A stretch of 32,000 nucleotides of DNA, taken from an uncultured Alphaproteobacteria bacterium (lineage in GTDB: Bacteria; Pseudomonadota; Alphaproteobacteria; CAVTAV01). The notes under the pieces were generated by a model, which made no database searches, was not told the origin of the DNA, and saw only the letters and a list, made by a program, of their open reading frames with translations. Positions 1-32,000 of this stretch are shown one piece after another (the first letter of the stretch is position 1; the number at the start of each line of letters is the position of its first letter). The position numbers were made by a program, and so were the translations under genes. The stretch is taken from assembly GCA_963822835.1 (NCBI GenBank), contig CAWGIZ010000001.1:1-32000 (forward strand). The letters run 5' to 3'.

Positions 1-442
1 ATGTCTCGATCTGATTGACGGGTCGATTGCCGATTACCGGGAAGACATGCTGCGTTAGCGTGTTCAGCCACTGGTCGGCATGCTTGCCGTTACGCCATCC
101 GGTTTTGTGTTCTTCGTGGACCTTGCGCGCTGCCTTTTCGAAGGTGGGCACGACAACAGAAGCGCGTCGCCGTTCCGCAACGGGATCGCCACCATCACGG
201 GCGACCTTGCGAAGGGAGGCCGCACGCTCACGCGCTTCTGCCAGAGACACCAGCCGCGCACTTCCGAGTCCGACATCCCGCCGTCGCCCCTGAGCGACCG
301 TACGAAGCATCCAGCGCTTCGCGCCTGAGGCATCAACGACGAGATAGAGGCCGTTGCCATCGGCATATCGGCCAGCCTTGCTCAAAGTTCGGACCTTGAG
401 CGCCGTTAGCGCCTTGTCCGGATGGCTACCTGACTTTCGCAT
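1..442 (-). CDS. int: Tyrosine recombinase/integrase, P4-type (N-terminal Arm-DNA-binding/DUF4102 region). 5' part only; the gene continues beyond the left edge
   Basis: This was translated by hand because the ORF track omits it (it has no stop in the window). The ATG is at 442-440 (minus). The product reads MRKSGSHPDKALTALKVRTLSKAGRYADGNGLYLVVDASGAKRWMLRTVAQGRRRDVGLGSARLVSLAEARERAASLRKVARDGGDPVAERRR...GWRNGKHADQWLNTLTQHVFPVIGNRPVNQIET. The LT..KV..L...G.Y.DG.GLYL.V...G.K.W..R signature is typical of DUF4102-type integrases. Confidence 0.85.
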   Translation of the reverse strand, partial: MRKSGSHPDKALTALKVRTLSKAGRYADGNGLYLVVDASGAKRWMLRTVAQGRRRDVGLGSARLVSLAEARERAASLRKVARDGGDPVAERRRASVVVPTFEKAARKVHEEHKTGWRNGKHADQWLNTLTQHVFPVIGNRPVNQIET

Positions 443-864
443 TCGAACTCACAACCCACAAAACATCCCACATTATCAGTCGGATTTTGCCGGTCGTCCT
501 GGGACGCTGTCAATCAATGAATCTTCTTTAACTATCTATTGCAGCATGAAAAAGTGGATAACGTTGGATGCCATTGGACCCAGAAATGGCAGACACCCTC
601 TCCGCCATTCTCAGTCCAAATAACAAACTCCTGCGGCCTGAGCCGGGCGCAAAACGGCGCGGCTCCGCCCCGCTTCGAACGGAGACCTGTGCACTGCAGA
701 CTTCGGTGGATTACGCGGAATTGCATTCTCCGTAGGTCAAAATTCTCCGCCGCTGCGCACTAAGTGCCGCGTCCTATCGCCCTTATAATCTAGCCCCTTC
801 AGCGCGTTACAAATTCCTCGCCGAACGATGGTCTCGCAGAAAGTTTGGGAAGTGATCGAGACGA

Positions 865-886
865 GGCACAAACATCGGTTTGTGCC
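865..886. other. Perfect hairpin (9-bp stem GGCACAAAC/GTTTGTGCC, 4-nt loop ATCG) in the noncoding spacer between the patatin gene and int
   Basis: Read directly from the sequence. No adjacent U-tract on either strand, so it is not a canonical intrinsic terminator. It could be a processing site, a protein-binding site, or a weak terminator for the minus-strand operon. Confidence 0.3.
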
Positions 887-1150
887 CACAGACGCTATTT
901 AAGCGGTCGCCCAGACCTCTGACTGCAGCGCGGCCTGTTCCAGAACTGACCTGCCCTATTTGGGTAGTCCACCTGTCGAGTTAGAGTCCGGTGGTTATGG
1001 TCGCCCTGGTGGGCTGCCCGAAACGCAGCGTAGGGCAGGCCGGCAAGGCAAGGCAAGATGGCTTCCGGGGACCTGACATGCGTCGGCCGTTGACGTGCGG
1101 CATCCACGACTAACTTGACAGTGCCAACCAACTACCATCCGAAAAACAAA

Positions 1151-2317
1151 TTAGGCCTGGATCAAATTCGAAAATTGATCGCCCTGCACTTGGGTGCTTG
1201 CAGCCTTCCGACCTATTTCCAACAGCTCTTCCACGGTCTCCGGGCTGTCGATTTGCGCGAGCCGGGCGACTCCCTTGGGAGGCAGGTCGAGACCAAGATA
1301 TTGCTTCAGCCAACGCAGGCTCAGTTCTACATTGTACCTTTGGTAGGTGAAGGCCAACCGCCCGTCAAAATTATCGTTGGCGAGATTACCAACCTCCGCG
1401 TCGATATGCCAAGGTGTCTTCGTTCGCGACATCCACTGCATCAAGGTCTGCACCAGGCCGTCGCTATCGGATAGCAGTGACTGAACGGCACTCAAAGCCA
1501 GACCGGCGCCGGTCGACGCCGACCAAGAACCGCTATCGAATGTCTGCTGATACTTTCCCGTGCCCACCGAGGTGATCGTCAGCTGATCGGCGCCGAATGG
1601 CCAGTTGAAGCCATAGCCGGAAATTCCGGCCAGCATGAGCATTAGCAAGGCCGGATTGTTGTGCGGACTTACGCCTCCATCCACGAAGGAACCTTCTACG
1701 CCCGGCGCGACCGCGATCACCTCGGGCTCAAAGTAGGTCGGGGCCGCCGTACTCGCGCGAATGAGGCTCGCCAGCGGAAGTTCCTTATTCGGTGTGTAGG
1801 ATGCGTCATTGCCGTCGAAGAATTTGCCTCGAGGATTATTGTGAAAGACCCAGACGCTGTTCGTATCCAGACGTTTGGTAACGATCGCGAGGCCAGTCCT
1901 CAGCTTTTCGGAACCAAGCAACTCCTCGCCAACTTGTTGTCTGACGGCTTGCATCAAAGGTTCAGCAGGAAACTTTGGCGCCAACAGCCCATAGAACCAG
2001 AACCAGTTTCGATCGCCGAAAGCGAGGGCAGAAAGTTCCCGATAGATCGTGATGAGTTCCGAGACGGAGTAGCCGAGAGCAAGCCCCGTCGCGATGATCG
2101 AGCCTGTGGATGTTCCACCAATCAGGTCGTAATAGTCGCTCAATCGAAGGTCAGGCTGGTCGAACTCCTTCGCCAGCAGTGCCTCAATCCGTTCCAAGAA
2201 GGCGAGTGAAATGATTCCTCTCACGCCCCCACCATCAAGTGCCAATATTCGCTTGGGGCCAGATCCAAAGAGGTGATGTTCGAGCGAAGGGTTGGCCATT
2301 GTCGGACTCCCGTTCAT
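1151..2317 (-). CDS. Patatin-like phospholipase (CapV-like candidate effector)
   Basis: All three catalytic signatures are present: the oxyanion hole ILALDGGGVRG, the nucleophile elbow GGTSTGS (GxSxG), and the catalytic Asp in FVDGGV. The ATG at 2317-2315 overlaps the upstream TGA (2316-2314) as ATGA, which suggests translational coupling. Alternative starts are 2347 (longest ORF) and 2299 (preceded by GGGAG). Confidence 0.85.
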   Translation of the reverse strand: MNGSPTMANPSLEHHLFGSGPKRILALDGGGVRGIISLAFLERIEALLAKEFDQPDLRLSDYYDLIGGTSTGSIIATGLALGYSVSELITIYRELSALAFGDRNWFWFYGLLAPKFPAEPLMQAVRQQVGEELLGSEKLRTGLAIVTKRLDTNSVWVFHNNPRGKFFDGNDASYTPNKELPLASLIRASTAAPTYFEPEVIAVAPGVEGSFVDGGVSPHNNPALLMLMLAGISGYGFNWPFGADQLTITSVGTGKYQQTFDSGSWSASTGAGLALSAVQSLLSDSDGLVQTLMQWMSRTKTPWHIDAEVGNLANDNFDGRLAFTYQRYNVELSLRWLKQYLGLDLPPKGVARLAQIDSPETVEELLEIGRKAASTQVQGDQFSNLIQA

Positions 2318-4854
2318 AAACCCGGAGGGTTCTCCATATCCGCCCATCCGCGAGACGACAAAGTGACCGCTTGGCCTGAAGATGGGTCAATCTGAATAGT
2401 CACGGCCTCCCGTTCGCCAGCCCAACTACCAAGAGTTCCGTTCTCACAGAGATCTTGTCTCAACACCAAAGTATCGCTGGTTCCTCCCGTCAGACGCGGC
2501 CCACCGGAGCGACACGCGGCTATCAGATACGTCGCTCGGCGAGCGATGTAGTCTGCGGCTTTCGCGTAGCCGCTCTGACGGTTTTTATTGTCATCGTAAT
2601 TGAGGTTCGGATCGGTCAAATCGATAACCCAACCGGAAAGGCGCTGCACAGCCTTCTTCTGATTAGTCCATGTATTCCATCGAGAAGCAGATATCTCCCT
2701 TCGGACGGTCTTGCTACTCGATTGCTCGCTGGACCAGAGCGCGCCGGCGGCAGACGCTCCGCCATCCCAAGAGTAGCCCTCTTTAAAATGAGGTTCGTAG
2801 TCGTCGAGCATGAACGACTCCGGCACTCCCTCGACGCCGAGCAACCGATGCATCTTTTTTTCCCGTTCCAGGTAATCAAGCGCGGCCTGAGTCATAACGT
2901 AATCGGAGCCAGGGGCCAGCGGCGAGACAAGCGTGTAACACGCGTTCGGAAAACGCGCGCAGATCTTGGAAAGTACGTCCGTAGCGACGCAGTATGCAAT
3001 CCTCTCTGCTTCCTTCAGCCTGATCGCGTTATGGCCGATCAGACCGATCCAGATGTCACGGCGAATGACGTTTCGATCTGACGTCGTGTCATCACGCCGA
3101 TCGAGGATCTTGTCGTCCAGCAATTCGATCTGCTGAAAGTCATAGTCCTGAGCCGTCTTATCGAGTTTGTCGAAGCCCACGAGGTTATCGTGTATCCGCC
3201 GTTCATTATTACGTTTTGCGCCCGGCAGCCATCTCCAACCATCGATGCGCCGGTCAGCGCACCAGGACTTGTGCTCCAGGCGCGCCAACTGCTCCATTGC
3301 TGTCTTAAAATCGCGAATATGAGCGGCCGCCGCTGCCTTCAGCGAGAAGCCCGGTGGCACGTACCAATCGAGACTGGCCAGTTTCGGCTTGATGTGGTCC
3401 GCAGCGCGCCTGTTTGCCTGTCGGTAGGTCTCCGGCAAGTCGTCCCAGGACTGCGCACTCTCGGCTCTCTCCTGAGATACGGTGCTCTTGAACTCCGCCG
3501 ACCGGGCCGCCTGGTAGGAGTCGTGAATATTTTTGGCGATCCCTTCCAGCGGACCTTCGAGCAGATCGAGAGTGCAGAGTTCGGCGACTGTTCCGAAGGG
3601 TGCAATGATCGATGAGAAATAGGGCGTGAGATCGTCGCGGCAAATGATCCCGAGATCTCCGCTAAGCGATCCGGCGCGAATATAGACGGGTGCCTTCCAT
3701 CGCCCATTGATCTGCATGGCATCGCGAACCCTCAATGCATGCTGAAGCGTTGCGCTGGAACTATCGGCCGTGACTATCACCGCGGTAACAGCGTGTTCAC
3801 CTTCGATGTCCGCCATCACCTTGTCGGTGAGGCTGTTGATCGCGGTGTCGAATTCGAGAAAGCGAACCGTGCCCAATCGGCCAAGCCCCGGGTACGCCAC
3901 ATCGATGTCAGGGTGGATACGGCGAAATCGCTGCTCGTCGTGAGCAGCGTCAGGCACCAGCACGGTCATGCGCGGCGCGGCGAAGTCCTTGTATATCCCG
4001 ACTCGCATGAGCTGAGCGGCGACGTTAATTGCGTAGTCGTCGAAACCCACGACGACCAGATGGATGAGTCGCTGGCCGCGCAAGTCCGCTACGGTATAGA
4101 GCGGGTGGTCCCAGAAGAACTTTCTCGCGGCCAGAGCGGGCAGGCTGAAGGGGATCAGATCCGTACCGTTCTCTCGCCGCTTGACACCATCGGAACTCGA
4201 GAGCTTGCGCCAGAGCTCGGCGTCCCTGACCGACACGAAGACTTTGCGTGCGGTCGAACGCTGGTGATCCTTGCATATCGAACGGATGGCGAGCGCCGCC
4301 TCAAGATTAGCGTTGTCGTCGTCGGTTACAATGACGGCGCCTTTCGCCTTTTCGACTGCCGCGGAGTGGAGCACCTTGGCATTCCGGCAGTCGCCAGCCA
4401 CGAATGGCACTTTGTGCCGCCGGCAAAATGCAGCGAGCGCGTCATTGCCCGCACTGTCGATGGCAACGACCGCATGCCCGCCCGCCACGAGACTGTCGAC
4501 GAACGCCTTGCCTCGCTCACCCAGACCGCAGACGATGTAGTGATCTTTCTGGCGGCTGGCCCTCCAACCTTCAATCCGGCTTCCCAGAAATTCAAGGACG
4601 ACGCCAAGAACGGCCGAGAGCGTTGCGAGCGGGGCAATGACAAGGCCCAGCTTCAGGAAGAAATTGGCCGACGAGTAATCGCCGCCGGGACGATCGAGCT
4701 TGTAGGCGAGATACGTGCGATAGAGGATCTCAAGCCAGTCGACTTTTTCGGGTTGCGCGAGGGCAATGTACCAGCCGACGAACGTCAGAACGCCACCGGC
4801 AATCGCCAGAGTAGCGACGGCCAAAATTAAAACGCGCTTGGTGGAGGACGGCAT
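2314..4854 (-). CDS. Membrane protein: 2 TM helices + TrkA_N/RCK-type NAD-binding Rossmann domain(s) + two RyR-type repeats + C-terminal SLOG/YpsA/DprA-like domain
   Basis: 846-aa ORF. TM helices: VLILAVATLAIAGGVLTFVGWYIAL and FFLKLGLVIAPLATLSAVLGVVLEFL. GxGxxG motif IVCGLGERGKAF followed by the acidic VVAIDS, then a second degenerate Rossmann (IHLVVVGFDDYA). RyR-like repeats: IAKNIHDSYQ...SWDDLPETYRQANRRAADHIKPKL and LARLEHKSWCADRRIDGWRW...RIHDNLVGFDKLDKTAQDYD. The C-terminal ~250 aa carry SLOG-type motifs: IGLIGHN, LVSPLAPGSDYV, TGGTSDTL. Confidence 0.7.
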   Translation of the reverse strand: MPSSTKRVLILAVATLAIAGGVLTFVGWYIALAQPEKVDWLEILYRTYLAYKLDRPGGDYSSANFFLKLGLVIAPLATLSAVLGVVLEFLGSRIEGWRASRQKDHYIVCGLGERGKAFVDSLVAGGHAVVAIDSAGNDALAAFCRRHKVPFVAGDCRNAKVLHSAAVEKAKGAVIVTDDDNANLEAALAIRSICKDHQRSTARKVFVSVRDAELWRKLSSSDGVKRRENGTDLIPFSLPALAARKFFWDHPLYTVADLRGQRLIHLVVVGFDDYAINVAAQLMRVGIYKDFAAPRMTVLVPDAAHDEQRFRRIHPDIDVAYPGLGRLGTVRFLEFDTAINSLTDKVMADIEGEHAVTAVIVTADSSSATLQHALRVRDAMQINGRWKAPVYIRAGSLSGDLGIICRDDLTPYFSSIIAPFGTVAELCTLDLLEGPLEGIAKNIHDSYQAARSAEFKSTVSQERAESAQSWDDLPETYRQANRRAADHIKPKLASLDWYVPPGFSLKAAAAAHIRDFKTAMEQLARLEHKSWCADRRIDGWRWLPGAKRNNERRIHDNLVGFDKLDKTAQDYDFQQIELLDDKILDRRDDTTSDRNVIRRDIWIGLIGHNAIRLKEAERIAYCVATDVLSKICARFPNACYTLVSPLAPGSDYVMTQAALDYLEREKKMHRLLGVEGVPESFMLDDYEPHFKEGYSWDGGASAAGALWSSEQSSSKTVRREISASRWNTWTNQKKAVQRLSGWVIDLTDPNLNYDDNKNRQSGYAKAADYIARRATYLIAACRSGGPRLTGGTSDTLVLRQDLCENGTLGSWAGEREAVTIQIDPSSGQAVTLSSRGWADMENPPGL

Positions 4855-4918
4855 CTGAGACTACCAACGGGGTGGAATGGAGCGACCAAACGATGACGCA
4901 GTCTCCATCACAAGAGAC

Positions 4919-5545
4919 TCACTGGATCTTGGAGATCAGTGGAAGATTTCCCGAAGCGCCGCAGCCGAAAGAACCGGACATCGTTTTCGAATCCGCAATC
5001 ATCAGTCGCAGATCGCAGTTACTGGCTTTGATAATGAGGCCACCCGGCACGAATTGGCCGTAATTCCATCCGTTATAGGAACTGTTTGTCTTGATCTCGC
5101 CGTTGTCAGAGATTTCGATACGGTTCAGCAAGATGCTAGGGGCAACCCTCTCGAACAGTTTTTTCTGTGCATCGGTTGGCCGGTCGGGGAGCTCCACTTC
5201 CGCAACGATGCTCGTCCGGGACTTCAGCCACATTTTGAGCGCGGCAGACTGCATGTCCTTGTCGCTGCTGCCGAACCCTTCCTCTAGGGAAATTCGTCGG
5301 ACGATGTCGTCATCGCTTGCCAGCCCGGCCTCCAGAGCTGCGAGCCGCTCGATGGGATCGTCGCTTCGCAAGAGATCACGAAAGGATTTCAGCTCGGCCG
5401 CCCGCTCGGTTATCGCCTTCGCGGTCGACTGAGCATGTACTGATGGCGCGTCCTGGCAAACCGCGACGAAGAGCACCGCAACCGTCACGCCGGCAATCCC
5501 AAAGATTCGCTTATTCAAAGCCTTCATGACCCACCTTCCCATCAT
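4919..5545 (-). CDS. Secreted/periplasmic protein of unknown function (signal peptide, HEAT-like helical repeats, Cys-containing beta-rich C-terminus)
   Basis: The ORF begins 9 nt downstream of the TIR gene stop. The likely true start is the ATG at 5527, preceded by GGAAGGTGGG. Signal peptide: MKALNKRIFGIAGVTVAVLFVAVCQDAPSVHAQ. Repeats resemble DDPIERLAALEAGLASDDDIVRRISL. I recognise no known family. Confidence 0.6.
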   Translation of the reverse strand: MMGRWVMKALNKRIFGIAGVTVAVLFVAVCQDAPSVHAQSTAKAITERAAELKSFRDLLRSDDPIERLAALEAGLASDDDIVRRISLEEGFGSSDKDMQSAALKMWLKSRTSIVAEVELPDRPTDAQKKLFERVAPSILLNRIEISDNGEIKTNSSYNGWNYGQFVPGGLIIKASNCDLRLMIADSKTMSGSFGCGASGNLPLISKIQ

Positions 5546-5554
5546 GTGCCGGCG

Positions 5555-6538
5555 TCAGAACGGCCGCGTCGCATCTTTCGGCAAATATCCGATGCGTCCG
5601 TCATCCAGATGTACTTTCGTCCATAGGCTACTGTTGAAGTCTTCGACCTTGACGATATCGCCGGCCCTTAATCGGGCAATCGTGTTTGATATCGCTGACG
5701 GCAAATCCTGTACCGAGATATCGCGTTCAACCCGATGCGTGATGAGCGTGGCGGCATGTTGTGCCACTTGCGTTACCGCTTCTTGCTTCACGGGCGCCGC
5801 AGGTTTTGATTTGGAATAGGCAGGGGCATCGATGGCCAAGTCCTCGGGAGGCGAAGGTCGCGCGGGCTCGTCTTTGATAGCAGCCTGCTTCGAGATAGCG
5901 CTGGGCACTGCGGCGGCCGGCGTGGTTGTGCCTTCCGGCAGGGCTACCTTCGCCGGCACTGCTGGTACCGTTTCGGTCGCCACCTTTTCGACAGAACCGG
6001 ATCGTCCCATTACAAAGTAAGCGCCGGTGCCGCCAATACCCAGGAGCAGAACAAGTGCTGCCGCGTAGATCGGCCATTTCGAGCGATTTCCGCTCAGACG
6101 GATCGGCGGCGTGCGGACTGTGTCTTGACCATCGATCGTATCCGCCAAGTGATCGAGGTGATATTCCAGATCGCCTCGCCAAGTGTCGATCCAGTGGCTT
6201 GTGGAGATGAAGAGTTCGAGGCCGGGCGACGGCGCGACATCCTCGATGCGGACGGGGTAGACCGGCCGGCCCTTACTGTAGGCGCGCTCCACTTCCGCCT
6301 TTACGAAGCGCGATAGATTCAACTCCTTAGAAAGCAGGACGACGAGTGTCTTGGAGTTCTCGATACCGTGGACGATTTCTTCGGCATATTCATGGCCGGG
6401 CCGGACGTCCCGTGGGGCGACCCAGCACCTCAGCCCTTTTCGTTCCAGATGTTCGCAGACCGTATCTGCAAATCGGGCGTTCTCCTTGGCGTGACTTATG
6501 AACGCCGAGTAACGCCAGTCTTTGCCAGCCCCATCCAT
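5555..6538 (-). CDS. TIR domain - single TM - Pro/Ala-rich linker - SH3b domain protein
   Basis: N-terminal TIR_2-like sequence: YSAFISHAKENARFADTVCEHLERKGLRCWVAPRDVRPGHEYAEEIVHGIENSKTLVVLLSKELNLSRFVKAEVERAY. A Glu occupies the position of the catalytic glutamate motif (S..v.aEve.A). TM helix: WPIYAAALVLLLGIGGTGAYFVM. The C-terminus ARLRAGDIVKVEDFNSSLWTKVHLDDGRIGYLPKD is typical of bacterial SH3_3. Confidence 0.8.
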   Translation of the reverse strand: MDGAGKDWRYSAFISHAKENARFADTVCEHLERKGLRCWVAPRDVRPGHEYAEEIVHGIENSKTLVVLLSKELNLSRFVKAEVERAYSKGRPVYPVRIEDVAPSPGLELFISTSHWIDTWRGDLEYHLDHLADTIDGQDTVRTPPIRLSGNRSKWPIYAAALVLLLGIGGTGAYFVMGRSGSVEKVATETVPAVPAKVALPEGTTTPAAAVPSAISKQAAIKDEPARPSPPEDLAIDAPAYSKSKPAAPVKQEAVTQVAQHAATLITHRVERDISVQDLPSAISNTIARLRAGDIVKVEDFNSSLWTKVHLDDGRIGYLPKDATRPF

Positions 6539-6652
6539 GCCAAGTCCAACTAGCCGCTCTAGTTTGGCGAGAAACCCCTCGCTAAAAGTGTTACAAAGAC
6601 TCGTCTTTAGCGCAAGTTTATCAGCCCTGAGCGACGCAATATTCTGGGGATG

Positions 6653-7099
6653 TTACTTGTTCGGCAGATACAACCAGCCCCCGTCATTCCGAAGAAAGCG
6701 TCCCTGCCCCGTATTCCCCCCACCAGTCAGCTGCCGCAAGGCACCTTGCGCGAAAGGACTGTCCGAGGCAAAGCCCAGCACGAAGTCGCAGACATAGCCC
6801 GGTTGGCCTTCCGCCTTCTCACAACCGAGCTTTCTGAACTGAGTGATTTCGAATGACAGGCTGCACTTACCGCCGCCTGCACCACAGAGGGCAAGGCACT
6901 GCATCGCAAGTAAAGGGTCGTTATTGAATTCGCGGCGTTCGCACCGTTTCCCTAACTCCTGATAATTCGCGTTTACATTTGCAAAGGTCGCTTCGATCGC
7001 CTTCCTCATTTCCTTATCAGACGGCTCGCGATCGCCGGAGCCACATGCCGCGACACAAAGTATGGAGGCGATCATAAAGAAGGCGGATAGCGACTTCAT
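6653..7099 (-). CDS. Cys-rich lipoprotein of unknown function
   Basis: ATG at 7099 preceded by GAGGA. Signal peptide and lipobox: MKSLSAFFMIASILCVAAC|GSGD. The mature part contains 8 Cys (including the lipobox Cys). The longer 167-aa ORF (start 7156) has an unlikely basic leader. Confidence 0.6.
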   Translation of the reverse strand: MKSLSAFFMIASILCVAACGSGDREPSDKEMRKAIEATFANVNANYQELGKRCERREFNNDPLLAMQCLALCGAGGGKCSLSFEITQFRKLGCEKAEGQPGYVCDFVLGFASDSPFAQGALRQLTGGGNTGQGRFLRNDGGWLYLPNK

Positions 7100-7215
7100 T
7101 TCAGGATCCTCAGGCGTTATCTTTCGTCGTGTACCTGAGGGACGTTGCCCAGACAAAGCGTCCGACGCCTGGAAAAACTATCGGGACCAGCATCCCCCTT
7201 TAGTATCAACATAGC

Positions 7216-7242
7216 ATCGTTTTCCATACGCACGAAAACGAT
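7216..7242. repeat. Perfect 9-bp inverted repeat ATCGTTTTC-N9-GAAAACGAT in the AT-rich spacer
   Basis: Read directly. It lies about 120-140 nt upstream of the lipoprotein start and has no flanking T-run. Operator or weak terminator candidate. Confidence 0.35.
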
Positions 7243-7672
7243 TACTCCAGAAGGACTTATTCTAAAAACAAGACCCAAGTGAAGTTAATGGCAAAGCCAA
7301 TCTATGGTTCAGTAGAACGCCTGAGTGTGCAGCCAAGGAGGTCGGCCAACTCAATAGTTTCCCACGGCGTTACTGCTCTGCCAGAACCGACTTCTAACAC
7401 TTCGGAAGGTCCTGCAATCATCCTGCCTCCTTGAAATGTTTGATTCCAGTTACCTTCGCTCCTTTTGTCTAATGGCAGTTTGGCGCCCTCGTCCCGAATA
7501 TTTGACGGTCGGTCCATGAATGCCGAGCGTATCGTTTCGCAAAGGTTTAATTCGCACTGGCTACTAAGACCGCTCCGGGCGGGAATTCCGGAAGCTATAT
7601 ATTACCGAGGCCGTTTCTCGCGTGGTGCCGCTCCGACCCCAGCCCCAGACAATCATGTGAAGGCGGTACGAA

Positions 7673-7696
7673 AGCCCCCGACCTGTGCCGGGGGCT
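7673..7696 (-). terminator. Probable intrinsic terminator of the G8/beta-helix gene
   Basis: Read on the minus strand: AGCCCCCG-gcacaggt-CGGGGGCT followed by TTTCGT. It has an 8-bp GC-rich stem and lies about 24 nt after the stop at 7720-7722. Confidence 0.55.
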
Positions 7697-7719
7697 CTTA
7701 CTCATAAGACAGGACCTGC

Positions 7720-10384
7720 TTACCGGCTGACCTGGACGCTGGTTCCGCCGGCACCAGGGCCGGCGATGCGGGCGCCTTCGCCGTTGGAGACAACCTTGAC
7801 CCAGAGCGCGTCCTTGCCCTTGTAGTACGAGGTGTCGCTGGCCTTGCGCAGCGCGTCCAGGCTGTCCTCCGGCGCCCCCGAGGCCGCAGTGGTGAATCCC
7901 GGCAGCTCGAAGATCACCCACGAGCCCTTTTCCATTTCGCTGAGGCGCAGGTCCACGGACGGCCGTTCTGTGCTCACCTTGACCTCGGTGCCGGCGCGTA
8001 CGTTCGTTTCCCCGGCCATGGTGAACTCCTTGCCATTGCGGCTGAGAACGACCGGCGGCTGAGGCGGGCCGCTGGGCCGGCCAAAAAATGGTATGCGGGG
8101 CCCGCCGCCACCCGCCGCTGGGCCAGGGCCGCGACCGGGACCAGCTGCCGCCGGGAGGGCGGCCGAAACCGGGGAACCCGCCGCCGGCGCCGGGAGTGTT
8201 CACAGCCAAGCGTCCGAAATCGCCCTTGCACACAGCGGCATTCCAGGTCGGCTTGACCTCACAGGTCTTGTCGATGGCGATTCCGTCATTTTCGTCATTG
8301 ATGAGAATGAAGGAGTCCGGGACACCGGTGACCGAGCCGTCCAGGTCGTGGAACACCGAGGTCTTATAGCTCCCATTGCCGTAATCGTCGTTGCTCCACT
8401 TGTGCTCCATCGGCGGGAAATACACGGGCTTGGCGTTGATGAATTTCGCGCGCTTCACCGTGTTGTTGGTGCTCATTCCGAAGCTGGTATACAGCAGGTA
8501 AGAGATTGCTCCCGTCTTGCGGGTGGCGTTGTCCTGGAAATTCACGAAGGTGTCGTTGTCCAGGTGATGAAGGTAATCGTAAAACTCGTAGCCGCGGATC
8601 GGGAAATCCGGGAGTCCGGGCTCCGGCAAGCTGCGGCCGTAAGCTTTTTCCGTCGGCGTTGTGGGGTTGCCGATATTGTCGCTCTCGCCCACGAAACGCG
8701 AGTCGACGACCCGTGACGTAAAGGGGGAGCGACCGAGGTTGCCCGACGCATGCGTATAGCCGATCGCGTTGTCGGCCAGCTTCAAGTTCTTGAATGTGTC
8801 CATTTCTCCGCGGGTCCACATTCCGCTGTTCCGGTTCTTGTAGCTGGTGAAATCCTCGATGACCGTCTCCACGATGGGGCTGTTCGCGTCAGCGGGATTG
8901 GCGAGAGCGATATGCCCGCCGGTCCTGAAATGGCCGTCGGGCTGAGGGCCACGATCGGACATGAAGCCGTCGAAGTTTGAATGGGCCGTGTTGCCCCTGA
9001 ACTCCCGCACCTGCATACGGCGTGGCCAGTAGTTGTCATCATGATGCAATCCCGTCGGATGCTGCGGCAAGGCGTACCAGAAGCCCGTCGCCTCGGACCC
9101 GGCGGCCACATTGTCCCGGTAGGTATTGTCCGGATTGGTGATCCAGAAGCTCGACGCCGTGTTGTCGGACGGAATCAGGATATCCTTGGCGTCCTGGCCG
9201 GCCAAATTGAAGTTCTTGCCGCCCTCCACGCCGAACGGGCCGAGGTCCGTTGGAACGCAGGGTTTGCCGTCGGGATGGCACTTGGTGAGGATCGCCAGGT
9301 TGTGGATAAACTGGTTGCCGTGCTCGACGGCGTCTTCGAGGAAGAAACAGTGACCCACATTGTTGTAGGTCACATTGTTTGCCACCAGCACGTCATTGGT
9401 GCCATGCACGGTCACGCAGCGGCTGTAGGTGTCGTGAATCGACGAGTTCTGGATATATTGCCCCTTGGCGTCGCCGATCAGATGCCAGTGGATGGGGTAG
9501 CGGGCCAGATGCATGTTCTGCCCCATGTGATAAAGCTCGACGCCGGAGACGTACATCTTGGACCCGGCCATCGCCATGATATGCCCGCCGAAATAGGTCT
9601 TTTCGGAGTCGGCTGAAGACTGGATCTTGATGTTCCGCGTCAGCATGCCGACTTCGCCGCGCTCGTCGACGCCATAGGTGATTTTGCCGAAATGCATGTA
9701 CTTCAACGGCTTGTCGAGGGTGAGCGCGTTTCCGTGAATGGCGGCGATGGTGCGCTCCTCCGCCTGGTGGGGATCGAAATCGGTTGACGCAAGAACGATC
9801 ACGTCACCCTTGCGCCAGCCGGCGGCATTCAGGACTTTGATCTTGGAACTGCCGGCCTTGGCCGTGCTCGCGAGCTTGGTCCAGCTGTTCGTGCGGTCGC
9901 CGTGCAGGTTCAACGTCCCGAGCAGCAACATGATCCCGCGGTCCCCCATGGTATTGATGTCTTCGTTGGGGACGTTGTCGGTCAGGGTGATTGTCGCCTT
10001 GTGCGTGTAAGGCTTGGCTTCGCTGCCGATGTCCAGCTCGCCGCCCGCCACATAGATCCACTCCGTTGCCAGATCGAGATCGCGATCGTCGGAGAAGCTG
10101 AGCTTGCCGTTGATCGTCAGACTGCGCAGCGCCGGCGGACTGACGTCGAGAACAATGTCCTTGCCCCGGTCAATCGTCACCGCGTCTCCCGCGCCCGGCA
10201 CCTTCCCGTCGGGCCAGGACGCCGGATCGGACCACCGCGACCACGTGACCGCCGAAGAGGGTGCCTGGGCGGGCATGTCCATATGGGCGTGGTCTTCCTG
10301 AGCATCGGCGGCAGCCCCCAGGCCGAGCAGGAAGGCCGCAGGAAGCAACAAGGCAAGTAGAGCCAGGCGAGATTGTTTGTGCAT
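7720..10384 (-). pseudogene. Secreted G8-domain / right-handed beta-helix (PbH1) protein, interrupted by a 1-nt frameshift in a Gly/Pro-rich linker (pseudogene or sequencing indel)
   Basis: Signal peptide: MHKQSRLALLALLLPAAFLLGLGAAADA. G8 signature: WSDPASWPDGKVPGAGDAVTIDRGKDIVLD...INGKLSF...VAGGELDIGSE. After ...DFGRLAVNTPGAGGGFPGFGRPPGG (about 8140-8155) the main frame turns into Arg/Gly/Pro junk. Another frame reads GPGRGPGPAAGGGGPRIPFFGRPSGPPQPPVVLSRNGKEFTMAGETNVRAGTEVKV... through ORF 7720..8019, which ends just before the terminator. Confidence 0.7.
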
Positions 10385-10863
10385 TACGGTGATCCCCTTT
10401 ATCGGGACTGTGTGTCCCGATTTTTACCCTGGGTAGAGTTTTGCAACTTATGGACCGGTTTGCCAAGCCGCGTTCAGGCGCGCAACTCGCTCGCGCTCCG
10501 CATGCACCCGAGGGGGCTGGGATCAGTTGGCCCAAGCTGCAGCAGAATAGTTCTTGTTTTGGTGTCCGGAAGTCTGACGTCTCCGCTGGAGGCGCTTCAC
10601 CAAGCGGGCGGCGGCAAACTCGATTATGAAGAGCGCGATCGAACTGGCATCGGCTTCGCGGTTTGCCAGAGTATCTGGCGCCATTGCTCTGCCGAAAGAC
10701 AGTTCATTCGGATAATCCGCGTAATCGCCCTGTTCCCCTGTAGTGTTAAAGTAAGCGAAAATCGATCCCGCAATGGACATCAATCCGATATCCTGAATGA
10801 ACGAGAATCGGCAAAAAGATGAGCCATTGGACGCAGCGCCAATCAAAAAGGTGGGGGACCAAG

Positions 10864-12525
10864 ATGAGAAAACTGAAATCCGACGTGAGACGTTTCGCTT
10901 TCGTGCCGAGACTTTGCGCATTCGCCATTTCGGTCGTCCTGTGTTCCGTGTTCGTTGGGCCTGAACACCCCAAAGCCGCTGACGCCAACCACCAAAGCGA
11001 TAGCTGCGTCTCCTTGAAGAATTTTCAGGCTGTGGGACTGGATATCACTGATGCGCGCCTGATCGCTGCGGGGCCCGCGCCTGGCTCGAAGGCCGCTATA
11101 GAGGACGAAACGACTCTTCCGGAGCATTGTCTGGTGCGCGGAGTGATTTCGCGTCGCACAGGCGTGGACGGGAAGGAATACGGGATTGGCTTCGAACTCA
11201 GGATGCCGACTGATTGGAACGGTCGCTTCTTGTTTGAAGGCGGAGGCTATATGGACGGCGTGTCCTGGTTGGCCTACGGGTCATTATTCGGGCGCTTGTC
11301 TCCGGTTGCCTTGGCGCGAGGCTTCGCGGTCGTTCGAACGGACTCCGGTCATCTCAATTCCAAATCGGGAGCAACCGGCGCCAGTTTTTCTTTGGACCAG
11401 CAAGCACGGCTCGACTTCGGCTTCAACGCCCTCGACAAAGTCACGTTGCAGGCCAAAGCTCTCGTCAGGGCCTACTATGGGAGACGTCCGGATCGGGCCT
11501 ATTTCATGGGCTGCTCCAACGGTGGTCGTCAGGCCATGTTGATGGCCGAGCGTTTCCCGGAATATTTTGATGGCATCATCGCAGGTGATCCTTCCTTCAA
11601 TATCACGCACCTGTCGATATGGCTGACCTGGAACCAGAAGGTCCTTGCGAAGATAGCGCCTAAAGACGCGAGCGGCCGGCCGATCCTGTCGCGTGCCTTT
11701 TCGGATGACGATCTGAAATTGGTTAGCCGCGCGGTCGTGGCCCAGTGCGACAAGAAGGACGGTCTTGCCGATGGCATGATCAACGATGTTGCTGCATGCG
11801 ATTTCGATCCGTCTGTTCTCGCATGCAAAGGGCCGTCAAAGCAGCCGGATTGTCTGTCGCGCGATCAGGTAGCCGCGATGAAGCAGGTCTTCGAGGGGCC
11901 GAAGGACGCGGTCGGCAAACCGCTGTTTCCTCCATTTCCGTATGATACCGGTATCTCCACGACATGGCGTGGCACCCACCTTGGCACCTCCGATAGTTCA
12001 GATGCCAATTCCATGGAAGCGACCATTGGTCTCGACACGTTACGCTATTACTCGCTAACCCCGCCGGATCTTGACCTCAAGCCACAGGATCTCGACGTCG
12101 AGAAAGCCTGGAAGCAGGTGCGCCAGACGGCAGCGATGAACGACGCCGACTGGACGTTCATGAATAGCTTTGCCGCGCACGGCAAACTGATCCTGTATCA
12201 AGGTAACAGCGACTATGGTTTGTCTGCCAAGGGGCTGGCTGCGTGGTACGAAAAAGCCGGCCACGATACCGGAGGCCACATTCAGGATTGGGCGCGGCTG
12301 TTTCTCGTGCCCGGCATGGGGCACTGTAGTGGTGGCATGGCGACAGACGAATTTGATCCGCTGACGGCACTGGTGGATTGGGTCGAGCGCGGTCAGGTAC
12401 CGGACCGCATCGTGGCCAAGGGGAAGCAATTCCCTGGCCTTTCTCGCCCGCTTTGTCCTTGGCCGAAGGTTGCGCGCTATAAGGGCGGTCCGACTTCCAG
12501 TGCCGACAGTTTCGTTTGTGAATAA
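10864..12525 (+). CDS. Tannase/feruloyl esterase family alpha/beta hydrolase (secreted)
   Basis: Start at MRKLKSD, preceded by GGTGGGGGA. N-terminal hydrophobic signal. Family hallmarks: nucleophile motif GCSNGGRQAM, CDKKDGLADGMI, and C-terminal PGMGHCSGG. Confidence 0.8.
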   Translation: MRKLKSDVRRFAFVPRLCAFAISVVLCSVFVGPEHPKAADANHQSDSCVSLKNFQAVGLDITDARLIAAGPAPGSKAAIEDETTLPEHCLVRGVISRRTGVDGKEYGIGFELRMPTDWNGRFLFEGGGYMDGVSWLAYGSLFGRLSPVALARGFAVVRTDSGHLNSKSGATGASFSLDQQARLDFGFNALDKVTLQAKALVRAYYGRRPDRAYFMGCSNGGRQAMLMAERFPEYFDGIIAGDPSFNITHLSIWLTWNQKVLAKIAPKDASGRPILSRAFSDDDLKLVSRAVVAQCDKKDGLADGMINDVAACDFDPSVLACKGPSKQPDCLSRDQVAAMKQVFEGPKDAVGKPLFPPFPYDTGISTTWRGTHLGTSDSSDANSMEATIGLDTLRYYSLTPPDLDLKPQDLDVEKAWKQVRQTAAMNDADWTFMNSFAAHGKLILYQGNSDYGLSAKGLAAWYEKAGHDTGGHIQDWARLFLVPGMGHCSGGMATDEFDPLTALVDWVERGQVPDRIVAKGKQFPGLSRPLCPWPKVARYKGGPTSSADSFVCE

Positions 12526-12629
12526 GCGACGATCTGGTTCAGCGGGCATTGTCGCGCCGGTTGGCGCCCACAGGCTCGTTCGGCAGATTTCGAGTCTTTA
12601 GCCACTGCCTCCAGCGGACGGCGGCGGCA

Positions 12630-13697
12630 TCAGGTCTTGTTCTTCGCCGTTTCCAGGCCGGTGGTCAGGCCCTCGTCTCCGGGGAAGTGTTTGAGACCGG
12701 ATTCGTAAGCGGCGCGGGCGTCGTCCCAACGGCCGAGGACACCGTAGGAGCGACCGAGGCGCAGCCATCCGTCGCGATCGTTTGGATTGGCTTCCAGCCT
12801 CGCCTTCAGTCCCTCGACCATGCTGTCGATGAACGCGTTCCGCTCCTGTGGGCTCAGGGCGTTGGCGGCTTGTATGTCAGCCTGGCTCGGGCCCTGTGGC
12901 GGCGTGGGCGTCGTCTGGGTGGCGGCAACGACCTGACTGGCCGGTTCGCCAAGTTTTGCCGCAGCCTCGTCGAGCCCCTTCTGGATTTCCGGACGCCAAG
13001 GCGAATCCGAAGGCAACTGGCCGGCGAGCTTGATCCAGGCATCGCGCGCCTGCGCGGCGCGGCCATTCTGCAAATCGTAGAGAGCGAGATTGTAGCGGGC
13101 GCGCAAATTTGACGGATCGGCCGCGAGGGCCTGTTGGAACACCTGCCTTGCTTCCTCGGTGACACGCCCGTCCGAACCCGCCATCAGGCTTTCGGCATAG
13201 CCGATCTTTACGTCAACATTGTCGGGCCATTTTTGCATTGTCTGCTGAAATATCTTTTTCGCGCGATCGGCGTTTTGCAGTGCGGTGTAAGACCGGCCAA
13301 GAAGTATCCAGCCGTTCAGGTCGTCTGGCGCGGCTTCCAGCTTTTTCTCCAGGCCGGCCGTCACCGATTCGAGCGACATGTCGGGATGTGGCGCCTCGTT
13401 ACGAGTGGACGTGGCCGGGGGCTGCAACGGGGAGTTCAGCTTGCCCTGATTTGCGATGAATGACGCGAGCGCGGCTTCGTCCTGATCGGCGGTCGTCGCG
13501 GTATCGGCGGGCATCGTCAAAGAGAACTTGAGCGCGGCGGGAATACCCGCGACCAGGACGGCAGCGCCGATCAGGAGCGCGCGCCGCGCCATCTGCCGAT
13601 CGCCGGACCTTGTCCAGGGCCAAAACGAATAGACGATCAGGCCGGCGCACAGTGCGGCAAGCACCAGCAGAACGGTCCATAGAAGATTGGAAGCCAT
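12630..13697 (-). CDS. ccmI: c-type cytochrome biogenesis protein CcmI/CycH-like (2 TM + periplasmic TPR)
   Basis: N-terminal helices LLWTVLLVLAALCAGLIVYSFWPW and ALLIGAAVLVAGIPAAL. TPR repeats: GWILLGRSYTALQNADRAKKIFQQTMQKWPDN, ARYNLALYDLQNGRAAQA, GWLRLGRSYGVLGRWDDARAAYESGLKHFPGD. Confidence 0.6.
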   Translation of the reverse strand: MASNLLWTVLLVLAALCAGLIVYSFWPWTRSGDRQMARRALLIGAAVLVAGIPAALKFSLTMPADTATTADQDEAALASFIANQGKLNSPLQPPATSTRNEAPHPDMSLESVTAGLEKKLEAAPDDLNGWILLGRSYTALQNADRAKKIFQQTMQKWPDNVDVKIGYAESLMAGSDGRVTEEARQVFQQALAADPSNLRARYNLALYDLQNGRAAQARDAWIKLAGQLPSDSPWRPEIQKGLDEAAAKLGEPASQVVAATQTTPTPPQGPSQADIQAANALSPQERNAFIDSMVEGLKARLEANPNDRDGWLRLGRSYGVLGRWDDARAAYESGLKHFPGDEGLTTGLETAKNKT

Positions 13698-13722
13698 GGC
13701 TCAGACCTTTCGCATTGCGCTG

Positions 13723-14268
13723 CTACGGCGCCGTTCGAGCGAGCAACGGGCGGATGGACTTATCGATATCCGTTTCTCTCAGCCGCCCGCGATGTACATA
13801 TAGGACGGTGCCGTCGCCATTCACTATCAACGTCGTCGGGATGCTGTCGAAACCGAACTCGGCGAGAACCTTGCCGTCCGCATCCTCGCCGATCGCCGCA
13901 TACGGGTTGCCGAGCCGCGCGAGATAGCCGGCTGCCTCGCTTGATCGATCCATGTGGTCGATGCCGATGACGGGGACCATCCTGGCAAGATCGGTCAGCA
14001 GCGGATGTTCTACGGCACAGGGTCCACACCAGGACGCGAAGAAATTCAGCACGGCGACATGACCCGTCTTCAGATCGCGGTCCGTAAGCGTCCGGGCCGG
14101 ATTGTCCAGATGCGCGATCGCAAATGGCGGTATCCGACCGCCGCCCCCGTCTCCTTCATCGGATGCTGGCCGCAATCCAGAAACCACGAGAGCGAGTTGC
14201 GCGACCAGGGCCAGCGCCGCCAGCGAGAGAGTTAGGCGTCTCGGGGTCAAATGATGAGACTTGGACAT
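13723..14268 (-). CDS. TlpA/ResA/CcmG-like periplasmic thiol:disulfide oxidoreductase
   Basis: Thioredoxin motif LNFFASWCGPC. Membrane anchor LTLSLAALALVAQLALVV. cis-Pro region FGFDSIPTTLIVNGDG. The start chosen is MSKSHH (ATG 14268); the longer ORF starts at 14349 inside the AT-rich promoter region. Confidence 0.7.
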   Translation of the reverse strand: MSKSHHLTPRRLTLSLAALALVAQLALVVSGLRPASDEGDGGGGRIPPFAIAHLDNPARTLTDRDLKTGHVAVLNFFASWCGPCAVEHPLLTDLARMVPVIGIDHMDRSSEAAGYLARLGNPYAAIGEDADGKVLAEFGFDSIPTTLIVNGDGTVLYVHRGRLRETDIDKSIRPLLARTAP

Positions 14269-14608
14269 GTTCGCATTCTGAGCATCGACAGCCCGACAAG
14301 TAAAGTGCCACCCATTTTGAAATTGAGAACTATTTTTATTAGTAATCACATGATGAACACAGGAATGAATCGCATTTTAACGAAAATCATTTTGATAGTG
14401 ATGTATTATACATCAAATCATCGACATATTTTTGCCGGATTCCTTCATTATCACACTCAAATACTCAGATATTCACGAATAGGTAACAAGTAAAAGTAAA
14501 AGATCTTCGAAGGATCGTCGGTATCCGTTTGGGGCTTGGGATACGGTCGCGGCCGTAGGGGCATTTGGATGACTGACGAGGGGAATCGATCGAAAGCAGT
14601 AGCGATTA
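14269..14608. promoter_or_regulatory. AT-rich divergent promoter/leader region between the tlpA-like gene and the multiheme operon
   Basis: About 250 nt of strongly AT-rich sequence sit in an otherwise GC-rich window. It contains several short palindromes and direct repeats (GTAAAAGTAAAAG at about 14489-14501; CTTCGAAG). Confidence 0.5.
14399..14415. promoter_or_regulatory. Perfect 17-bp palindrome TGATGTAT-T-ATACATCA (candidate dimeric regulator operator)
   Basis: Read directly. 8-bp arms around a single central base, centred in the AT-rich divergent promoter region. Confidence 0.35.
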
Positions 14609-15931
14609 GTGTCAGTCATTTTCGGCAGTACGATTTTGACCTACGGCCTTCCAATCGGGGGACTGGTCGCGGGTTACATCATCATCCTTATGACCCGGGA
14701 TCGCCGCAGCAAGGCGGCGCTCCAGGAGGCACATGACGCCGGACTCACCGAGCCGGCGTCGTTGCATCCGGTCATCAATCAATCCTTGTGCATCGGCTGC
14801 ACGTCCTGTGTCCGGGCCTGCCCGGAGCAGTCCGTTCTCGGCATCGTCGGCGGCAAGGCCGAGTTGATCAATCCGACGCATTGCATCGGACATGGCGCCT
14901 GCCGGACCGCCTGTCCCATGGGCGCGATCACGCTTGTCTTCGGCTCGGCCACGCGGGGCGTCGACATTCCCCTCGTCGGCCCGAACTTCGAGACGAATAT
15001 TCCAGGCATCTTCATTGCCGGCGAACTCGGCGGAATGGGCCTGATCCGGAACGCGATCACCCAGGGCAAGCAGGCGATCGACGCCGTTCGGGGTTACCTG
15101 AAGGAGCGGGGCCGGCCGGCGAGTCACAAGGCCTACGACGTCGTCATCGTCGGCGCGGGGCCCGCCGGATTTTCAGCGTCCCTCGCCGCCAAGGAGCAAG
15201 GCCTGCGTTACGTCACTCTCGAGCAGGAAAGCTTCGGGGGTACGGTATCGCATTATCCGCGCGGCAAGATCGTGATGACGGCGCCTGTCGACCTACCGAT
15301 CGTCGGCAAGACGCGTTTCAAGGAAACGACCAAGGAGAACCTGCTCGACTTCTGGCAGAAGGTTCATCAGGAGAACGAGCTTCAGATCCACTATTCCGAA
15401 CGAGTCGAAACGATCGAGCGCATCGACGGTGGTTTCTCCGTGGTGACGGGTACCGGCAGTTATCCCGCCCGTTCGGTCCTGCTGTCGATCGGGCGCCGCG
15501 GCACCCCGCGCAAACTAGGCGTGGAGGGCGAAGATCTCTCCAAGGTCGTCTATCGCCTGATCGATCCCGAACAGTATCAGGGCCGTCACGTGCTCGTTGT
15601 CGGTGGAGGCGACAGCGCGCTGGAGGCGGCGACCTCGCTTGCCGACATGCCGGGCACGACGGTGAGTCTGAGCTATCGCGGCGACGCTTTCTCGCGCGCC
15701 AAGGCAAAAAACCGGGACAAGGTCGCCGACGCCGCAAAATCCGGCCGCCTCAGCGTACTTCTGAAATCGGAGGTGATGAAAGTCTCCGAGCACGACGTCT
15801 TACTCAGTGCTGGGGAAAAGGAGCTGGCTGTGCCGAACGACGCAGTGATCGTCTGCGCGGGGGGAGTCTTGCCGACGCCCTTCCTCAAGGACATCGGAAT
15901 CGAGGTCGAGACAAAATATGGCTCGGCCTGA
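14609..15931 (+). CDS. Membrane-anchored 2x[4Fe-4S] ferredoxin domain fused to an FAD/NAD(P)-dependent oxidoreductase (thioredoxin-reductase/YpdA-like)
   Basis: N-terminal TM: ILTYGLPIGGLVAGYIIILM. Two cluster motifs: CIGCTSCVRACP and CIGHGACRTACP. Dinucleotide motifs: VVIVGAGPAGFSASL and VLVVGGGDSALEAA. Putative GTG start at 14609. Confidence 0.75.
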   Translation: MSVIFGSTILTYGLPIGGLVAGYIIILMTRDRRSKAALQEAHDAGLTEPASLHPVINQSLCIGCTSCVRACPEQSVLGIVGGKAELINPTHCIGHGACRTACPMGAITLVFGSATRGVDIPLVGPNFETNIPGIFIAGELGGMGLIRNAITQGKQAIDAVRGYLKERGRPASHKAYDVVIVGAGPAGFSASLAAKEQGLRYVTLEQESFGGTVSHYPRGKIVMTAPVDLPIVGKTRFKETTKENLLDFWQKVHQENELQIHYSERVETIERIDGGFSVVTGTGSYPARSVLLSIGRRGTPRKLGVEGEDLSKVVYRLIDPEQYQGRHVLVVGGGDSALEAATSLADMPGTTVSLSYRGDAFSRAKAKNRDKVADAAKSGRLSVLLKSEVMKVSEHDVLLSAGEKELAVPNDAVIVCAGGVLPTPFLKDIGIEVETKYGSA

Positions 15932-17909
15932 CCGTCATACGCGCTCGATGACGGGTGCCTCGCTCGGCTTTCTGCTGGCGCTCGCGGCCACGCCATGCCT
16001 GGCCGCGAAAGCGGATATTGACGCAGCGCGGCAGGCGATCCTGCATCGCGACTACGCGTCGGCCGTCACGATTCTAAGCCGCGCCGCCGATCAGGGCGAT
16101 TTCGACGCGAGCTATCAACTGGCCAATCTCTATCGCAACGGCATGGGCGTTTCGAAGGATCAGGCGAAGGCCTTCGATCTCTATGGACGCGCCGCAAAGG
16201 CGGGGAACACCGAAGCCGCCTACAGTCTCGGCAAAATGTATGAATATGGTTGGGGCACGAGTGCCGATCCCGCACAGGCACGGCGGTGGTACGAGGTGTC
16301 GGCAAAGGCCGGAAACACGGCGGCAACCGCCAGTCTGGCAAGCCTCGAGAAACACACGGCAGATCTTGTCGAGCACTCGCTCGCCGATGCCGCCGGCACC
16401 GACGATATCGGGGATATCCGACGGTTGCTCGATCAGGGCACCGATCCAAACAAGCCGGACAAGTTCGGGCGTACGCCGCTGACCGAGGCCGTCACGCATG
16501 CGAGGCCCGATGTCGCGAAACTTTTACTCGCTCACGGCGCGGCGCCGGATGCCGCGAACGCTTCGGGCGACACGGCGCTGACTCTTGCGGCGGAATCCGG
16601 GGACACGGAAACCGTACGCGCGCTTCTTAAGGCACGAGCGAAAGTCGACCAGACAAACCGGGCGGGCGCGACACCGCTCGTCATCGCCGCGACGGGCGGC
16701 AAGTCAGGAATCGTGACCGTGCTGCTCGCGGCGGGCGCATCCATCAACGCGAAAGATCCGCTTGGCCGCACCGCTCTCGACATCGCGCTCCAGAAGAATC
16801 AGCCGCAGATGGTCGCGGCTTTGAGGAAGGCGGGGGCAACCGAGACGACGGACGCGCGCAGCAACGCCGAGCGCACCGGCCTTGCATCGATCGCAGAGAG
16901 CAATCCAGCCTTCTTCAAGGGTTGGACGCCGCTGATGATAGCGACCTGGCGCGACCGGCCGGATCTGGTCAAGTCTCTGCTCCCGTCGTCCGATCTCAAG
17001 GCAAAGAACCCGGCCGGCCAGACGGCGCTCACCATCGCCGCCGCGCAGGGCCATGCGGCCGTCGCCCGGTTGCTGCTCGGAGAGGCAAGCGACGAAGGCT
17101 GCAACCGCGATTCCGCCTGCCATCCTCTGCTTGCTGCGGTGAGCGCCGGCGACGTGGAGATGATCGATCTGCTGGTCCCCGCCTATCGGAATACGCCGAG
17201 CTTTCCGTCCGTGCTGAATTCGGCACTTGCCGCGGCGATTTCAAAGCAGCGCTGGCCCGTCACCTTGGAGTTGTTGAAATCGGGCGCAAAACTGCAATCG
17301 GCGAAAGGGGAGATTTCTCCGCTGGTATCGGCTGCCCCAGCCGCGCCGGCGGAACTGATCGCCGCCCTGGCCGATCGCGGCCTCGATATCGATGCGACCG
17401 ACAGTGCAGGCCGGTCGGCGCTTATTCTCGCGGCGCAGAACGGCCGGACGGCGACGGCCTCGTTACTGATTGCGCGCCACGCCGATCTCAATCATCTGGA
17501 TTCGCTTCATCAATCCGCGCTCATGAAGGCGGCGCGCTACGGCCATGCCGATATCGTCAAGCTGCTCGTCGGGGCGGGTGCCAATCTCGCGCTTGCGACC
17601 GAGACGGGGAACACCGCCCTCATGCTCGCCTCCGAGGCCGGCAGGACAGAATCCGCCACGGCGCTCCTGCGCGTTTCGAATGCCGTAGACACCAAGAACG
17701 ACGTCGGCGACACCGCGCTGATCCTGGCTGCCCGCAATGGTCATAAGGATATCGTCGCGGCGCTCTTGAAGGCCGGCGCCAACCCTCGCCTGAAAAACAA
17801 CCGCCGGCAGGAGGCGCTGGACGTGGCCCCTGCCGGCGAGACCGAGCTTCGAAAATCGATTTCCGAAGCGAAAGCTTCCCGCTCCTGGATTTCGGAGATT
17901 CTGCAATGA
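15918..17909 (+). CDS. Periplasmic Sel1-repeat + ankyrin-repeat protein
   Basis: Signal peptide: ...MTGASLGFLLALAATPCLAAKA. Sel1 repeats: YQLANLYRNGMGVSKDQAKAFDLYGRAAKAGN and YSLGKMYEYGWGTSADPAQARRWYEVSAKAGN. These are followed by roughly a dozen ANK repeats (GRTPLTEAV..., GDTALTLAAESGDTETVRALLKARAKVD, GNTALMLASEAG..., GDTALILAARNGHKDIVAALLKAGANP). The start overlaps the upstream gene by 14 nt; an alternative ATG is at 15948. Confidence 0.8.
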   Translation: MARPDRHTRSMTGASLGFLLALAATPCLAAKADIDAARQAILHRDYASAVTILSRAADQGDFDASYQLANLYRNGMGVSKDQAKAFDLYGRAAKAGNTEAAYSLGKMYEYGWGTSADPAQARRWYEVSAKAGNTAATASLASLEKHTADLVEHSLADAAGTDDIGDIRRLLDQGTDPNKPDKFGRTPLTEAVTHARPDVAKLLLAHGAAPDAANASGDTALTLAAESGDTETVRALLKARAKVDQTNRAGATPLVIAATGGKSGIVTVLLAAGASINAKDPLGRTALDIALQKNQPQMVAALRKAGATETTDARSNAERTGLASIAESNPAFFKGWTPLMIATWRDRPDLVKSLLPSSDLKAKNPAGQTALTIAAAQGHAAVARLLLGEASDEGCNRDSACHPLLAAVSAGDVEMIDLLVPAYRNTPSFPSVLNSALAAAISKQRWPVTLELLKSGAKLQSAKGEISPLVSAAPAAPAELIAALADRGLDIDATDSAGRSALILAAQNGRTATASLLIARHADLNHLDSLHQSALMKAARYGHADIVKLLVGAGANLALATETGNTALMLASEAGRTESATALLRVSNAVDTKNDVGDTALILAARNGHKDIVAALLKAGANPRLKNNRRQEALDVAPAGETELRKSISEAKASRSWISEILQ

Positions 17910-18832
17910 CGACCAACGCCATGACCGCGACGATCGAAAGGCCGACAGCCGCCCCTAAATCCGCCGCGAGGAGGCCGGCGCCCCTCCGCCGCAAACTGTC
18001 CCGCTCCGTGCCCTGGATCTTCGGGATCTCGGTCGCCTTGGTGCTTGTCGTCGGTTATCGCCTTCGGCACCTCGATCTGGTGACGGCAGAAAGCGGCATC
18101 GGCTATTGGTTCGGTATCGCGGGAGCGTCGCTGATGGGTTTGCTGCTCGTCTATCCGCTGCGCAAACGCGTGAAGGCGCTCGCTGTGCTCGGCGGGGTTC
18201 GCTTCTGGTTCAACACCCATATGATGTTCGGCATCCTCGGGCCGGCGCTGATTCTGCTTCACTGTAACTTTCGTCTCGGATCGACGAACAGCAATGTCGC
18301 GCTGTTCTCGATGCTGATCGTGGCCGGCAGCGGACTGATCGGCCGCTTCATCTATGTCCGCATCCACCACGGCCTGTCCGAGCGCAAGGTGGACTTCGCG
18401 GAACTGCGCAAGGAACTCGTTCAGAGCCGGGACGAGGCGAGCGATCTCTTTGCGCTGGCTCCCTCCGTGAAGACTATTCTTTCGGGCTATTCGGATCGAA
18501 TTCTGGCGGCGCGCGGCAATTTCTTTGCGACATTCCTCAAATTACCCGTCCGCCACCTTGACGGAACCCTGACCGGATTACGCGTTCGCGGGTTGGCGAA
18601 ACGCGAAGTTCGGGCGAATGCCGCGACCGCCGGTCTCAGCAATCGCGAGGCCCGCGACGCAACGCGGCGAATCCGCCAGCACACCAGACGCTTCATCGCG
18701 GACTCGCGCCAGGTCGCGAATTTCTCGTTCTATGAGCGGCTGTTTTCGCTTTGGCACGTCGCTCATATCCCTCTGTTCGTCGCACTCGTGGGAGCCGCGA
18801 TCTTCCACGTCATCGCCGTTCACAAATACTGA
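17906..18832 (+). CDS. Polytopic inner-membrane protein with conserved His residues in TM helices (possible b-haem/quinone-interacting electron-entry module)
   Basis: ATGA overlap with the upstream stop (17906-17909). At least 4 hydrophobic helices: VPWIFGISVALVLVVGY, GYWFGIAGASLMGLLLVYPL, FNTHMMFGILGPALILLHC, VALFSMLIVAGSGLIGRFIY, plus the C-terminal HVAHIPLFVALVGAAIFHVIAV. I recognise no family with confidence. Confidence 0.6.
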   Translation: MTTNAMTATIERPTAAPKSAARRPAPLRRKLSRSVPWIFGISVALVLVVGYRLRHLDLVTAESGIGYWFGIAGASLMGLLLVYPLRKRVKALAVLGGVRFWFNTHMMFGILGPALILLHCNFRLGSTNSNVALFSMLIVAGSGLIGRFIYVRIHHGLSERKVDFAELRKELVQSRDEASDLFALAPSVKTILSGYSDRILAARGNFFATFLKLPVRHLDGTLTGLRVRGLAKREVRANAATAGLSNREARDATRRIRQHTRRFIADSRQVANFSFYERLFSLWHVAHIPLFVALVGAAIFHVIAVHKY

Positions 18833-18848
18833 CGGGGTCTCGGCGCGC

Positions 18849-20417
18849 ATGGGCTTCAACCGCACACTCCGTCTCTGGGCTCTGGCCGTGATCGCGCTAC
18901 TTGGCGCGACGGCGGCGCACGCCCAGAATCTGGAGCGGTTGGTGATGCCCGGGCCGCTGACTGCGCCGCACGCCAAGTTCGAGAGCGACTGCAACCAGTG
19001 CCATTCGCCCTACAGCAAGCAGACGCAGAACACGCTGTGCCTCTCCTGCCACAAGGACGTGGCGGCGGACATGAAGGCGAAGACTGGCTTCCACGGCCGT
19101 TCGTCTTCGGTCGCGGGCGTCGAGTGCAAATCCTGCCATACCGATCACAAGGGCCGGGATTTCAATATCGTCGGGCTGGACCGGGAATCCTTCGATCACA
19201 GCGCGACCGATTTTCCGCTCACCGGCGCGCACGCCAAAGCGAACTGCACACAGTGTCACGCCTCCGGCAAGAAGTTCCGCGAGGCCGAGAAGGACTGCGT
19301 AGCGTGCCATAAATCCGATGACGTTCATAAAGGATCGATGGGCGCGAATTGCGCCGAATGCCACACCACGGCGACGTGGTCGGTTTCCGGGTTCGATCAT
19401 TCGAAGACCAAGTTCCCGCTGACCGGCAAACACGCCAAGGTCGATTGCGCAGCGTGTCACCCTAATCGTGCCTATCGCGGGACACCTGTCGCCTGTGCGG
19501 CCTGTCACATCGTCGACGATGCGCACGGCGGCCGCTTCGGTACAAAATGCGAGACGTGCCATTCACCGGCCGCATGGAAGTCGGTCTCGTTCGATCACAA
19601 CAAGGACACCAAATTCCCATTGCGCGGAGCGCATGGCGGCCTCGCCTGCAACAGCTGCCACGTGAATCCCAAGGCCGATCTGAAGCTGCCGACGACTTGC
19701 GTCTCCTGCCATTCGATCCAGGATGTTCACAAAGGCCGGAACGGCACGAAATGCGCCGATTGCCATAATGAGCGCAGCTGGAAGACCGTCTCCTTCGATC
19801 ACGGCAAGGACACGCGCTTCCCGCTCCGTGGTGCACATGCGGGGCTGCAATGCACGGACTGCCATCATGGCAATCCGGCTCAGGAAAAACTCTCCACGAC
19901 CTGCTTCTCGTGCCACGCCGGTGATGATCCTCATAACAAGCAGCTCGGCGAACGCTGCGACACGTGTCATGGGGTTACAAATTGGTCGAGTGATGTTCGT
20001 TTCGATCACGACCTGACCAGTTTCCCGTTGCTCGGCCTTCATGCGGCGGTGGCCTGCGAATCCTGCCACGTGACTCTCGCCTTCAAGGATGCCAAGGCGG
20101 GCTGCTTCGATTGTCACAAGGCCGACGACGTCCACAAGGGAACGCTCGGCGACAACTGCGCCTCCTGCCACAACCCCAATGGCTGGGACCACTGGCAGTT
20201 CGATCACGCCACGCAGACCGACTTTCCTCTGACCGGCTCGCACAAGGATATCGCCTGCAAGGAATGCCATCACGAGCCGGTCTACAAAAAGGCCAGCCAA
20301 AGCGAGACCTGCTACTCGTGTCACGCCAAGGACGATGAGCATGCGGGCCAGTTCGGCCATCGCTGCGAACAGTGCCATCAGACCGACAGCTTCAAGAATG
20401 TGAGGATCCGACGATGA
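18849..20417 (+). CDS. 21-haem c-type cytochrome built from seven c7/c3-type trihaem modules
   Basis: Start at MGFNRTLRLWALAVIALLGATAAHAQ (signal peptide); the track ORF from 18618 overlaps the previous gene. I count 21 CXXCH motifs. The unit FDH..T.FPL.G.H....C..CH...(~20)...C..CH..DD.H.G..G..C..CH....W recurs 7 times. Confidence 0.85.
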   Translation: MGFNRTLRLWALAVIALLGATAAHAQNLERLVMPGPLTAPHAKFESDCNQCHSPYSKQTQNTLCLSCHKDVAADMKAKTGFHGRSSSVAGVECKSCHTDHKGRDFNIVGLDRESFDHSATDFPLTGAHAKANCTQCHASGKKFREAEKDCVACHKSDDVHKGSMGANCAECHTTATWSVSGFDHSKTKFPLTGKHAKVDCAACHPNRAYRGTPVACAACHIVDDAHGGRFGTKCETCHSPAAWKSVSFDHNKDTKFPLRGAHGGLACNSCHVNPKADLKLPTTCVSCHSIQDVHKGRNGTKCADCHNERSWKTVSFDHGKDTRFPLRGAHAGLQCTDCHHGNPAQEKLSTTCFSCHAGDDPHNKQLGERCDTCHGVTNWSSDVRFDHDLTSFPLLGLHAAVACESCHVTLAFKDAKAGCFDCHKADDVHKGTLGDNCASCHNPNGWDHWQFDHATQTDFPLTGSHKDIACKECHHEPVYKKASQSETCYSCHAKDDEHAGQFGHRCEQCHQTDSFKNVRIRR

Positions 20418-22310
20418 CCCGACGGCTTTCTCTTCACTACGTGCTCGGCCTGGTCATGGCGGCCTTGGTTCTGGCCCTGCTGGCCTGCACGCCGCGTGCG
20501 TCGCTAGGGGCCGAGGTATCCCGCGACTTCGACCACTTTTCGACCGGCTTCCCGTTGGAGGATGGCCATGCCGGCGTTCCATGCGAGAGCTGCCACGTGA
20601 ACGGCGTCTTCGCGGGCACGCCTCGGCGATGTGCTCAATGCCACCAGCGTGGCGGGCCGATCAATGCCGAGGCAAAACCGGTCAATCACATCAACACGAC
20701 GGATGACTGCGAATCCTGCCATACGCTTCGAAACTTTACGAAGACGTCGAGAGTGGACCACGGCTCCGTCATAGGCCCGTGCGCGAGCTGTCACAACAAT
20801 GTCGTCGCCGAGGGCAAGTCGCCGACACATCTTCAAAGCTCCAACAATTGCGACGACTGCCATACCACGACGGTCTGGAACGATGTCCGTTTCGATCATA
20901 CCGGCGTGACCGCACCCTGCGTCAGCTGCCACAACGGCGCCACCGCCACCGGCAAGAACACGACGCATATCAGCACCACCGACCAGTGCGACGATTGCCA
21001 TACGACATTGAGATGGAATCCCGTATCTCGCGTCGACCATGCGGACGTCCTGGGCACCTGCTTCAGCTGCCATAACGGCACCACGGCCACGGGCAAGAAC
21101 GTCACTCACGTCCAGAGCACCAACAATTGTGACGATTGCCACACGACGACCGCCTGGACACCGGCGACGTTCGATCACACGGGCATCACGGGAAGCTGCG
21201 CGAGCTGCCACAACGGCACCACCGCGACCGGCAAGAGCGCAACGCATATCACTACGAATACGGTTTGCGAGGATTGCCATACCACGACGGCATGGTCGCC
21301 GGTCATTCGTGTGGACCACATAGACGTCGTCGGAACTTGCTTCAGCTGTCACAACGGCACGACGGCCACCGGCAAGTCCCCCACCCACATTCAGAGTCGA
21401 ACACCTGCGACAGCTGCCACACGACGGCGGCCTGGTCGCCCGCGAACGTCAATCACGACAACATCACGGGAAGCTGCTTCAGCTGCCACAACGGCACGAC
21501 GGCCACAGGCAAGAACGCCACGCATATCAACACGACCAATCTCTGCGAGGATTGCCATTCCGTCGTCGCGTGGAATCCCGTCTCCAAGGTCGATCATGCC
21601 GACGTGGTGGGAACCTGCTACAGCTGTCACAACGGCACGACAGCCACGGGCAAAGGCCCGACCCATCTCAACACGAGCAATAATTGCGACGACTGCCATG
21701 TGACGACGGTCTGGACCGATGTCCGGTTCGACCACACGGGTGTCACGGGCACCTGTTCGAGCTGCCACAACGGCACGACGGCCACGGGCAAAGGCGCGAC
21801 GCATATCCTGACGAACGCCGAGTGCGATGGCTGCCACACAACACTGGCCTGGACGCCGGCGAATTTCGACCACGCACTGGTCACTGGATCCTGCTCGAGC
21901 TGCCATAACGGAACCACCGCAACCGGTAAGTCCGCGACGCATTTCGTGACGACCGTGGAATGCGATTCCTGCCATACCATCAATAGCTGGGCCTTCACGC
22001 ATTTCACGCACACTTCACCGAACTATCCGGGTGACCATCGTTCCAGCGTCGGATGCAATGACTGCCATACATCGAACAGCCAGACGATCGCCTGGCCAAT
22101 CCGACCTATGCGCCCGATTGCGCCGCCTGCCACGCCAACCAGTACAGGGCCGGCGAGCACCGCAAGACCATCAGTCCGGCAACGAACTACACGGTAAGTG
22201 AACTACGCGACTGTTCCGGCGCGTGCCACACCTACACAGACACCACTCTGACGACGATTTCGCGGAGCCGGACAGGCCATCACCGTCCGTCCGATGGAAG
22301 TTTCGATTGA
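20414..22310 (+). pseudogene. Multihaem cytochrome (23 CXXCH + one CX3CH) with nine tandem doubled-CXXCH modules; reading frame broken by two 1-nt deletions
   Basis: ATGA overlap with the upstream stop, with GAGGAT as SD. Signal/lipobox-like sequence: MTRRLSLHYVLGLVMAALVLALLAC. The frame changes at about 21396-21400: ...GKSPTHIQS| continues as SNTCDSCHTTAAW in the frame of ORF 21136..22197. It changes again at about 22096-22101: ...SNSQTIAW| continues as PNPTYAPDCAACHANQYRAGEHRK...YTVSELRDCSGACHTYTD...SDGSFD*, with the stop at 22308-22310. Confidence 0.75.
20756..22004 (+). repeat. Nine tandem ~138-141-nt coding repeats (46-47-aa doubled-CXXCH modules)
   Basis: Module consensus: DH..V.G.C.SCHNGTTATGK..THI.T...CDDCHTT.AW.P..(V/F). 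Strings such as AGCTGCCACAACGGCACCAC(G/C)GCCAC(C/G)GGCAAG recur at the DNA level. Confidence 0.8.
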
Positions 22311-24467
22311 TGCAGCGGGCTGGGGAGCACGAGGCAATAGGTTCTGTCATGCGACGCTTTCTGGGTTTCGTGCCGCATATCTGTATGGCGCTTCTGTCAA
22401 CAACGGCATGTCTTGCCTTCGCCGGCCCGGCTTCGGCCTCGGTGCTCGAACAGGCGGATGTCCGGGAGAGTGATAGAGGCTTCCAGCTGCGGATTGGCCT
22501 TTCCATCCCGATGGGATTTCAGCGTGTTTCACCGCAGGGGCCGGCCAGGGAATTCATCATCGAGCTCCTGCCGCGTCCGACCGGGCAGGCCATCGACGAG
22601 GCAACAGAACGCTCTCAGGATCACATTGGCTTCGACAAATCGACGTCTGCGCCCATACAGGAGGTGCTGTACGACGGGTTGAATACGGGCCGGCCGACGA
22701 TCACGCTCCGGCTGACGCGCGCCGCAACGATCTCCGTCCGCAACGACGCGGATCTGAAGTCGTTGATCGTCGACATCGCGCCGGTCGGCATCGTGAAGTC
22801 ATTGGCCGGGGCGCCTAGCTTCGACGACAGCGTGTCCCAGATCGATCTTTCCGCCCAGCCGGTCATGAAGGAGGCGAAGCAGGCCCTGATCGACGGCCAT
22901 CTCGATCGCGCGGTTCAGCTTTTCACCAAGATCGTCGAGAGCGGCGACGGTCCGCTGCGCCGCGAAGCTCTTGAACTTCTCGGCCTGTCGCGCGAGCGCA
23001 ATCATCAACTGGCGCAAGCCGTCGCGGAATATAGCCGTTACCTCAAGGACTACCCGATAGGCCCGGACTTCGGATCGGGTGCGCCAGCGTCTCTCCGCCC
23101 TCGTCACGATCGACAAGACGCCTGCGGCAACCGCCAGCCAGGAAGTGCGCAAACCCAAGCCGGAAAAGAAGTGGCGTACCGAAGCGGACGGCAGTCTGGC
23201 GCAGTATTACTACCGGAATACGGTCAATCCGCCGGGCGGCCCGAACCAGGTCACGCAATCCGCGCTTACCACGAATGTCGATGCCCGGGTGCGGGCACGG
23301 AGCGACAATTACGACTTACGGGCGCTCTTTGTCGGCAGCTACGACGCCGATTTCCTGTCGCTCGGAACGAATGTCAAACGGCTTTATAACGCGACGATCG
23401 AGCTTCGCGACCTGAAACGGGGGCTCTATGGCAAGTTCGGCCGTCAGACGAGCAACACGGGCGGCGTGTTCGGCCGGTTCGACGGCCTGCAACTTTCCGC
23501 CGACATTCTGGATCACCTCGCGGTGAAGGGATTCTTCGGCTATCCGGTCGAGAGCAGCCGGGATGTCTCGATCAACAGCGAACGCAAGCTGTTCGGCGGT
23601 GGTCTCGACTTCAAGAATGTGATCGGTTCGTGGTCCTTCGGCACCTACTTCGTCGAACAGACCAATACCGGCCTGATCGACCGGCGCGCGGTGGGGGCCG
23701 AAGTCAAGTATTTCGAGGCCGGGAAATCGCTGTACGGGCTGCTCGATTACGACATCTTCTTCAAGGAACTCAGCACCGCCTTCGTGATGGGCAGCTACAG
23801 CTTCGGCCAGAAGACGACGATCAGCGCCACACTGGACTACCGCAAGGGACCATTCCTGACGACGGAGAACGCGATTGTCGGCCAGGGCGTAACCTCGCTT
23901 AGCGACCTCCTGGGCGTCTTCACGCCGACCGAGATCTATCAGTTGGCCCTTGACCGCACCGCGACAAGCAAATCCGCGACGCTGGGATTGACGCAGGTAC
24001 TGAACGACCGGCTGTCGCTCTATTCCGATTTTACGATGTCGAGCATCTCCGGCACGGTGGCGTCGGGCGGTGTCCCCGGCTTCAACGGAACCGGCACGAA
24101 CCTTTACTGGACGACACAACTCGTGGCGAGCGACCTGTTCCGGCAAGGAGCCATTTTCATCGGCGGCCTGCGTTACTCGAAGCTCGACCGTTACAACAGT
24201 TACGGCGTCACGCTGAATTACCGCTTCCCCGTAACCAGCAAGTTCCGCATCAATCCCCGCATGCTGGTCGACTACCGCGCCGGTCAAGGAGGCGCCAGCG
24301 ACCGTCTGCTGGTACGCCCCTGGGTCCGCATGGACTATCGCCTCAGCCGATGGATCCAGTTCGAATTCGAGGGCGGCGTGGAATGGTACGACGACATGCT
24401 CGTAAACCTCCCAAGCGCCACGACGACCGGCACGTTCTTCTATACGGGCTATCGGTTGATGTTCTGA
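22310..24467 (+). pseudogene. Outer-membrane protein: signal peptide + AMIN-like domain + TPR-like segment + C-terminal beta-barrel; split by a 1-nt insertion
   Basis: The start is either the ATG at 22310 (TGATG overlap with the upstream stop) or the ATG at 22349 (MRRFLGFVPHICMALLSTTACLAFAGPASA). AMIN-like sequence: RGFQLRIGL...RPTITLRLTRAATISVRNDADLKSLIVDIAP. ORF 22223..23389 loses sense after YLKDYPIGPD (about 23069). Frame +1 continues SDRVRQRLSALVTIDK... as ORF 23079..24467, with amphipathic beta-strands and a terminal ...FFYTGYRLMF (aromatic C-terminus typical of OMP barrels). Confidence 0.65.
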
Positions 24468-24644
24468 GGTTCCGGGAACGTGGCCCGAGTAATCGCCCAA
24501 CTCGATTGTCCGCTTCAGCTCCGCCCGATTTCGGAGGTCGGCGGCAATCAATACGGTGTGATCCCACTGCAACATCTATTATGATCCGGCTTACCGGCGC
24601 TAGTCACGATAGGGGGACCGCGCCGGGAGAGGAGGGGACGGATC

Positions 24645-26201
24645 GTGAAACTAGTGCTGCCGCCGCGCATGTCGGCGTCCCAGTTCGACGCGGCCTTGAA
24701 GGCCATGGCGAAGATCGTGGGCGAAGAATGGGTCCTCAACAGCGACGAGGACCGCTACACCTATCTGGATGCCTTCGCGCTGGATGACGGTTCGTCGCAC
24801 GCTCCGTCGGCCATCGTCGCGCCGGACAGCGTCGAGCAGATCCAGGCCGTGGTGAAGACCGCCAACGAATACAAGCTGCCCATCTGGCCCATCGCACGCG
24901 GTAAGAATTACGGCTATGGCGGCGCGGCCCCTGAGATGCCCGGCACGGTCGTTCTCGATCTCTCGCGCATGAACCGCGTGTTGGAGGTCAATGAAAAGAA
25001 CGGCTATTGCCTGATCGAGCCCGGCGTCGGCTTTTTCGATCTCTACGACTACCTCACCGCGCACAAGATCAATCTCTGGATGTCGGTGCCCGGAAACTCG
25101 CTCGGCAGCGTCGCCGGCAATGCCCTGGAGCGCGGCGTCGGACCGCAGCCCTACGGCCTTCATACGGCGCATATCTGCGGCCTCGAGGTCGTGCTGCCGA
25201 CGGGCGAACTGGTGCGCACCGGCACCGGCGCGATGGCGAACAGCCAGACATGGAACCTGTCGCCGTACAATTACGGCCCTACCTGGGACCAGATGTTCTG
25301 CCAGTCCAATTTCGGCATCGTCACCAAGATGGGGTTCTGGCTGATGCCGGCCCCCGAGGCGACGATGAGCCTGCATGTGTCGCTGCCCCGGGAAGAGGAT
25401 CTGGGATGGGTGGTCGAGCGCCTGCATCCGCTTCGCCTGCGCGGTGTCCTCGGTCAGGACGTCGGTTTCAGGAACTATATCGCCATCGCCGCCGGCCGTT
25501 CGCAGCGCGAAGAATGGTACCAGGGCACCGGCCCCATGCCGGCGGATGCCGCCGCCGCCATGCGCAAGAAGCTCGGCATCGGCTGGTGGACGTTCGATAT
25601 CACGCTCTATGGCTACGAAGAGGTGATGGCGGCCAATGCCAAGATCATTTCGGCCGCGATCGAGGACGGTCTCGATACGAAGCCGGTCTGGACCACGTGG
25701 CGTCAGGGCGATCCTATCGAGCGATCGGGCGCCGGCATCCCCCATACGCGCAGCCTGCAACGCCTGAACTGGATGGGCGGACGCGGGGCGCATCTGGGCT
25801 TTTCCCCGACGCTGCCGCCGGATGGCGACAAGGTGCAGGCTCAATACCAACGCGCCAAGAAGCGGTTCGAGGAATACGGCATCGACTATTACGGCTCCTT
25901 CACGTTGAGCCACCGGTCGGTCACCAACGTCAATATGATCCTGTTCAACCGGGACGACCACGTGGTGACCGAGAATATCGACAAACTGTTCCATGTGCTG
26001 GTCGCGGATGCCGCCGCTCAAGGGTATGGTGAGTACCGGACCCATCTGAGCTATATGGACGAGGTCGCAAAGACCTTCAATTTCAATGACAACGCGCTTT
26101 GGCGGCTGAACGAGCGGATCAAGGACACGCTGGATCCGGCCGGTATTCTGGCGCCCGGCAAACAAGGCATATGGCCGGCGGCCTACAGGAGGGGACGGTG
26201 A
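24645..26201 (+). CDS. pchF: VAO/PCMH-family FAD flavoprotein, 4-cresol dehydrogenase (p-cresol methylhydroxylase) flavoprotein subunit-like
   Basis: GTG start preceded by GGAGAGGAGGGG. It aligns from memory along its length with Pseudomonas putida PchF (e.g. HAPSAIVAPDSVEQIQAVVKTANEYKLPIWPIARGKNYGYGGAAP; GYGPTWDQMFCQSNFGIVTKMGFWLMP; DPAGILAPGKQGI). Length is 518 aa. Confidence 0.8.
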   Translation: MKLVLPPRMSASQFDAALKAMAKIVGEEWVLNSDEDRYTYLDAFALDDGSSHAPSAIVAPDSVEQIQAVVKTANEYKLPIWPIARGKNYGYGGAAPEMPGTVVLDLSRMNRVLEVNEKNGYCLIEPGVGFFDLYDYLTAHKINLWMSVPGNSLGSVAGNALERGVGPQPYGLHTAHICGLEVVLPTGELVRTGTGAMANSQTWNLSPYNYGPTWDQMFCQSNFGIVTKMGFWLMPAPEATMSLHVSLPREEDLGWVVERLHPLRLRGVLGQDVGFRNYIAIAAGRSQREEWYQGTGPMPADAAAAMRKKLGIGWWTFDITLYGYEEVMAANAKIISAAIEDGLDTKPVWTTWRQGDPIERSGAGIPHTRSLQRLNWMGGRGAHLGFSPTLPPDGDKVQAQYQRAKKRFEEYGIDYYGSFTLSHRSVTNVNMILFNRDDHVVTENIDKLFHVLVADAAAQGYGEYRTHLSYMDEVAKTFNFNDNALWRLNERIKDTLDPAGILAPGKQGIWPAAYRRGR

Positions 26202-26524
26202 TGCGCAAATTCCTTGCCGCGGCTCTGCCGCTGCTGGCCGTCGCGACGTTTGCCGTGTCTGTTAACGCGGCCGAACAGCAATCCGCGGGCGCCGCGCTCT
26301 ATCATCATGAATGCGTCCCCTGCCATGCGGCTGGCGCGACCGCCAGCATCATGCTGGCCAAGCGAGTGGGCAAGGACAAGGCTCTCCTCACCCAACGCGA
26401 CGATCTGGACCCAGACTATATCCGGACGGTGGTGCGCAGAGGCATCAACAGCATGATGCCGTTGTCGCGGGTACAGGTGACCGACGACCAGCTCAACGAG
26501 ATCATTCACTTCCTGACGCACTGA
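26201..26524 (+). CDS. pchC: Monohaem cytochrome c subunit of the flavocytochrome (PchC-like)
   Basis: TGATG overlap with the pchF stop. Signal peptide: MRKFLAAALPLLAVATFAVSVNA. A single CVPCH motif with a distal Met candidate (INSMMPL). Confidence 0.7.
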   Translation: MRKFLAAALPLLAVATFAVSVNAAEQQSAGAALYHHECVPCHAAGATASIMLAKRVGKDKALLTQRDDLDPDYIRTVVRRGINSMMPLSRVQVTDDQLNEIIHFLTH

Positions 26525-26631
26525 TCCGGCGCCGAAGCGCTTCTATCCGCTCGGGCTACCTAATGCTTGGCGGTTCGGCGCTTCTGGCGCAAGATGGCTC
26601 AGGGACAAGAGCCATTGGGGGCGGTTGGATC

Positions 26632-28677
26632 ATGAAAACGCGCGATTTTCGTCGTGGCCTCGCGGCCGCGCTTCTACTCGTTTGGGGAATGGTTGCCACG
26701 GACGCGGCGCTGGCGGCCAACAAGGTGACGGCGCTCGATATCGAGATCGTGCCGCCGACCGTCATTTCCGGGGGCGTCGACTGGAAGATCTTCGGGGACG
26801 ATAATCGGAACGCCGTGGCGAAGGTCGAGTACCGGAAAGTGGGATCCGACAAGTGGAAGAAGGGCATGGATCTCTTCCGGCTCCAGCGCGAGGACATGAA
26901 TGCCTATCCCGGCGGAGACGCAACGGAACTGATGCAAGGACGCGGCGGCAAGGGCGCGCTGATGCACCACCCGCTGCTGGTCTACGACGTCCCCAACATG
27001 TTCTCCGGCAGCCTGTTTCATCTTGAGCCGGACACCGAATATGAAGTGCGGGTGACCATGTCCGATCCAGACGGAGTCCAGGGAGCTTCCGTGCAGACCG
27101 CGCGCTTCAGGACCCGGAAGGTTCCCGTGGCGGGAGACGGCGGCGGCAAGGTCTATCACGTTTATCCTTGGGACTATAAGGGTCCCAGGATCGAGCCCTC
27201 CTTCACCGGATTGCTGGCGGCCTATTATATGGAGGCGCGCCATGCCGACTGGTCGATGGTCGGCCCCGTCCGGGTCAAGCCGGGGGATACCATCATCGTG
27301 CATGCCGGCGTCTATAAGGACCATCGCGAGCACTACAACGACGGCGTCGAGGGCAAGACCGAAGCCCGCCTCGCCACCCCCTTCGACGGCACTTACTATC
27401 TCATTGCCGATGGCACCCCGGACAAGCCGATCACGATCAAGGCGGCCGGAGACGGCGAAGTCATCTTCGACGGCGCCGGCAACGCGGTGCTGTTCAATAT
27501 GATGGGCGGCAATTATCACCATTTCGACGGGATCACCGTTCGGAACACGGAAGTCGCCTTCCTCACCGGGCTCAAGGGCATCGCCGGATCGGATGGCTTC
27601 TCGCTGACGAATTCCAAGATCGAGAATATCGGCCGGGGCGTGCAGGGTAATTGGCCGGGCTCAAAGGACTTTTACATCGCGGACAATGTCTTCATCGGCC
27701 GCCACAGCCCGACCTCGCAGTTGGGGTGGACCGACTTCTGGAGCGATGTGCCCGGTTTTCCGGAAAAGATCTCCGGTCCCGGCGGTTCCGAATATGCCGT
27801 CAAGGTTTACGGCCGCGGGCATGTCGTCGCCTATAACGACGTGCGCTACTTCCATGACGGCATCGACGTCGCGACCTATGGCGCGCCCGAAAAGGACGAG
27901 GCGCTGCTTCCGGAATCGATCGACATCTACGGCAATTACATGAACGGCTTCGGGGACAATTGCTTCGAGGCCGATGGCGGCGCCCGCAATATCCGCGTGT
28001 TCGACAATTTCTGCCTCAATGGTGTCGGCGGCGGTTACAGCTCTCAGACGATCTATGGCGGCCCGGCCTATTTCATCCGCAACGTCCTGATCGCCAGCGT
28101 CGGGGGCGGCCCGAAACTGTCGATCACACCCGCCGGCGTGCTCTACATCAACAACACCTTCGTCGGTGAAAATGAGATGTCGGGCAGCGGCTCGAACGTC
28201 CATTTCCTGAACAACCTGCTTGTGAGTCATGGCGGTCAGGGCTCGACGACGGGTTACGCGGTGACGACATACACCAACTACTCGAGCTCGGATTACAACG
28301 GCTTCTATGCCGCGCCCTCGATCAAGAATCCGTTCAATTGGACGTCTCCGCCAAAGGGCGTCGAATCCGATTACGACAACAAGCCGGAAGAGCGGAATTT
28401 CGCCAATCTCCGTGACTATCAGAAGGCGACCGGGCAGGACGTTCACAGCGTCATGTTCGACCCCAAAAGCTTCGTGAGCCTCTCCATGCCCGACGATCCG
28501 GACAAGACGCGCATGTATCCGACGGAGGGCTATGACCTTCGCCTCAAGCGCGGCTCGTCGGCCATCGATCATGGCGAGGTCCTCGACAACATCACGGACG
28601 GCTATTCGGGCAAGGCGCCGGATATCGGCGCCTATGAGTTCGGCCAGGATTTGCCGCATTACGGCCCGCGACATTGA
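26632..28677 (+). CDS. Secreted right-handed parallel beta-helix repeat protein (possible Tat signal)
   Basis: Start at MKTRDFRRGLAAALLLVWGMVATDAALA; the track ORF from 26311 has an implausible basic leader overlapping pchC. Repetitive Gly/Asn-rich turns (NTEVAFLTG, SKIENIGRGVQG, NYMNGFGDNCFEADGGARNIRVFDN, INNTFVGEN, NVHFLNNLLV) are typical of PbH1 repeats. Confidence 0.65.
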   Translation: MKTRDFRRGLAAALLLVWGMVATDAALAANKVTALDIEIVPPTVISGGVDWKIFGDDNRNAVAKVEYRKVGSDKWKKGMDLFRLQREDMNAYPGGDATELMQGRGGKGALMHHPLLVYDVPNMFSGSLFHLEPDTEYEVRVTMSDPDGVQGASVQTARFRTRKVPVAGDGGGKVYHVYPWDYKGPRIEPSFTGLLAAYYMEARHADWSMVGPVRVKPGDTIIVHAGVYKDHREHYNDGVEGKTEARLATPFDGTYYLIADGTPDKPITIKAAGDGEVIFDGAGNAVLFNMMGGNYHHFDGITVRNTEVAFLTGLKGIAGSDGFSLTNSKIENIGRGVQGNWPGSKDFYIADNVFIGRHSPTSQLGWTDFWSDVPGFPEKISGPGGSEYAVKVYGRGHVVAYNDVRYFHDGIDVATYGAPEKDEALLPESIDIYGNYMNGFGDNCFEADGGARNIRVFDNFCLNGVGGGYSSQTIYGGPAYFIRNVLIASVGGGPKLSITPAGVLYINNTFVGENEMSGSGSNVHFLNNLLVSHGGQGSTTGYAVTTYTNYSSSDYNGFYAAPSIKNPFNWTSPPKGVESDYDNKPEERNFANLRDYQKATGQDVHSVMFDPKSFVSLSMPDDPDKTRMYPTEGYDLRLKRGSSAIDHGEVLDNITDGYSGKAPDIGAYEFGQDLPHYGPRH

Positions 28678-28710
28678 CCTGACAGCAAGCCGTCCGACGG
28701 CGGCGGCGCG

Positions 28711-29589
28711 CTAACGGCTCGCGTAAAGGCGGCTTGCCGTTCCCCACAATATTTCGCGCTGGCTGGCTTCCGGCAGCAGCCTTACCGCCGCGACGGCCAT
28801 GGACACCATCTCGGCGTAACTCGGCTTGGATTGTCCGACGTCACTCCCCCACATCACGCGCCCCGGCCCGAAGACGTCCGATATACGGGCCACGAGCGGC
28901 GCCAGTTCCACGGCGGCGGCGGCGGATTTCGTCACATTGATCGTCGAGAACATGATCGACACGTTCGGACAGTCGCCCAACCGCTTTAGCGCATCGTCGA
29001 CCCCATAGTCGGGGCCTTCGGGACTTGCAGCCGCATTCGAAAGATGATCCAGAACAATGGCGGTGCCGGGATATCGCCGCGCCAGCATGGTTGTTTCGGC
29101 CAAGCCCGCCTCGCGATTCCAGCCGTAGAAATGCAGGCGCATGCTTGCGCCAAGGTCGCTCACCATATCCCACACGGCAAGCGCCGGCGGTGAAGCGAGC
29201 CAATCCACCCCTCGATCATCGATCGAGGGCGCCGTCAGGCGAACGCCCACCGCGCCGCCCTCGGCAATCCAGTGACGTGCCGCCGCCGCCCCGTCCTGGG
29301 CGAGCGGATTGACCAGGACAAGGGAGACGAAAGTGTCGGGATGGGTCGCCGCCGCGTCCACGACATATCGGTTATCCGTGCCGTAAACATGCGCGCGCTG
29401 GACCGCGACGGCACGCTCGACCCTGTTCGCCTTCATTTCTCCGAGCAGCCGCTCGGCTGTCATGGGATCATGGAGCACACTTTCGTCAACCACACCGCCA
29501 AGCGGGGCGTAGGGATATTTCCCGGGGTCGTCGGAGATCAAATGCGCGTGGACATCGAACAGACGGGGAATTGTTGCGGGAGCGGTCAC
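28711..29589 (-). CDS. Amidohydrolase_2 family metal-dependent hydrolase (LigI/ACMSD-like)
   Basis: N-terminal metal motif FDVHAHL. Later motifs LDHL and WGSDVG are typical of this TIM-barrel hydrolase family. The GTG start overlaps the upstream stop (GTGA, 29586-29589). Confidence 0.7.
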   Translation of the reverse strand: MTAPATIPRLFDVHAHLISDDPGKYPYAPLGGVVDESVLHDPMTAERLLGEMKANRVERAVAVQRAHVYGTDNRYVVDAAATHPDTFVSLVLVNPLAQDGAAAARHWIAEGGAVGVRLTAPSIDDRGVDWLASPPALAVWDMVSDLGASMRLHFYGWNREAGLAETTMLARRYPGTAIVLDHLSNAAASPEGPDYGVDDALKRLGDCPNVSIMFSTINVTKSAAAAVELAPLVARISDVFGPGRVMWGSDVGQSKPSYAEMVSMAVAAVRLLPEASQREILWGTASRLYASR

Positions 29590-30353
29590 GTCTGCATTGC
29601 CTCACTGATCATAGAGTCCACAAAGTCCCGGGCTCGCCGCGCCACGGTTGGTAGAGAGACGGACTGAGAAACCCTGTTGGCGCCGCGGGTCATCGCTGCC
29701 GCTGCCTTTTCCGCGAAGCCATCCGGCAGGCGGTCGGCAAAGCCATAGGTACACAACGCACCATAGGGAAAGCCGTCCGGCGCGCTGAGCGGCGCGGAAA
29801 GAATTTGCGATCCCTTCACCTCGGCGCCCCGGCTCAGGCAATAGCCTTGCTCGCGCACCGTATCCAGCAGCACTCGCCGGTCCTTGAGCCCGCAGGTCTC
29901 GATCAGAGCAGAGCGTTCCGGCTCCGGCATGGCGGCCACGATCGCCAGAGCGGTCGCGCCACTGCGCAACGAGCGCGGGGTCGCGTAGCGCGATTGCTCG
30001 CGCGCGATCTCATCGGGGTCGCCGTCCGCCGGATACCGTTCGATAACGGCATGGGCCCCGTTCACCAGAAGATGCAGGGTTGCCGGCCAGCCGGACACCG
30101 CCGCTATGCGCTCCAGTTCGGGTATGGCGGCCCGGCGGAGTTCGGCAAGTTCGCGCAGAAAGGGCGGCGCGTTGCGGCCGGTCGCGCGGATACGGACCGG
30201 CCAGAACGGCCAGCGTTCCAGTTCCCCTTCGGCGATGCCCTGCTCGATCAGCGCTTCCGCCTGGGCAAGGGGCAATCCCGAATGACGGCGCAGAACGTCC
30301 GTCTCGGCACCCTGGGGATACGCCTCGAGAATCGCGACTAAGGCTTCATTCAT
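29586..30353 (-). CDS. IclR-like transcriptional regulator (wHTH + effector-binding domain)
   Basis: Start at MNEALVAILEAYPQG (ATG 30353); the longer ORF would overlap the cytochrome gene. It has an N-terminal winged-helix-like segment followed by ~180 aa with an IclR-ED-like pattern (ATLHLLVNGAHAVIERY..., REQGYCLSRGAEVKGSQILSAPL). The family call is tentative. Confidence 0.5.
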   Translation of the reverse strand: MNEALVAILEAYPQGAETDVLRRHSGLPLAQAEALIEQGIAEGELERWPFWPVRIRATGRNAPPFLRELAELRRAAIPELERIAAVSGWPATLHLLVNGAHAVIERYPADGDPDEIAREQSRYATPRSLRSGATALAIVAAMPEPERSALIETCGLKDRRVLLDTVREQGYCLSRGAEVKGSQILSAPLSAPDGFPYGALCTYGFADRLPDGFAEKAAAAMTRGANRVSQSVSLPTVARRARDFVDSMISEAMQT

Positions 30354-30370
30354 GACCGCCGCCGGCAAAC

Positions 30371-31870
30371 CTACCGTCTGCCGGATGGCGGCGAATGCTC
30401 GCCGAGAACGGCGCCATTTACCGTCTTGCCGTACATCCACGTCGCGCCATTATGAAATTTCTCGCGCGTCTCCGCGACCGAGCCGGTGAAGCGCGGGTCC
30501 TGCGGCCGGTCGTGGCTGTCGATGAAGGCGGCGACATCCCAGGCGTCCTGATCGGAGAGGGTCCGGGCCTGACTGAACGGCATATTGGCCTTGATGAACG
30601 CGGCCGCATTCTTGATGTTGCCCATGCCCGCGCCCCAATTGAAGGACTGCACGCCCCACAGTGCGGGAAAGACCTGCTCTCCATCGGCGGACTTCTGCCC
30701 CTCGCCATTCGCGCCGTGACAGAGTGCGCAGCTCTTCGCGTAGACTTTTTCTCCGCGCGCATAGTCGAACGGCATCGCCGGCTTCTTCATATCCGGATAA
30801 CCGCGGCCGGGCATATCGACACCCACGGGCGCTCCCTTCGCGAGGAAGAAGGAATAGGTTTCGAGCGCAAGCAATGTCTCGCTGCCGAGCGGCGGCACGT
30901 CGCCATTCATGCTGTAGCGGAAGCACCCCTGAATGCGCTCCGCATAGGTGTTTACGTGCTTGTTCTTCGAACGGTAGGCGGGATAGCTGCCGAAGGCCGC
31001 CCATAGCGGCGCGGAATCGGCCATCCGGCCACCGTCCAGATGACAGTTCTGGCAGGTCAATGTGTTGCCGACATATTGCGCGGCATAATGCTGTGTGTCC
31101 CGGAAGATGTTTTCGCCGAGGCGCACCATCCGGCCGAAGTCGTTGTCCGGGATCGCACTGTCCGGTGGCGGCGTGAACGTCCCGCCGCTTGCCGGGCGGG
31201 TCTTTGTTTCATTGGTCGTCGCAACGGCCTTGGCGGCAGGCGGCACATCGGGCGCGGCCGCGTAATAGGCCGCAACGGAATCGATTTCGGCCTTGTCGAG
31301 CTTCCGGGCGATCCCGGCCATCAGGCCCATGGGATCATCCTTGCGCGCGCCGCTTCTCCAGGCGTCGAATTGAGCCTTGATATATTCGGCCGATTGTCCC
31401 GCCAGCCGGGGCACGAGCGTGCCGACTCCGCTGCCGTCGGCGCCGTGACATTGGCCGCAGCCCGGCAAGCCTCTGGACCAGTCTCCATCTTTGGCAAGCG
31501 TGGCCCCGGCGGCAATCTGCGACGCCTCTCCCGGCGTGCCGGCGGCTTTTGGAATGGGAAGTCCGGCATAATAACCCGCCACCGCCTTCCGGTCGGCTTC
31601 GCTCAATCCGCTGGCAACGGGTTGCATCGTATCGTTCTTGCGGCTGCCGTCGGCGAAGCTCGCGAGCTGGCGGAGAATATAGCCGGCATCGAGGCCCGCC
31701 AGTCTTGCGCTCACAAGGTCTGCCTGCCCCTCGCCCTTCATCCCGTGGCAGGACGAGCAGGCCGGCACGTCGCCCGCGCCCTGCATGGCGATGTCCTGGC
31801 CCGTGACCGCACAGGCGGGCCGCGCGGCAACGATGCCGAGCGCCAATGCAACGAGCGCGAACTGCTTCAT
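30371..31870 (-). CDS. tsdBA: Tetrahaem cytochrome c, TsdB-TsdA fusion-like (thiosulfate dehydrogenase/tetrathionate reductase family)
   Basis: Start at MKQFALVALALGIVAARPACA, preceded by GGGGGAAAGAG. Four CXXCH motifs: CSSCH, CGQCH, CQNCH, CALCH. The C-terminal half shows TsdA hallmarks, including the Cys-ligand motif ERIQGCFRYSMNG and QSFNWGAGMGNIKNAAAFIKANMP. The N-terminal half is c4/TsdB-like dihaem. Confidence 0.65.
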   Translation of the reverse strand: MKQFALVALALGIVAARPACAVTGQDIAMQGAGDVPACSSCHGMKGEGQADLVSARLAGLDAGYILRQLASFADGSRKNDTMQPVASGLSEADRKAVAGYYAGLPIPKAAGTPGEASQIAAGATLAKDGDWSRGLPGCGQCHGADGSGVGTLVPRLAGQSAEYIKAQFDAWRSGARKDDPMGLMAGIARKLDKAEIDSVAAYYAAAPDVPPAAKAVATTNETKTRPASGGTFTPPPDSAIPDNDFGRMVRLGENIFRDTQHYAAQYVGNTLTCQNCHLDGGRMADSAPLWAAFGSYPAYRSKNKHVNTYAERIQGCFRYSMNGDVPPLGSETLLALETYSFFLAKGAPVGVDMPGRGYPDMKKPAMPFDYARGEKVYAKSCALCHGANGEGQKSADGEQVFPALWGVQSFNWGAGMGNIKNAAAFIKANMPFSQARTLSDQDAWDVAAFIDSHDRPQDPRFTGSVAETREKFHNGATWMYGKTVNGAVLGEHSPPSGRR

Positions 31871-31913
31871 CTCTTTCCCCCCAAAGCCGACCCGGCCGGA
31901 ATTCCGGCCCAAC

Positions 31914-32000
31914 CTATCCCGTATACGCGAAAGCGTAGCCCCGTTCCTGGGCCCGATTGACCGCCGCGATACCGGCCGGAACCAGATGGCTGTTGGGCAC
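31914..32000 (-). CDS. 3' end of an unidentified gene entering from the right edge
   Basis: The open minus-strand frame reads ...VPNSHLVPAGIAAVNRAQERGYAFAYTG*, with TAG at 31916-31914. It is too short to assign. Confidence 0.3.
   Translation of the reverse strand: MPNSHLVPAGIAAVNRAQERGYAFAYTG

Follow-up and report, generated by a model that had tools for sequence, protein, structure and literature searches.

A candidate Thoeris-like TIR cassette encoding a predicted RCK channel-like protein with RyR and SLOG domains

Genes of the cassette and their surroundings

The window analyzed here is a 32,000-nucleotide stretch of DNA from an uncultured alphaproteobacterium, close to the start of which four co-directional genes lie on the minus strand (Table 1). 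The sequence-only reading described these genes as a tightly spaced, integrase-proximal operon, and both the open reading frames and the distances between them were read from the sequence as it had claimed. The TIR gene is followed by the gene of a 208-aa protein, whose ATGATG start (5545) lies 9 nt past the TIR stop codon; a second start at 5527, 27 nt downstream, has a better Shine-Dalgarno sequence and is the one chosen in the public annotation, where the product is 202 aa long (P0283). A gap of 64 nt separates the stop codon of this gene from the start of the gene for an 846-aa membrane protein, which together with its homologs is called BIG below, and the stop codon of BIG overlaps the start codon of a patatin gene in an ATGA at 2314-2317 (…GGT TTA TGA / ATG AAC…). 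The integrase, of the P4 type, is represented by its N-terminal part and runs off the start of the window; it is a context gene outside the system. The GC content is 0.55-0.58 across positions 1-7500 versus 0.60-0.66 in most of the remaining window. Neither a tRNA gene nor an attachment site nor an Rfam element was found in the window, which besides the cassette contains no recognizable defence gene, and a promoter and terminator scan returned counts equal to those of shuffled sequences and was uninformative.

Table 1. Coordinates of the cassette genes, of the domains of their products and of the neighboring integrase
Feature	Position in the window	Strand	Basis
P4-type tyrosine integrase, N-terminal part	2..454	-	six-frame translation; Pfam Arm-DNA-bind_3 1.1e-19, Phage_int_M 5.4e-13
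CapV-like patatin phospholipase, 388 aa (398 aa from alternative in-frame start 2347)	1151..2317	-	Pfam Patatin 1.6e-27
BIG, 846-aa candidate effector/sensor	2314..4854	-	Pfam TrkA_N and RyR; AF2 model
BIG SLOG domain (residues 596-835)	2350-3069	-	motifs GLIGH 604, LAPGSD 646, GGTSD 790
BIG tandem RyR Repeat12-like module (residues 435-583)	3106-3552	-	Pfam RyR; pocket H528, W531, R548, H555, D572
BIG RCK2 (residues 231-430)	3565-4164	-	structure comparison
BIG RCK1/TrkA_N (residues 102-230)	4165-4551	-	Pfam TrkA_N 5.8e-16
BIG TM1, short pore-type helix, TM2 (residues 8-90)	4585-4833	-	hydropathy and AF2 model
Secreted/periplasmic accessory protein, 208 aa (more likely 202 aa from 5527)	4919..5545	-	N-terminal hydrophobic segment
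TIR-TM-SH3b protein, 327 aa	5555..6538	-	Pfam TIR_2 9.5e-23; TM by hydropathy
Periplasmic C-terminal part of the TIR protein, weak SH3b match (residues 280-321)	5576-5701	-	SH3_3
TM helix of the TIR protein (residues 159-177)	6008-6064	-	hydropathy
Cytoplasmic TIR domain (residues 10-135)	~6134-6511	-	Pfam TIR_2; catalytic Glu82

The TIR_2, TrkA_N, RyR and Patatin domains that had been named for the cassette were all recovered by Pfam, with the SH3_3 match of the TIR protein being a weak one (17.1 bits versus a cut-off of 27). The glutamate said to occupy the catalytic position of the TIR domain is indeed intact: in the alignment with Bacillus cereus ThsB, Glu82 (…SRFVKAEVE…) falls on the catalytic Glu85, and the residue is invariant in 9/9 TIRs found beside BIG homologs. 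The 327-aa protein is predicted to be the signal generator. It is 31-37% identical to the TIRs that adjoin BIG homologs at loci L002, L006, L010, L020 and L022 (our numbers for the homologous loci), and the six proteins show the same 31-37% identity to each other; at L023, the gene immediately upstream of the BIG homolog encodes a ThsB-family TIR (PADLOC ThsB1 2.6e-16). Most partner TIRs contain a TM segment and a periplasmic domain, which is SH3b, CHASE2 or a ~290-aa domain of no assigned family. This arrangement is unusual for Thoeris ThsB and fits a cue that comes from the envelope or from outside the cell.

The patatin motifs GGGxRG, GxSxG and DGG are likewise intact, being found as GGGVRG at residue 29, GTSTG at 68 (with Ser70) and DGG at 213 when numbered from the Met at 2317. 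Among PADLOC models, the CBASS "Effector phospholipase" fits the patatin best (2e-45), and its score against NCBIfam CBASS_lipase, 110.6 bits, is under the cut-off of 200. Patatin homologs are encoded beside BIG homologs at L001 (65% identity), L022 (44%) and L011-13 (36-38%), and the protein is probably a second, optional effector. The 208-aa protein has a signal-like hydrophobic N-terminal segment by hydropathy (residues 14-32) and matches no family in Pfam, NCBIfam or PADLOC; BIG does not match any PADLOC model either. Only two close homologs of the ~200-aa protein were found among 5.8 billion proteins, and a single other distant locus, L024, has its gene: a weak homolog (E 2e-7) that also lies between the TIR and the channel-like genes. 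The ~200-aa protein is an accessory outside the conserved core.

Architecture of the 846-aa membrane protein

BIG had been described as a 2TM sensor. Two TM segments are present by hydropathy (residues 8-26 and 69-87), but the description understates the protein. In the full-length AF2 model (pLDDT 92, pTM 0.90), the topology is TM1, a short helix and TM2, and a Foldseek comparison with the PDB returned GsuK (5.4e-9), MthK (2.8e-6), the TrkA ring and Slo1, with 529-544 of ~547 residues aligned in the match to full-length GsuK (E ~1e-8). BIG lacks a K+ selectivity filter of the TVGYG type: in the 45 displayed homologs of the BIG family, the stretch that links the short helix to TM2, where such a filter would be located, is hypervariable and contains no GYG. 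As modeled, the N-terminal half of BIG is a GsuK-like 2TM pore, which may conduct ions, with a tandem-RCK gating module. The nucleotide-binding motif GxGxxG of RCK1 is present as GLGERG at residue 110, with the acidic residue D133 at the end of beta-2; in 64 homologs, G112 is conserved in 47/64, G115 in 43/64 and D/E133 in 47/64.

The RyR label of the sequence-only reading was correct as to the domain, which scores 36.9 bits against a PF02026 gathering cut-off of 27.4 (4.4e-9) and to which RyR1/RyR3 Repeat12 sequences match down to 2.6e-8. The domain was treated there as passive, however, even though the residues of its gcADPR-type pocket are near-invariant: in 64 full-length homologs, H528 is conserved in 63, W531 in 64, R548 in 63, H555 in 57 and D572 in 62, so that these residues rank among the most conserved positions of the family. 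They align with H129/W132, K147/H154 and D171 of the phage protein RyR Tad gp68 and also with H75/W78/H100/D117 of RyDEP. Two 2026 preprints reported binding or cleavage of 2'/3'cADPR by RyR Repeat12-type domains, binding of both 2'/3'cADPR and cADPR by the Repeat12 fold of phage counter-defence proteins, and abolition of 2'/3'cADPR binding or cleavage when the RyDEP and RyR Tad pocket residues are mutated (PMC13232231; bioRxiv 10.64898/2026.06.04.730250). Given these data and the near-invariance of the pocket, the RyR module is no weaker a candidate for the sensor than the SLOG domain. A tblastn search of phage genomes with the RyR segment of the window gave no match, and the phage RyR proteins were reached only by starting from a Bacteroides-type RyR sequence.

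The C-terminal domain had been called SLOG-like, and a comparison with the ThsA SLOG domain had been proposed as a check. The fold assignment was borne out. The hhalign comparison between the SLOG family of BIG and the SLOG domain of B. cereus ThsA gave a non-significant probability of 0.2. No direct SLOG match was found by Pfam in the BIG of the window. Against BFVD, Foldseek matched the domain to a DprA-like protein (E 1.9e-5, TM 0.73) and, at probabilities of ~1.0, to several YspA/YAcAr SLOG proteins; relatives of BIG gave sub-threshold Pfam matches to YAcAr (27.7 bits versus a cut-off of 28.2), YpsA and DprA; and conservation of the motifs G..G, LAPGxD and PGGTxE extends across 134 family members. 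The assignment rests on these three lines, since in the PDB neither the isolated C-terminal model (best E 8e-3, TM ≤0.3, with TRPM4 at rank 6) nor the family sequence profile found anything significant and the ThsA comparison was negative. On this basis, the C-terminal domain of BIG is modeled as a SLOG fold of the YAcAr/DprA branch and not of the ThsA branch. Elsewhere, the domain is fused to TPR-S and to adenylate/guanylate cyclase. A word-indexed protein search with BIG found only 13 relatives, and an exhaustive profile search with the C-terminal domain yielded 695 representatives, which means that the family is far larger than the former search implied.

The recurrent TIR-BIG pair and its possible function

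BIG homology was the sole criterion for collecting the homologous loci; a metagenome scan contributed only 6 of them, and no relative was found in IMG/VR viral contigs. A TIR gene adjoins a SLOG-bearing BIG homolog in 7/10 lineages from unrelated metagenomes and genomes, a count based on few independent loci: it either adjoins BIG or is no more than two genes away in the window, L002/L010/L020-21, L005, L006, L022, L023 and L024. The BIG proteins of these seven lineages are 25-42% identical and their flanks are unrelated. The three remaining SLOG-bearing lineages (L001, L003, L004) have no TIR within 8 kb, and TIR adjacency is 0/3 for short BIG homologs that lack SLOG. A patatin gene adjoins BIG in four lineages, TIR, BIG and patatin occur together twice, and the full four-gene set is found in the window only. 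The side-by-side occurrence of the TIR and 846-aa genes in unrelated genomes thus agrees with the sequence-only reading. Conservation does not extend to all four genes as a unit, with patatin in four lineages and the ~200-aa protein at one other distant locus. It follows from these counts that the core is TIR plus BIG, to which the patatin and the ~200-aa protein are accessory. The context of the loci is mixed: nSTAND1 NTPases adjoin BIG at L001, L023 and L028, an IS66 transposase is present at L005 and the window has its integrase, and at other loci the neighbors are metabolic genes, as for the L002/L010/L020 pair, which has conserved synteny among such genes outside any defence island. Genes of secreted M48 peptidase/SH3 proteins are found nearby at L001 and L022.

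What the analysis established computationally is the arrangement of the genes, the folds of their products, the conservation of catalytic and pocket residues and the recurrent adjacency of TIR to BIG and of BIG to patatin. For the trigger, signal production, the signal-binding domain, channel activity and an anti-phage role, we infer the following scheme. The membrane-anchored TIR would be triggered, possibly through its periplasmic SH3b-containing part together with the co-encoded ~200-aa periplasmic protein, and, by means of Glu82, would turn NAD+ into a signal derived from ADP-ribose, in the simplest case a cADPR isomer. The signal would bind to the cytoplasmic part of BIG at the RyR Repeat12-like pocket, the SLOG domain, or both, and act through the tandem-RCK gating module to open the GsuK-like 2TM pore, which has no K+ filter; the resulting membrane depolarization would lead to growth arrest or abortive infection. 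The CapV-like patatin, whose translation is coupled to that of BIG, may serve as an optional second effector degrading membrane lipid, and the His/Asp dyad of the RyR pocket could also hydrolyze the signal and so reset the system. We favor, with moderate confidence, the reading of the cassette as a Thoeris-like second-messenger system whose TIR makes an ADPR signal that gates a membrane-depolarizing channel. If this is true, TIR signaling gains a ligand-gated RCK channel with two different ADPR-type sensor modules and a new class of TIR proteins resembling transmembrane receptors, and the phage RyR-domain sponges would be explained as mimics or competitors of a host sensor.

A more specific proposal, which we offer only tentatively, is that bacteria possess an axis from TIR to a RyR-domain channel, in which the cADPR-type messenger of a transmembrane TIR binds to the Repeat12-like pocket, alone or together with the SLOG domain, and opens the RCK channel. 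Such an axis would parallel in prokaryotes the cADPR regulation of animal ryanodine receptors, which may even have evolved from it, and it would give bacterial TIR signaling a topology in the style of Toll-like receptors. Whether cADPR acts directly on ryanodine receptors, and via which domain, is a long-standing question of animal physiology, for which a host-side Repeat12 module on a channel-like protein linked to a TIR could provide a small bacterial model. Experiments are feasible because a TIR-BIG pair homologous to that of the window is present in Pseudomonas fluorescens HK44 (L005), which is a cultured strain.

The main rival to the Thoeris-like immune reading is non-immune signaling, which we consider rather unlikely. 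Here, a receptor-like TIR would report an envelope, osmotic or extracellular cue, an NAD-derived messenger would regulate ion flux through the RCK channel and the patatin would remodel the membrane of a cell that survives. In its favor, several pairs lie among metabolic genes, as in the syntenic L002/L010/L020 pair, and the partner TIRs are for the most part membrane receptors whose periplasmic domains are SH3b, CHASE2 or unassigned; the co-encoding of the ~200-aa periplasmic protein at two loci, the M48 peptidase/SH3 genes near BIG at L001 and L022 and the fusions of the SLOG domain to TPR-S and cyclases point the same way. RCK channels are normally homeostatic. GsuK is gated by NAD+ and ADP (PMC3510474). 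On the other hand, the CapV-like patatin, the integrase, IS and nSTAND1 neighbors, the patchy distribution and the low-GC island are typical of conflict systems, the partner at L023 is a ThsB-type TIR, and a pore without a selectivity filter is more in keeping with a leak effector than with a K+ channel in a homeostatic role.

Alternatively, the TIR may be a plain NADase that depletes NAD+, with RCK1 (TrkA_N) gating the pore in response to falling NAD+ or rising ADPR, and with RyR and SLOG being accessory. We judge this improbable: GLGERG and D133 of RCK1 are in place and the closest structure is that of GsuK, which binds both NAD+ and ADP (PMC3510474), but the RCK1 motif is less conserved (43-47/64) than the near-invariant RyR pocket and SLOG loops, and TIR adjacency tracking the presence of SLOG (7/10 versus 0/3) would be left unexplained. 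Lastly, the genes may be independent neighbors on one mobile island: a TIR NADase that acts by itself as a toxin or in defence, a K+ channel of the ordinary kind and a lipase unrelated to either. This reading is very improbable and already disfavored. In its favor are the three BIG lineages with no TIR neighbor and the restriction of the four-gene set to the window; against it, a TIR adjoins BIG in seven lineages with BIG proteins as divergent as 25-42% identity and unrelated flanks, the partner TIRs form a related group and the BIG and patatin genes overlap at their stop and start codons.

Relation to known systems

With Thoeris, the cassette shares the generic features of an intact-Glu TIR and a recurrent adjacent gene with predicted signal-binding domains: a TIR with a catalytic Glu beside a SLOG-carrying candidate effector, in a recurrent two-gene core whose TIR at L023 belongs to the ThsB family. 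It is established, and restated in 10.64898/2025.12.03.692087, that ThsA senses 3'cADPR via SLOG. The type I ThsA is a SIR2-SLOG protein, whereas BIG is an RCK channel-like protein with RyR and without SIR2, for which no cassette protein gave a match in Pfam, NCBIfam or PADLOC; its SLOG domain belongs to the YAcAr/DprA-like branch, with no significant similarity to that of ThsA. In contrast to ThsB, the partner TIRs are mostly TIR_2-type membrane proteins with periplasmic domains, and a patatin is often added.

Type X Thoeris consists of ThsB and ThsK, termed an "ion channel", with no signal molecule reported for it as yet (Yirmiya et al., 10.64898/2025.12.03.692087). Type X resembles our cassette in the pairing of a TIR with a predicted ion-channel effector. 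The cassette cannot be assigned to it, however: ThsK (L018:3298-3987, beside a TIR 99% identical to the verified TIR of Bacillus sp. BH32) is an unrelated protein of 229 aa with no Pfam domain and an hhalign probability of 0.2 against the BIG family, and the type X TIR falls in the ThsB/DUF1863 cluster, apart from the TIR clade of the cassette. Plasmid homologs of the type X TIR, considered as a route to ThsK, proved to be type II (Macro) systems and were rejected. The candidate Thoeris effectors "SLOG-Patatin" and "4TM-SLOG", which conferred no defence on E. coli where examples were tested (Yirmiya et al., Table S2), are also TIR-adjacent and combine SLOG with a lipase or TM helices; compared by description only, each is one fused protein, whereas here SLOG resides on a 2TM-RCK-RyR protein and the patatin is separate. 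No link of TIR with TrkA/RCK-RyR-SLOG was found in the literature, where the TIR clade may appear under another effector label in Table S1 of Yirmiya et al., and we could not find a prior description of the BIG-type effector class. As for CBASS, the patatin has the same fold and Ser/Asp catalytic motifs as CapV, but no CD-NTase cyclase was found among the four proteins and the scanned neighbors, and the partners of the patatin are the TIR and the RCK/RyR/SLOG protein.

The RyR module of BIG belongs to the same family, PF02026, as phage RyDEP (DyoEdafos gp78), RyR Tad (vB_PatP_CB1 gp68) and animal RyR Repeat12. BIG and the phage proteins have in common the ligand-contact pattern His, Trp at +3, Lys/Arg, His and Asp, with the second His and the Asp at +25 and +42 in the phage proteins versus +27 and +44 in BIG, and the His/Asp dyad to which RyDEP owes its gcADPR glycosidase activity is also kept. 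The phage proteins are counter-defence homodimers, whereas the module of BIG, for which ligand binding is predicted, is host-side, tandem in one chain and fused to a channel-like protein. Finally, residues ~1-430 of BIG share TM1, the pore helix, TM2, two RCK domains per chain and the RCK1 GxGxxG nucleotide site with GsuK, MthK and TrkA (Foldseek 5e-9 to 1e-5); GsuK and MthK have a TVGYG-type filter where BIG has a hypervariable loop, and BIG adds to their plan ~400 C-terminal residues carrying RyR and SLOG and a linkage to TIR and patatin.

Gene layout and surroundings of the cassette

The four minus-strand open reading frames that the sequence-only reading had delineated were recovered at exactly the positions claimed (see the table of features). 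An ATGATG start lies 9 nt beyond the TIR stop codon, at 5545, and a second ATG with a better Shine-Dalgarno sequence lies 27 nt beyond it, at 5527; the public annotation (database protein P0283) takes the latter, which yields a 202-aa product. A spacer of 64 nt separates the stop of the 208-aa protein from the start of the 846-aa membrane protein (hereafter BIG), and an ATGA at 2314-2317 is common to the BIG stop and the patatin start. The earlier domain calls were recovered by Pfam for TIR_2, TrkA_N, RyR and Patatin, while the SH3b call (SH3_3) fell below threshold. The catalytic residues that had been described as intact are indeed so: the patatin retains GGGVRG, GTSTG and DGG, and Glu82 of the TIR protein aligns to the catalytic Glu85 of Bacillus cereus ThsB. 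Hydropathy predicts a single transmembrane (TM) segment for the TIR protein and two for BIG, and the N-terminal part of the 208-aa protein is signal-like. The latter has two close homologs, both on tiny contigs, and a weak one (E 2e-7) at the equivalent position of L024, another locus with a BIG homolog.

On its left the cassette is flanked by the N-terminal part of a P4-type integrase gene, the remainder lying beyond the window edge. No convincing ORF, tRNA or Rfam match occurs in the ~680 bp that separate the start of the integrase from the stop of the patatin, an interval that could be the regulatory or attachment region of the island. No tRNA or Rfam elements were found in the window, and the GC content over 1-7500 is below that of most of it. 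A 167-aa lipoprotein-like ORF (…ILCVAACGSG…) without a family match lies on the same strand 114 nt upstream of the TIR gene and could either belong to the operon as a fifth gene or have no connection with it. Rightward of the cassette, the genes encode a G8/CEMIP β-helix protein, a tannase, CcmH, a redoxin, an ankyrin protein and cytochromes, none of which is a defence gene. The last ~200 residues of the 929-aa G8/CEMIP ORF are Arg/Gly-rich and nonsense-like, especially over ~8050-8250, and an ORF in a neighbouring frame encodes a normal-looking protein C-terminus, which suggests a frameshift near a G-rich run, caused by a sequencing error or marking a pseudogene.

Features of the window and of database loci carrying BIG homologs
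Locus	Positions (strand)	Feature	Pfam or PADLOC match
Window	470-1150	Integrase-patatin interval	
Window	1151-2317 (-)	Patatin	Patatin 1.6e-27
Window	2314-4854 (-)	BIG, 846 aa	TrkA_N 5.8e-16; RyR 36.9 bits (cut-off 27.4)
Window	4919-5545 (-)	208-aa protein	
Window	5555-6538 (-)	TIR protein, 327 aa	TIR_2 9.5e-23; SH3_3 17.1 bits (cut-off 27)
Window	6653-7156 (-)	Lipoprotein-like ORF	
Window	7595-10384 (-)	G8/CEMIP β-helix ORF	
Window	7720-8019	ORF in neighbouring frame	
L001	11739-15578	nSTAND1 gene	
L001	15734-17720	Secreted protein, M48 peptidase	
L005	4685-7557	TIR-repeat protein	
L022	152-2619	Secreted protein, M48 peptidase	
L023	1282-4496	TIR-TGT, Ogg-HhH, QueC, ThsB-like TIR	TGT 1.7e-23; ThsB1 2.6e-16 (PADLOC)
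L023	7500-12414	nSTAND1 gene	
L028	9625-11560	nSTAND1 gene	

Pore, RyR and SLOG modules of BIG

An AlphaFold2 model of BIG built from a 64-sequence alignment (mean pLDDT 92, pTM 0.90) places TM1 at residues 4-32, a short helix at 40-50 and TM2 at 65-100, followed by two Rossmann-type domains. In Foldseek searches against the PDB the model matched the dual-RCK channel GsuK (E 5.4e-9, prob 1.0; 529-544 columns over full-length chains of ~547 residues), as well as the TrkA gating ring, full-length MthK and Slo1, and on the strength of these matches the N-terminal half of the predicted structure is a GsuK-like pore with a tandem-RCK gating module. Whereas K+ channels carry TVGYG, the corresponding loop of BIG is hypervariable among homologs and lacks GYG, so that BIG, judged by its sequence, is unlikely to be K+-selective, if it conducts at all. 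The GxGxxG glycines of RCK1 are retained in only 43-47 of the 64 full-length family members.

Residues ~520-576 align directly to Repeat12 of RyR1/RyR3 and to Bacteroides RyR-like proteins (6UHI 2.6e-8; 5C30, 6UHA, 3NRT), and residues ~440-500 form a degenerate first RyR repeat (IHDSY…WDDLPETYRQANRR). Two 2026 preprints describe phage proteins of the RyR Repeat12 fold that act on Thoeris signals (PMC13232231; bioRxiv 10.64898/2026.06.04.730250). RyDEP cleaves 2'/3'cADPR via an H75/D117 dyad and contacts its ligand through W78 and H100 (PMC13232231), and RyR Tad (vB_PatP_CB1 gp68) has a Kd of 43 nM for 3'cADPR, binds 2'cADPR and cADPR as well, and uses H129/W132, K147/H154 and K170/D171 (bioRxiv 10.64898/2026.06.04.730250). 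The pocket of gp68 is matched in BIG: H129, W132, H154 and D171 fall in invariant alignment columns with H528, W531, H555 and D572, and K147 is replaced by R548. Few positions anywhere in the protein are better conserved: they are retained in 63 (H528), 64 (W531), 57 (H555), 62 (D572) and 63 (R548) of the 64 full-length members, more than the RCK1 glycines are. The RyR module, which keeps the His/Asp dyad, may hydrolyse the signal as well.

Past residue 576 Pfam gives no match in BIG of the window. A profile of residues 582-846, run against 1.84 billion proteins, retrieved 695 representatives at E<1e-3; of the best 150 of these, about 90 share the full TM-RCK-RCK-RyR-C-terminal domain architecture, and others are stand-alone proteins of ~200-250 aa or carry the domain N-terminal to TPR-S/cyclase or STAND-like regions. 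Three motifs are conserved in 134 members, namely IG..GH after β1, (T/S)PLAPGxD after β2 and PGGTxE ahead of the last helix, and by their sequence these are SLOG-type loops. Pfam matches of the relatives belong to SLOG-clan families (YAcAr, with a best E of 2.4e-6 at 27.7 bits, just under its cut-off of 28.2; also YpsA and DprA, below threshold), with any competing fold family matching at most one member. The model of the domain (pLDDT 77, pTM 0.80) has no significant match among PDB structures; its matches in BFVD were a DprA-like protein (E 1.9e-5, TM 0.73), six proteins annotated "YspA cpYpsA-related SLOG", one DUF2493 and one Rossmann-fold nucleotide-binding protein, mostly with prob ~1.0. 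The loops, the BFVD matches and the Pfam matches of relatives thus bear out the SLOG-like domain proposed earlier. Given the clan matches, the BFVD matches and a non-significant hhalign comparison with the SLOG domain of B. cereus ThsA, it is assigned to the YAcAr/DprA-like branch of SLOG domains rather than to that of ThsA. The same domain is N-terminal in ~820-850-aa proteins with TPR-S and adenylate/guanylate cyclase regions (P0078, P0080, P0087; locus L025), and is also found in a STAND-like ATPase (P0155) and in the stand-alone proteins. It appears to act as a mobile module, with a sensory or enzymatic role.

Recurrence of BIG and its neighbours

Loci were collected by BIG homology only. 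A TIR gene is adjacent in 7 of 10 SLOG-bearing lineages, and in none of three cases among the short SLOG-less homologs (L011-13, L028, P0013), of which L011-13 have a convergent patatin. The difference, in a small sample (Fisher P ~0.07, by our own count), hints at a TIR association tied to SLOG. Six partner TIRs (window, L002, L006, L010, L020, L022) are 31-37% identical to one another, and the catalytic Glu is kept in all partners.

Neighbours of SLOG-bearing BIG homologs
Lineage	Neighbours
Window	TIR, 208-aa protein, BIG, patatin
L001	Patatin (65% identity), nSTAND1-TPR; TIR absent
L002/L010/L020-21	TIR(TM), divergent from BIG
L003	TIR absent
L004	TIR absent
L005 (P. fluorescens HK44)	773-aa TIR-repeat protein upstream
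L006	261-aa TIR upstream
L022 (TARA)	TIR-CHASE2, divergent; convergent patatin
L023	Upstream TIR-TGT, Ogg, QueC, ThsB-like TIR; downstream nSTAND1-WD40
L024	BIG, 200-aa secreted protein, 455-aa TIR(TM)

Genes for nSTAND1-type STAND NTPases, with TPR or WD40, directly adjoin BIG homologs in three unrelated loci, which is a neighbourhood of the conflict-system type. The genes lined up upstream of BIG in L023, which include a TIR-TGT fusion, may combine TIR signalling with a module of the 7-deazaguanine type. Near BIG in two distant loci (L001, L022) a ~125-aa secreted protein is followed by a secreted M48 peptidase; the peptidases are 26% identical (E 1e-35), and that of L022 is fused to SH3_3/SH3_4. 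The TIR-BIG pair is present in a cultured strain, Pseudomonas fluorescens HK44, where the TIR partner has internal tandem repeats 60-83% identical and an IS66 transposase fragment lies immediately upstream.

Proposed pathway and comparison with known systems

The best-supported reading is a Thoeris-like pathway leading from a TIR signal to a channel. The TIR protein, through Glu82, would produce an ADPR-derived signal; the RyR pocket of BIG, its SLOG domain, or both, would bind it; the RCK ring would then open an unselective pore, and the membrane would be depolarised, to which the CapV-like patatin could add a second, optional hit. The chief alternative is a signalling pathway outside immunity, suggested by partner TIRs that are built like receptors (a TM segment and a periplasmic SH3b, CHASE2 or unknown domain), by metabolic-gene synteny around the BIG-TIR pair in one lineage, and by the periplasmic accessory genes.

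PADLOC (2023) lacks models for BIG and for the 208-aa protein; the cassette TIR has weak, generic matches only, and the model hit by the patatin is that of the CBASS phospholipase effector. For Thoeris, Yirmiya et al. (bioRxiv 10.64898/2025.12.03.692087) set out types V-XI together with about 29 putative effectors, among them "SLOG-Patatin", "4TM-SLOG" and, in type X, an "ion channel"; in the text and supplements of that paper, with Table S1 covered in part, the words RyR and TrkA are absent. The type X effector, found beside a TIR 99% identical to the verified one of Bacillus sp. BH32 (locus L018), is a 229-aa protein without a Pfam domain and without similarity to BIG. The literature searched yielded no other paper that connects TIR with an RCK/RyR/SLOG protein. 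The sequence-only reading of a TIR, SLOG-like sensor and patatin system, Thoeris/CBASS-like and undescribed, holds in its observations and in part in its interpretation, which has since been sharpened: the cassette is most suitably placed within TIR (Thoeris-type) signalling, as a variant whose channel-RyR-SLOG effector was previously undescribed, and it draws its interest from the RyR link more than from the chance of being a further Thoeris type.

Follow-up and report, generated by a model that had tools for sequence, protein, structure and literature searches.

Because it combines a build like that of a ligand-gated potassium channel with two sensor domains of the cyclic-ADP-ribose type (a RyR-like one and SLOG) and has a recurrent TIR neighbour, the 846-aa protein that is encoded at 2314..4854 on the reverse strand of the window (the whole analysed stretch of 32,000 nucleotides) is a strong candidate nucleotide-gated immune effector of a new kind. 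The boundaries of the ORF were found to be exactly these, and its product comprises a 2TM/pore-helix-like module, two RCK domains (RCK1 and RCK2), two RyR repeats and a SLOG-fold domain; all of the coordinates given below are also those of features on the reverse strand. This multi-domain architecture was confirmed to be real and beyond chance. The full-length AF2 model had a pLDDT of 83.7 and a pTM of 0.82, and a record identical to the protein exists on a 274-kb NCBI/ENA contig. The PADLOC models did not recognise the protein, and no ThsA model matched it. The TrkA_N and RyR calls, for which the initial annotation had allowed that they could fail significance, were both significant in Pfam, the first at residues 106-214 (E 5.8e-16; it scored 59 bits, with the cut-off at 23.8) and the second at residues 515-576 (E 4.4e-9; 36.9 bits, with the cut-off at 27.4).

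The membrane module begins with TM helix 1 (residues 3-32, 4759..4848; an AF2 helix), whose basic N-terminus would lie on the cytoplasmic side. It is followed by a short re-entrant, pore-helix-like helix (residues 40-51, 4702..4737) that was recognised from the AF2 model and from the family motif YRTxxLF, in which Y45 was kept in 31, T47 in 32, L50 in 38 and F51 in 40 of the 49 family members. The loop after it (residues 52-64) is variable across the family, and the TVGYG selectivity filter of K+ channels occurs nowhere in the family. The second TM helix and its linker into RCK1 form one AF2 helix (residues 65-100, 4555..4662), in which A70, R71 and P75 are kept in the family. The GxGxxG Rossmann motif that had been noted initially was borne out in RCK1 (TrkA_N; residues 102-250, 4105..4551), as G110 (47/49), G112 (37/49) and G/A115 (49/49; G115 in this protein) are present and mostly conserved, together with an acidic residue, D/E133 (36/49; D133 here). 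The single RCK domain that had been described was upheld, but not the count, since a second RCK-like Rossmann domain at residues 262-427 (3574..4071) had been missed. Its glycine motif is degenerate (VGFDDYA), but it matched RCK1 in hhalign (probability 96.7, P 4e-10; the shuffle maximum was 17.5), and its structural matches in Foldseek were the tandem-RCK proteins GsuK and TrkA.

In the full-length model, the N-terminal 430 residues superpose on the whole GsuK/MthK channel chassis, and the superposition takes in TM helix 2 and the linker. The matches to GsuK (4gx1, 4gx5 and 4gx0) had Foldseek E-values from 4e-9 to 1e-8 over 460-544 columns, and TrkA, Slo1 and MthK were also matched. As in GsuK, MthK and Slo, which are the best structural matches, TM1, a pore helix and TM2 precede the RCK domains (GsuK and Slo likewise have a pair of them in each chain), and the nucleotide motif of RCK1 is intact. 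Unlike these channels, the 846-aa protein lacks the filter and carries about 420 appended residues (the two RyR repeats and the SLOG domain), and its TM segment showed no sequence-profile similarity to MthK/KcsA (E 0.29). The two TM helices are therefore present as initially described, but not as a mere anchor, since the protein has the chassis of a GsuK/MthK-like pore with tandem RCK domains; on the structural model, the 2TM part appears to be a K-channel-derived module without a selectivity filter. Ion conduction may be put forward only with caution because there is neither a K+ selectivity filter nor TM sequence similarity to K+ channels; it is the fold and topology that suggest a pore function.

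The C-terminal domain (residues 596-833, 2356..3069) has a DprA/YpsA-like SLOG fold according to AF2, Foldseek and hhalign, even though the region gave no significant match in Pfam, NCBIfam, PADLOC or PDB sequences. Its AlphaFold model (pLDDT 90.2, pTM 0.89) matched viral DprA-like, YpsA-related (YAcAr) SLOG and LOG-like Rossmann proteins in BFVD, with a best Foldseek E-value of 2.6e-6 and an E-value of 3e-5 (TM 0.74) for a DprA-like protein, and so the SLOG-like C-terminus proposed earlier was not replaced by an unrelated fold. The family profile also aligned motif-for-motif with a DprA alignment in hhalign (P 0.0015, score 28.8; maximum 18.6 in 40 shuffles). The domain retains the glycine-rich loops, and its motifs are IGLIGHN, SPLAPGSD, HRLLGVEGVP and GGTSD (790-794). 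Like the ADPR-gated TRPM2 (SLOG/MHR1-2 and NUDT9H), the protein has a SLOG-fold domain that is fused to a cation-channel chassis, but in TRPM2 the pore is of the 6TM TRP type and the SLOG domain is N-terminal, and the two fusions are probably independent. TRPM4, TRPM5 and TRPM8 were among the weak PDB fold matches (probability 0.66-0.80), which were not significant (E > 1e-3).

The gene lies in a cassette that consists of a TIR-TM-sensor gene, a gene for a small secreted protein, the channel-like gene and a patatin lipase gene, surrounded by metabolic genes with no obvious defence island. The TIR protein (327 aa, 5555..6538) has a TIR_2 domain at residues 13-123 (Pfam 9.5e-23) with Glu82 as the candidate catalytic residue, one TM helix at 155-178 and, in its C-terminal part, a region that weakly matches SH3_3 (280-321). 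Its link to the 846-aa protein is real, but it is one gene away rather than next to it as had been stated; between the two lies the gene for a 208-aa protein with a signal peptide (4919..5545), which the related loci do not share. An adjacent membrane-anchored TIR gene was found in 8 of the 13 SLOG-bearing (long-form) loci, i.e., the window, L002, L008, L009, L013, L014, L015 (two copies) and L016, compared with none of the eight SLOG-less relatives (Fisher P 0.007), a soft statistic given the small number of loci and the relatedness of some of them. The catalytic Glu column was kept in all nine partner TIRs. STAND NTPases also recur as neighbours, and no TIR gene was found in the well-covered flanks of L007 and L001.

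The patatin-like phospholipase (1151..2347) was assigned using Pfam (Patatin, 1.6e-27), PADLOC (phospholipase effector, 2e-45), NCBIfam and its motifs, GGGVRG at residue 39, GTSTG at residue 78 and FVDGGV with the catalytic Asp in the ORF translation. It resembles CapV of CBASS in its intact GGGxRG, GxSxG and DGG motifs and in its best matches, which are CBASS/anti-phage phospholipases. In contrast to CBASS, it falls below the cut-off of the NCBIfam CBASS_lipase model (8.6e-32, 110.6 against 200 bits), there is no CD-NTase and the partner is a TIR protein. The likely start codon (ATG, 2317-2315) forms an ATGA overlap with the stop codon at the 3' end of the 846-aa gene, and the patatin gene is predicted to be translationally coupled to it. 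A patatin homologue adjoins the gene in six loci (L001, L008, L017, L018, L019 and the window), some of them with short forms, and the full patatin-channel-TIR trio is repeated in L008. This recurrence, the coupling and the fact that CapV-like patatins, by their NCBIfam/PADLOC names, are established nucleotide-activated effectors would suit a membrane-tethered sensor or adaptor: once the signal had bound to its RyR/SLOG/RCK ring, the patatin lipase would be activated or recruited and would do the killing, with the degenerate 2TM part serving only to anchor and oligomerise the protein; the lost selectivity filter and a TM part without a K-channel sequence signal also agree with this. We regard this as unlikely, though it deserves attention. 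Six TIR-linked loci (L002, L009, L013, L014, L015 and L016) have no patatin homologue in the available flanking sequence, and therefore a protein of the 846-aa type must suffice as the effector there. Moreover, the YRTxxLF motif together with A70, R71 and P75 is conserved beyond the needs of an anchor.

Both of the RyR repeats that had been proposed were recovered, the second using Pfam and the first using hhalign. Repeat 1 (residues 432-500, 3355..3561; 'IHDSY...SWDDLPETYRQANRRAADHI') is divergent and has no Pfam call, but its family profile matched that of repeat 2 (P 3.3e-5, score 27.6; maximum 15.9 in 30 column shuffles), and its H444, Y447, W470, N481 and R482 are invariant across the family. 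Repeat 2 (residues 512-590, 3085..3321) carries H528, W531, H555 and D572, which vary little or not at all in the family and which align with H75, W78, H100 and D117 of RyDEP (alignment to DyoEdafos gp78). The spacing of this tetrad equals that of the phage RyR proteins in other family members, and also here once a two-residue insertion that is unique to the 846-aa protein is discounted. For RyDEP, a glycosidase, and its homologues, either nanomolar binding or cleavage of 2'/3'cADPR was shown (PMC13232231), and RyR Tad binds 3'cADPR with a KD of 43 nM via the same four residues (10.64898/2026.06.04.730250). The earlier view of RyR-type domains as readers of cADPR-type ligands thus has direct experimental backing, which comes from two 2026 preprints on phage proteins that are not members of this family. 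Repeat 2, by sequence, appears to keep the full tetrad of the phage 2'/3'cADPR site and is a candidate ligand site. RyDEP, RyR Tad and the animal RyR Repeat12 belong to the same Pfam family (PF02026), and, as in the animal R12, two repeats occur in one chain, joined to a channel-like protein. Unlike RyDEP and RyR Tad, the RyR module here is encoded by the host as part of a membrane effector, and only repeat 2 has the full tetrad; a fusion of this kind presumably serves as a receptor, and not to sequester or degrade the ligand. The RyR domain was also found in the TIR-less short forms, so the TIR signal is not necessarily sensed by RyR.

The conserved RyDEP catalytic dyad (H75 and D117, here H528 and D572) could also mean that the RyR module is itself an enzyme that hydrolyses 2'/3'cADPR to linear ADPR and in this way either ends the signal or supplies the SLOG or RCK1 site with ADPR. 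We give this a small chance: the same residues are kept in binding-only RyDEP homologues and in animal RyR R12 domains, and therefore conservation of the dyad does not predict catalysis, while repeat 1 has no counterpart of the His or the Asp (nothing aligns with H100, and N481 stands in place of D117).

The chance is slimmer that the TIR or DUF4062-like partner is an NADase effector and that RCK1, the Rossmann domain that the initial annotation had also considered as a sensor of NAD depletion, tracks NAD(H)/ADP as in GsuK or TrkA, with the state of the channel shifting as NAD+ falls. RCK1 retains GxGxxG and the acidic ribose-binding residue, the PDB titles 4gx2 and 4gx1 place NAD and ADP in the RCK domains of GsuK, and in L001 a DUF4062-nSTAND1 protein takes the place of the TIR protein; DUF4062 was reported to act as a TIR-like, ADPR-producing NADase (10.64898/2026.05.01.722283). 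However, the DUF4062 match was below the threshold (E 0.0028), and such sensing leaves the appended RyR and SLOG domains, and the co-occurrence of SLOG with TIR, unexplained. That the protein is an ordinary nucleotide-regulated, Kch-like K+ channel for ion homeostasis with coincidental TIR and patatin neighbours is hardly credible, despite the fold matches to K+ channels and the JGI label of two relatives ('voltage-gated potassium channel Kch'), given the family-wide lack of TVGYG, the recurrence of TIR, patatin and STAND neighbours at divergent loci and ligand domains that are typical of conflict systems.

Among the known systems, a TIR protein with a SLOG effector defines type I Thoeris and a TIR protein with an 'ion channel' type X (10.64898/2025.12.03.692087). 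In type I (ThsB TIR and ThsA SIR2-SLOG), the TIR gene adjoins that of the effector, and the cADPR isomer that the TIR protein makes is read by the SLOG domain of the effector; similarly, the presence of SLOG here co-varies with that of TIR. The output module, however, is a channel-like membrane protein instead of a SIR2 NADase, the SLOG domain belongs to a DprA/YpsA-like family without a Pfam model, the TIR protein is membrane-anchored with a variable outer domain, and RyR and RCK domains are added. The pairing of a TIR gene with a predicted ion-channel effector is shared with type X (ThsK), where one system from Bacillus was shown to give defence (10.64898/2025.12.03.692087). Type X TIRs differ from the TIR here in being of the small soluble ThsB cluster common to Macro (type II) systems, and RyR, TrkA and SLOG are not mentioned for the type X effector in that paper and the tables on which the comparison is based.

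The reading of the locus as a prokaryotic form of cADPR/ADPR channel gating, which the initial annotation had put forward, is partly supported: the domain calls, the TIR link and the conserved RyR tetrad speak for it, and the absent K+ selectivity filter speaks against it. We consider the chances about even that the locus is a Thoeris-like TIR cassette not described before, with the 846-aa protein as its receptor/effector and an ADPR-derived signal that gates a membrane pore. The TIR protein would sense an envelope or infection cue via its variable extracytoplasmic domain and would turn NAD+ into the ADPR-derived signal, which would bind to the cytoplasmic ring at the SLOG domain, the RyR module or both. 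Binding would open the filter-less, probably non-selective pore through the RCK ring, and the loss of membrane potential would lead to abortive infection, in which the translationally coupled patatin lipase may act as a second membrane-directed effector.

From its sequence and predicted structure, the 846-aa protein encoded at 2314..4854 (-) of the window appears to combine an RCK-ringed, channel-like chassis with three modules that keep candidate nucleotide-binding features (RCK1, RyR repeat 2 and the SLOG domain), and its family is recurrently linked to membrane-anchored TIR proteins with a catalytic Glu and to patatin lipases. We put at about an even chance the reading that the protein is a receptor or effector of a TIR-type nucleotide signal and acts at the membrane. 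Translation of the ORF gave 846 aa, and an identical protein is recorded on a 274-kb NCBI/ENA contig. The gene belongs to a run of same-direction genes (6653..7156 through 1151..2347), which comprises a lipoprotein-like ORF of 167 aa (6653..7156, -), a TIR protein of 327 aa with a TIR_2 domain (5555..6538, -), a signal-peptide protein of 208 aa (4919..5545, -), the channel gene itself and a patatin-like phospholipase (1151..2347, -). The 208-aa protein, which is encoded between the TIR and channel genes, matched no family, and its homologue was absent from all 22 related loci. The TGA stop of the channel gene shares ATGA (2317-2314) with an ATG lying in the reading frame of the patatin; this overlap suggests that the two genes are translationally coupled and that the patatin starts at 2317 (Met11 of the listed ORF) rather than at 2347. 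The motifs GGGVRG and GTSTG of the patatin, together with FVDGGV read in the ORF translation, are intact, but against the CBASS CapV phospholipase model NF041079 it scored 110.6 bits, which is under the equivalog cut-off of 200. The G+C content of the cassette (1151-7156) was 0.572 vs. 0.614 in the remainder of the window (7157-32000), a difference that would fit horizontal acquisition. Neither a tRNA nor an obvious mobile-element gene lies near the cassette in the window, and scans of the cassette for promoters and terminators remained at chance level. Elsewhere in the window, the final ~230 residues of a 929-aa secreted-protein ORF (7595-10384, -) are Arg/Gly/Pro-rich and apparently out of frame, and an overlapping 99-aa ORF (7720-8019, -) looks like the true C-terminus of that protein; the ORF has probably been frameshifted, by pseudogene formation or by an assembly error.

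The gene neighbourhood was compared across 22 related loci from Alpha- and Gammaproteobacterial MAGs, which were searched with the neighbours of the window; the neighbouring ORFs were clustered and the recurrent ones were checked using Pfam and home-built HMMs. A TIR gene adjoined the SLOG-bearing homologues in eight of 13 loci, counting the window (the others being L002, L008, L009, L013, L014, L015, with one TIR gene per side, and L016), and none of the eight loci with short forms ending after the RyR repeats (Fisher P 0.007), although these statistics are soft, given the small number of loci and the relatedness of some of them. The TIR neighbour that the initial annotation had pointed out does recur, among the long forms only in these loci. 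In the SLOG-bearing loci that lacked a TIR, a patatin and a STAND protein stood in its place (L001), neither a TIR nor any other recurrent neighbour was found despite good flanks (L007), or the contigs were short or truncated (L003, L004 and L010). The trio of the window, patatin-channel-TIR, was found again in L008, with overlapping genes. Three of the eight short-form loci adjoin a patatin, and the two of them with enough sequence also have an nSTAND1-TPR gene. Such STAND NTPase genes lie by family members in L001 (11742-15578), L012 (3-4481), L017 (2945-5536) and L019 (2666-3979), and are accompanied by a patatin in L001, L017 and L019. The N-terminus of the complete protein, that of L001, gave a sub-threshold DUF4062 match (E 0.0028); DUF4062 was described as a TIR-like NADase in 2026 preprints (10.64898/2026.05.01.722283). 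A 282-aa ORF in L012 (11501-12346, -), directly after the short-form gene, matched the SLOG-domain profile (E 9e-10), which indicates that this domain also exists as a separate neighbouring gene. It seems unlikely that the 846-aa protein is an adaptor for the patatin.

All nine partner TIRs share one plan, in which an N-terminal TIR_2 domain is followed by a single TM helix and then by a variable C-terminal domain, and all nine keep the Glu column that contains the candidate catalytic Glu82 (VKAEVE) of the TIR in the window. The C-terminal domain gave a weak SH3_3 match in the window (5555-6538, -) and belonged to no recognised family in L002 (6505-7950), L008 (9448-11400) and L013 (4942-6327); it consists of YD-like 38-aa repeats in L014 (12361-15666) and L016 (1018-2931) and of TPR in both partners of L015 (6713-9835 and 13089-15167). 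The latter are a paralogous TIR-TM-TPR pair with near-identical N-terminal halves that flanks the channel gene on both sides. As TIR domains depend on NAD+ in the cytoplasm, the variable domain is expected beyond the membrane; this is an inverted Toll-like-receptor layout, and it would point to sensing outside the cytoplasm.

The initial annotation had proposed two RyR repeats, and both were upheld. Repeat 2 was called by Pfam (RyR, PF02026, residues 515-576, 36.9 bits vs. a cut-off of 27.4, E 4.4e-9), and in relatives the matches reached 1e-15 to 2e-17. Repeat 1 (432-500) was uncalled by Pfam, and its family profile aligned with that of repeat 2 (512-590) at P 3.3e-5 (hhalign score 27.6, maximum in 30 column shuffles 15.9), which by sequence points to a tandem pair like that of Repeat12 in animal RyRs. 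The phage RyR-domain proteins bind or destroy the cADPR signals of Thoeris (PMC13232231; 10.64898/2026.06.04.730250). In the phage protein RyDEP, the residues H75, W78, H100 and D117 touch the ligand (PMC13232231), and the RyR Tad of a Pectobacterium phage, which binds 3'cADPR (KD 43 nM), 2'cADPR and cADPR, relies for this on the corresponding His/Trp, His and Asp, as was reported in a June 2026 preprint (10.64898/2026.06.04.730250). In our alignment with RyDEP (DyoEdafos gp78), this tetrad corresponds to H528, W531, H555 and D572 of the 846-aa protein, with the same spacing once a two-residue insertion peculiar to the latter is discounted, and all four are invariant or nearly so across the family. 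Repeat 1 retains just the first His and an aromatic residue (H444 and Y447), with Asn in place of the Asp. Hence, judging by these residues, it is repeat 2 that keeps a candidate cADPR-type ligand site. A tblastn search of phages with the whole RyR region gave no match; the family consensus of repeat 2 matched 280 phage records, DyoEdafos gp78 among them. The module is a true PF02026 member with the ligand residues of the phage and animal RyR domains. Both studies left the role of RyR domains in cells open, and neither discussed membrane proteins with an RyR domain that are encoded by the host or linked to a TIR (PMC13232231; 10.64898/2026.06.04.730250). Phage precedents for signal destruction are in keeping with the RyR module being a glycosidase, which would be compatible with the receptor reading; the retained contacts are those of binding proteins as well, and we consider a glycosidase improbable.

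Neither in the 846-aa protein nor in 49 family members did the SLOG-like C-terminus give a significant match in Pfam, NCBIfam or PADLOC; one member each had a sub-threshold match to YpsA (0.015), YAcAr (0.028) and DprA (0.072), and the family profile matched no PDB sequence. Word-indexed homologue searches, whether with the domain alone or with its alignment, found next to nothing, and the family was delimited by searching 1.84 billion representative proteins exhaustively with HMMER, which yielded just 78 proteins at E <= 0.001. Nearly all of these are 770-916 aa long and have the domain in the same place at the C-terminus, which makes it almost exclusive to this architecture; the full build occurs in about 49 clusters at 50% identity. 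The AlphaFold model of the domain (pLDDT 90.2) gave weak Foldseek matches in the PDB, to a Moco carrier protein (probability 0.87) and the TRPM MHR1/2 region (0.66-0.80), none of them at E < 1e-3, and the list was crowded with chains of G-alpha/GPCR complexes. Among the predicted viral structures of BFVD, the top match had E 2.6e-6 and TM 0.67, and there followed a DprA-like phage protein (E 3e-5, TM 0.74), several "YspA cpYpsA-related SLOG" (YAcAr) proteins, a DUF2493 protein and a LOG-like Marseillevirus protein. The hhalign comparison of the family profile with the single E. coli Smf was too weak (E 0.031); with a five-sequence DprA alignment and shuffle controls, the profiles aligned across the whole core (score 28.8, P 0.0015, above 40/40 shuffles), pairing IGLIGhN with VGsR, TPLAPGSD with SGLAxGID and LIA...PGGT with vvV...SGs. 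G604 and G607, in the glycine-rich loop after beta-1, are (near-)invariant in the family, LAPGxD (646-651) is kept at at least 90%, and a GGTxE/D loop (GGT 790-792) follows the last core strand. Together, the BFVD matches and the DprA profile alignment confirm the SLOG-fold assignment that had been made from motifs. As the domain belongs to none of the named SLOG sequence families (Pfam YpsA, YAcAr, DprA, LOG, LSDAT and others), it is by sequence a separate, undescribed family inside the SLOG fold.

The TrkA_N Rossmann domain with its GxGxxG loop was also borne out; RCK1 matched PF02254 at residues 106-214 well above the curated cut-off (59.3 bits vs. 23.8, E 5.8e-16). The glycine loop (G110, G112 and G115) and the acidic residue that ends beta-2 (D133) are largely kept in 49 full-length relatives (G110 in 47, G112 in 37, G/A115 in all 49 and D/E133 in 36), so that the dinucleotide site looks intact. 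The single RCK domain of the initial annotation has to be corrected in number, as a second, RCK-like Rossmann domain (RCK2, residues 262-427; hhalign vs. RCK1 probability 96.7, P 4e-10), whose glycine loop is degenerate, lies between RCK1 and the RyR repeats. That the protein senses NAD depletion via RCK1 would agree with the dinucleotide site of that domain; set beside the covariation of SLOG and TIR, it is slightly less probable still than a glycosidase.

The full-length AlphaFold model (pLDDT 83.7, pTM 0.82) places TM1 at 3-32, a short helix at 40-51, a loop, and TM2 at 65-100 running directly into RCK1. Its best Foldseek match was GsuK (4gx1, 4gx5 and 4gx0; E 4e-9 to 1e-8, 535-544 columns for the full-length channel), with aligned columns that take in the TM part and both RCKs, followed by TrkA, Slo1 and MthK. 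The initial annotation had been right about the parts and the TIR link, and its "2TM anchor" gives way to a predicted pore-plus-RCK channel chassis. The build is like that of GsuK, MthK and Slo, but their selectivity filter is missing: a TVGYG-type motif was found neither in the 846-aa protein nor among the 49 members, whose loop is variable. The KLDRPGGDY of the window protein was rejected as a counterpart of TVGYGDY, the resemblance being limited to this protein and not kept by the family. It is the short helix that bears a conserved motif, YRTxxLF (49 members). The TM profile had no detectable sequence similarity to MthK+KcsA (hhalign E 0.29, in the wrong register), so that a K+ pore recognisable by sequence was rejected as well, and Ion_trans_2 of Pfam matched no family member examined. 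With a GsuK-like fold and topology but no filter or K-channel sequence signal, the protein either descends from channels of the RCK-gated build or has converged on that build; conduction of ions, of whichever kind, is a prediction. A housekeeping K+ channel, for all the GsuK-like fold, is highly improbable alongside the missing filter and the TIR linkage.

According to the receptor reading, the TIR protein would be the sensor and would make an ADPR-derived signal at the membrane, which would bind the SLOG and/or the RyR module. The RCK ring would relay binding to the TM helices, a non-selective pore would open and the membrane potential would collapse, while the coupled patatin would attack the membrane as a second effector. 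The covariation of the SLOG domain with the TIR suggests that, as in ThsA, SLOG reads the TIR signal. RyR accompanies all partner types and may read a second ligand (e.g., ADPR or cADPR) or process the signal. The more specific proposal of a prokaryotic ion channel gated by cADPR isomers, with the Repeat12-type RyR and SLOG as the sensor and the ligand supplied by a membrane-bound TIR receptor whose sensor domain is extracytoplasmic, is tentative.

Among the known systems, the cassette resembles Thoeris in its working, yet its effector escapes the PADLOC models, which did not match the 846-aa protein and gave only weak ThsB matches for the TIR of the window (at best about 1e-3). The accessible part of the December 2025 TIR survey (10.64898/2025.12.03.692087) includes the effectors "ion channel" (type X), "SLOG patatin" and "SLOG and 4TM", and an RyR or TrkA build is not among the effectors in that part; peptide strings of the window-type TIR family were not found among the Table S1 rows listed. 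The likeness to type X Thoeris is one of effector description (ThsK being an "ion channel"), and the type X TIRs are a small soluble ThsB cluster (2598792572), whereas the partners here are TM-anchored TIR_2 proteins. The type X "ion channel" was also sought through plasmid relatives of its TIR, all of which adjoin Macro effectors and are type II systems. TRPM2 follows a parallel logic of SLOG, cation channel and ADPR, and the two SLOG-channel fusions are probably independent.

The novelty lies in the effector/sensor combination, as TIR-nucleotide signalling itself is already known. RCK-RyR-SLOG would be an unlisted effector architecture in the TIR signalling repertoire; a new SLOG family is defined, together with a class of TIR proteins built like inverted Toll-like receptors, in which the TIR is cytoplasmic and one TM helix joins it to a variable outer sensor. 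A host-encoded RyR tandem with phage-type ligand residues, in a channel-like membrane protein that is genetically tied to a TIR, makes a cellular receptor role testable. If the reading is true, this would be the first host RyR domain that serves as an immune-signal receptor instead of a viral sponge, and a bacterial counterpart of the nucleotide-binding R12 module in animal RyRs, possibly even its evolutionary source. Such a TIR-linked receptor would come as a surprise to specialists, and the family would offer a tractable bacterial model in which the long-debated link between cADPR and the ryanodine receptor becomes testable.

Follow-up and report, generated by a model that had tools for sequence, protein, structure and literature searches.

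The closest described relative of the locus analysed here is the PCC3 gene cluster, for which He et al. 2017 (PMC5566968) gave the name and a model and which later papers, up to 2026, on Gallionellaceae, Sideroxydans, and Leptothrix have taken up. As published it consists of four genes, and examples have been reported from Sideroxydans lithotrophicus ES-1 (Slit_1446-1449 and Slit_0867-0870) and Leptothrix cholodnii SP-6 (PMC5566968). Its inner-membrane protein (IMP) is defined by an SGxxG motif and two Wx3Hx13H motifs in ~300 aa with five transmembrane (TM) helices, and has been likened to NADPH oxidases (NOX) and ferric reductases on the basis of two HX13H pairs, two TM helices, and two stacked b-haems (PMC5566968). 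The published periplasmic cytochrome has a median of 21 haems in 7 repeats of 66 aa, and the porin of L. cholodnii is predicted to have 22 strands. PCC3 was also defined as being without homology to the porin-cytochrome complexes of Geobacter (He et al. 2017, PMC5566968).

We analysed a stretch of 32,000 nucleotides (the window) from what appears to be an uncultured alphaproteobacterium, probably heterotrophic and, unlike published PCC3 hosts, not a known Fe(II) oxidiser. Six consecutive genes lie on one strand at 14609-24467, with two divergently transcribed genes next to them:

12630..13697, minus strand: CycH/CcmI-like protein with TPRs, accessory to cytochrome c maturation (Pfam TPR_CcmH_CycH, 1.1e-34)
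13723..14349, minus strand: DsbE/CcmG-like periplasmic thiol:disulfide oxidoreductase (NCBIfam TIGR00385 dsbE, 1.9e-34; Pfam Redoxin)
14609..15931, plus strand: gene 1, membrane-anchored ferredoxin/flavoprotein fusion (Pfam Pyr_redox_3, 8.4e-41; Fer4_10)
15918..17909, plus strand: gene 2, secreted (periplasmic) Sel1 and ankyrin repeat protein (Pfam Ank_2, 1e-66; Sel1, 8.4e-17)
17906..18832, plus strand: gene 3, PCC3 IMP with five TM helices, a putative dihaem b-type cytochrome (invariant motifs, AF2 model)
18849..20417, plus strand: gene 4, periplasmic cytochrome c with 21 haems in seven trihaem c7-like units of ~67 aa (21 CXXCH; Pfam Cytochrome_C7, c3_2)
20414..22310, plus strand: gene 5, Thr-rich repeat multihaem cytochrome (PCC3 "extracellular" cytochrome), frame-broken (three-frame translation, repair)
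22310..24467, plus strand: gene 6, outer-membrane protein (PCC3 "porin"), frame-broken (repair, AF2 model of orthologue P0121)

An earlier note on this DNA had described six co-directional genes joined by overlaps or tiny gaps. The ORF map bears out their coordinates, and all five junctions are present in the sequence: a 14-nt overlap between genes 1 and 2 (15918-15931), ATGA between genes 2 and 3 (at 17906), a 16-nt gap between genes 3 and 4 (18833-18848), ATGA between genes 4 and 5 (at 20414), and TGATG between genes 5 and 6 (22308-22312). Elsewhere in the window, the neighbourhood of the block has a heterotrophic look, with a tannase, a PCMH-like flavocytochrome, and amidohydrolases.

The block is likely to be a PCC3-type porin-cytochrome gene cluster for a predicted envelope-spanning electron-transfer chain. 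Genes 3-6 fit the published cluster in every feature, including the order IMP, periplasmic cytochrome, extracellular cytochrome, and porin seen in Slit_1446-1449, the repeat cytochrome rich in small residues, and the large outer-membrane (OM) barrel. The earlier note had proposed a distinct conduit type, but genes 3-6 are already known as PCC3 (He et al. 2017, PMC5566968), so the type is not new; what is on record for PCC3 is a description, while its function is a prediction rather than a verified property. The broader idea of a trans-envelope conduit built from non-Mtr parts agrees well with the domain content and with a very strong conserved linkage. The comparison covered 81 related loci, spread over Alpha-, Beta-, and Gammaproteobacteria, Nitrospinaceae, Omnitrophota, Planctomycetales, and Nitrospirae; 49 of them are complete in the sense of containing genes 3-6. 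In 80 of the 81 the next gene after gene 3 is gene 4, and every one of the 49 complete loci has genes 3-6 collinear on the same strand. A matching arrangement, with cytochromes of 24 and 49 haems, is found in a Gallionellaceae MAG locus (L060). Relative to locus L001, dN/dS is 0.08-0.12 across all six genes, which by this sequence measure are under purifying selection.

Gene 3 is, as first noted, a polytopic membrane protein that contains histidines, six of which are invariant. Its invariant motifs (W101-x3-H105-x13-H119, S142-G143-x2-G146, and W283-x3-H287-x13-H301), size, and TM number agree with the published IMP, and the AF2 model (pLDDT 77) has five long hydrophobic helices; the protein also has a cytoplasmic helical insert of ~120 aa. 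Two b-haems are probably bound by the pairs H105/H287 and H119/H301. The family comprises 2239 clusters (50% identity, E<=1e-10). No Pfam or NCBIfam family matched gene 3, DUF4405 matched 14 of 26 family members weakly, the Pfam signal for a relationship to cytochrome b is sub-threshold only, and Foldseek found no significant PDB fold (best E = 1.0). Homology to ferric reductases is likewise not demonstrable, with Ferric_reduct matching one of the 26 members (E = 1.8) and no PDB fold. A 5-TM IMP with an equal motif pattern is also conserved in PCC4, in subgroup II of which an Fe-S protein gene lies immediately 5' of the IMP gene (He et al. 2017). PCC4 differs, however, in having three smaller periplasmic cytochromes and none that is extracellular, an IMP from another sequence family, and an Fe-S protein of the pfam13247 type that is not fused to a flavoprotein.

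The two cytochromes account for a total of about 44-45 haems once gene 5 is repaired (21 + 23 CXXCH + one CXXXCH). Gene 4, read earlier as a 21-haem cytochrome, does contain 21 CXXCH motifs, spaced with a period of 16-18/18/33 at 24.9 aa per haem behind a signal peptide, and 55 of 76 complete orthologues have the same haem number. For gene 5, the earlier count of at least 23 haems is recovered only after both repairs, the gene not being a single ORF in the window; the repaired protein has 632 aa, with 23 CXXCH and one CXXXCH in 46-47-aa dihaem units. It contains 16.6% Thr as well as abundant Ser, Ala, and Gly, and its gene carries a 279-nt tandem repeat in 3.5 copies; repeat number differs among relatives, whose orthologues have 9-89 haems. 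The gene 5 product is predicted to be extracellular, but only 4 of 61 orthologues have a lipobox-like signal. Gene 6, which closes the cytochrome block in 49 of 49 complete loci, encodes 718 aa after repair, has no internal stop, and is 83% identical to the L001 orthologue. It is laid out as a signal peptide, a beta-sandwich, a TPR region, and a 22-strand beta-barrel, which equals the strand count predicted for the L. cholodnii porin; the AF2 model of orthologue P0121 has a pLDDT of 85.7 and places the strands at 289-717. The N-terminal sandwich, TPR, and barrel stand in the model; for the AMIN domain proposed earlier the sequence gave no support, with no Pfam match even at E<=1.

The block shares with MtrCAB, MtoAB, and PioAB a periplasmic multihaem cytochrome and an OM beta-barrel, and with Mtr an outer cytochrome as well. 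Membership of the Mtr families was rejected because the scores lie far below the cut-offs: against the DmsE/MtrA model (TIGR03508, cut-off 192.2), gene 4 reaches 29.6 bits and a gene 5 orthologue 90.6, and against the OmcA/MtrC model (TIGR03507) the score is 17.9 bits versus a cut-off of 209.3. The barrel of MtrB has 26 strands; that of gene 6 has 22, in combination with TPR and beta-sandwich regions unlike MtrB. The haem complement is 21 + 23-24 rather than 10 + 10, and in place of CymA the block has, at the inner membrane, a putative b-type protein together with a flavoprotein. Geobacter systems such as OmbB-OmaB-OmcB and ExtABCD also co-encode a porin with periplasmic and outer multihaem cytochromes, but the sole Geobacter-type NCBIfam match in the block is to the GSU2203 decahaem model (62.9 bits, cut-off 325). 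We know of no Geobacter porin-cytochrome cluster that encodes an inner-membrane protein or flavoprotein.

The published PCC3 cluster has four genes, whereas this one and most of its relatives add a linked Fe-S flavoprotein, gene 1. Its TM anchor (a hydrophobic N-terminal 19-mer, KD 1.96) and its Fe-S and FAD/NAD(P) domains are as the earlier note had them, but the second Fe-S motif is not all-Cys: CxxCxxCxxxCP is followed by CxxHxxCxxxCP, whose His is kept in 65 of 67 orthologues. The FAD-NAD(P)H domain is TrxR-like, of the FNR/YpdA type. The nearest solved structures are YpdA/Bdr, TrxR, and TrxR-type ferredoxin-NADP reductases, and the NCBIfam YpdA model scores 155 bits, under its cut-off. 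Linkage of gene 1 with gene 3 is seen in 75 of the 81 loci: in 53 of them gene 1 is upstream and divergent, in 17 upstream and co-directional, and in 5 downstream. That linkage holds despite this changing position speaks for a functional coupling. A gene 1-gene 3 fusion, sought as proof of physical partnership, was not found. The Sel1/ankyrin and CycH/DsbE-like genes, often linked here and in relatives, are a further difference from published PCC3. Gene 2 has the expected Sel1 and ankyrin repeats and a signal-like N-terminus (also in 31 of 37 orthologues), and adjoins gene 1 in 49 of 81 loci. A CycH-like ORF occurs in 40 of 81 loci, immediately 5' of gene 3 in Woeseiaceae-type loci, and the CycH/CcmI-like gene is a probable member of the unit. 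The DsbE-like protein scores 118.7 bits against TIGR00385, slightly below the cut-off of 123.15; its gene is found in 13 of 81 loci, beside the block in L001, L002, L006, L008, and L010, and in L001 the divergent CycH-like/DsbE-like pair also lies 5' of gene 1. In the PCC3 literature as searched, we found no mention of the flavoprotein, Sel1/ankyrin, or CycH/DsbE genes.

A further difference from published PCC3 lies in the broken reading frames of genes 5 and 6. The earlier note had taken them as whole ORFs, but two 1-nt deletions and one 1-nt insertion interrupt them: gene 5 changes frame at ~21397 (CAGAG^TCG) and ~22096 (TGGCC^AATCC), each equal to one missing base, and a surplus base at ~23069 (GAC[T]TCGG) splits gene 6 into ORFs 22223-23389 and 23079-24467. 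With the intact L001 orthologues as queries, tblastn matches fall in three frames for gene 5 and in two for gene 6. As both genes are interrupted in the window, the system may be inactive in the organism, and a recent inactivation, with three real frameshifts disabling the outer cytochrome and the barrel, has some probability, though we hold it to be the unlikelier case. All three indels fall inside 4.05 kb (genes 5-6), while the ORF map and GC3 frame plot show none in ~24.6 kb of coding sequence elsewhere in the window, for which an even error rate gives (4.05/28.6)^3 or ~0.003 in a post hoc test; of gene 6 the deposited record itself carries only the C-terminal 462 aa (P0126), and the gene 6 linker is also frame-broken in L083, an independent scaffold from a related lineage. 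The frameshifts are nevertheless probably assembly or base-calling errors, because single-base repair leaves both genes without in-frame stops, dN/dS is 0.12 for gene 5 and 0.10 for gene 6 (intact genes, 0.08-0.11), and the sites coincide with GANTC: the first sits in an existing GANTC, the second becomes GAATC if the lost base is G, and the third becomes GANTC once either base is removed. Errors of long-read base calling at CcrM-methylated sites would be expected to leave such a pattern, and the joint chance of the coincidence is ~1.5e-5 by a strict count or 0.013 in a permissive test. Genes of the cluster are also split in Microflora Danica (MFD) MAG loci L002, L029, L033, L044, and L073, which have flye-style contig names and are assumed to be nanopore assemblies, and strain differences in the gene 5 repeat number, if present, would locally lower consensus quality. 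Three frame changes in two neighbouring genes, with L083 broken in gene 6 too, might also recall programmed ribosomal frameshifts that regulate synthesis of the outer components, but we regard these as extremely improbable: no slippery heptamer or known +1 motif is present at any of the three sites, the directions are mixed (two -1-type, one +1-type), and the close relatives L001, L003, and L004 have each of the two genes in one frame at these positions.

What the proteins do raises further alternatives. It is improbable, in our view, that the TPR-barrel is a polymer exporter of the PgaA, BcsC, or AlgK/AlgE type, with the cytochromes only periplasmic, as an electron store or reductase chain, and no extracellular electron transfer. 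PgaA and BcsC share the TPR and barrel architecture, AlgE appears among the Foldseek matches (rank 27), and the gene 5 product has gone undetected in ES-1 proteomes. Export in polysaccharide secretion nevertheless gained no support from NCBIfam, PDB-profile, or Foldseek searches: gene 6 has no match to the PgaA, BcsC, or AlgE models, the sole NCBIfam match of its orthologue is a weak BamD TPR, PDB profile matches are restricted to the TPR region, and Foldseek finds generic OM barrels only (TM scores 0.2-0.5). Pfam and NCBIfam also found no polysaccharide-synthesis families among the scanned window ORFs, and the barrel gene's place at the end of the cytochrome block in all complete loci argues against it. 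The model of He et al. has electrons run inward, from Fe(II), minerals, or another donor oxidised by the outer cytochrome to an IMP that feeds the quinone pool; on this reading gene 1 would be an accessory (e.g. in repair, regulation, or reverse electron flow). In its favour, PCC3 first came to light in Fe(II)-oxidisers and is frequent among Gallionellaceae and Leptothrix, Sideroxydans CL21 up-regulates the IMP of one of its PCC3 copies during iron oxidation, and 6 of 81 loci show no gene 1, although some of these contigs are short upstream of gene 3. Inward flow seems unlikely to us here, as both PCC3 clusters of ES-1 are down-regulated on Fe(II), the neighbourhood looks heterotrophic, and gene 1 is a TrxR-like flavoprotein of the NAD(P)H:ferredoxin type linked across phyla. 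Passing electrons from Fe(II) on to NAD(P)+ is energetically uphill, as is moving them from the positive side of the membrane to the negative one, and no coupling module is present.

For the PCC3-type chain that we favour, we therefore propose, tentatively, an outward path from NAD(P)H through FAD and the Fe-S clusters of gene 1 to the b-haems of gene 3, and on through 21 and then 23-24 haems to an external acceptor. Gene 1 would be anchored at the cytoplasmic face with its ferredoxin and TrxR-like ferredoxin:NAD(P) reductase domains, gene 3 would pass electrons across the inner membrane, and gene 4, with its seven trihaem units, would be long enough to bridge the periplasm and meet gene 5 at or through the gene 6 barrel, whose beta-sandwich and TPR domains would face the periplasm. 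Gene 2 may serve as a periplasmic scaffold or chaperone, and the CycH/CcmI-like and DsbE-like proteins probably assist in loading about 45 c-haems. A cytoplasmic NAD(P)H flavoprotein is analogous to that of NADPH oxidase/ferric reductase and of the split bacterial pair MsrQ-Fre, but here it is a separate, membrane-anchored polypeptide, TrxR-like with two Fe-S motifs where the NOX domain is FNR-type, and electrons would go to a 21-haem wire rather than to O2 or a periplasmic enzyme. The conserved NAD(P)H-type Fe-S flavoprotein partner is an addition to the four-gene published definition of PCC3 and, if the proposed path is true, genes 1 and 3 would form a split NOX/ferric-reductase-like module that carries electrons outward from NAD(P)H to haem, bypassing quinones.

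The block at 14609-24467 on the forward strand consists of six co-directional ORFs, as borne out by an ORF map, and at their junctions genes 1 and 2 overlap by 14 nt, ATGA occurs at 17906, a 16-nt gap precedes 18849, ATGA recurs at 20414, and TGATG lies at 22308-22312. Pfam assigned Fer4 and Pyr_redox_3 domains to gene 1 (the Fe-S flavoprotein), Sel1 and many ankyrin repeats to gene 2 (the Sel1/ankyrin protein), and cytochrome c7/c3 domains to genes 4 and 5 (the 21-haem cytochrome and the Thr-rich repeat cytochrome). No Pfam domain was assigned to gene 3, the inner-membrane protein, and only a weak TPR match was obtained for gene 6, the outer-membrane barrel protein. The haem counts are likewise correct, namely 21 CXXCH motifs in gene 4 and, after repair of the reading frame, 23 CXXCH and one CXXXCH in gene 5. 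The earlier note was therefore right about the genes, all of the junctions it listed, and the haem counts, but two of the genes are broken and its "AMIN" label is unsupported. A promoter and terminator scan gave a result at chance level.

Genes 3-6 closely resemble PCC3, a porin-cytochrome gene-cluster family. The inner-membrane protein (IMP) of this family was described as having ~300 aa and five TM helices, with SGxxG on TM4 and Wx3Hx13H on both TM3 and TM5 (He et al. 2017, PMC5566968). Gene 3 encodes a protein of 308 aa with five hydrophobic helices in its AF2 model and hydropathy profile (~27-52, 65-93, 98-119, 127-156, and 280-307), and a ~120-residue helical insert lies between TM4 and TM5 in the model (pLDDT 77). 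The corresponding motifs, W101-x3-H105-x13-H119, S142-G143-x2-G146, and W283-x3-H287-x13-H301, do not vary among 26 diverse homologues. The family to which gene 3 belongs is large and unannotated, with more than 1500 matches in a word-indexed search and, after clustering at 50% identity, 3581 (E<=1e-3) or 2239 (E<=1e-10) clusters in an exhaustive search. Sub-threshold matches linked 14 of the 26 members to DUF4405 (best E 0.0045), four to Ni_hydr_CYTB, and one to Ferric_reduct; the gene 3 model had no significant fold match in the PDB, and nothing was found when its profile was searched against PDB sequences.

The periplasmic cytochrome of PCC3 has a median of 21 haems (He et al. 2017, PMC5566968), arranged in seven 66-aa repeats in the published example, and falls into classes of 21, 24 or 27 haems at ~25-27 aa per haem. 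Gene 4 has seven ~67-aa trihaem units with 24.9 aa per haem, and no match to it was found among PDB sequences. The second PCC3 cytochrome is characterized by low-complexity repeats rich in Thr/Ser/Ala/Gly and by a large and variable haem number (He et al. 2017, PMC5566968); repaired gene 5 is built of 46-47-aa dihaem units with 16.6% Thr, and its product is the predicted extracellular cytochrome of the cluster. For the porin, 22 strands were predicted in Leptothrix cholodnii PCC3, and the AF2 model of a gene 6 orthologue (P0121, whose orthologue family is 83% identical) also has 22 strands at residues 289-717 (pLDDT 85.7). In this model a signal peptide, a beta-sandwich (46-158), and TPR helices (183-268) precede the C-terminal barrel, which matches outer-membrane barrels with a Foldseek probability of 1.0. 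Fold and profile searches with gene 6 returned only generic outer-membrane barrels or TPR matches and no specific solved relative.

The gene order agrees as well. In Sideroxydans lithotrophicus ES-1 (Slit_1446-1449) it is IMP, periplasmic cytochrome, extracellular cytochrome, and porin, and genes 3-4-5-6 of the window follow the same order, as do all 49 of the 49 complete loci. A locus from a Gallionellaceae MAG (L060) is homologous to the window across all four genes (45%, 45%, 49%, and 29% identity for genes 3, 4, 5, and 6), and a search seeded with it reached proteins of Sulfuricella, Dechloromonas, and Gallionellales, with none named as ES-1 among the 120 matches listed. Because motifs, size, TM helices, haems, repeats, barrel, and order all match, we file genes 3-6 as a PCC3 cluster. 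The proposal that the block is a non-Mtr conduit is thereby supported, but not the further claim that it represents a distinct new type, as this type has already been described.

Scores against NCBIfam models lie far below the cut-offs, which indicates that the cluster is not of the Mtr, Mto, or Geobacter type. For the MtrA/DmsE decahaem family (TIGR03508, cut-off 192.2), gene 4 scored 29.6 bits and a gene 5 orthologue 90.6, and for the OmcA/MtrC outer decahaem family (TIGR03507) the score was 17.9 bits against a cut-off of 209.3. Pfam MtrC-MtrF_II-IV scored 24.9 bits with gene 4 (cut-off 30) and 53.9 with repaired gene 5 as a whole, with no individual stretch of either gene at threshold. We also considered a TPR-porin polysaccharide exporter of the PgaA, BcsC, or AlgK/AlgE kind, as assignment of the barrel to such a pathway had been named as grounds for refutation. 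Searches of families, folds, and neighbouring genes do not support this: the gene 6 orthologue had no NCBIfam PgaA/AlgK match and no fold membership in this group, PDB profile matches of gene 6 were confined to its TPR region, and the window ORFs scanned had no Pfam or NCBIfam match to polysaccharide-synthesis families.

To describe the conservation of the cluster we used 80 loci recovered genome-wide with the gene 3 alignment as the seed, together with L001, a close relative of the window (n = 81); all are titled as MAGs except L021 ("bacterium isolate"). They come from Alphaproteobacteria (including Sphingomonadales, Emcibacteraceae, and Hyphomicrobiaceae), Gammaproteobacteria (including Woeseiaceae, Chromatiaceae, Thiohalomonadales, and Thiodiazotropha), Gallionellaceae, Nitrospinaceae, Omnitrophota, Planctomycetales, and Nitrospirae. 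Gene 4 follows gene 3 in 80 of the 81 loci, and the synteny search that the earlier note had called for showed genes 3-6 to be collinear on one strand in 49/49. The haem number is 21 in 55 of 76 complete gene 4 orthologues and ranges from 9 to 89 in those of gene 5. The upper end of this range is a 2148-aa ORF with 89 CXXCH in an Omnitrophota MAG (L007:12815-19261), slightly above the 85-haem protein that was, to the knowledge of its authors, the largest number (He et al. 2017, PMC5566968).

The four core genes have recurrent neighbours. Gene 1 is present in 75/81 loci (53 upstream and divergent, 17 upstream and co-directional, and 5 downstream), gene 2 accompanies it in 49/81, a CycH/CcmI-like TPR protein lies within 40/81, and a DsbE-like protein occurs in 13/81. 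In Woeseiaceae-type loci the CycH-like gene (Ig_CycH and TPR_CcmH_CycH) is directly upstream of gene 3, while in the window and its closest relatives a CycH-like/DsbE-like pair divergently adjoins gene 1. The searchable PCC3 literature has no mention of the flavoprotein, Sel1/ankyrin, or CycH/DsbE-like genes, and as far as can be told this extended gene set is unreported so far. In gammaproteobacterial loci the N-terminal beta-sandwich of gene 6 is encoded on its own, by a ~165-aa ORF that lies between genes 5 and 6 (E = 8e-12):

L034:14109-14591, separate beta-sandwich ORF, secreted
L019:14499-15002, separate beta-sandwich ORF, secreted
L055:14116-14607, separate beta-sandwich ORF, secreted
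33 further loci, the same secreted ORF

The split and joined forms represent a domain fission or fusion event, and the barrel proteins that accompany the separate ORF often carry a SPOR domain instead.

In the window, genes 5 and 6 are both broken, a point the earlier note overlooked. Gene 5 passes through three frames in turn, the changes at ~21397 and at ~22096 each amounting to one missing base, and gene 6 passes through two, with one extra base at ~23069; the intact orthologues of L001 (ENA contig_26642) align to the three and two window frames, respectively. Single-base repair yields products of 632 aa (gene 5) and 718 aa (gene 6) with no internal stop, and in the public record behind the window gene 6 is present only as a 462-aa C-terminal fragment. 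We consider it fairly likely that the breaks are an assembly artefact, and the two outer genes have probably been mis-assembled, not inactivated. Their dN/dS values relative to L001 (0.12 for gene 5 and 0.10 for gene 6) are in the range of the intact genes (0.08-0.11), which argues against the rival view that the indels are real mutations and the outer genes were recently pseudogenised. The indel sites are also associated with GANTC, the CcrM methylation motif of Alphaproteobacteria, and methylated motifs are where long-read consensus errors concentrate. The first site falls within an existing GAGTC, the second becomes GAATC if G is the missing base, and removal of one base at the third gives GATTC (the L001 sequence) or GACTC; such a coincidence has a probability of ~1.5e-5 by a strict count and 0.013 by a permissive test.

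Recent inactivation is nonetheless favored by the position of the three indels, which all lie within 4 kb, the other ~24.6 kb of coding sequence being free of them by the ORF map and GC3 frame plot (clustering probability ~0.003, post hoc). On the side of error, split genes in this cluster occur in related MFD (Microflora Danica) MAG loci as well, which we take to be nanopore assemblies from their flye-style contig names. In one of the related MAGs (L002), GANTC was present at only one of four frame breaks, and the methylation-motif explanation is therefore suggestive for the window only. Near-identical environmental contigs that could tell error from mutation were sought and none were found, the closest (L082-L084) having 73-78% DNA identity. 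Weighing these points, we regard pseudogenisation as the less likely explanation and retain mis-assembly as the preferred one. Programmed frameshifting is very unlikely and was rejected, as slippery sites are absent and the frames are intact in relatives. As a separate observation, an independent relative on a scaffold-named metagenome contig (L083:4480-4620) likewise has a frame break in its gene 6 orthologue. The break falls in the low-complexity stretch that links the TPR domain to the barrel (residues 277-280), at a point where the sequence also differs from L001 by 32 nt in length.

A fourth frameshift at ~26.5 kb, hinted at by the GC3 plot, was traced to a distinct gene for a small monohaem cytochrome. 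This gene and other features elsewhere in the window are as follows:

1151-6538, reverse strand, a patatin-like phospholipase, an 846-aa TrkA_N/RyR-domain protein, an unannotated 208-aa ORF, and a TIR-domain protein in a row
7595-10384, reverse strand, a 929-aa protein whose architecture, a G8 domain with a CEMIP-type beta-helix, is unusual for a bacterium
10819-12525, a tannase/feruloyl esterase gene adjoining the G8/CEMIP-type protein gene
24645-26524, forward strand, a gene pair whose first member encodes a 518-aa FAD-linked oxidase (FAD_binding_4 / FAD-oxidase_C)
26201-26524, forward strand, a small monohaem cytochrome c with a signal peptide and a CVPCH motif, directly after the FAD-linked oxidase
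29586-30440, reverse strand, a 284-aa ORF without a family match, overlapping the 513-aa cytochrome gene by 70 nt
30371-31912, reverse strand, a 513-aa multi-domain c-type cytochrome with SoxA/TsdA-like and cbb3-type cytochrome c domains

The oxidase and monohaem cytochrome pair resembles a p-cresol-methylhydroxylase-type flavocytochrome, and the gene row at 1151-6538 could be an anti-phage defence island. For the next long ORF, listed as 26311-28677, the true start is probably ~26641, which gives it a signal peptide.

Gene 1 encodes a ferredoxin-type domain fused to a TrxR-like FAD/NAD(P) domain (Pyr_redox_3 8.4e-41). Its two Fe-S motifs, CxxCxxCxxxCP followed by CxxHxxCxxxCP (residues 92-103), contain seven of its eight Cys, and the His of the second is kept in 65/67 orthologues, which suggests that the cluster where electrons probably leave is either a His-ligated [4Fe-4S] or a [3Fe-4S] cluster. 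The FAD/NAD(P) motifs are GAGPAG (residue 182) and GGGDSA (residue 332), and the protein shares with TrxR-like reductases and YpdA the two-Rossmann FAD/NAD(P) fold, the GxGxxG motifs, and the absence of a redox-active CxxC. Its best PDB relatives are Bdr/YpdA (7a7b) and TrxR-type ferredoxin-NADP+ reductases; as it scored 155 bits against the YpdA equivalog, below the cut-off of 339.9, membership is at the superfamily level only. A hydrophobic N-terminal helix followed by basic residues suggests a cytoplasmic orientation of the redox domains. For the gene 3 protein, the modeled topology would place both HX13H helices running from the cytoplasmic to the periplasmic side, with the H105/H287 pair close to the cytoplasm and the H119/H301 pair close to the periplasm, and these pairings would give the classic geometry for two stacked b-haems.

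These features allow a wiring in which gene 1 would take electrons from cytoplasmic NAD(P)H onto FAD and pass them through its two Fe-S clusters, the distal one His-ligated, to the two b-haems of gene 3, from where they would move to the 21 c-haems of gene 4, then to the barrel with its 23-24 c-haems, and finally to an external acceptor. Energetically, outward flow runs downhill with help from the membrane potential, whereas inward flow to NAD(P)+ is strongly uphill, and no coupling device for uphill inward flow is present; for this reason we tentatively prefer the outward, NAD(P)H-driven direction. The published PCC3 model takes the IMP as a quinol-linked cytochrome b, and the inward flow to quinone that it proposes appears unlikely to us. 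In ES-1, PCC3 was down-regulated on Fe(II) and the outer cytochrome was undetected in proteomes. Within the outward, NAD(P)H-driven scheme, it is possible, if doubtful, that the PCC3 IMP and gene 1 together form a split NOX-like enzyme, the IMP being its membrane half, feeding a ~45-haem wire to the cell exterior. Fusions of gene 1 and gene 3 were sought among long members of the gene 3 family and none were found; the N-terminal extensions of these proteins are TPR, SPOR, or unannotated rather than flavoprotein.

By its 2239 IMP clusters, PCC3 is among the most widespread predicted extracellular electron-transfer systems, yet its function is undemonstrated and still called unverified in the 2025-2026 literature, and transcriptomics of iron oxidisers has not backed the original idea of Fe(II) oxidation. 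The four core genes nearly always occur with an NAD(P)H-type Fe-S flavoprotein, and often with periplasmic ankyrin/Sel1 and CcmI/DsbE-like factors. This linked accessory set offers a concrete, testable alternative wiring that is outward and driven by pyridine nucleotides, and it extends the set of genes with which heterologous reconstitution could be attempted. The remaining interest of the cluster lies in this conserved flavoprotein/ankyrin/CcmI-like set and the NOX-like wiring it suggests. If that wiring is true, the split NOX-like PCC3 would be a quinone-independent, NAD(P)H-driven route for extracellular electron transfer, widely distributed among uncultured Proteobacteria, Nitrospinota, Omnitrophota, and Planctomycetota and equipped with its own apocytochrome chaperone set.
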